Shown piece after piece: positions 1-24,000 of a stretch of 24,000 nt of DNA. How positions within the stretch are numbered: the first letter of the stretch is position 1; each line of letters begins with the position of its first letter. Origin of the DNA: Symplocastrum torsivum CPER-KK1 (lineage in GTDB: Bacteria > Cyanobacteriota > Cyanobacteriia > Cyanobacteriales > Coleofasciculaceae); assembly GCA_019358875.1 (NCBI GenBank), contig JAHHIF010000024.1:73662-97661 (forward strand), in the 5' to 3' direction. The notes beneath the pieces were generated by a model. It was not told the DNA's origin. It searched no databases and worked only from the letters and a program-made list of their open reading frames with translations. A program made the position numbers and the translations under genes.

Positions 1-33
1 CTGCCCTCAAGACTCGATTATTTCCTCCTACCC

Positions 34-61
34 AATAAAAAAGCCCTGTGAACACACAGAG
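34..61 (-). terminator. Candidate intrinsic terminator with no obvious upstream gene (possible 3' end of a small RNA)
   Basis: The minus-strand RNA reads CUCUGUG-UGUU-CACAGGG, a 7-bp stem with one G.U pair at 44..61. It is followed by C plus U6 (A-run 37..42 on the + strand). No U-tract follows the hairpin on the + strand. Confidence 0.4.
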
Positions 62-268
62 CTTGAGAAAGTGAAGGTATACCCAAATAAAACTAAGAGT
101 TTTTATTAAATTTACTTTTCTTAATAAGCAAAGTCTACTTCCATGAAGTGACTAAGCATTGTAATTATGCACCAATTTCACAAAAACTACAAGACCTCTC
201 ACCCTAGAAAGATACCGAAAAATGCCAGGGGAGGGGATAGTTATTCTAGTGATTAATAACAATTAAGT

Positions 269-508
269 GTGATGCTTCAGAGCCTATTAGATCAAGCTTC
301 ATCCTGTGGATGTACCTACGAACGCGATTCATTCGGCAACTGTAAAATTCTTCCCCCTCAAAAAACAGCAAGATGGGAATTGCAGCAAGTAAAAGATAGA
401 TGGTTACTATTCGTTGGTGGTGTACCTCAAGCTAATCTTTATCCAGAAGAAGCAGAAGCATTCTTGAAGCGCCGTTGCCCAAGGCACTTGAATCGGGAAG
501 CGGTTTAG
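269..508 (+). CDS. Hypothetical small protein (79 aa)
   Basis: Open frame from GTG 269 / ATG 272 to TAG. I recognise no motif. Coding status is supported only by length and by lying between AT-rich spacers. Confidence 0.4.
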   Translation: MMLQSLLDQASSCGCTYERDSFGNCKILPPQKTARWELQQVKDRWLLFVGGVPQANLYPEEAEAFLKRRCPRHLNREAV

Positions 509-591
509 ATTTCCCAAAGCGTGAAAAGGGAATTCCTTTCAAACTTAATTTAAACTTGACTCTTCGATTTTATTTTGAATAACGTAACGTT

Positions 592-843
592 ATGGAACAG
601 CCTTCTGACTCATATAGTTTTAGTTATCGTAAAAAGCCTTACCACGGTCACTTCACACCACAAAATTTAGTCTTCAATGCCAACCTACAAGATTTTTCAC
701 AACGGGTTGGTCAGATCAGTAACTTACAGAGTAAGGGGAAGCTGTCTGCTCAAGAAGCTTACGAACTAATTGAGGTTTTGTGGAAACAATTAGAAGGCAG
801 CTGTTATGCATTAGGGATTTTGCCAGAAGACGAGAACAATTAA
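592..843 (+). CDS. Hypothetical small protein (83 aa), acidic C-terminus
   Basis: ATG-initiated ORF preceded by an AT-rich spacer. The sequence (KPYHGHFTPQNLVFNANLQDF...SAQEAYELIEVLWKQL) resembles small conserved cyanobacterial proteins from memory, but I cannot name a family. Confidence 0.5.
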   Translation: MEQPSDSYSFSYRKKPYHGHFTPQNLVFNANLQDFSQRVGQISNLQSKGKLSAQEAYELIEVLWKQLEGSCYALGILPEDENN

Positions 844-1036
844 GTATCAACCCTGAGTGAAGGTAACTTAATCAGACCTATCCCAAACATTTCAATTATT
901 CTCTTTTCCCGATGTATTATTCACCTTTTGTTAGGGGATTGTTCCGAATATATATTAAGTGTTTAGGTTTTACGGCTCAGGAGTTTTCTTCGGTACACAG
1001 GTAGTAATTGGGTTACCACCTGGCAACGGGAAGATG

Positions 1037-1264
1037 TTACCGTAACAATGCCTTTTCGATTGGTATAAGCTGTCCCTCCTCATTAGTCGGTTCCAGAACA
1101 AAACCATCCCACCAAATTTTTTTATATCCTGAAAATACACAATCGAGTTGGTGGACTTGACAAGTGATTATGTAATCGCATTGCTCGTGGAGAACTTCGT
1201 AAACTTTTACCCATTGTTCTGGATGCAGCTTTTCACATTCATCTATTGGAATCATTCGATTCAT
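1037..1264 (-). CDS. Hypothetical small protein (75 aa)
   Basis: ATG-initiated ORF on the minus strand with no recognisable motif. An overlapping + strand ORF (1148..1354) looks less protein-like. Confidence 0.35.
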   Translation of the reverse strand: MNRMIPIDECEKLHPEQWVKVYEVLHEQCDYIITCQVHQLDCVFSGYKKIWWDGFVLEPTNEEGQLIPIEKALLR

Positions 1265-1545
1265 CTACTCTATACAACAACATTTCCGCCAGTGAAAAGA
1301 CACCGGACTGAGGAACCTACAGAAATTGATCAAGGCTCCTATTGTACGTTGTAGTACATTATTGATATTCTAATCTAGTTCGTATTTATCTCTCTACCTA
1401 AAAGCAGATAAATATATTGAATTAAGTTCTACATTTGCAATTGGGCAAGACCTACTAGACAAGGGCGTGATCGCACTTGCCCTCTGTAGAGCCTGAAGTG
1501 CTTAGCAGAATGTCTATCAACTGCCATGTTGGTTAAAGGAAACTA

Positions 1546-1701
1546 ATGTCTGATTACGATATCAAGAGGCATCAGGGAGAAGCTCAAAATTTTGTGGAGC
1601 AACTGAGCGATGAAGTTAGCATATGCATGATGCTAATACCCTCTGGCAGCTTCAATATGGGTTCGCCAACTGTCGTTTTCCCGCAACTTCCCGACATCTG
1701 A
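1546..1701 (+). pseudogene. Relic of a formylglycine-generating-enzyme (FGE-sulfatase/SUMF1) domain gene
   Basis: A 51-codon ORF, below the ORF-track cutoff, translates to MSDYDIKRHQGEAQNFVEQLSDEVSICMMLIPSGSFNMGSPTVVFPQLPDI. The stretch AQxFxExL...V.L.MV.IP.G.F.MGSP is the characteristic entry into FGE-sulfatase domains of cyanobacterial proteins. A stop lies 4 codons upstream of the ATG. The frame ends 12 codons after MGSP, with no FGE-like continuation in any frame. Confidence 0.45.
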
Positions 1702-1767
1702 CAGCTTCCGGGTATGTATTTCAGGCTTTGCTAAGCACTTGGTTGCCTGCTACCTTTACCCCTCAAA

Positions 1768-1799
1768 GGCTGTCCTCACAGCCGGTTTTGATTTTCTTC
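1768..1799. terminator. Candidate bidirectional stem-loop terminator
   Basis: GGCTGT-cctc-ACAGCC (1768..1783) is followed on the + strand by GGTTTTGATTTTCTT and on the minus strand by TTTGAGG. It lies 74 bp downstream of the stop of the minus-strand beta-propeller gene. Confidence 0.45.
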
Positions 1800-1856
1800 C
1801 CGACATCTACCGTGACAGGCGAATCAGGCGTGTACTCGGAAGGATTCCTAAAGAAT

Positions 1857-2771
1857 TTATAGCAATGGTAAACCTTCAACACCCACGTCCAGACGGACAA
1901 CTTTGGCAGGTTCAATGCCAGTAGATGGAGGCAGCGACATACCACCATTAGTCGTCACGTAGAGATAGGTTTGATTGGAGGGCGAGCGCCCAAAGGCAAC
2001 TGCCGTCGTACCAGTCATCCCTTGTTCGGCTTGGGCGATGGTGGTGAGGTGGCCATCGGGGGCAACCTTCACCACGCTATTGAAGACGTGCGTTGTGCCG
2101 TAGAGATTTCCAGCTTGATCGAAGGCAAAATCATCAATATTGGCGTTTTGCACAAAGACTTCCGGTTCACCCGGTTGATGCGCCTGGAGTGGAATTCGCA
2201 CAAGTTGAGCGTTCTGCGTATTTGAGGCATACAGAACTCTGTCAAAGATTTTGAGTCCATTCACAGCCGGGGTTGGGTTTTCAGGCGTTGCCCGTGCCAG
2301 AAGGGGATGTTCTAGCCAAATCCGTCCGCTGCCCTGAGCGACATCCAGTTCCCAAATTGCACCTCGATACGAGTCGGCAATCAAGTAGAGAGAGTCTGTC
2401 AGATGGGTAAGACCATTCAAAAAGAGGGCATCGGGCAATGTCACAAGTACATCCACAGTTCCTTGTAAAGAAACCTGCCAAACAACGGGAGTATCAATCG
2501 CATCCCAACCCGTCAGCAAGAGGGTGCCATCTGGCGCAAAAGCCAGCCCCGTGGCTTTGCCAGGAACTGTGGCATGGGTTATCGGAACATCATCTGCACC
2601 GATGCGAATAATTTCGCCGTCATAGTGGTTCGTGATGAACAGCGTATTATTGGCATCGACGACAATGCTCTCCAGAAACGTGTTGACGGGGAATTCTGCA
2701 ATGATGTGCGCGGGTACCAAGGCGATTGGGGCATCGCTAAACAAGGGAGGTAATGATTGGGATGGGGACAT
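1857..2771 (-). CDS. SMP-30/gluconolactonase/LRE-like (strictosidine-synthase-like) six-bladed beta-propeller protein
   Basis: Repeated blade-like segments are present (LFITNHYDGEIIRI, APDGTLLLTG, LNGLTHL..LYLADS, AVNGLKIF..LYASN, DDFAFDQAGNLYGTT, LYVTTNGG). The ORF is open back to 2864, but the first 31 codons (MRDCRNKSKRLCDCRF...) look non-native. I place the start at the ATG at 2771 (MSPSQSLPPLF...). No signal peptide is visible. Confidence 0.75.
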   Translation of the reverse strand: MSPSQSLPPLFSDAPIALVPAHIIAEFPVNTFLESIVVDANNTLFITNHYDGEIIRIGADDVPITHATVPGKATGLAFAPDGTLLLTGWDAIDTPVVWQVSLQGTVDVLVTLPDALFLNGLTHLTDSLYLIADSYRGAIWELDVAQGSGRIWLEHPLLARATPENPTPAVNGLKIFDRVLYASNTQNAQLVRIPLQAHQPGEPEVFVQNANIDDFAFDQAGNLYGTTHVFNSVVKVAPDGHLTTIAQAEQGMTGTTAVAFGRSPSNQTYLYVTTNGGMSLPPSTGIEPAKVVRLDVGVEGLPLL

Positions 2772-3385
2772 TAAGGAATCCTCTAAGTTAGTCAAGTTTT
2801 CTGGGGATACTAACTGAAACCGACAATCGCACAATCGTTTTGATTTATTCCTACAATCCCTCAATTCCTACGACAGGTCTACCCATAGGGTCTTGGTTTG
2901 CAGATAAAATTCCAATTGCAACAAACCGGGGTATGTTCTCAATAAGTCGAGAAAAAACGGCGGTTTTCCCACCTTTTAACGAAAGAATGGGGCTTTGAGC
3001 TTTTACACTGTGTAATAGTAGGAAGCTTATCGCTACATTGACCCGGCTTCAGAAGCGCCACAAGGGAGAGACTAAGTAGGGGTTCTAGGAGGGGGTGCGG
3101 GTATTCCATCTCCTCTTGTTCAAAGTCGATTGGATATTTAAAGATTTGCTCTAGTCCATTAATGATCTAGTCCCACCCTCCGGGAATAGCCCGGAACTGG
3201 TCAAGAATTTCATGTCTGAGTTCCCAGTCCCGTTGACCCGGAGTGTAGTTGAAAACACAGTGATGAGCTTCACAGCCAAATCCTCCGGAGTGCTTGTCAA
3301 TAGGATACTCCTAGAGAGTCCACCTTGGGTTTTTGCTCCTCTCATGGTTCAATGAACTCTTGAGAAGCTCACTTCCAGGGACTTA

Positions 3386-4360
3386 ATGCGCGACCCGCCC
3401 TCTGTTGAGGCTCCCCATCACCTCTTCCTTACTGAACTCGTGCCGCTGACTCTTCATCCAGCGGCGGTGTATCTGTCTGGACTGAGTGAGGGGTCTCGTC
3501 CGACGATGCGCCACGCCCTGGATGCGATCGCGTACTTGCTAACCGATGGCGAGTGCGATGCGATGAATCTAGATTGGGCGGCACTGCGCTATCAGCATAC
3601 GGCGGCAGTTAGGGCGGCGCTAATGCAGCGGTTGGCTCCGGCGACTTGTGAGAAGATGCTGTGTGCGTTGCGGCGGGTGTTGAAGGAGGCGAGGAAGCTA
3701 AAGCTAATTGAGGCAGAGGACTATGAAGCGGCAATTGACCTGCCTCGGATTGATACACCCCCCAGGAAGCTCAGGGGACGTGCTCTCAAGGGTGATGAGA
3801 TTGCGGCTCTGATGGAGGCGTGTCAAAAAGAGGGTGCAAGAACGATTGATGTCAGAGATGCAGCCCTGATAGCTATCTTGCGCGGTGGGGGGTTAAGGCG
3901 CAATGAGGTGGTCAATTTGGAACTAAAAGACTTTGACTCCAGCACCGGCGCTCTTGAGGTTCATAAGGCAAAGAGAGGGGCATATCGCCGGGTTTATCTG
4001 CCAACTGGAGCGTGTGCGATTGTGGAACAGTGGCTGGCAATAAGAGGCAATGCACCAGGACCTCTGCTGTGTCCAATCCACCGCTGGGGGCAAGTGACTC
4101 TGCGACCCATGACCTCTGATGCGGTATTGAGGATATTGAAGAGACGTGCTCTGCAAGCGGGTGTGGATTCCTTCTCGGCTCACGACTTTCGCCGGACGTT
4201 CTGCTCGGATTTGCTGGATGCCGGGGTCGATATTGTTACGGTGCAAAAGTTAGCGGGTCATACGTCACCAACAGTTACAGCTAAGTACGATCGCCGGGGA
4301 GAAGAAACCAAGCGTCGCGCTGTGCAAAACTTGGAGATTCCTTTTAAAAAGCGGGATTAG
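3386..4360 (+). CDS. Tyrosine recombinase / site-specific integrase (XerC/D-phage integrase family)
   Basis: Catalytic signature is present. Arg lies in ILRGGGLRRNEV, H-x-x-R in AHDFRRTF, His in LAGHTS, and the nucleophile Tyr in TAKYDRR. An N-terminal SAM-like core-binding region precedes it. Confidence 0.92.
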   Translation: MRDPPSVEAPHHLFLTELVPLTLHPAAVYLSGLSEGSRPTMRHALDAIAYLLTDGECDAMNLDWAALRYQHTAAVRAALMQRLAPATCEKMLCALRRVLKEARKLKLIEAEDYEAAIDLPRIDTPPRKLRGRALKGDEIAALMEACQKEGARTIDVRDAALIAILRGGGLRRNEVVNLELKDFDSSTGALEVHKAKRGAYRRVYLPTGACAIVEQWLAIRGNAPGPLLCPIHRWGQVTLRPMTSDAVLRILKRRALQAGVDSFSAHDFRRTFCSDLLDAGVDIVTVQKLAGHTSPTVTAKYDRRGEETKRRAVQNLEIPFKKRD

Positions 4361-4545
4361 GGAATTTTAGCTCGCTGTAGTTGTTCTTGGACAACAGAGA
4401 ATACCTCAACACTAGATTGATTTTCGCATTCATTGCTTGATAACCTGCAAGCTACCTACTATCGGCAAGTTTCTTAAAATCCTACAAATGAGATGACGCA
4501 GCACAGTAATGTAGAGTCAGTCCAGTCTCACAGGAGTCAAGAGCT

Positions 4546-5316
4546 TTGACTAAAGTGATTGCACTGTTCAATCAGGCGGGTGGTGTGGGGAAGTCTACGA
4601 CCACCCAAAATCTCGGCTATCACCTTTTCCTACGTCGCCACCGCGTCCTGGTGGTAGATATGGACCCCCAAGCTTCACTAACTTCGTTCATGGGACTAGA
4701 GCCAGCGGACTTGAAGGAGACGATTTACACGGCTTTAGTGCCTGAAGAGGATGAAGTCGATAAGCCGCTCCCTATCCATAAGGATTTACACGGCATAGAC
4801 TTAGCGCCAGCTAACCTGCTGCTAGCCAATGCCGAACAAGAGTTAATCTTTGCGGAACAGCGAGAGTTCCGACTGAAAGATATTCTTGCACCTCGGCTTT
4901 TTGACTATGATTTTATTTTGGTCGATTGTCCTCCCAGTTTGGGAATCTTGAGCCAAATTAGCTTAGTTGCCTCTACTCATGTTCTGGTTCCCGTCCAATG
5001 TCAGTACAAAGCCTTGCTCGGTACAGAATCGTTGCTGAAGACCGTGTACAAGGTAAAAAGGCGGCTTAATACGGAATTGACGTTTGCGGGTTTCCTGCCC
5101 ACCTTGTATTCCGCCAGTAATTCGCTAGACCGAAGGACGTTGCAAATTGTTCAAGAACAACTAGCATCTGTTGGACCCATTCTGCCGACCGTTCCACGGG
5201 CAACGGCTTTGGCTGAGGCGACGGAGTACGGAATGCCCTTAGCGCTCTGCCCCAAGAAGAATCCTGAGATTTTGCAAATTTTTGACCGAATCGCACAGGT
5301 CGTTGAATCGCTATGA
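4546..5316 (+). CDS. parA: ParA-family partition ATPase (deviant Walker A lacking the signature lysine)
   Basis: TTG start is preceded by AGGAG (4532..4536, 9-nt spacer). Motifs present are the P-loop FNQAGGVGKST, DMDPQ, and Walker B ILVDCPPSLG. The usual KGGVGK is AGGVGK here (codon GCG at 4576..4578). Confidence 0.92.
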   Translation: MTKVIALFNQAGGVGKSTTTQNLGYHLFLRRHRVLVVDMDPQASLTSFMGLEPADLKETIYTALVPEEDEVDKPLPIHKDLHGIDLAPANLLLANAEQELIFAEQREFRLKDILAPRLFDYDFILVDCPPSLGILSQISLVASTHVLVPVQCQYKALLGTESLLKTVYKVKRRLNTELTFAGFLPTLYSASNSLDRRTLQIVQEQLASVGPILPTVPRATALAEATEYGMPLALCPKKNPEILQIFDRIAQVVESL

Positions 5317-6506
5317 GGAAGTCCCCTAAACCAGAGGCAAGACGATTGAGAAACGTGACGCTGTTTAATGATGCAGATGAAGCCGTTCCTTCCACGAGTA
5401 CAGTGCCGTTGGCGAGTCTCATCATTTCCCAAACTCAACCGCGTCGGTATTTTGCTCCCGAAGCCATGCGAGCGCTCGTGGAGTCGGTCAAAAAAGATGG
5501 AGTCCTTCAGCCGATTCTGGTCAGACCTTTTGGAGACAAGTATGAGCTAGTAGCAGGTGAGAGACGGTATCGAGCGGCGAAAGCAGCCGGGTTAACCGAT
5601 ATTCCGGCAGTTATCCGGGAGATGAGCGATTCCGAAGCAGTACGGTTTGCCTTGATGGAAAACCTGCAACGGGAAGACCTTAACCCCGTTGAAGAAACCG
5701 AAGGAATCTTGGAACTGCTGGCTATTACTCTTGACTCTTCTACGGCTGAGGTGACTTTATTGCTTCAGCGGTTGCAGAAAGAAATCAAACGGAAGAAATT
5801 GTCCCATAACGTTATGGGACAACCGGAAGGAGAGTCAGCACCATCGGAATTGGCAATTATCCAGTCGGTATTTGAGTCTTTGGGGCGGATGTCATGGGAA
5901 TCTTTCACCTCCAACCGCTTGCCCCTTCTCAATCTCCCTGCTGACATTCTAGAGGCGCTCCGAGCGGGACGAATTGAATACACTAAAGCCAAGCAGATAG
6001 CCAAATTCGAGTCGGAATCGGAGCGACAGGATCTACTGGAAGAGGCGAGCGCTTCTTCTCTCTCCTTGAGTCAAATTCGAGAGCGAGTCAGAGCCTCTCA
6101 ACCGCCGCCCGAACAAGGAGAATTCGCGGCTCGGATAGATGCGACTACTAAGCAGGTAAAGAAGTTAAAGGTGTGGGAGAACCCCTCAAAGCGCTCTCGA
6201 CTCGAATTGTTGTTGAAACAGCTCGAAGAGCTAATCTCTGAAGAAGGATTAGATGAATCACAGTCCATCGGAGAAGCTGAAGTCACTCAGGATCTGGCAC
6301 ACAAAGGCAGCGAGTTAACTGATGAGTTACACAATAGCTCGCTGACTCATGCGGAGCTGGTAGAGCGATTGGGGGTCAAGAGTTCTACGCTAAGCGTAGC
6401 TAAGAAAAAAAACAATTTCTCCGAGTGGAGTAAGAGTAAAGACCCAGACGAGAGCGCGTGGCAATGGCTGCCAGAATCTAAGCGTTTTGTGCCATTAACA
6501 AACTAG
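5313..6506 (+). CDS. parB: ParB/Spo0J-family partition protein with extended C-terminal region
   Basis: The ATG overlaps the parA stop (ATGA). The ParB N-terminal CTPase-fold motifs are present: LQPILVRP, ELVAGERRYRAA (GERR box) and ENLQREDLNP. The long C-terminal half ends in a helix-turn-helix-like segment, THAELVERLGVKSSTLSVAKKK. Confidence 0.93.
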   Translation: MRKSPKPEARRLRNVTLFNDADEAVPSTSTVPLASLIISQTQPRRYFAPEAMRALVESVKKDGVLQPILVRPFGDKYELVAGERRYRAAKAAGLTDIPAVIREMSDSEAVRFALMENLQREDLNPVEETEGILELLAITLDSSTAEVTLLLQRLQKEIKRKKLSHNVMGQPEGESAPSELAIIQSVFESLGRMSWESFTSNRLPLLNLPADILEALRAGRIEYTKAKQIAKFESESERQDLLEEASASSLSLSQIRERVRASQPPPEQGEFAARIDATTKQVKKLKVWENPSKRSRLELLLKQLEELISEEGLDESQSIGEAEVTQDLAHKGSELTDELHNSSLTHAELVERLGVKSSTLSVAKKKNNFSEWSKSKDPDESAWQWLPESKRFVPLTN

Positions 6507-6960
6507 GGCTGATGGCTATAACGCAATGCCTATAACTTTCTGGGCTTAGCATCCAGTGGTGTTCCCTTGGTGATCCTGTTGGCGAAGCCTTCCTTAATAC
6601 CCTGAGAGTCCTGAAACTTCATCGTCCCCTTGTTGAAATTGATTGAGTGATGCTTAGGAAAAGATAGAGGAAGTAGTAATACTGGCAGCAATCCGCTCTA
6701 GGCGCACATCAGACTCAAACACCATCTCCTCCGGTTTGTAGAGCATTCTAATTTTACTCCCCTCAGCTTCTAGTGCTGTAAAAAACTTGATTAATCGTTA
6801 TTTTAAAAGAAGTTTATCATTAAGCTAAATAAGGAATAATTTTTGGTTAAACCCAATCCTAAAACCTAGCAAAGTTTTCTGAAACTAATATCCGAAATCT
6901 CTTTCCTAGAAAGAACTTGGAGATTTTTTAAATTTAATTTTGAATTCAAATTCAATTGAT

Positions 6961-6993
6961 ATTAATAAATTTAATTCACAACTTATTCACAAA
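6961..6993 (+). promoter_or_regulatory. Candidate response-regulator site: 11-bp direct repeat upstream of phoX
   Basis: TAATTCACAAC (6972..6982) and TTATTCACAAA (6983..6993) are tandem 11-bp repeats, 9/11 identical. They are preceded by ATTAATAAATT. The site is 26 bp upstream of ATG 7019 and 80 bp upstream of the Tat-signal ATG 7073. The TTAA cores are not on a clean 11-bp register, so assignment as a Pho box is tentative. Confidence 0.3.
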
Positions 6994-7018
6994 TAGAAAG
7001 TAAACAATAGAGTGTTCA

Positions 7019-8428
7019 ATGCAGCGAAAAGCTGACAGCAACTCTCTACTAGATACGGAAACCGGATACACAATGTCTTTTTCACGCCGTCAGTTTTTGA
7101 CCTTAGCAGGTGCGGGAGCCGCAACTGCCGTTATTGCATCTCCCTTAAAAGCGCTTTATGCCAGACAAGCCCGTGGTTTATTAACTCATGGCGGAGGTTA
7201 TGGTCCGCTCATAGAAGACCCCAATGGCTTATTAGATTTACCACAAGGATTTCAGTATCGAGCCTTCTCTCGCACAGGGGAGATTATGAGCGATGGTAAT
7301 CCAGTACCAGGCGATCATGATGGGATGGCGGCTTTTGCTGGTTCCAACAATACTGTTATTCTCGTCCGCAATCACGAACTCAGCCCAAGTGAAACTAACA
7401 AGCCAGGACTGATTGCACCAGCTCCTAAGCAGTATGACTCCAACAATCGAGGTGGCACCACTACCCTAATTGTTGGACCCAATCGTGAACTAATTAGCCA
7501 TTATGCTTCGTTAGCCGGTACCAATCGCAACTGTGCTGGCGGACCAACGCCTTGGGGTTCGTGGATTAGCTGTGAAGAAACGACTGAAACTCCCACCTCA
7601 CATCCCATAAATTTAAAGGCACACGGCTATAACTTTGAAGTTCCGGCTAATGCATCGGGACTTGTTGACCCCGTCCCCCTCATAGCAATGGGTCGCTTCA
7701 ATCATGAAGCAATTGCCGTAGACCCGGAAACTGGAATTGTTTATCAAACTGAAGATAGAGGGGATGGTCTGTTCTATCGCTTTATTCCAAACCAGCCGGG
7801 TAATCTCAAAGCTGGAGGTATTCTTCAAGCTCTGAAGATTAAGGGCAAATCTGGGGTAAACACTAACAACAGAACGAGCCAAACTATCCCAGTCGGTCAG
7901 CCGATGGAAGTTGAATGGGTCACCATCGATAATCCCAACCCTCCTACAGATACCGTGCGAGTTGAAGGCTTCGGTAAAGGAGCGGCTCAATTCTCGCGCG
8001 GTGAGGGGATATGGTATGGCAATGGTGAACTTTACTTTACCTGTACCGATGGAGGTCTGGGTGGGATTGGTGCTGGCAATCGTGGTGCTGGTCAGGTCTG
8101 GCGCTATGTTCCCGGTCAAACGGCTCAACAGGGCGGTACGCTTGAACTGTTCGTTGAACCTAACGATGCCGACATCTTAGATGCGCCTGATAACATTGTC
8201 GTCGCTCCTACTGGCGATTTATTTCTGTGTGAAGATGGTCCGAATACGCAATATGTAGTGGGAGTGAATGCCTTGGGTCAACTCTATCAGTTCGCTCGCA
8301 ACGCGCTTAATGATAGCGAGTTCTGTGGAGTTTGCTTCTCACCTAACGGTCAAACAATGTTTCTCAATATTCAAAACCCTGGCATTACCTTTGCGATTTG
8401 GGGACCTTGGCCGTCACAGCGACCCTAG
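7019..8428 (+). CDS. phoX: PhoX-family (DUF839) alkaline phosphatase, Tat-exported
   Basis: Twin-arginine signal MSFSRRQFLTLAGAGAATAVIASPLKALYA begins at the internal ATG 7073, which is the likely true start. Family motifs are present: GYGPL..DPNGLLDLPQGFQY, HDGMAAF, LVRNHE, NCAGGPTPWGSWISCEE, HGYNFEV, GRFNHEA.AVDP, YQTEDRGDG.FYRF. Confidence 0.85.
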   Translation: MQRKADSNSLLDTETGYTMSFSRRQFLTLAGAGAATAVIASPLKALYARQARGLLTHGGGYGPLIEDPNGLLDLPQGFQYRAFSRTGEIMSDGNPVPGDHDGMAAFAGSNNTVILVRNHELSPSETNKPGLIAPAPKQYDSNNRGGTTTLIVGPNRELISHYASLAGTNRNCAGGPTPWGSWISCEETTETPTSHPINLKAHGYNFEVPANASGLVDPVPLIAMGRFNHEAIAVDPETGIVYQTEDRGDGLFYRFIPNQPGNLKAGGILQALKIKGKSGVNTNNRTSQTIPVGQPMEVEWVTIDNPNPPTDTVRVEGFGKGAAQFSRGEGIWYGNGELYFTCTDGGLGGIGAGNRGAGQVWRYVPGQTAQQGGTLELFVEPNDADILDAPDNIVVAPTGDLFLCEDGPNTQYVVGVNALGQLYQFARNALNDSEFCGVCFSPNGQTMFLNIQNPGITFAIWGPWPSQRP

Positions 8429-8506
8429 TATTGCCATTCAATAGCCAGGAGTTTTTCGTGACTAAATATTAAGCGTCGCCAAAATCCCTGCAGAGGAATA
8501 AAAGAA

Positions 8507-8530
8507 GCCCCTGGAACTAATACCAGGGGC
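8507..8530. terminator. Bidirectional stem-loop terminator between convergent phoX and PEP-CTERM genes
   Basis: Perfect 8-bp stem GCCCCTGG / CCAGGGGC with the 8-nt loop aactaata. The minus-strand reading is followed by TTCTTTTATTCC and the + strand reading by TTGCTGTTGGG. Confidence 0.6.
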
Positions 8531-8566
8531 TTGCTGTTGGGTAGATAGGCGATCGCTATTTTTCCC

Positions 8567-9289
8567 CTACTCCACAGATTTGTGTTTACGCCTGAATGCT
8601 GAACCTGCCCCCAAACCTCCCAAAACCAAGACCCCAAATACAGAAGTCGGTTCAGGAACGCTGATGCGGACATTATCAACACCAATAAACGCAACACTAT
8701 CTTCGTCAGTACCAGAGGCAGACAGCCGGAGTTCGTCAAACTCAAAGCCTCTGATAGAAAGCGTCTGCTGTCGCAAATCGCTGCTTCCAACTACCTCAAA
8801 GTCCGAGAGCGAGGCGGAAGTGCTAGCAACGAGACTACCTCCCTGCAACGCTTCTAGGGTCAGGATAGTGTTGGAGGGATAAAAAAGCTGGCTGAACAAA
8901 TCGAGACTGACCGAACTTTCCACATCCCCGGTGGTAATCCCCATTGAGCTAAAGCGTCCAAATGCCGCGTCAGCACCAGAGGCAAAGCTGCCAAAGGTGA
9001 GGTAATTGGGAGGAGAAAACGATGAACCAAGGTAATCTTCTGTCGTACTGTCGATAGAAAACGTGTAAGGAAGTAGCTCGGAAAGACCCTGATCCAAATC
9101 AAAGAAAGTCACTCCGGCATCGGTCAGCGTCGTTCCAGAAAAACCTTCAGAGAAGTTGTCAAAGGTCGCACTGGCTGCAAATGTGGGAGAAGTCAGCATT
9201 ACAGAAGACAAAACTCCCAGCACAGACAATCCGGTGTAGAGAGAAGGTTTAACTGTGCTTTTGTTTCTGAGCATGAATAATTTCCTCAT
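8567..9289 (-). CDS. PEP-CTERM sorting-domain protein (secreted, exosortase substrate type)
   Basis: N-terminal signal peptide (LSVLGVLSSVMLTSPTFAASA). The C-terminal PEP-CTERM motif is VPEPTSVFGVLVLGGLGAGSAFRRKHK, i.e. PEP plus a hydrophobic helix plus a basic tail. The start is only 23 bp downstream of the phoD stop on the same strand. Confidence 0.85.
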   Translation of the reverse strand: MRKLFMLRNKSTVKPSLYTGLSVLGVLSSVMLTSPTFAASATFDNFSEGFSGTTLTDAGVTFFDLDQGLSELLPYTFSIDSTTEDYLGSSFSPPNYLTFGSFASGADAAFGRFSSMGITTGDVESSVSLDLFSQLFYPSNTILTLEALQGGSLVASTSASLSDFEVVGSSDLRQQTLSIRGFEFDELRLSASGTDEDSVAFIGVDNVRISVPEPTSVFGVLVLGGLGAGSAFRRKHKSVE

Positions 9290-9312
9290 ACAAGTTCTAG
9301 TAGGGTGTATTG

Positions 9313-10914
9313 CTAGAGCTGTTCAGCACCCGGCTGCCCGTTTTCAACAACAAACGAAGCGAGAGTGCTAATAGTCGCATTCGGGTCAAGGATGGTCGAA
9401 ACCACACGGTAGTCACTCTGCCAGCGCTCGCGAGTGAGGTGACAGCGCACGTAACCCCGAAATGCCCCATCAAAGAACTTGGTGTGAGGATTGTCCGGCA
9501 AAGCCGCCGTTACTGGGGCAATAAACGCCGTTGCGAAGTCAGACGTTATTGAAGTTCCCACAAACTCAGTAGCGACAGTAGGCGAGGCGGGGTTATCGAA
9601 GTCGGCTTTTAGGTCATGTACCCAATTAGAGTGGATATCACCTGTAATTACAACGGGATTGCTGGGTTGCCGCTGTTGGATGAAATCTAAAAGGCGATCG
9701 CGTGCCGCCACATAGCCATCCCACTGATCCATGTTGAACACCTCTGCGCCAGGGCGAGCATCAAAGTCGTACTGCGCCATCATCGTCTGCTGTGCAATGA
9801 CATTCCAGCGTGCATTAGAGTTGTCCAACCCTTGAAACAACCACTGCTCCTGCTCGGAACCCATCATGGTTTGGGATGGCTCTAATGCTCCTGGGCAGCG
9901 TGGCTTAAGGTTGTCATCACAAGGTTGATCGCTGCGGTACTGACGGGTGTCGAGGATGTGAAAATCCGCTAAGTTACCAAAAGCAAGACGCCGATAGAGC
10001 TGCATATTGGGACCATTAGGCAGCGCGAAACTTCGCAAGGGCATGTGTTCGTAGTAAGCTTGGTAAGCATTAGCTCGCCGCTGCGTAAACTCCTGCTGGC
10101 TTTGGTTTTCCTCAGGAATCAAGTTCGCGTAGTTGTTCTCGACTTCATGGTCATCCCAGGTGACGCTCCAAGGGAACGCCGCATGAGCCGCTTGTAAATC
10201 TGGGTCAGTTTTGTACAGGGCGTAGCGATTGCGGTAATCGTCCAAGCTAGTGATTTCGGGACTATTATGGACGCGAATATTACCCGCTTCTGATTGGTAC
10301 TCATTAGGACCATACTCGTAGATGTAGTCGCCCAAGTGAACGACCAAATCGAGGTTTTCCTGAGCCATGTATTTGTACGCCGTGAAATACCCGTGTTCGT
10401 ACATTTGGCAGGAAGCAAAGGCAAAGTTGAGTTGGTTTGTCGGAGTACCTAAAGCGGGAGCGGTGCGCGTCCTACCAATCGGGCTGACTTCGTTACCTGC
10501 CTTGAACTGATACCAGTACCATTGAGCCGACTTGAGTCCACCAAGAACGACGCGGATTGAGTGAGCGAGTTCTGGGGTTGCCATTGCCGTCCCTCGCAGC
10601 ACGACATTTCTCATATTCGGGTCGGTGGCAAGCTGCCACTGTACCGGGACGTTCACTCCTGGCATACCACCGTTTCCATTTAAGGGTTCAGGTGCAAGCC
10701 GTGTCCACAACACGATGCTATCGGGAAGCGGATCACCTGAAGCTATACCGAGTTTGAAGGGATAGTCAGAAAACCTAGGTTGAGCAACAACTCGACGACT
10801 AGGCCATTGAGACGCGAGTACAATCCCTGTTAAAGCTCCAGCGCTCACCAGCAAGCTTCGCCGTCTCAGCCGAGTTGAAAGTAAGCGCTCAAAATGAAAG
10901 CGCTCCATAAGCAC
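9313..10914 (-). CDS. phoD: PhoD-family alkaline phosphatase / phosphodiesterase, Tat-exported
   Basis: N-terminus is Tat-like: RLRRRSLLVSAGALTGIVLA. The PhoD N-domain motif FKLGIASGDPLPDSIVLWTRLAP is present. Metallophosphatase motifs are present: VHLGDYIYEY, WDDHEVENNY, ITGDIHSNW. GAGGGG lies upstream of the ATG. Confidence 0.92.
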   Translation of the reverse strand: MLMERFHFERLLSTRLRRRSLLVSAGALTGIVLASQWPSRRVVAQPRFSDYPFKLGIASGDPLPDSIVLWTRLAPEPLNGNGGMPGVNVPVQWQLATDPNMRNVVLRGTAMATPELAHSIRVVLGGLKSAQWYWYQFKAGNEVSPIGRTRTAPALGTPTNQLNFAFASCQMYEHGYFTAYKYMAQENLDLVVHLGDYIYEYGPNEYQSEAGNIRVHNSPEITSLDDYRNRYALYKTDPDLQAAHAAFPWSVTWDDHEVENNYANLIPEENQSQQEFTQRRANAYQAYYEHMPLRSFALPNGPNMQLYRRLAFGNLADFHILDTRQYRSDQPCDDNLKPRCPGALEPSQTMMGSEQEQWLFQGLDNSNARWNVIAQQTMMAQYDFDARPGAEVFNMDQWDGYVAARDRLLDFIQQRQPSNPVVITGDIHSNWVHDLKADFDNPASPTVATEFVGTSITSDFATAFIAPVTAALPDNPHTKFFDGAFRGYVRCHLTRERWQSDYRVVSTILDPNATISTLASFVVENGQPGAEQL

Positions 10915-11276
10915 CCCTCTTGAAATTTTATTGATACCGATAAGTCAAGAGTCAACAAAATCAAACAAGAGTTAAGTAACAAGCTCGATTGGGTTGAGAC
11001 AATCGCCTTGACAGGCAAAACCGAGTTGATTACCCAGTAGCACTACATCAAGGTAAAAAGCCGACAACTTTACTTGGAAACCAACAAGAAGACTATCGGC
11101 TTTACCTACTCGTCTTTTCGGCGACTCTGACTTGTGCAAGATGAACTTAACAATCAGACCTTAACTACTCATCAAGCTTTTGTTAAGAATCACTGATTAT
11201 GCCTTAAGGATGATTATGTCCTGAATGCTTACCAAACCGTTAGTGATTCCGTGCAGCGCGCTTTGTCTTTGTCTAA

Positions 11277-11311
11277 CCGGAAGTTCCTCTGCACGGCTGA
11301 GGAACTTCCGG
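11277..11311 (-). terminator. Strong stem-loop immediately downstream of the beta-helix gene (no U-tract)
   Basis: Perfect 13-bp inverted repeat CCGGAAGTTCCTC / GAGGAACTTCCGG with a 9-nt loop, 24 bp past the stop codon at 11335. No T-run follows on either strand. It may be a terminator, an RNA-stability element or a protein-binding palindrome. Confidence 0.45.
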
Positions 11312-11334
11312 AATCACCCCAGCTAAGCTCTCAC

Positions 11335-12219
11335 CTAGGCTAGGAAGGAATTACTGCCAAATCCAGCTAGCTCTGTGCTGCCAGAAATGGGGGCGAGCGC
11401 ATCCAAGCCAGTATTGTTGAGTGCGATTATGGTATTACCAAAGCCCATGTCAATAATCGATTGACTGCCATTGTTGCTGAACAGGCTGTCAGTGATTGTG
11501 ATGGTATTGTTATTACCCTCAATCAAGATTGCTTGACCGTCATTGCCACTGAACAGGCTGTCGCTGATCGTGATGATGTTGTTATCACCGGCAATCTCCA
11601 GCCCATTGTCAGCGTTATCAATCAATCCAACCTGGAATGGACCAATGACGTTGTCGTTAGAGCTGATATCAATTCCATCGTCAGCATTGTTACTGAACAG
11701 GGAATCGAAGAGGAAGACGGTGTTGTCATTGGCAGTGCCATCAAGCTCGAAGCCATCATCCAGATTGTCGCTAAAGGTGCTGTCACTAATCGATACGACA
11801 TTGCCAGCGCCATCAATCTCGAAGCCTTCTTCCCCGTTGTCGGTGGAAGTGACACCATCAAAAGTGACTGTGTTGTTGGTACCCAGGAGATCGAAGCCAT
11901 CATCCGCGTTGCCGCTCAACGTCGTGTTGCTGAGGCTTACCTCGTTACCTGTAGCTGTGGCATCAATATCGAAACCATCCTCAGTACGGCTGTTGCTAAA
12001 GGTGCTGTTGCGAACGGTGACATTGTTGTCACCGCCATCAATCTCAAAGCCTTCTTCGCCGTTGTCGGTGGAAGTGACATCGCTCAGGGTGACAGTGCTA
12101 CTGTCGCCGTTGAGATCGATACCATCACCCGCATTGTTGCTGAAGATGCTGTTTGTCAGAGTCAGGGTAGCATCACTACCAATACTGATACCATCCTGGA
12201 AGTTATTGTCAGTAGCCAT
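11335..12219 (-). CDS. Acidic right-handed parallel beta-helix repeat protein (294 aa)
   Basis: About 11 consecutive coils of roughly 24 aa, of the form DDGF.I.G..N.VT...S.FS.N. The protein is very rich in D/N/S/T/G. There is no N-terminal signal peptide (MATDNNFQDGISIG). Long antisense ORFs are an artefact of the repeat composition. Confidence 0.75.
   Translation of the reverse strand: MATDNNFQDGISIGSDATLTLTNSIFSNNAGDGIDLNGDSSTVTLSDVTSTDNGEEGFEIDGGDNNVTVRNSTFSNSRTEDGFDIDATATGNEVSLSNTTLSGNADDGFDLLGTNNTVTFDGVTSTDNGEEGFEIDGAGNVVSISDSTFSDNLDDGFELDGTANDNTVFLFDSLFSNNADDGIDISSNDNVIGPFQVGLIDNADNGLEIAGDNNIITISDSLFSGNDGQAILIEGNNNTITITDSLFSNNGSQSIIDMGFGNTIIALNNTGLDALAPISGSTELAGFGSNSFLA
11809..11854. 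repeat. Internal direct repeat copy A within the beta-helix gene
   Basis: This 46-nt segment, gccatcaatctcGaagccttcttcCccgttgtcggtggaagtgaca, matches 12034..12079 at 44/46 positions. The offset is 225 bp, i.e. 75 codons or three coils. It encodes the repeated peptide TSTDNGEEGFEIDG. Confidence 0.85.
12034..12079. repeat. Internal direct repeat copy B within the beta-helix gene
   Basis: See copy A. Identity is 44/46 at an in-frame 225-bp offset. Confidence 0.85.
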
Positions 12220-12884
12220 AGGTCAAGTCTTTTCCTTACTTTTGTCGGAAACTCTACAGGTTTAAGCGCGATCAAGCAGAGGCAAACTAAGGATTCAAAA
12301 CAGAATCCAAATCTGTCTCAACAAAGATAGGCAAAACAGTCCTAAGCCAAGTCAGCCGCTTCTTGTAACAACCAGCAGAAGAATGACCCAAATGTGCAAA
12401 ATATGTATCTAGAAGCAAGCCGATCTAGAAGCTTGCTAGCTTTCTAAGATTAAACGCGGTTTTTGTTAACAACCGTTTACATAGTTTTTAATTTAGCGAT
12501 AAGAACTTCTTGAAACTTTTAACCAAAACGTATTTGCGTATATTGATGTATTTTCATACTTTAGATAGAGGCTTTATACAACATGAATTCAACGTAACAC
12601 CAAAAGCCTTGACATCTCGTAGTGATTTGTAGCCTGAATCCCTTATTATTTCGTTGATTGGCTTCTTCCCTTGAACTTACGTTGGTATAAGTAAGGCTCA
12701 AGATAAAAATGAGAAATTAAGTCTCCTATCTTAAGAAAAATAACGGTTTCAGTTTTTTTTACTAAAAGCTTCTGTCCTCTTAATAAAACTTTAAGTTCTT
12801 TCAATGAAGTTCCCCACATCTATTAGTTTTGATTTCTAAATAAGTAGTGAATTCCTTATTGAGAAGGATATTTGTTTAAGTCCC

Positions 12885-12925
12885 GTTAATCACAAATTAG
12901 TAGAATAATTACTTATACTTAACCA
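12885..12925 (+). promoter_or_regulatory. Candidate Pho-box-like array upstream of exbB
   Basis: Four 8-mers sit on an exact 11-bp register: GTTAATCA (12885), ATTAGTAG, AATTACTT and CTTAACCA (12918). The outer two fit PyTTAAPyPy(T/A) at 7/8 and 8/8; the inner two are poor. CTTAACCA lies 72 bp upstream of the exbB ATG. The background is AT-rich, so a chance occurrence is plausible. Confidence 0.3.
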
Positions 12926-12996
12926 GTTCCGCTGGGTAAGTCCGATAAGCTAGCGTGGAAAAGCCTGATTCAGCCTAGCAAGCCCTTACCTTAGAT

Positions 12997-13680
12997 ATGT
13001 CCAGAATCCTTGATTTGATTGTCTCAGGTGGCCCGGTAATGATACCCATTGTCGGGCTGTCTATTGCGACCTTTGCCTGCGCGTTTGAGCGGGGTTTGTT
13101 TTGGTTCCAGTTGTTGAGACAAGAAGATAGAATTGTCCACGATGTGCTGGATGCGGCACGGGTTGACCTAGATAAAGCTGCTGCTATTGCCTCTCAAGCG
13201 AAGGCACTCCCGATTGGTCGCTACCTACTAGCACCATTAAAGCTCAAGAACCCTACCCCTGAAACCTTTCATCTAGCATTAGAAGCCTCTGGTGACAAAG
13301 AGTTCGTCCGAATGCACAAGGGAGATAAACTTCTAGAAAGTGTGGTTGGCATTGCACCCTTACTGGGTTTGTTGGGTACCGTAACAGGTTTAATTGTCAC
13401 ATTCAATAACCTCAACATTGGCGGTGGTGGTGCTAGTGAGAGTGCAACTAAGGCAGCGGCTGGTATTGGTGAAGCTCTAATCACGACAGCCAGTGGTATG
13501 GTTGTGGCAATCATTGCTTTGTCATTTTTCCGAATTTTCGTTACCTTACAATCGCAGCAAATAGATTATTTTTCGGAAGTTGGTAGCGAATTAGAATTAA
13601 TCTACCGACAAACTTGGTACGAACCCTCTGCTTATAACCAAACGCTCTCTAAGATTGACCGTTCGTTAGCTGATTATTAA
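12997..13680 (+). CDS. exbB: MotA/TolQ/ExbB-family proton-channel protein
   Basis: An N-terminal TM helix is followed by a cytoplasmic segment, then the family core GIAPLLGLLGTVTGLI..F and EALITTASGMVVAI. Confidence 0.9.
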   Translation: MSRILDLIVSGGPVMIPIVGLSIATFACAFERGLFWFQLLRQEDRIVHDVLDAARVDLDKAAAIASQAKALPIGRYLLAPLKLKNPTPETFHLALEASGDKEFVRMHKGDKLLESVVGIAPLLGLLGTVTGLIVTFNNLNIGGGGASESATKAAAGIGEALITTASGMVVAIIALSFFRIFVTLQSQQIDYFSEVGSELELIYRQTWYEPSAYNQTLSKIDRSLADY

Positions 13681-13728
13681 GTTTTTAGAGTAAATTGAAT
13701 CCTAAAAAGCTAGAATCCCAACTTAAAA

Positions 13729-14142
13729 ATGCGCTTCAAATCTAAGCAGAAAAGCTCACAGATGCCAGAAATTAACCTGGTGCCAATGATGGATGTCATT
13801 ATGACAATTTTGACATTCTTCATCATTGTGTCCATGACTTTAACGAACCAGCAGAATGCGGTTAATGTGACTCTACCTAGCGCCGACAAGGGACTCAGCG
13901 AACAGAAAATACCCGATCCACTGGTTGTGAGTATTAACCAGCAAGGCAAGCTTTTTCTAGGGAAGCAACAGATTACTGAAGCTCAATTAGCTCAACCAAT
14001 GCAAGCTTATTTGCAGCAACACCCAGAAGGAGCAGTGGTTTTAAATGCAGACCGCAAACTACCTTACGAAGAGGTTGTGAAGGTTCTAGGAAAAATGCGG
14101 GATATCGGAGGCGATCGTGTTTCTCTGGCAATTGAAAGCTAA
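13729..14142 (+). CDS. exbD: ExbD/TolR-family biopolymer transport protein
   Basis: Characteristic N-terminus PEINLVPMMDVIMTILTFFII, including the conserved TM Asp. The periplasmic domain follows with motifs such as VVLNADRKLPYEEVVKVLGKMRDIG. Confidence 0.9.
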   Translation: MRFKSKQKSSQMPEINLVPMMDVIMTILTFFIIVSMTLTNQQNAVNVTLPSADKGLSEQKIPDPLVVSINQQGKLFLGKQQITEAQLAQPMQAYLQQHPEGAVVLNADRKLPYEEVVKVLGKMRDIGGDRVSLAIES

Positions 14143-14229
14143 CTGAGCAATTACCTTCTGTACCGTGCTTTGCACGATGCCGCTGAACGTGTGGGGAAGC
14201 GATTAGACCTGTTGTTGGAGAGAGAGCGC

Positions 14230-15063
14230 TTAGCCAAAGCGTCCTTCAACGTAGTCACGGGTACGGGGATGACTAGCGGCTGTAAAAATCCGAGGTGTTG
14301 GACCAAATTCAACAATTTGACCGATGCGACTCTCATCCGTACTGAAGAAGGCTGTGTAGTCTGAGACTCTGGATGCCTGTTGCATGTTGTGGGTGACAAT
14401 GGCAATTGTGAGTTCCTCACGAAGTGTCTGGAGTAGCTCTTCAATCTTCATGGTTGCGATCGGGTCAAGAGCTGAACAGGGTTCATCCATTAACAAAACC
14501 TTGGGCTTTACTGCCAAAGCACGGGCAATACACAGCCGCTGTTGTTGACCGCCTGAAAGTCCATGCGCGGATTGATTTAACTTGTCTTTTACTTCTTCCC
14601 AAAGCGCTGCACTACGAATGGCTGATTCTACAATTTCATCTAATTTGGTTTTAGAGTGGTGACCAGTCAGCCTCACACCGTAGGCAACATTATCGTAAAT
14701 GCTCATTGAGAAGGGATTAGGCTTCTGGAATACCATCCCAATGTGACGGCGTAGCCGATTGAGATTAACGCGGCGATTATAGATATCTTGACCAAAAAAT
14801 TCTACCGAGCCTTCAACTCGTACCTTTCCCTCTAGTTCTCCAATCCGGTTGAGAGCTTTGATGAAGGTGGATTTACCACAACCAGAGGGACCAATAATCG
14901 CAGTAACTTGCTTTTGGTAAATGTCTAATGAGATGGATTCTATTGCTTTTTGACTACCGTAGTAGAAGCTTAAGTTTTTGACGCGCAGAGCTGGGGTTAA
15001 GGCTTCATCGTTTTTGGTGGAATCGGGAGTGTTCACCCTTGAATCTTTACTAGTAGGTTGCAT
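14230..15063 (-). CDS. pstB: Phosphate ABC transporter ATP-binding protein PstB
   Basis: Walker A GPSGCGKST, ABC signature LSGGQQQRLCIARA, Walker B LLMDEPCSALD, and the PstB-typical tail RTRDYVEGRFG. It starts 3 nt after the pstA stop. Confidence 0.97.
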   Translation of the reverse strand: MQPTSKDSRVNTPDSTKNDEALTPALRVKNLSFYYGSQKAIESISLDIYQKQVTAIIGPSGCGKSTFIKALNRIGELEGKVRVEGSVEFFGQDIYNRRVNLNRLRRHIGMVFQKPNPFSMSIYDNVAYGVRLTGHHSKTKLDEIVESAIRSAALWEEVKDKLNQSAHGLSGGQQQRLCIARALAVKPKVLLMDEPCSALDPIATMKIEELLQTLREELTIAIVTHNMQQASRVSDYTAFFSTDESRIGQIVEFGPTPRIFTAASHPRTRDYVEGRFG

Positions 15064-15066
15064 AAG

Positions 15067-16053
15067 TTAGCGAAGTTTTAAGCGTTTACGAGTAACTTGG
15101 CGAGACAAAATGCTGCTGAGCAGAACGAGTCCAATCAGAGCAACCGAAGCTGCCCAGGCTAGTTGATTTTGATTTTTGAAGGGTGAACTGGCATACCCGT
15201 AAATTAATACTGATAACGAAGGGGTTGGTGTGAATAATCCTTGAGGCCAAAACTGACTGGATAGGGCGGTGAAGATGAGTGGGGCAGTTTCACCCGCCGC
15301 ACGAGAAACGGCGAGTAAGACACCGGTGGTGATTCCAGGAATGGCTGAAGTGACGACAATGCGGAAGATGGTTTGGAAGCGTCCACCTCCCAAAGCGGCT
15401 GAGGCGAGGCGGTGGTGAGTGGGAACTAGTTTTAAGGCTTCTTCTGTGCTTAGGGCAATAATCGGTAACATGATGACACCGAGAGCAAAGCCACCTGCTA
15501 GAGCAGAAAATCCACCCGTTTGGATTTTGAAGTTTAAAAAGGGAATGGGAATAGTAATTTTGGTGAGGACGATGACAGCGTAGGCGAATACCCCCACAAC
15601 AATGGAAGGAACGCTGCTCAGAATGATGGTGAAAAAGCGAATTACATTTGCGATCGCAGAATTTTTACCAATTTCCGCCAAGAAAATACCCGTCATGACA
15701 CCAAACGGAACACTAAACAGGCAAGCAACCCCCACCATCATTAGAGTTCCAACAATTGCATTAGCAAAGCCATTAGCTCTGTCTTCCACCCCCTCTGGTG
15801 CTGGTAGAGAAACCAGCACTTCCGGTAGCGAAACGGGTACTCCGAAAAGCCGCACCTCGTGCAACTTCATCAGCGCTGGGAAACCTTGACGCAGAATCTC
15901 AAATAAAATCGCAAATATGGGCACTAGTGCTGCTGCTGTAAGAACGAAGGCAAGAACGGTCATCCCACCGCTAAACAACATTCGAGCAACTGGCAGTGGT
16001 TGATAAAGTTCTTGGTCTAAGGATTCGTCAAAAATAGGTTGGTCAGTCGTCAT
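15067..16053 (-). CDS. pstA: Phosphate ABC transporter permease PstA
   Basis: Polytopic membrane protein with the ABC permease EAA-like loop (REALKLVP...AALGGG). It is the second permease in the pstS-C-A-B order. Confidence 0.9.
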   Translation of the reverse strand: MTTDQPIFDESLDQELYQPLPVARMLFSGGMTVLAFVLTAAALVPIFAILFEILRQGFPALMKLHEVRLFGVPVSLPEVLVSLPAPEGVEDRANGFANAIVGTLMMVGVACLFSVPFGVMTGIFLAEIGKNSAIANVIRFFTIILSSVPSIVVGVFAYAVIVLTKITIPIPFLNFKIQTGGFSALAGGFALGVIMLPIIALSTEEALKLVPTHHRLASAALGGGRFQTIFRIVVTSAIPGITTGVLLAVSRAAGETAPLIFTALSSQFWPQGLFTPTPSLSVLIYGYASSPFKNQNQLAWAASVALIGLVLLSSILSRQVTRKRLKLR

Positions 16054-16090
16054 TATTCATATCCTTTGGGAAACGAAAAGCACTCACCTA

Positions 16091-17140
16091 TTAGCCAAGC
16101 AGCGCCCCTCCACCATCACTCGCTGAGGATAAAGGACTAATTTCGCTTTTCTTACCTCGTCTGCCAATGAGCTGAACCATCACTACGGCAATAATGTTAA
16201 CGACGAGTGTTATGACAAACAAAATCAGGGCTAAGTACATCAATGCCCCGATGTGCAATTTATCCAAAGCTTCTGCAAATTGGTTTGCCAAAATGGCGGG
16301 AATGGTGTAACCAGGAGCTAATACTGAGGGACTGATTTGGATGGAGTTACCAATCACCATCGTTACTGCCATTGTTTCCCCCAAGGCACGCCCCAAGGCG
16401 AGAATAATCGCTCCGACAATTCCTGAACTCCCAGCAGGCAACAAAACCTTCCCAATCGTTTCCCAGCGTGTCGCGCCTAGAGACATGGAAGCACTCCGTA
16501 AATCTTGAGGAATCACGAGTAAGACTTCCCGACTAATAGCAGCAACTGTTGGGAGAATCATAATCGCTAGCACAATTCCAGCAACCAGCATTCCGGGACC
16601 ATAGGGTTCAAAGCTAAACAGAGGAAACCAACCCAACTTGGTAAATAACCACTGCTGGAAGGGTAAAAGGAAGGGAATCAAAACAAAAATTCCCCATAAA
16701 CCAATGATTACGCTGGGGATAGCGGCGATGAGTTCAACCAAGAATCCCAAAGGCGATCGCACCCAGATCGGTAAAAAATCTTCACTGGTAACAATCGCGA
16801 CAGCGAGTCCCGTAGGAACGGCTAGCAAAAGAGCGAGGGCAGAACTCACCAGCGTCCCATAGATGAAAGGCAACGCCCCAAACTTCTCTTGCCCAACATT
16901 CCACGTTTGACTCCATAAAAAACTCAGACCAAATTCTTCAACCGCTGGTCGAGCTTCTTTAAAAATTACCCACGATAACCAGAACAGTACCCCTGCTGTT
17001 GCTACAGTCATCAACCATACCAATCCAGTAAATCCGTACTCTAGCCAGGTTCCTTCCCCTTTCGTGCTAGTAAGGTCTGTGTCAAGGTCTACTATGGGTA
17101 GCTGAGTCCGGTTATCAGCTTGCTTAGAGAAATCAGTCAT
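16091..17140 (-). CDS. pstC: Phosphate ABC transporter permease PstC
   Basis: Polytopic membrane protein containing SREVLLVIPQDLRSASMSLGATRWE, the permease EAA loop. It is the first permease after pstS. Confidence 0.9.
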   Translation of the reverse strand: MTDFSKQADNRTQLPIVDLDTDLTSTKGEGTWLEYGFTGLVWLMTVATAGVLFWLSWVIFKEARPAVEEFGLSFLWSQTWNVGQEKFGALPFIYGTLVSSALALLLAVPTGLAVAIVTSEDFLPIWVRSPLGFLVELIAAIPSVIIGLWGIFVLIPFLLPFQQWLFTKLGWFPLFSFEPYGPGMLVAGIVLAIMILPTVAAISREVLLVIPQDLRSASMSLGATRWETIGKVLLPAGSSGIVGAIILALGRALGETMAVTMVIGNSIQISPSVLAPGYTIPAILANQFAEALDKLHIGALMYLALILFVITLVVNIIAVVMVQLIGRRGKKSEISPLSSASDGGGALLG

Positions 17141-17362
17141 CGATCGTTTTACACTACTTCCTTACAGAGCCATACAGAAGATGATGAGAGGACATCCCCG
17201 TACTGGAGATGCCCCCACAACTAAAGCCAAAGTTCAATCGAGGGTTTAGAAGAGAGAAAAGGTAAAAGGATGTTAGATGCTCCCTTTTGTGCCTTAACCC
17301 TTCTCCTTTCGCCCAGAAAGTTCCAAAACTTACCTGTAAAAAGTGAGCTTATCGACACACTT

Positions 17363-18409
17363 CTATCGCGTTACGGCAACGTCACTAGATACAGCTTGGC
17401 TAGCGCGAGTCGCTACGTTTTGTGGAATCCGGGTATAGCCTAAGTCGTCATTTAGTTCTTGACCTTTGGTGAGAATCCACGAGACCATCCGTTTAACCGC
17501 ATCGGCTTTGGCAGGGTCTTCATACTGCTTCTTGATCAGAAGCCAGGTTACACCTGCAATTGGGTAGCCATCAGCGGGGTCTTCTGAACCACTAACGTTG
17601 AATTCGGGGGTAAAGGTTACAGCAGATAAGGCTTTATTGGCTTCAGCCAGGGTTGGAGCAACGTACCGACCCGCCTTGTTCTGCACTAGTGCTTGCACGA
17701 GGTTGTTCTGAGCCGCATAGGCAGATTCTACATAACCGATAGAGCCTGCTGTTTGTTTGACGAGAGCAGCGACACCAGGGTTTCCTTTACCACTAAGGGG
17801 ATTTGCTAACCAAGTTGGAGCTGAACCTGGCTCAATCTTGCTCTTGAATGTTGAACTAATAGCACCCAAATGTTTTGTGAAGATGCTGGTGGTGCCGCTA
17901 CCATCTGAACGGACAGCCAGTCGGATTGGTTGATTCGGTAGGTTTACACCCGGGTTATCAGCCGCAATTCTTGCGTCATTCCAGCGGGTAATTTCGCCCA
18001 TAAATATTGCAGGCAATACCGAGCGAGATAGCTTGAGATTAGTGACACCAGGAAGATTGTAAACAACTGAGACAGCTCCACCAGCGGTAGGAACCAAAAT
18101 TACACCCTTGGTCATCTGGTCGCTATCTTCTTTCTTGGGATATGCATCACTACCAGCAAAGTCAACGGTGTTAGCAATGAATTGCTTGATACCGCCGCCG
18201 CTGCCAATTCCTTCATAATTGACCTGAATATTTGCTTCAGTTTTGAAAGCATCAAAATAACGGTCATAAAGGGGCTTGGGGAACGTTGCTCCAGCACCAT
18301 TTAAAGTAACCGTTTGAGCAATCGCCGCACATACAGAGCCGAATGAAAAAGCAATCGTTGCGGCTGAAACTGTAACAGCACGACGAACAGCTATCGAAGA
18401 GAGAATCAT
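17363..18409 (-). CDS. pstS: Phosphate-binding protein PstS (periplasmic substrate-binding component)
   Basis: Signal peptide, then LNGAGATFPKPLY, the PstS N-terminal phosphate-binding motif. SDGSGTT and GYVE.AYA motifs are also present. It heads the pst operon. Confidence 0.93.
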   Translation of the reverse strand: MILSSIAVRRAVTVSAATIAFSFGSVCAAIAQTVTLNGAGATFPKPLYDRYFDAFKTEANIQVNYEGIGSGGGIKQFIANTVDFAGSDAYPKKEDSDQMTKGVILVPTAGGAVSVVYNLPGVTNLKLSRSVLPAIFMGEITRWNDARIAADNPGVNLPNQPIRLAVRSDGSGTTSIFTKHLGAISSTFKSKIEPGSAPTWLANPLSGKGNPGVAALVKQTAGSIGYVESAYAAQNNLVQALVQNKAGRYVAPTLAEANKALSAVTFTPEFNVSGSEDPADGYPIAGVTWLLIKKQYEDPAKADAVKRMVSWILTKGQELNDDLGYTRIPQNVATRASQAVSSDVAVTR

Positions 18410-18508
18410 ATTGCCTCGTTCTTAAGCAAAGACAGAGCAGTAATTGTGCAATCCATGATTACACTACAACTGGAATAACTAAGCCAAGGTAAGGATAAAA
18501 ATAATTTC

Positions 18509-18538
18509 AGATTAAACGTATATTAATAAATGGTTAAA
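18509..18538 (-). promoter_or_regulatory. Pho box (SphR/PhoB-type) upstream of pstS
   Basis: Read on the minus strand it is TTTAACCA ttt ATTAATAT acg TTTAATCT. That is three 8-bp direct repeats separated by 3 bp, with TTAA cores at 18512, 18523 and 18534 (exact 11-bp spacing). Repeats 1 and 3 match PyTTAAPyPy(T/A) at 8/8 and repeat 2 at 6/8. It is oriented toward pstS and lies 100-130 bp upstream of its ATG. Confidence 0.65.
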
Positions 18539-18842
18539 TCACAAAAAGTAATTAGTTCAATGATTTTTTCGTTAGTATTTTTAGTAACTGCAAAAACATC
18601 CATAACTTTAGTAATATCAAGTAAATTTAGTTTTTAAACCTACCAACGGATAGAGTTAGGATTATTGACTCTATAAGTACAAATTTTAGAGTCTTTGAGG
18701 TTTTCTCAAGGCTCACGAGTAATTAAAACCAGCAATTTTTTAGCTCAACGCCTAACGAGCAACAGCGGTATTGAGTAGCGATCGCTTTTTTATTTGTCTA
18801 AATCGTGCCATCCTCAGGAGCATTCTTGCAAGAGCCAAACCG

Positions 18843-19973
18843 ATGAACCAGTCTTACTTCTTGAAAAACTTGCCTGCTCCCTTACAGCCTTGGGTACGTC
18901 CGATGCTGCTAGTCTCAATTACTTTGCACGGATTATTGCTGGCTATTCCAATGCCACCCAAGCCAAAGCCTGAAGCCCCTAAAAAAGAACCAGAAAAGGT
19001 AAAAATTACCCAAATTCCAATAACACCACCAGCGCCAAAACCCTCTGTTCGTCCCTCACCGCGACCAACTCCTCTAGTACGTCAGTCACCTCGCCCAAAG
19101 CCTACACCGATTCGCCGACCATCAACGATACCCCCCATAACTCAAGCCAGGACTATTCCTCGACCTCAGCAGCAGCCACAGCAAACACCATCACCAACTG
19201 CACAGCAGACACCACCGCCAACACCAGAGCAAACGCCCTCCCCAGCACCAGACTCAACCCCAATTTCTGAGGTACAAAATCCCTTTGCTGATTTTCCCTT
19301 CCCCAATAACGCTGAGATTGGTTCATTAGGCTTACTGTCAGGAGAAACAGACAAATCGGCTCGAAATACAGCCGATGGCATTGACCAAGTCGTTTCTTTT
19401 TATAACAGCCAACTGCCACAAAAGAAATTTACTTCTTCATCTGTTACTGATGAACCTGAACTCAAAGTTTATCAGGTGAATAAAGATGGTGGTGAACGTC
19501 AATACCTCCATTTGATTTCCAAAGAAGGAAAGACAGTAATCGTGCTTGCCTCGCAGCCGATACCAAAAGAAGATTTAAAGAGTTTAAAAGATGCAGAAGC
19601 CCGAAGCCCTGAAGAAATCGCCTTTTATGATATCGTTAAGCAACTAGAAAATGATGAAGAATTAGCTTTAGCAGCTGTTGAGCCTGGAGATAGTACTAAG
19701 TTTCCTGAACCTGAGAAATTTAATGACACTAATAAGTTTGAGTTCCGAAGTAAAACGGTGTCATTTAAGCCAATGTCGCCTCAGGAACTTTTTGCCCATG
19801 TTGAAGCTAGCCTCACAGCAAATGGATTTACACAGATTTCTCAGGAAGGTAATTATGGCGGCACTAATGTCCTTACTTACAAAGTGACGCAAGGGAGTTT
19901 TTCCAGATACCTGTACTTTGTACCGACTAACGATAATCGAACAGTAATTATTTTGTCAAAGGATTCACCGTAA
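18843..19973 (+). CDS. Membrane-anchored proline-rich protein with TonB-like N-terminus and an unassigned C-terminal region
   Basis: The likely start is ATG 18843 (MNQSYFLKNLP); the ORF is open from TTG 18771. The TM helix LLVSITLHGLLLAIP carries the S-x-x-x-H-G motif of the TonB anchor (E. coli LLSVCIHG). A roughly 105-aa Pro/Lys/Glu/Gln-rich spacer follows (PPKPKPEAPKKEPEK...PRPKPTP...). The C-terminal ~230 aa lacks the TonB_C hallmark (YP...G.EG.V) and looks like two related alpha/beta units. Confidence 0.7.
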   Translation: MNQSYFLKNLPAPLQPWVRPMLLVSITLHGLLLAIPMPPKPKPEAPKKEPEKVKITQIPITPPAPKPSVRPSPRPTPLVRQSPRPKPTPIRRPSTIPPITQARTIPRPQQQPQQTPSPTAQQTPPPTPEQTPSPAPDSTPISEVQNPFADFPFPNNAEIGSLGLLSGETDKSARNTADGIDQVVSFYNSQLPQKKFTSSSVTDEPELKVYQVNKDGGERQYLHLISKEGKTVIVLASQPIPKEDLKSLKDAEARSPEEIAFYDIVKQLENDEELALAAVEPGDSTKFPEPEKFNDTNKFEFRSKTVSFKPMSPQELFAHVEASLTANGFTQISQEGNYGGTNVLTYKVTQGSFSRYLYFVPTNDNRTVIILSKDSP

Positions 19974-20069
19974 TAAAAGTCAGATACACGTTCTCCAATT
20001 TGTTTAAATGTCCTTCGTTTTCTTCCACGCAAGGGCTTGCTGCTCTAACTACACTGTTGTTACATGAGA

Positions 20070-20077
20070 GAAATTTT
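20070..20077. repeat. Target-site duplication (left copy) of the ISL3 element
   Basis: GAAATTTT lies immediately outside IRL. An identical 8-mer lies at 21514..21521, immediately outside IRR. Confidence 0.85.
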
Positions 20078-20103
20078 GGCTCTTCAGTAGCTAATATGCC
20101 AAA
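20078..20103 (+). repeat. ISL3 left terminal inverted repeat
   Basis: GGCTCTTCAGTAGCTAATATGCCAAA compared with the reverse complement of 21488..21513, GGCTCTTCAGTAACCAGTATGCTAAA. The first 12 nt are identical and 22/26 match overall. Confidence 0.85.
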
Positions 20104-20239
20104 TCAATAGTTGTGAAAGCCAAGAAATATAAATAAATCTAGCAAATAGTTGGTAGAGTTATTGCCAGAATTGACACAGGGGGTTCATTGGGTATTAACT
20201 ATAAGCCGAAGCCAGAGCTTTTAGGTGCATTGAACAGCC

Positions 20240-21487
20240 ATGAGGACGAAAAAGGATATAAAGGTTTTAACAAAGCTATTGAATATAGAGGGAATAAAAG
20301 TCATCTCACATCACCAGCATGAGGGGATTGGAATAATTTTACAGGTGGAACGGATTGGGAAGGAAAGTAGCTGTCCACGTTGTGGAACAAGAAGCCACAG
20401 ATTACATCAAAATCATCGATACCTAGTAAAAGATTTACCTTGGGGAGAGACTTTCATATATTTAGAAATTAACAGACGACAGTTTAAATGTAAAAAATGT
20501 GTCAAGCCATTTAGTGAAGAGTTAGAGTTTGTCAGAAAAAGAAGAACCTATACGAAACGGCTAGCCAAGCAAATAATCCAAGAAGTTTTAGAGAACGATA
20601 TCCACAGCATAGCGAAAAAAGGGTTGGTGACAACAGAAGAAATAGAAAGGATGTTAAAAGACGCATCGAAAGAATTCTTGAAAGCCAAACCCAGCGAGGT
20701 GAAGAGATTAGGGATTGATGAAATAGCTCTAATTAAAGGGAAAGGGAATTACTGTGCAGTATTAATAGATTTAGATAAGTCTAAGCTAATTGGGATGCTG
20801 AATGGAAGGACACAAGAAGAAATCAGGGAAGTGCTGACGGGATGGGGGAAAGAGGTATTAGAGAAAATAGAAGAAGTAAGTATAGATTTGTGGAAAGGTT
20901 ACAAAAATGTCGTGATAGAGCTGATGCCAAATGTACAAGTGGTCGCCGACAGATTTCATGTAATGGCACAAATAAATAAGGAATTAGACACCCAAAGGAA
21001 GCGAGAAAAGAGACAAGCGGAAGACTTGATTAAAAAAGCAAAAACGTCAGAAGAGAAAGCAGTTCAAGAGAAAGCTTTAGAAGGATTGAAGAAAAGTAAA
21101 TATGTGTTATTGAAGAATGAATCAGACCTAAATGAAGAGCAAAAAGCTAAACTCGTTCAAGTTAAAGATGTATCTCCTACTCTTAAGAGTATGCATGAAT
21201 TAAAAGAGAAAATCAGACAGATTTTCGAGCAGGTTAATCATTGGTTAGCCGGTTTATTTAAACTGGGAGTATGGCTATCAGAAGCCAAAAAATATTTCCC
21301 CGATAGTCAGAACACTATTATTCGTTGGCTGGATGAGATTATTGCTTACTTCGATCATAAGACTACGAGTGGTGTTGTCGAAGGTATTAATAATAAGCTT
21401 AAGTTGATTAAACGCTCTGCCTACGGGTTTAGAAATTTTGAAAACTTCCGAGTTAGATGTTTGCTTAATTGGCAGTTTAATTGTTAG
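20240..21487 (+). CDS. ISL3-family transposase
   Basis: N-terminal zinc-finger region CPRCG...HQNHRYLVKDLPWGE...FKCKKC (zf-ISL3 type). The DDE domain has GIDEIALIKG, DLWKGY, ADRFHV and the C-terminal GVVEGINNKLKLIKRSAYGFRNFENF. Confidence 0.95.
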   Translation: MRTKKDIKVLTKLLNIEGIKVISHHQHEGIGIILQVERIGKESSCPRCGTRSHRLHQNHRYLVKDLPWGETFIYLEINRRQFKCKKCVKPFSEELEFVRKRRTYTKRLAKQIIQEVLENDIHSIAKKGLVTTEEIERMLKDASKEFLKAKPSEVKRLGIDEIALIKGKGNYCAVLIDLDKSKLIGMLNGRTQEEIREVLTGWGKEVLEKIEEVSIDLWKGYKNVVIELMPNVQVVADRFHVMAQINKELDTQRKREKRQAEDLIKKAKTSEEKAVQEKALEGLKKSKYVLLKNESDLNEEQKAKLVQVKDVSPTLKSMHELKEKIRQIFEQVNHWLAGLFKLGVWLSEAKKYFPDSQNTIIRWLDEIIAYFDHKTTSGVVEGINNKLKLIKRSAYGFRNFENFRVRCLLNWQFNC

Positions 21488-21513
21488 TTTAGCATACTGG
21501 TTACTGAAGAGCC
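21488..21513 (-). repeat. ISL3 right terminal inverted repeat
   Basis: See the left IR. It starts directly after the transposase stop codon (21485..21487). Confidence 0.85.
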
Positions 21514-21521
21514 GAAATTTT
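21514..21521. repeat. Target-site duplication (right copy) of the ISL3 element
   Basis: GAAATTTT, identical to 20070..20077. Confidence 0.85.
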
Positions 21522-21694
21522 TTTATTTCCGTACCCCCAGAATTCGTCCAAGCTTGAACAATACATTGAGGATTAATCAAATACTTTCCGATTTTCAAGA
21601 GCTTCATTCTTAACAATCAAAAATCCGTAACGTTCAAAACTAAAAAGTAGAAGAGTTAAGTTTAAGTGGGGTTTGACAACAATAAAATTTAGAT

Positions 21695-21970
21695 TCAAGG
21701 AGATGTCTTCAACGGTAGCCTGACGGTAGAGGTTGTGCCAACACCCGCCTCGCTTTCCACAGCAATTGTACCCCTGTGTAAGTCCACCGCCTTTTTGACG
21801 ATTGCCAGTCCCAGCCCTGTCCCTTGAATCGTCCCGACATTGCCAATTAACACCCCATCACCGTCAAAAATCGGTGCATCACTCACCATCGCTGGAAAAT
21901 TAGACAGTATTACCCCAAACAATGGATAAGTAAGATAGCTTATACATTCCTTGGGGTAAAGTCTAAACAC
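21695..21970 (-). pseudogene. 3' remnant of a sensor histidine kinase (HATPase_c G2 box to C-terminus)
   Basis: The C-terminal half of the ORF reads IFD...[38 protein letters not shown]. This is the G2 box and terminal strands of a histidine-kinase ATPase domain. No H-box/DHp, N-box or G1 box lies upstream; the upstream neighbour's stop is at 21999. The first ~25 codons look non-native. Confidence 0.6.
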
Positions 21971-21998
21971 TATGCCTAGTCTAGTTCTTGAGAGCGTA

Positions 21999-24000
21999 CT
22001 AAACAGTGACGAAGTTACTAGCGCTAAGGCTACTCGCTTGTACCCAGATCAAAGAGGCTAAAAGTTCGTTACCTGCACTGATGAGAGTAGCGCCATCAGC
22101 TTGAGCGATCGCTAAATCGTTAAAGGTCAAGCCACCCGATAGACCAATTTGAGTCTGACCAAGTTGGACGTTATTGATCGTATCAACGCCATTACCTCTT
22201 GCAAGAACAATTGTGTCCTGACCACCTCCCAGCCAAATCGTGTCATTGCCAGTGCCACCATTAATTTCATCGTTGCCAGAACCTGAGTAGATGATGTCGT
22301 CACCAGCACTACCGAACACAGTATTGTTGCCCTCGCTGGCGTAGATGGTGTCATTACCCGTCCCGCCAGTAACGGTATCAGCTTGCGAACCACCGTAGAT
22401 CAGATCGTCGCCACTATCACCAAAGAGCGTGTTTACACCTTCGCCGCCGAAGATTTGGTCATTGCCAGTACCCCCCTGGATCGTGTCGTTCGCGTTATCT
22501 CCATATAGGCTGTCGTTCGCGTCACCCCCAACGAGGGGTTCGGCTCCAGCGATTGTATCAACATCAAGTGCAAAGCTTAAGACTTGGGTAAATTGAGTGC
22601 TACTGAAATTGTTGTCAGCAACAACAACCAAGGTTTGCCGCCCATCTTCCAACTGAGGACCAAGAGTGATGCCCTCAAGATTATCCAGTGTTATCCCTAA
22701 ATCGCCGAAATCAAGTAGCAAGCGCTTCTGGGCAGCATCGACATCGACTCCGTTCACGCTATCCAGGTCGTTGATATCCGTAGCTCCCAAGATGCTCGTC
22801 TGGTAAAGCTTGACGCTGTTGCCCACACCAGTGGAGAACGAGCGCTCCAGAGTCAGGAACGTACCATTATTATCCAGAGCCAGTATCTCAACTAGACCAT
22901 TGGTACTGAAGCTACCTGCCGGATTGGGCGCATCAGCAACGGGGTTAGTGATGTACAAGAATTCACCAACCGCTTCCCCAGTTTGCAAGTCGTACTGAAC
23001 AATTCGGGACGGACTGCCGTTGGTCAGTGTCGCCGCAGGTCCATCTTGCACTAGAGCATTCTCTGTTGCGGTAAAGAGAAAGCGTTGATTAGGAGTAATT
23101 GTCAGACTTTCAAAGGCTAGATTGTTACGGATACCGGGGTCGTTCGTGCCTATCCCTGTAGGGTTAAACCTATCCGGTACGGGCAACTCGTTAAACTGCT
23201 GCCCTTGGAGCGAGAACTCATTAATAAAAGGGTCGATCAACCGACTCGCAGACCGTTCCCCTTCCGAGGAGATAAACAACGTCCCGCGCTCCGAGAAAGC
23301 AATTCCCTCTGGGTCGAGACTGTTTGGCACAAATGGCTGACCGTTTTCATCCGTGATGGTGGTCACGTCTTGGAATTGGACATCCCCGTTGTCCAGCCTT
23401 CCATCACTAAGGTCAATGCTGAGGGTGTAGAATCGCGCCGGATTAAACTGACTCCGGTCATCCGAGATGCTGTAGAAGACATTGTTGAAGCGATCATAAG
23501 CAATGCCGGATAAACCGCCCACCTGAGTGCCCTCAAAGGTGAACCCCGTTGGGAAGGTTACTTCTCCGATAAATTCCACATTACTAACAGTCTGGCGGTT
23601 GAAATCGGACGTGGAAGCCTCAGACGTGACATCGACCCGCACCAAGCGATGGTCAGAACTGGGGAAGCCCCCAGGAACGTTGGGGTTGAATGTACCGACT
23701 AGGGGGAACTGGGGTTCAGTACTTTCTGGCCAGAATACTGCCGCGTCGGTAATCTCCAGGTTTTGTGAGGGCAGAACGTAATCGACTCGCAGATTTCCCG
23801 GAGCGCCATCGGCAAAGTCAGCCGTATCAAAAGCTGGGTCGGTGATGTGGCTAGCGTTGGCACCTCCCTGCAACGCTGCCTGTTCGGGTCCTCCCTCACT
23901 GCTTGGGGTGATGCTGGTGTTGATTAGAGGATTATCGAGCAGTTGCCGGATGGCATTATCAACGCTGTCTCCATCGTTTGGGTCAGCATTCTGGTCGCCC
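21999..24000 (-). CDS. Secreted multidomain phosphoesterase: EEP-family domain (partial) + phytase-like esterase domain + RTX calcium-binding repeats; 5' end outside window
   Basis: The frame stays open upstream of the track's TTG at 23873 all the way to position 24000 ([25 protein letters not shown]...), so the gene is 5'-truncated by the window. VDYVLPS...[11 protein letters not shown] is the C-terminal signature of endonuclease/exonuclease/phosphatase domains. [13 protein letters not shown]...ISDDRS begins an 'esterase-like activity of phytase' domain. Twelve GGxGxDxUx nonapeptides follow, then a cyanobacterial RTX-type tail ending SNFVTV. Confidence 0.88.
22206..22529 (-). repeat. RTX (hemolysin-type calcium-binding) nonapeptide array, 12 units
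   Basis: [108 protein letters not shown]. Confidence 0.9.

Follow-up and report, generated by a model that had tools for sequence, protein, structure and literature searches.

A conserved cyanobacterial gene cluster of pstSCAB, exbB-exbD and a TonB/TolA-like adaptor family: a candidate phosphate-linked energy-transduction module, rearranged in Symplocastrum torsivum

PhoE and OprP/OprO, outer-membrane channels induced by phosphate limitation in Pho regulons, are passive diffusion channels without an associated motor driven by the proton-motive force. TolA combines an SxxxH anchor with a long domain that spans the periplasm. Porins are listed among the members of the Pho regulon (PMC1906773), and in Pseudomonas aeruginosa the ExbB2-ExbD2-TonB4 set (PA0693-PA0695), whose function is uncharacterised, is induced by phosphate starvation and adjoins the LapA/Hxc secreted phosphatase genes and the putative outer-membrane porin PA0696 (PMC7035377). 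Among Cyanobacteria, published work on Synechocystis implicates ExbB-ExbD sets in acquiring iron, an inorganic nutrient, through porins and not through TonB-dependent receptors. In Anabaena, SjdR/TonB1, TonB2 and TonB4 have roles outside siderophore uptake that concern septal peptidoglycan or the integrity of the outer membrane (PMC8597729, PMC8262864), and no link to phosphate is reported for these TonB-like proteins.

The window considered here is the whole analysed stretch of 24 kb from a MAG of the cyanobacterium Symplocastrum torsivum CPER-KK1 (Coleofasciculaceae), with whose ExbB protein that of the window is 100% identical; it has the following features:

7019..8428, + strand: phoX, secreted phosphatase (Pfam PhoX, E 2.1e-89; weak TAT-signal match, under the Pfam cutoff)
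8567..9289, - strand: gene of a PEP-CTERM protein between phoX and phoD (PEP_CTERM TIGR02595)
9313..10914, - strand: phoD, secreted phosphatase (Pfam PhoD, E 4.9e-127)
12885..12925, + strand: Pho-box-class array of the exbB promoter (four repeats, 11-bp phasing)
12941..12952, + strand: -10-like block of the exbB promoter (cross-locus conservation)
12997..13680, + strand: exbB, MotA/TolQ/ExbB proton-channel subunit (Pfam PF01618, E 2.5e-29)
13729..14142, + strand: exbD, ExbD/TolR subunit (Pfam PF02472, E 4.6e-29)
14230..18409, - strand: pstSCAB, phosphate ABC importer, whole operon
14230..15063, - strand: pstB (Pfam ABC_tran)
15067..16053, - strand: pstA (Pfam BPD_transp_1)
16091..17140, - strand: pstC (Pfam BPD_transp_1)
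17363..18409, - strand: pstS (Pfam PBP_like_2; TIGR00975, 328 bits against a cutoff of 205)
18498..18538, - strand: SphR-type Pho box of the pstS promoter (core of three repeats at 18509..18538; a weaker fourth reaches 18498)
18843..19973, + strand: TonB/TolA-like anchor (adaptor) gene (no Pfam, NCBIfam or PDB match)
20071..21520, + strand: intact ISL3-family insertion sequence (transposase 20240..21487; Pfam DDE_Tnp_ISL3, E 1.4e-66)
21999..23873, - strand: phytase-like protein with RTX Ca-binding repeats (Pfam Phytase-like, E 1.1e-94; HemolysinCabind, E 2.6e-32)

All gene calls and coordinates of an earlier, sequence-only reading of this DNA were confirmed, those of the surrounding genes phoX, phoD and phytase-like RTX gene by Pfam matches; its caveat that the window has no TonB-dependent receptor also held among the larger open reading frames. 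The exbB-exbD pair converges on pstB, and the ISL3 element ends in 42-nt terminal inverted repeats at 20071-20112 and 21479-21520.

As in the E. coli-type TonB-ExbB-ExbD system, the three genes of motor and anchor are clustered, ExbB belongs to PF01618 and ExbD to PF02472. ExbB has the conserved TM2/TM3 motifs LGTVTGL and GEALITTASG, and ExbD has the transmembrane Asp (NLVPMMDVIM). The motor family is shared with TolQ-TolR-TolA as well: the best NCBIfam matches of the two proteins are the TolQ and TolR models, yet below their cutoffs, and ExbB scores under the equivalog cutoffs of both TolQ and ExbB.

The adaptor gene starts at the same ATG as in its homologues and encodes a cytoplasmic KNLPAPLQ..RP segment, a transmembrane helix, a KVKITQ strand and a Pro-rich disordered linker of ~115 residues. 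The anchor sequence MLLVSITLHGLLLAIP (S25-x3-H29-G30) lies within the predicted helix (residues 12-34). This is the layout of E. coli TonB, with one N-terminal helix bearing S-x3-H, a short beta-strand and a long Pro/Lys/Glu-rich periplasmic spacer; there is no detectable sequence homology between the two anchors, and the likeness is one of motif and architecture only. No substitution of His29 occurs in alignment A1, and conservation of the residue is at least 90% across a set of 143 diverse representatives; SxxxH is found in 117 of 146 parsable members and AxxxH in 24, the Ser being replaced by Ala in one clade.

Beyond the linker the resemblance to TonB ends. The C-terminus (residues ~150-376) is predicted by AF2, with a pLDDT of ~90, as a tandem pair of helix-plus-four-strand modules, and hhalign detects their internal duplication (probability 96%, E 1.5e-9). 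This domain has no match in Pfam, NCBIfam or the PDB and none to TolA domain III, and a TonB_C domain is missing throughout the family, in contrast to E. coli TonB and to Anabaena TonB2 and TonB4, described with a TonB-box-binding domain like that of E. coli. The sequence-only reading had proposed a TonB-type anchor: the S-x-x-x-H-G helix and the Pro-rich spacer stand, but the C-terminus is unrelated to TonB, so that the adaptor was rejected as a true TonB and a TonB-box receptor is not its expected partner. With 661 cluster representatives and no name, the adaptors form a new TonB/TolA-like family, previously undescribed.

The TolQ/TolR scores and the SxxxH anchor shared with TolA favour an explanation in which the adaptor is a functional TolA analogue that guards outer-membrane/peptidoglycan integrity together with ExbB-ExbD, its adjacency to pst being due to a gene order passed on by descent or to remodelling of the envelope in phosphate stress, and not to phosphate transport. 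A TolA-like role in outer-membrane integrity has been proposed for Anabaena TonB2 (PMC8597729). We nevertheless regard this explanation as unlikely: unlike Tol-Pal, none of the annotated loci of the cluster has tolB, pal, cpoB or ybgF-type neighbours, and both the gene neighbourhood and the exbB promoter, described below, speak against it. The adaptor also differs from TolA in its linker, which is Pro-rich and not a long helix.

Conserved co-occurrence with pst/pho genes, on which the sequence-only reading hinged, was found in neighbourhood surveys from both the adaptor and the ExbB side, the sampling that started from ExbB recovering the same cluster. The adaptor gene is divergent from pstS in 23 of the ~27 lineages with a homologue, and exbD-exbB come after it in the 20 of these 23 whose contig is sufficiently long. 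The usual order, mapped by tblastn in 21 genome loci of many genera and matched by annotated contigs, is pstBACS (<-), adaptor gene (->), exbD exbB (<-). The cluster occurs in Coleofasciculaceae, Allocoleopsis, Microcoleus, Potamolinea, Myxacorys, Leptolyngbya, Phormidium and Pseudanabaenaceae-like genomes. Many of the loci are MAG contigs, and some lineages may therefore be close kin or misbinned. The divergence from pstS is kept even by adaptor homologues of only 26-37% identity, which argues against a role confined to envelope integrity. In Synechocystis, slr0677/slr0678 are presumably neighbours of sphX-pst1.

In three lineages (L011, L012 and L026) the adaptor and exbBD genes are present without pst, and the adaptor adjoins exbB-exbD(-exbD) even there. 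This persistence suits a Tol-like function, and it counts against a third explanation, according to which the adaptor is no motor partner but a membrane-anchored periplasmic scaffold that serves PstS or secreted phosphatases, for instance as a tether or a sensor, with SxxxH and the proximity of exbBD incidental. Such a scaffold would fit the divergence from pstS, which is conserved more widely than any other feature, as well as the C-terminal domain unlike that of TonB and, in one locus, a gene of the endonuclease/exonuclease/phosphatase family directly after the adaptor gene. Yet exbD-exbB come after the adaptor gene in almost all loci whose sequence extends far enough, a merely passive anchor would hardly account for a conserved mid-helix His, and the succession of transmembrane helix, beta-strand and Pro-rich segment matches TonB and TolA; we therefore hold the scaffold to be very improbable.

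The sequence-only reading had seen exbBD and the anchor split around the pst operon. The split is present in the window but is not typical, as usual loci keep exbD-exbB beyond the anchor gene, at the spot taken here by the ISL3 element. The arrangement is derived: here a rearranged variant of the cluster sits on a segment resembling a plasmid or island, and in another locus with rearranged order (L022), as in the window, all parts still lie together on a mobile-looking segment. Phosphatase genes travel with the module on such a segment, which again speaks against envelope maintenance.

The promoters were compared with the Pho box definition of PMC1906773. The canonical Pho box claimed before pstS is present, with the repeats TTTAACCA-ttt-ATTAATAT-acg-TTTAATCT at 18509..18538, 99 nt upstream of pstS. 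It scores 22/24 over three repeats and 28/32 over four, reached by 0/500 shuffles, is the sole three-repeat SphR-type Pho box within the window, and has an equivalent upstream of pstS in every locus. No separate Pho array was found near the adaptor gene; the one array upstream of it, at 305 nt from its ATG, is the Pho box of pstS, which points toward pstS.

Upstream of exbB, the single half-site CTTAACCA of the sequence-only reading exists (12918..12925), lying 71 nt before the ATG, but it is really the promoter-proximal repeat of a four-repeat array, GTTAATCA / ATTAGTAG / AATTACTT / CTTAACCA, with strong outer and weak inner repeats. The proximal 8-mer has an expectation of 0.012-0.023 per 100 nt. 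In the window alone the array does not stand out from shuffled sequence (p ~0.08 for its best four-repeat sum of 24/32), and the half-site owes its significance only to cross-species conservation. Apart from L011 and L012, every exbB promoter of the orthogroup has the array aligned in register. Used as a profile, it detects untrained exbB promoters and also picks up the pstS Pho boxes in the right orientation, with one stray match in 470 kb. The exbB array shares its motif class with the Pho box of pstS, a further point against a purely Tol-like role. A -10-like block, TCCGATAAGCTA, follows, with the hexamer TAAGCT at 12946..12951, 20 nt past the last repeat; its consensus TCCGATATGCTA is kept across loci, L011 and L012 included, and it probably acts as a promoter element.

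No Fur-box-like site exceeding chance was found upstream of exbB, and neither the window nor the pst-linked loci contain fut, feo, TonB-dependent receptor or siderophore genes. These absences weigh against an iron-acquisition motor cross-regulated by phosphate, in which ExbBD would energise inorganic iron uptake via porins as reported for Synechocystis, and the Pho control and the closeness to pst would stem from the known regulation of iron uptake by PhoB when both nutrients are limiting. Synechocystis PhoB does bind the promoter of slr1908, an iron-selective porin of the SLH-OprB type, directly and induces it in phosphate deficiency (PMC11126600). A short adaptor relative (L020), with no exbBD nearby, adjoins a different solute-binding protein, of the Fe3+/thiamine/2-aminoethylphosphonate class. 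The constant neighbour is nonetheless pstS, and where a porin gene is embedded it sits within the pst operon; an iron motor thus seems quite unlikely. The Synechocystis work on ExbBD and porins concerns iron and is not known to describe an adaptor of the present family or linkage to pst.

The embedded porin gene, of SLH+OprB type unlike PhoE and OprP/OprO, lies between pstS and pstC in five distant loci (L016-L019 and L021); the window and the Coleofasciculaceae loci lack it. Its position inside the pst operon suggests an outer-membrane partner, for which the SLH-OprB-type porin is a candidate. Compared with the E. coli TonB system, the cyanobacterial module has no nearby TonB-dependent receptor and is tied to pstSCAB and a Pho-box-class promoter instead of iron or B12 genes. 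The P. aeruginosa set, TonB4 and the adaptor being compared by description, is likewise an extra ExbBD-plus-anchor set in a phosphate-starvation setting; it differs in being proteobacterial, in PhoB control through the ECF sigma factor VreI, in an anchor annotated as TonB and in not adjoining pstSCAB.

The candidate Pho-linked module of ExbB, ExbD and anchor is thus supported at the level of sequence, and we consider it moderately probable that the window carries, in rearranged form, a conserved module of pstSCAB, an exbBD motor and a new adaptor, serving phosphate acquisition. The module would comprise three transcription units, namely pstSCAB, exbB-exbD and the adaptor gene, and under phosphate limitation SphR, through presumptive binding at exbB, would co-induce pst and exbBD. 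Held in the inner membrane by its (S/A)-x3-H helix and coupled to the motor as TonB and TolA are, the adaptor would cross the periplasm with its Pro-rich linker, and the ExbB-ExbD complex, in putative physical contact with it, would spend the proton gradient on conformational work in the adaptor. By acting on a component of the envelope, the C-terminal domain would then make the delivery of phosphate to PstS in the periplasm more efficient; in the poorly permeable cyanobacterial outer membrane, the peptidoglycan-anchored SLH-OprB-type porin may be its most plausible target. Together, the conserved linkage and the shared phosphate-starvation-type promoter repeats suggest an energy-dependent step in phosphate acquisition, which, if true, would be a previously unrecognised one.

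The core of the window holds a motor gene pair, a phosphate importer and a protein of a new family, here called the adaptor, arranged as follows.

Core genes of the window (coordinates, strand, identity)
12997..13680, + strand, exbB (PF01618, 102 bits, cutoff 22.9)
13729..14142, + strand, exbD (PF02472, 101.5 bits, cutoff 25.4)
14230..18409, - strand, pstB, pstA, pstC and pstS (Pfam ABC_tran, BPD_transp_1 twice; TIGR00975)
18843..19973, + strand, adaptor gene, TonB/TolA-like at its N-terminus

The two motor genes point toward pstB, and both this convergence and the presence of pstSCAB, as described by the sequence-only reading, agree with the Pfam and TIGR00975 assignments. Both motor proteins lie above the Pfam gathering score, which places them in the ExbB/TolQ/MotA and ExbD/TolR families, and the transmembrane Asp of ExbD is present within NLVPMMDVIM. 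PstS reaches 328 bits on the equivalog TIGR00975 (cutoff 205) and, together with two permeases and an ATPase in a single operon, it identifies a PstSCAB importer. Genes for PhoX and PhoD lie on one side of the region and one for a phytase-like RTX protein on the other, so the phosphatase island noticed earlier is borne out. The window ExbB is 100% identical to a protein from the MAG of Symplocastrum torsivum CPER-KK1, on a 107-kb contig. As regards the Exb/Tol subtype, the NCBIfam equivalogs gave their top scores for TolQ (54.7 bits, cutoff 221) and TolR (79.2 bits, cutoff 127.3), with every model under its cutoff. This similarity, sub-threshold as it is, favours a Tol-like role in envelope maintenance, which remains an alternative to a role in phosphate acquisition; the annotated loci, however, contain no tolB, pal or ybgF.

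The adaptor ORF starts at an ATG shared with its homologues, and its N-terminal part reads ...RPMLLVSITLHGLLLAIPMPPKPKPEAPKKEPEKVKITQIP... A single N-terminal transmembrane helix is predicted at residues 12-34, containing the S-x3-H motif in LLVSITLHG, and is followed by a periplasmic spacer of about 115 residues (~35-150), in which Pro, Lys, Glu and Gln abound and which is predicted to be disordered (pLDDT about 38-58). His29 is invariant in the close and moderately distant homologues of a diverse alignment (A1), and across 143 diverse representatives its conservation is 90% or higher; SxxxH occurs in 117 of the 146 parsable members and AxxxH in 24, the Ser being replaced by Ala in one clade. 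In an AlphaFold2 model based on 26 homologues, helix 12-34 and the disordered linker lead to a C-terminal domain (~150-376) at pLDDT about 90, the mean being 87.6 when this domain was modelled by itself. The domain is predicted to consist of two copies of an about-65-residue unit, each with one helix and four strands, and profile-profile alignment of the two halves gave 96% probability (E 1.5e-9).

Searches of Pfam (E<=10 included) and NCBIfam returned no match for the adaptor; PF27226 occurs as a precomputed Pfam assignment on three of its homologues. A profile search against all PDB sequences retrieved nothing relevant, neither TonB nor TolA, and Foldseek found no significant neighbour of the domain model (best E 2.4e-3, TM below 0.27), its top matches being without a TonB or TolA C-terminal domain. 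TonB_C was likewise found in 0 of 129 diverse members scanned with Pfam, and these four results together place the adaptor outside the TonB family. BLASTP against E. coli TonB gave no anchor homology, hence the resemblance lies at the level of motif and architecture. The proposal of a TonB-type anchor therefore stands for the S-x3-H helix and the Pro-rich spacer and falls for the C-terminus: the adaptor is not a member of the TonB family, yet it has the N-terminal architecture common to TonB and TolA. Its presumed mode of working would be like that of TonB-ExbBD and TolAQR, but it lacks what defines the former, a C-terminal TonB_C (PF03544 fold) which binds the receptor TonB box, and it differs from Tol-Pal in giving no match to TolA (domain III), by sequence or by fold. 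The missing tolB and pal neighbours argue against the Tol-like role. The family is large, as an exhaustive HMMER search yielded 661 representatives of 50%-identity clusters at E<=1e-3, of which 153 remain at E<=1e-30, with almost all of them full-length, and the sampled entries are all named 'hypothetical protein'.

Directly 5' of the adaptor ATG (window 18810-18842) lies a (GGAG)-CAATCTTGCAAGAAC-AAA block, found at the same position in the homologous loci L002-L010 and kept across loci with otherwise unalignable intergenic DNA. This block may act in translation or be the target of an sRNA, and in some adaptor homologues it is annotated as an N-terminal extension. Several loci also carry, between the first adaptor gene and exbD, a second and more divergent tandem paralog with the N-terminus MKPxxFLKNLPxPAR..SLxLHG, listed below; this divergent type is the adaptor found in the pst-less loci L011, L012 and L026.

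Second adaptor paralog in homologous loci (locus and coordinates)
L003:11530-12855, second adaptor paralog
L005:7513-8490, second adaptor paralog
L006:3444-4547, second adaptor paralog
L008:6247-7269, second adaptor paralog
L025:11653-12894, second adaptor paralog
L031:8474-9541, second adaptor paralog

The linkage of these genes was surveyed with one genome per species, giving 21 loci onto which the window proteins were mapped. A recurrent order emerged, with pstB-pstA-pstC-pstS on one strand, the adaptor gene divergent from pstS, and exbD-exbB convergent on the adaptor gene, and the same order was seen in annotated contigs. The cluster is carried by Coleofasciculaceae, Allocoleopsis, Microcoleus, Potamolinea, three Myxacorys species, Phormidium tanganyikae, Leptolyngbya, a Pseudanabaenaceae isolate and others. 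Culturable carriers include Myxacorys almedinensis A, Leptolyngbya sp. AN10 and Microcoleus sp. FACHB-SPT15. When loci were sampled from ExbB instead, a route free of ascertainment bias through the adaptor, the cluster turned up again, on a 750-kb and a 240-kb contig, and adaptor members at just 26-37% identity are still divergent from pstS. The recurrent linkage to pst genes anticipated by the sequence-only reading was thus found: the adaptor is paired with pstS in about 23/27 lineages and exbBD lies beside it in 23/27, lineages which are mostly MAG contigs and not fully independent. The latter figure comprises 20 pstS-paired lineages plus L011, L012 and L026, which have the order adaptor-exbD-exbD-exbB and no pst. 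The other three pstS-paired lineages are no clear counter-examples: the contigs of L009 and L029 end too early, and in L030 the two downstream genes could not be recognised as exbBD. Both pst and exbBD are missing in L020, which has only a short adaptor relative. That the adaptor is a passive scaffold associated with PstS remains an alternative, although the conserved His and the survival of the exbBD linkage in loci without pst both speak against it.

In the window and in L022-L024, which are closely related to it, as also in L019 with its fragmented exbB, exbBD lies beyond pstB rather than beyond the adaptor gene. Given the recurrent order elsewhere, the window arrangement is derived, its parts having stayed together. 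Further departures from the common layout are as follows.

Variant genes in homologous loci (locus and coordinates, strand where noted, identity)
L020:9980-10786, + strand, short adaptor relative of 268 aa with an ALVLH anchor, a linker and a single alpha/beta module
L020:8525-9610, - strand, TAT-signal solute-binding protein of the Fe3+/thiamine/2-aminoethylphosphonate class, divergent from the short adaptor relative
L029:6576-7562, - strand, endonuclease/exonuclease/phosphatase-family gene directly after the adaptor gene, at the canonical place of exbD
L027:9024-9698 and L027:10001-10690, two tandem MotA/ExbB-family genes upstream of exbD
L019:313-384, exbB-type array
L019:415-1308, ORF of 297 aa
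L019:1453-1665, exbB remnant of 70 aa, followed by an intact exbD

The gene pair in L020 raises the possibility that branches of the adaptor family may pair with binding proteins of different ABC importers. L029 is the most divergent of the pst-linked loci. Two exbD genes are present in L008, L011, L012 and L026, as against two MotA/ExbB-family genes in L027, and the motor may vary in stoichiometry or composition from lineage to lineage. The 297-aa ORF of L019, with the exbB-type array upstream of it, is Pro/Ser-rich and secreted-looking; the exbB remnant represents a pseudogene or else a mistake in the MAG assembly. JGI sample 3300041964 contains both L028, a canonical copy on a 240-kb contig whose ExbB is 80% identical to that of the window, and L022, on an 89.6-kb contig, where the copy is rearranged and resembles that of the window. 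Since the two occur in the same metagenome, a single organism may carry both a canonical and an island copy of the module.

Regulatory sites were sought with the published definition of the Pho box, i.e. at least three tandem 8-bp repeats of consensus CTTAACCT with 11-bp phasing upstream of a gene (PMC1906773), the window being scanned for three or more such PyTTAAPyPy(T/A) repeats. The 24 kb contain a single such site, 18509..18538, on the same strand as pstS and 99 nt upstream of that gene; its score of 22/24 was reached by 0/500 shuffles, in line with the canonical Pho box previously proposed there. This box is kept upstream of pstS in every locus, where all 19 of the 19 strict three-repeat boxes in 405 kb sit. 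The half-site CTTAACCA upstream of exbB, to which attention had also been drawn, is not significant in the window alone, but it proved to be the promoter-proximal repeat of a conserved four-repeat array. In the window this array spans 12885..12925, the scores of its repeats being 7, 4, 5 and 8 (maximum 8). When exbB upstream regions are anchored on CTTAACCA, four repeats with a phasing of 11 bp line up in register from lineage to lineage (consensus.TTAAc.. /.TT...tt / ..TTACtT / CTTAACcA). Some 20 nt past the array is a highly conserved block that looks like a -10 element, TCCGATATGCTA (window 12941..12952), its hexamer reading TAAGCT or TATGCT. Two independently sampled loci have the same design of array and block, and the chance expectation of the promoter-proximal 8-mer is 0.012-0.023 per 100 nt.

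A profile built from 11 exbB arrays finds exbB promoters outside its training set, and in many loci its repeat portion alone matches the Pho box of pstS, oriented as pstS is; a single stray match occurred in 470 kb. By this cross-detection, the exbB array and the pstS Pho box belong, as far as sequence can tell, to one motif class. The array is retained in L026, which has no adjoining pst, and its repeats are degenerate in L011 and L012 only. The elements CTTAACCA and GTTAATCA, within window 12880..12960 and 18490..18545, are putative SphR sites, at which SphR would bind. The adaptor gene has no Pho array of its own, as what look like arrays on the forward strand are the pstS box read in reverse complement; its intergenic region is shared with that box, 305 nt from the adaptor ATG. 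A promoter of the Pho class at exbB further weakens the case for Tol-like envelope maintenance. An iron role under phosphate-iron cross-talk also remains an alternative. It has support in the literature (including PMC11126600) and is weakened in that iron genes are absent from the window and the pst-linked loci and a Fur-box scan upstream of exbB found no site above chance.

The array and the -10-like block account for the last ~115 bp alone of the interval from the beta-helix protein gene to exbB (window 12220-12996), an unusually long, AT-rich intergenic region of 777 bp. Rfam gave no match in this interval. A scan for sigma-70 promoters and terminators found fewer sites than in shuffled sequence. 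Other features of the surroundings are listed below.

Features flanking the core genes in the window (coordinates, strand where noted, identity)
3386-4360, tyrosine integrase, adjoining the phosphatase genes
4546-6506, ParA/ParB partition genes, adjoining the phosphatase genes
8567-9289, - strand, PEP-CTERM protein of 240 aa between phoX and phoD, the sorting signal being its sole recognisable domain
20071-21520, intact insertion sequence of the ISL3 family, its terminal inverted repeats of 42 nt being 79% complementary

The ISL3 element starts about 100 bp past the stop codon of the adaptor gene; the close relative L022 instead carries a DDE_5 transposase fragment between exbD and pstB. The ParA and ParB genes, the integrase and the intact ISL3 element make the segment plasmid- or island-like in character, and the integrase and ParA/ParB genes beside the phosphatase genes suggest a plasmid or integrative element with a phosphate-scavenging island. 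Among PLSDB plasmids, neither the region (megablast) nor the adaptor (tblastn) had a match.

The cyanobacterial outer membrane is poorly permeable. No TonB-dependent receptor gene was found in the window, as had been remarked before, or within +/-10 kb of the annotated loci. A candidate outer-membrane partner of the adaptor system is instead offered by a porin gene of the SLH+OprB type, which in five loci forms a pstS-porin-pstCAB operon beside the adaptor and exbBD genes.

SLH+OprB porin genes between pstS and pstC (locus and coordinates, strand; 593-626 aa)
L016:6677-8479, - strand, porin
L017:1004-2785, - strand, porin
L018:6309-8159, - strand, porin
L019:5380-7260, - strand, porin
L021:6511-8319, - strand, porin

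In this position, an outer-membrane channel, a periplasmic binding protein, an importer, a motor and an adaptor are encoded side by side. In Synechocystis, the promoter of slr1908, encoding an SLH-OprB-type porin, is bound by PhoB, and the gene is induced about 7.5-fold under phosphate deficiency (PMC11126600).

The best-supported reading is that of a Pho-controlled proton-motive-force (PMF) transducer, in which ExbB-ExbD would drive the adaptor, and the adaptor would cross the periplasm and act on an envelope target, thereby aiding phosphate acquisition by Pst. It builds on the observed linkage, the cis-array and the conserved residues of motor and anchor; from the genetic linkage we infer that the adaptor forms a complex with ExbB-ExbD and is physically coupled to it in a PMF-dependent manner, the porin being the putative target. 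More specific, and in our judgement rather doubtful, is the idea that in many cyanobacteria a TonB-box-independent, PMF-driven transducer of ExbB-ExbD and adaptor moves or gates inorganic phosphate across the outer membrane via SLH-OprB porins, feeding PstS. If true, this would represent an energised porin pathway for a small anion, and could explain the need for ExbBD in inorganic iron uptake in cyanobacteria using porins.

Consistent with the earlier statement that no ExbBD-dependent step in cyanobacterial phosphate acquisition had been described, full-text literature searches turned up no paper in which Pst of cyanobacteria is connected with ExbBD or with a TonB-like protein. The Synechocystis genes slr0677/slr0678 may adjoin sphX; they are absent from the published Synechocystis -P regulon table. 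In function, the closest precedent is exbB2-exbD2-tonB4 of P. aeruginosa, an uncharacterised putative TonB system induced in the phosphate-starvation VreI regulon, which adjoins a putative porin and LapA phosphatase secretion genes (PMC7035377). Overall, the motor is familiar, while the adaptor family and the nutrient context are new.

Phosphate is often limiting for cyanobacterial growth, and in the uptake models known to us the outer membrane is passive and the account begins at PstS. To such models a conserved PMF motor next to pst, apparently under Pho control and equipped with an adaptor of its own, would contribute an energy-dependent step in the envelope, and the exbB array could serve as a new phosphate-responsive promoter. 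Such a step would also connect with two puzzles, namely the ExbBD requirement of porin-mediated inorganic iron uptake in cyanobacteria and the uncharacterised ExbB2-ExbD2-TonB4 of Pseudomonas, and the adaptor family, with its 661 cluster representatives, would become a third class of ExbBD/TolQR partners beside TonB and TolA.
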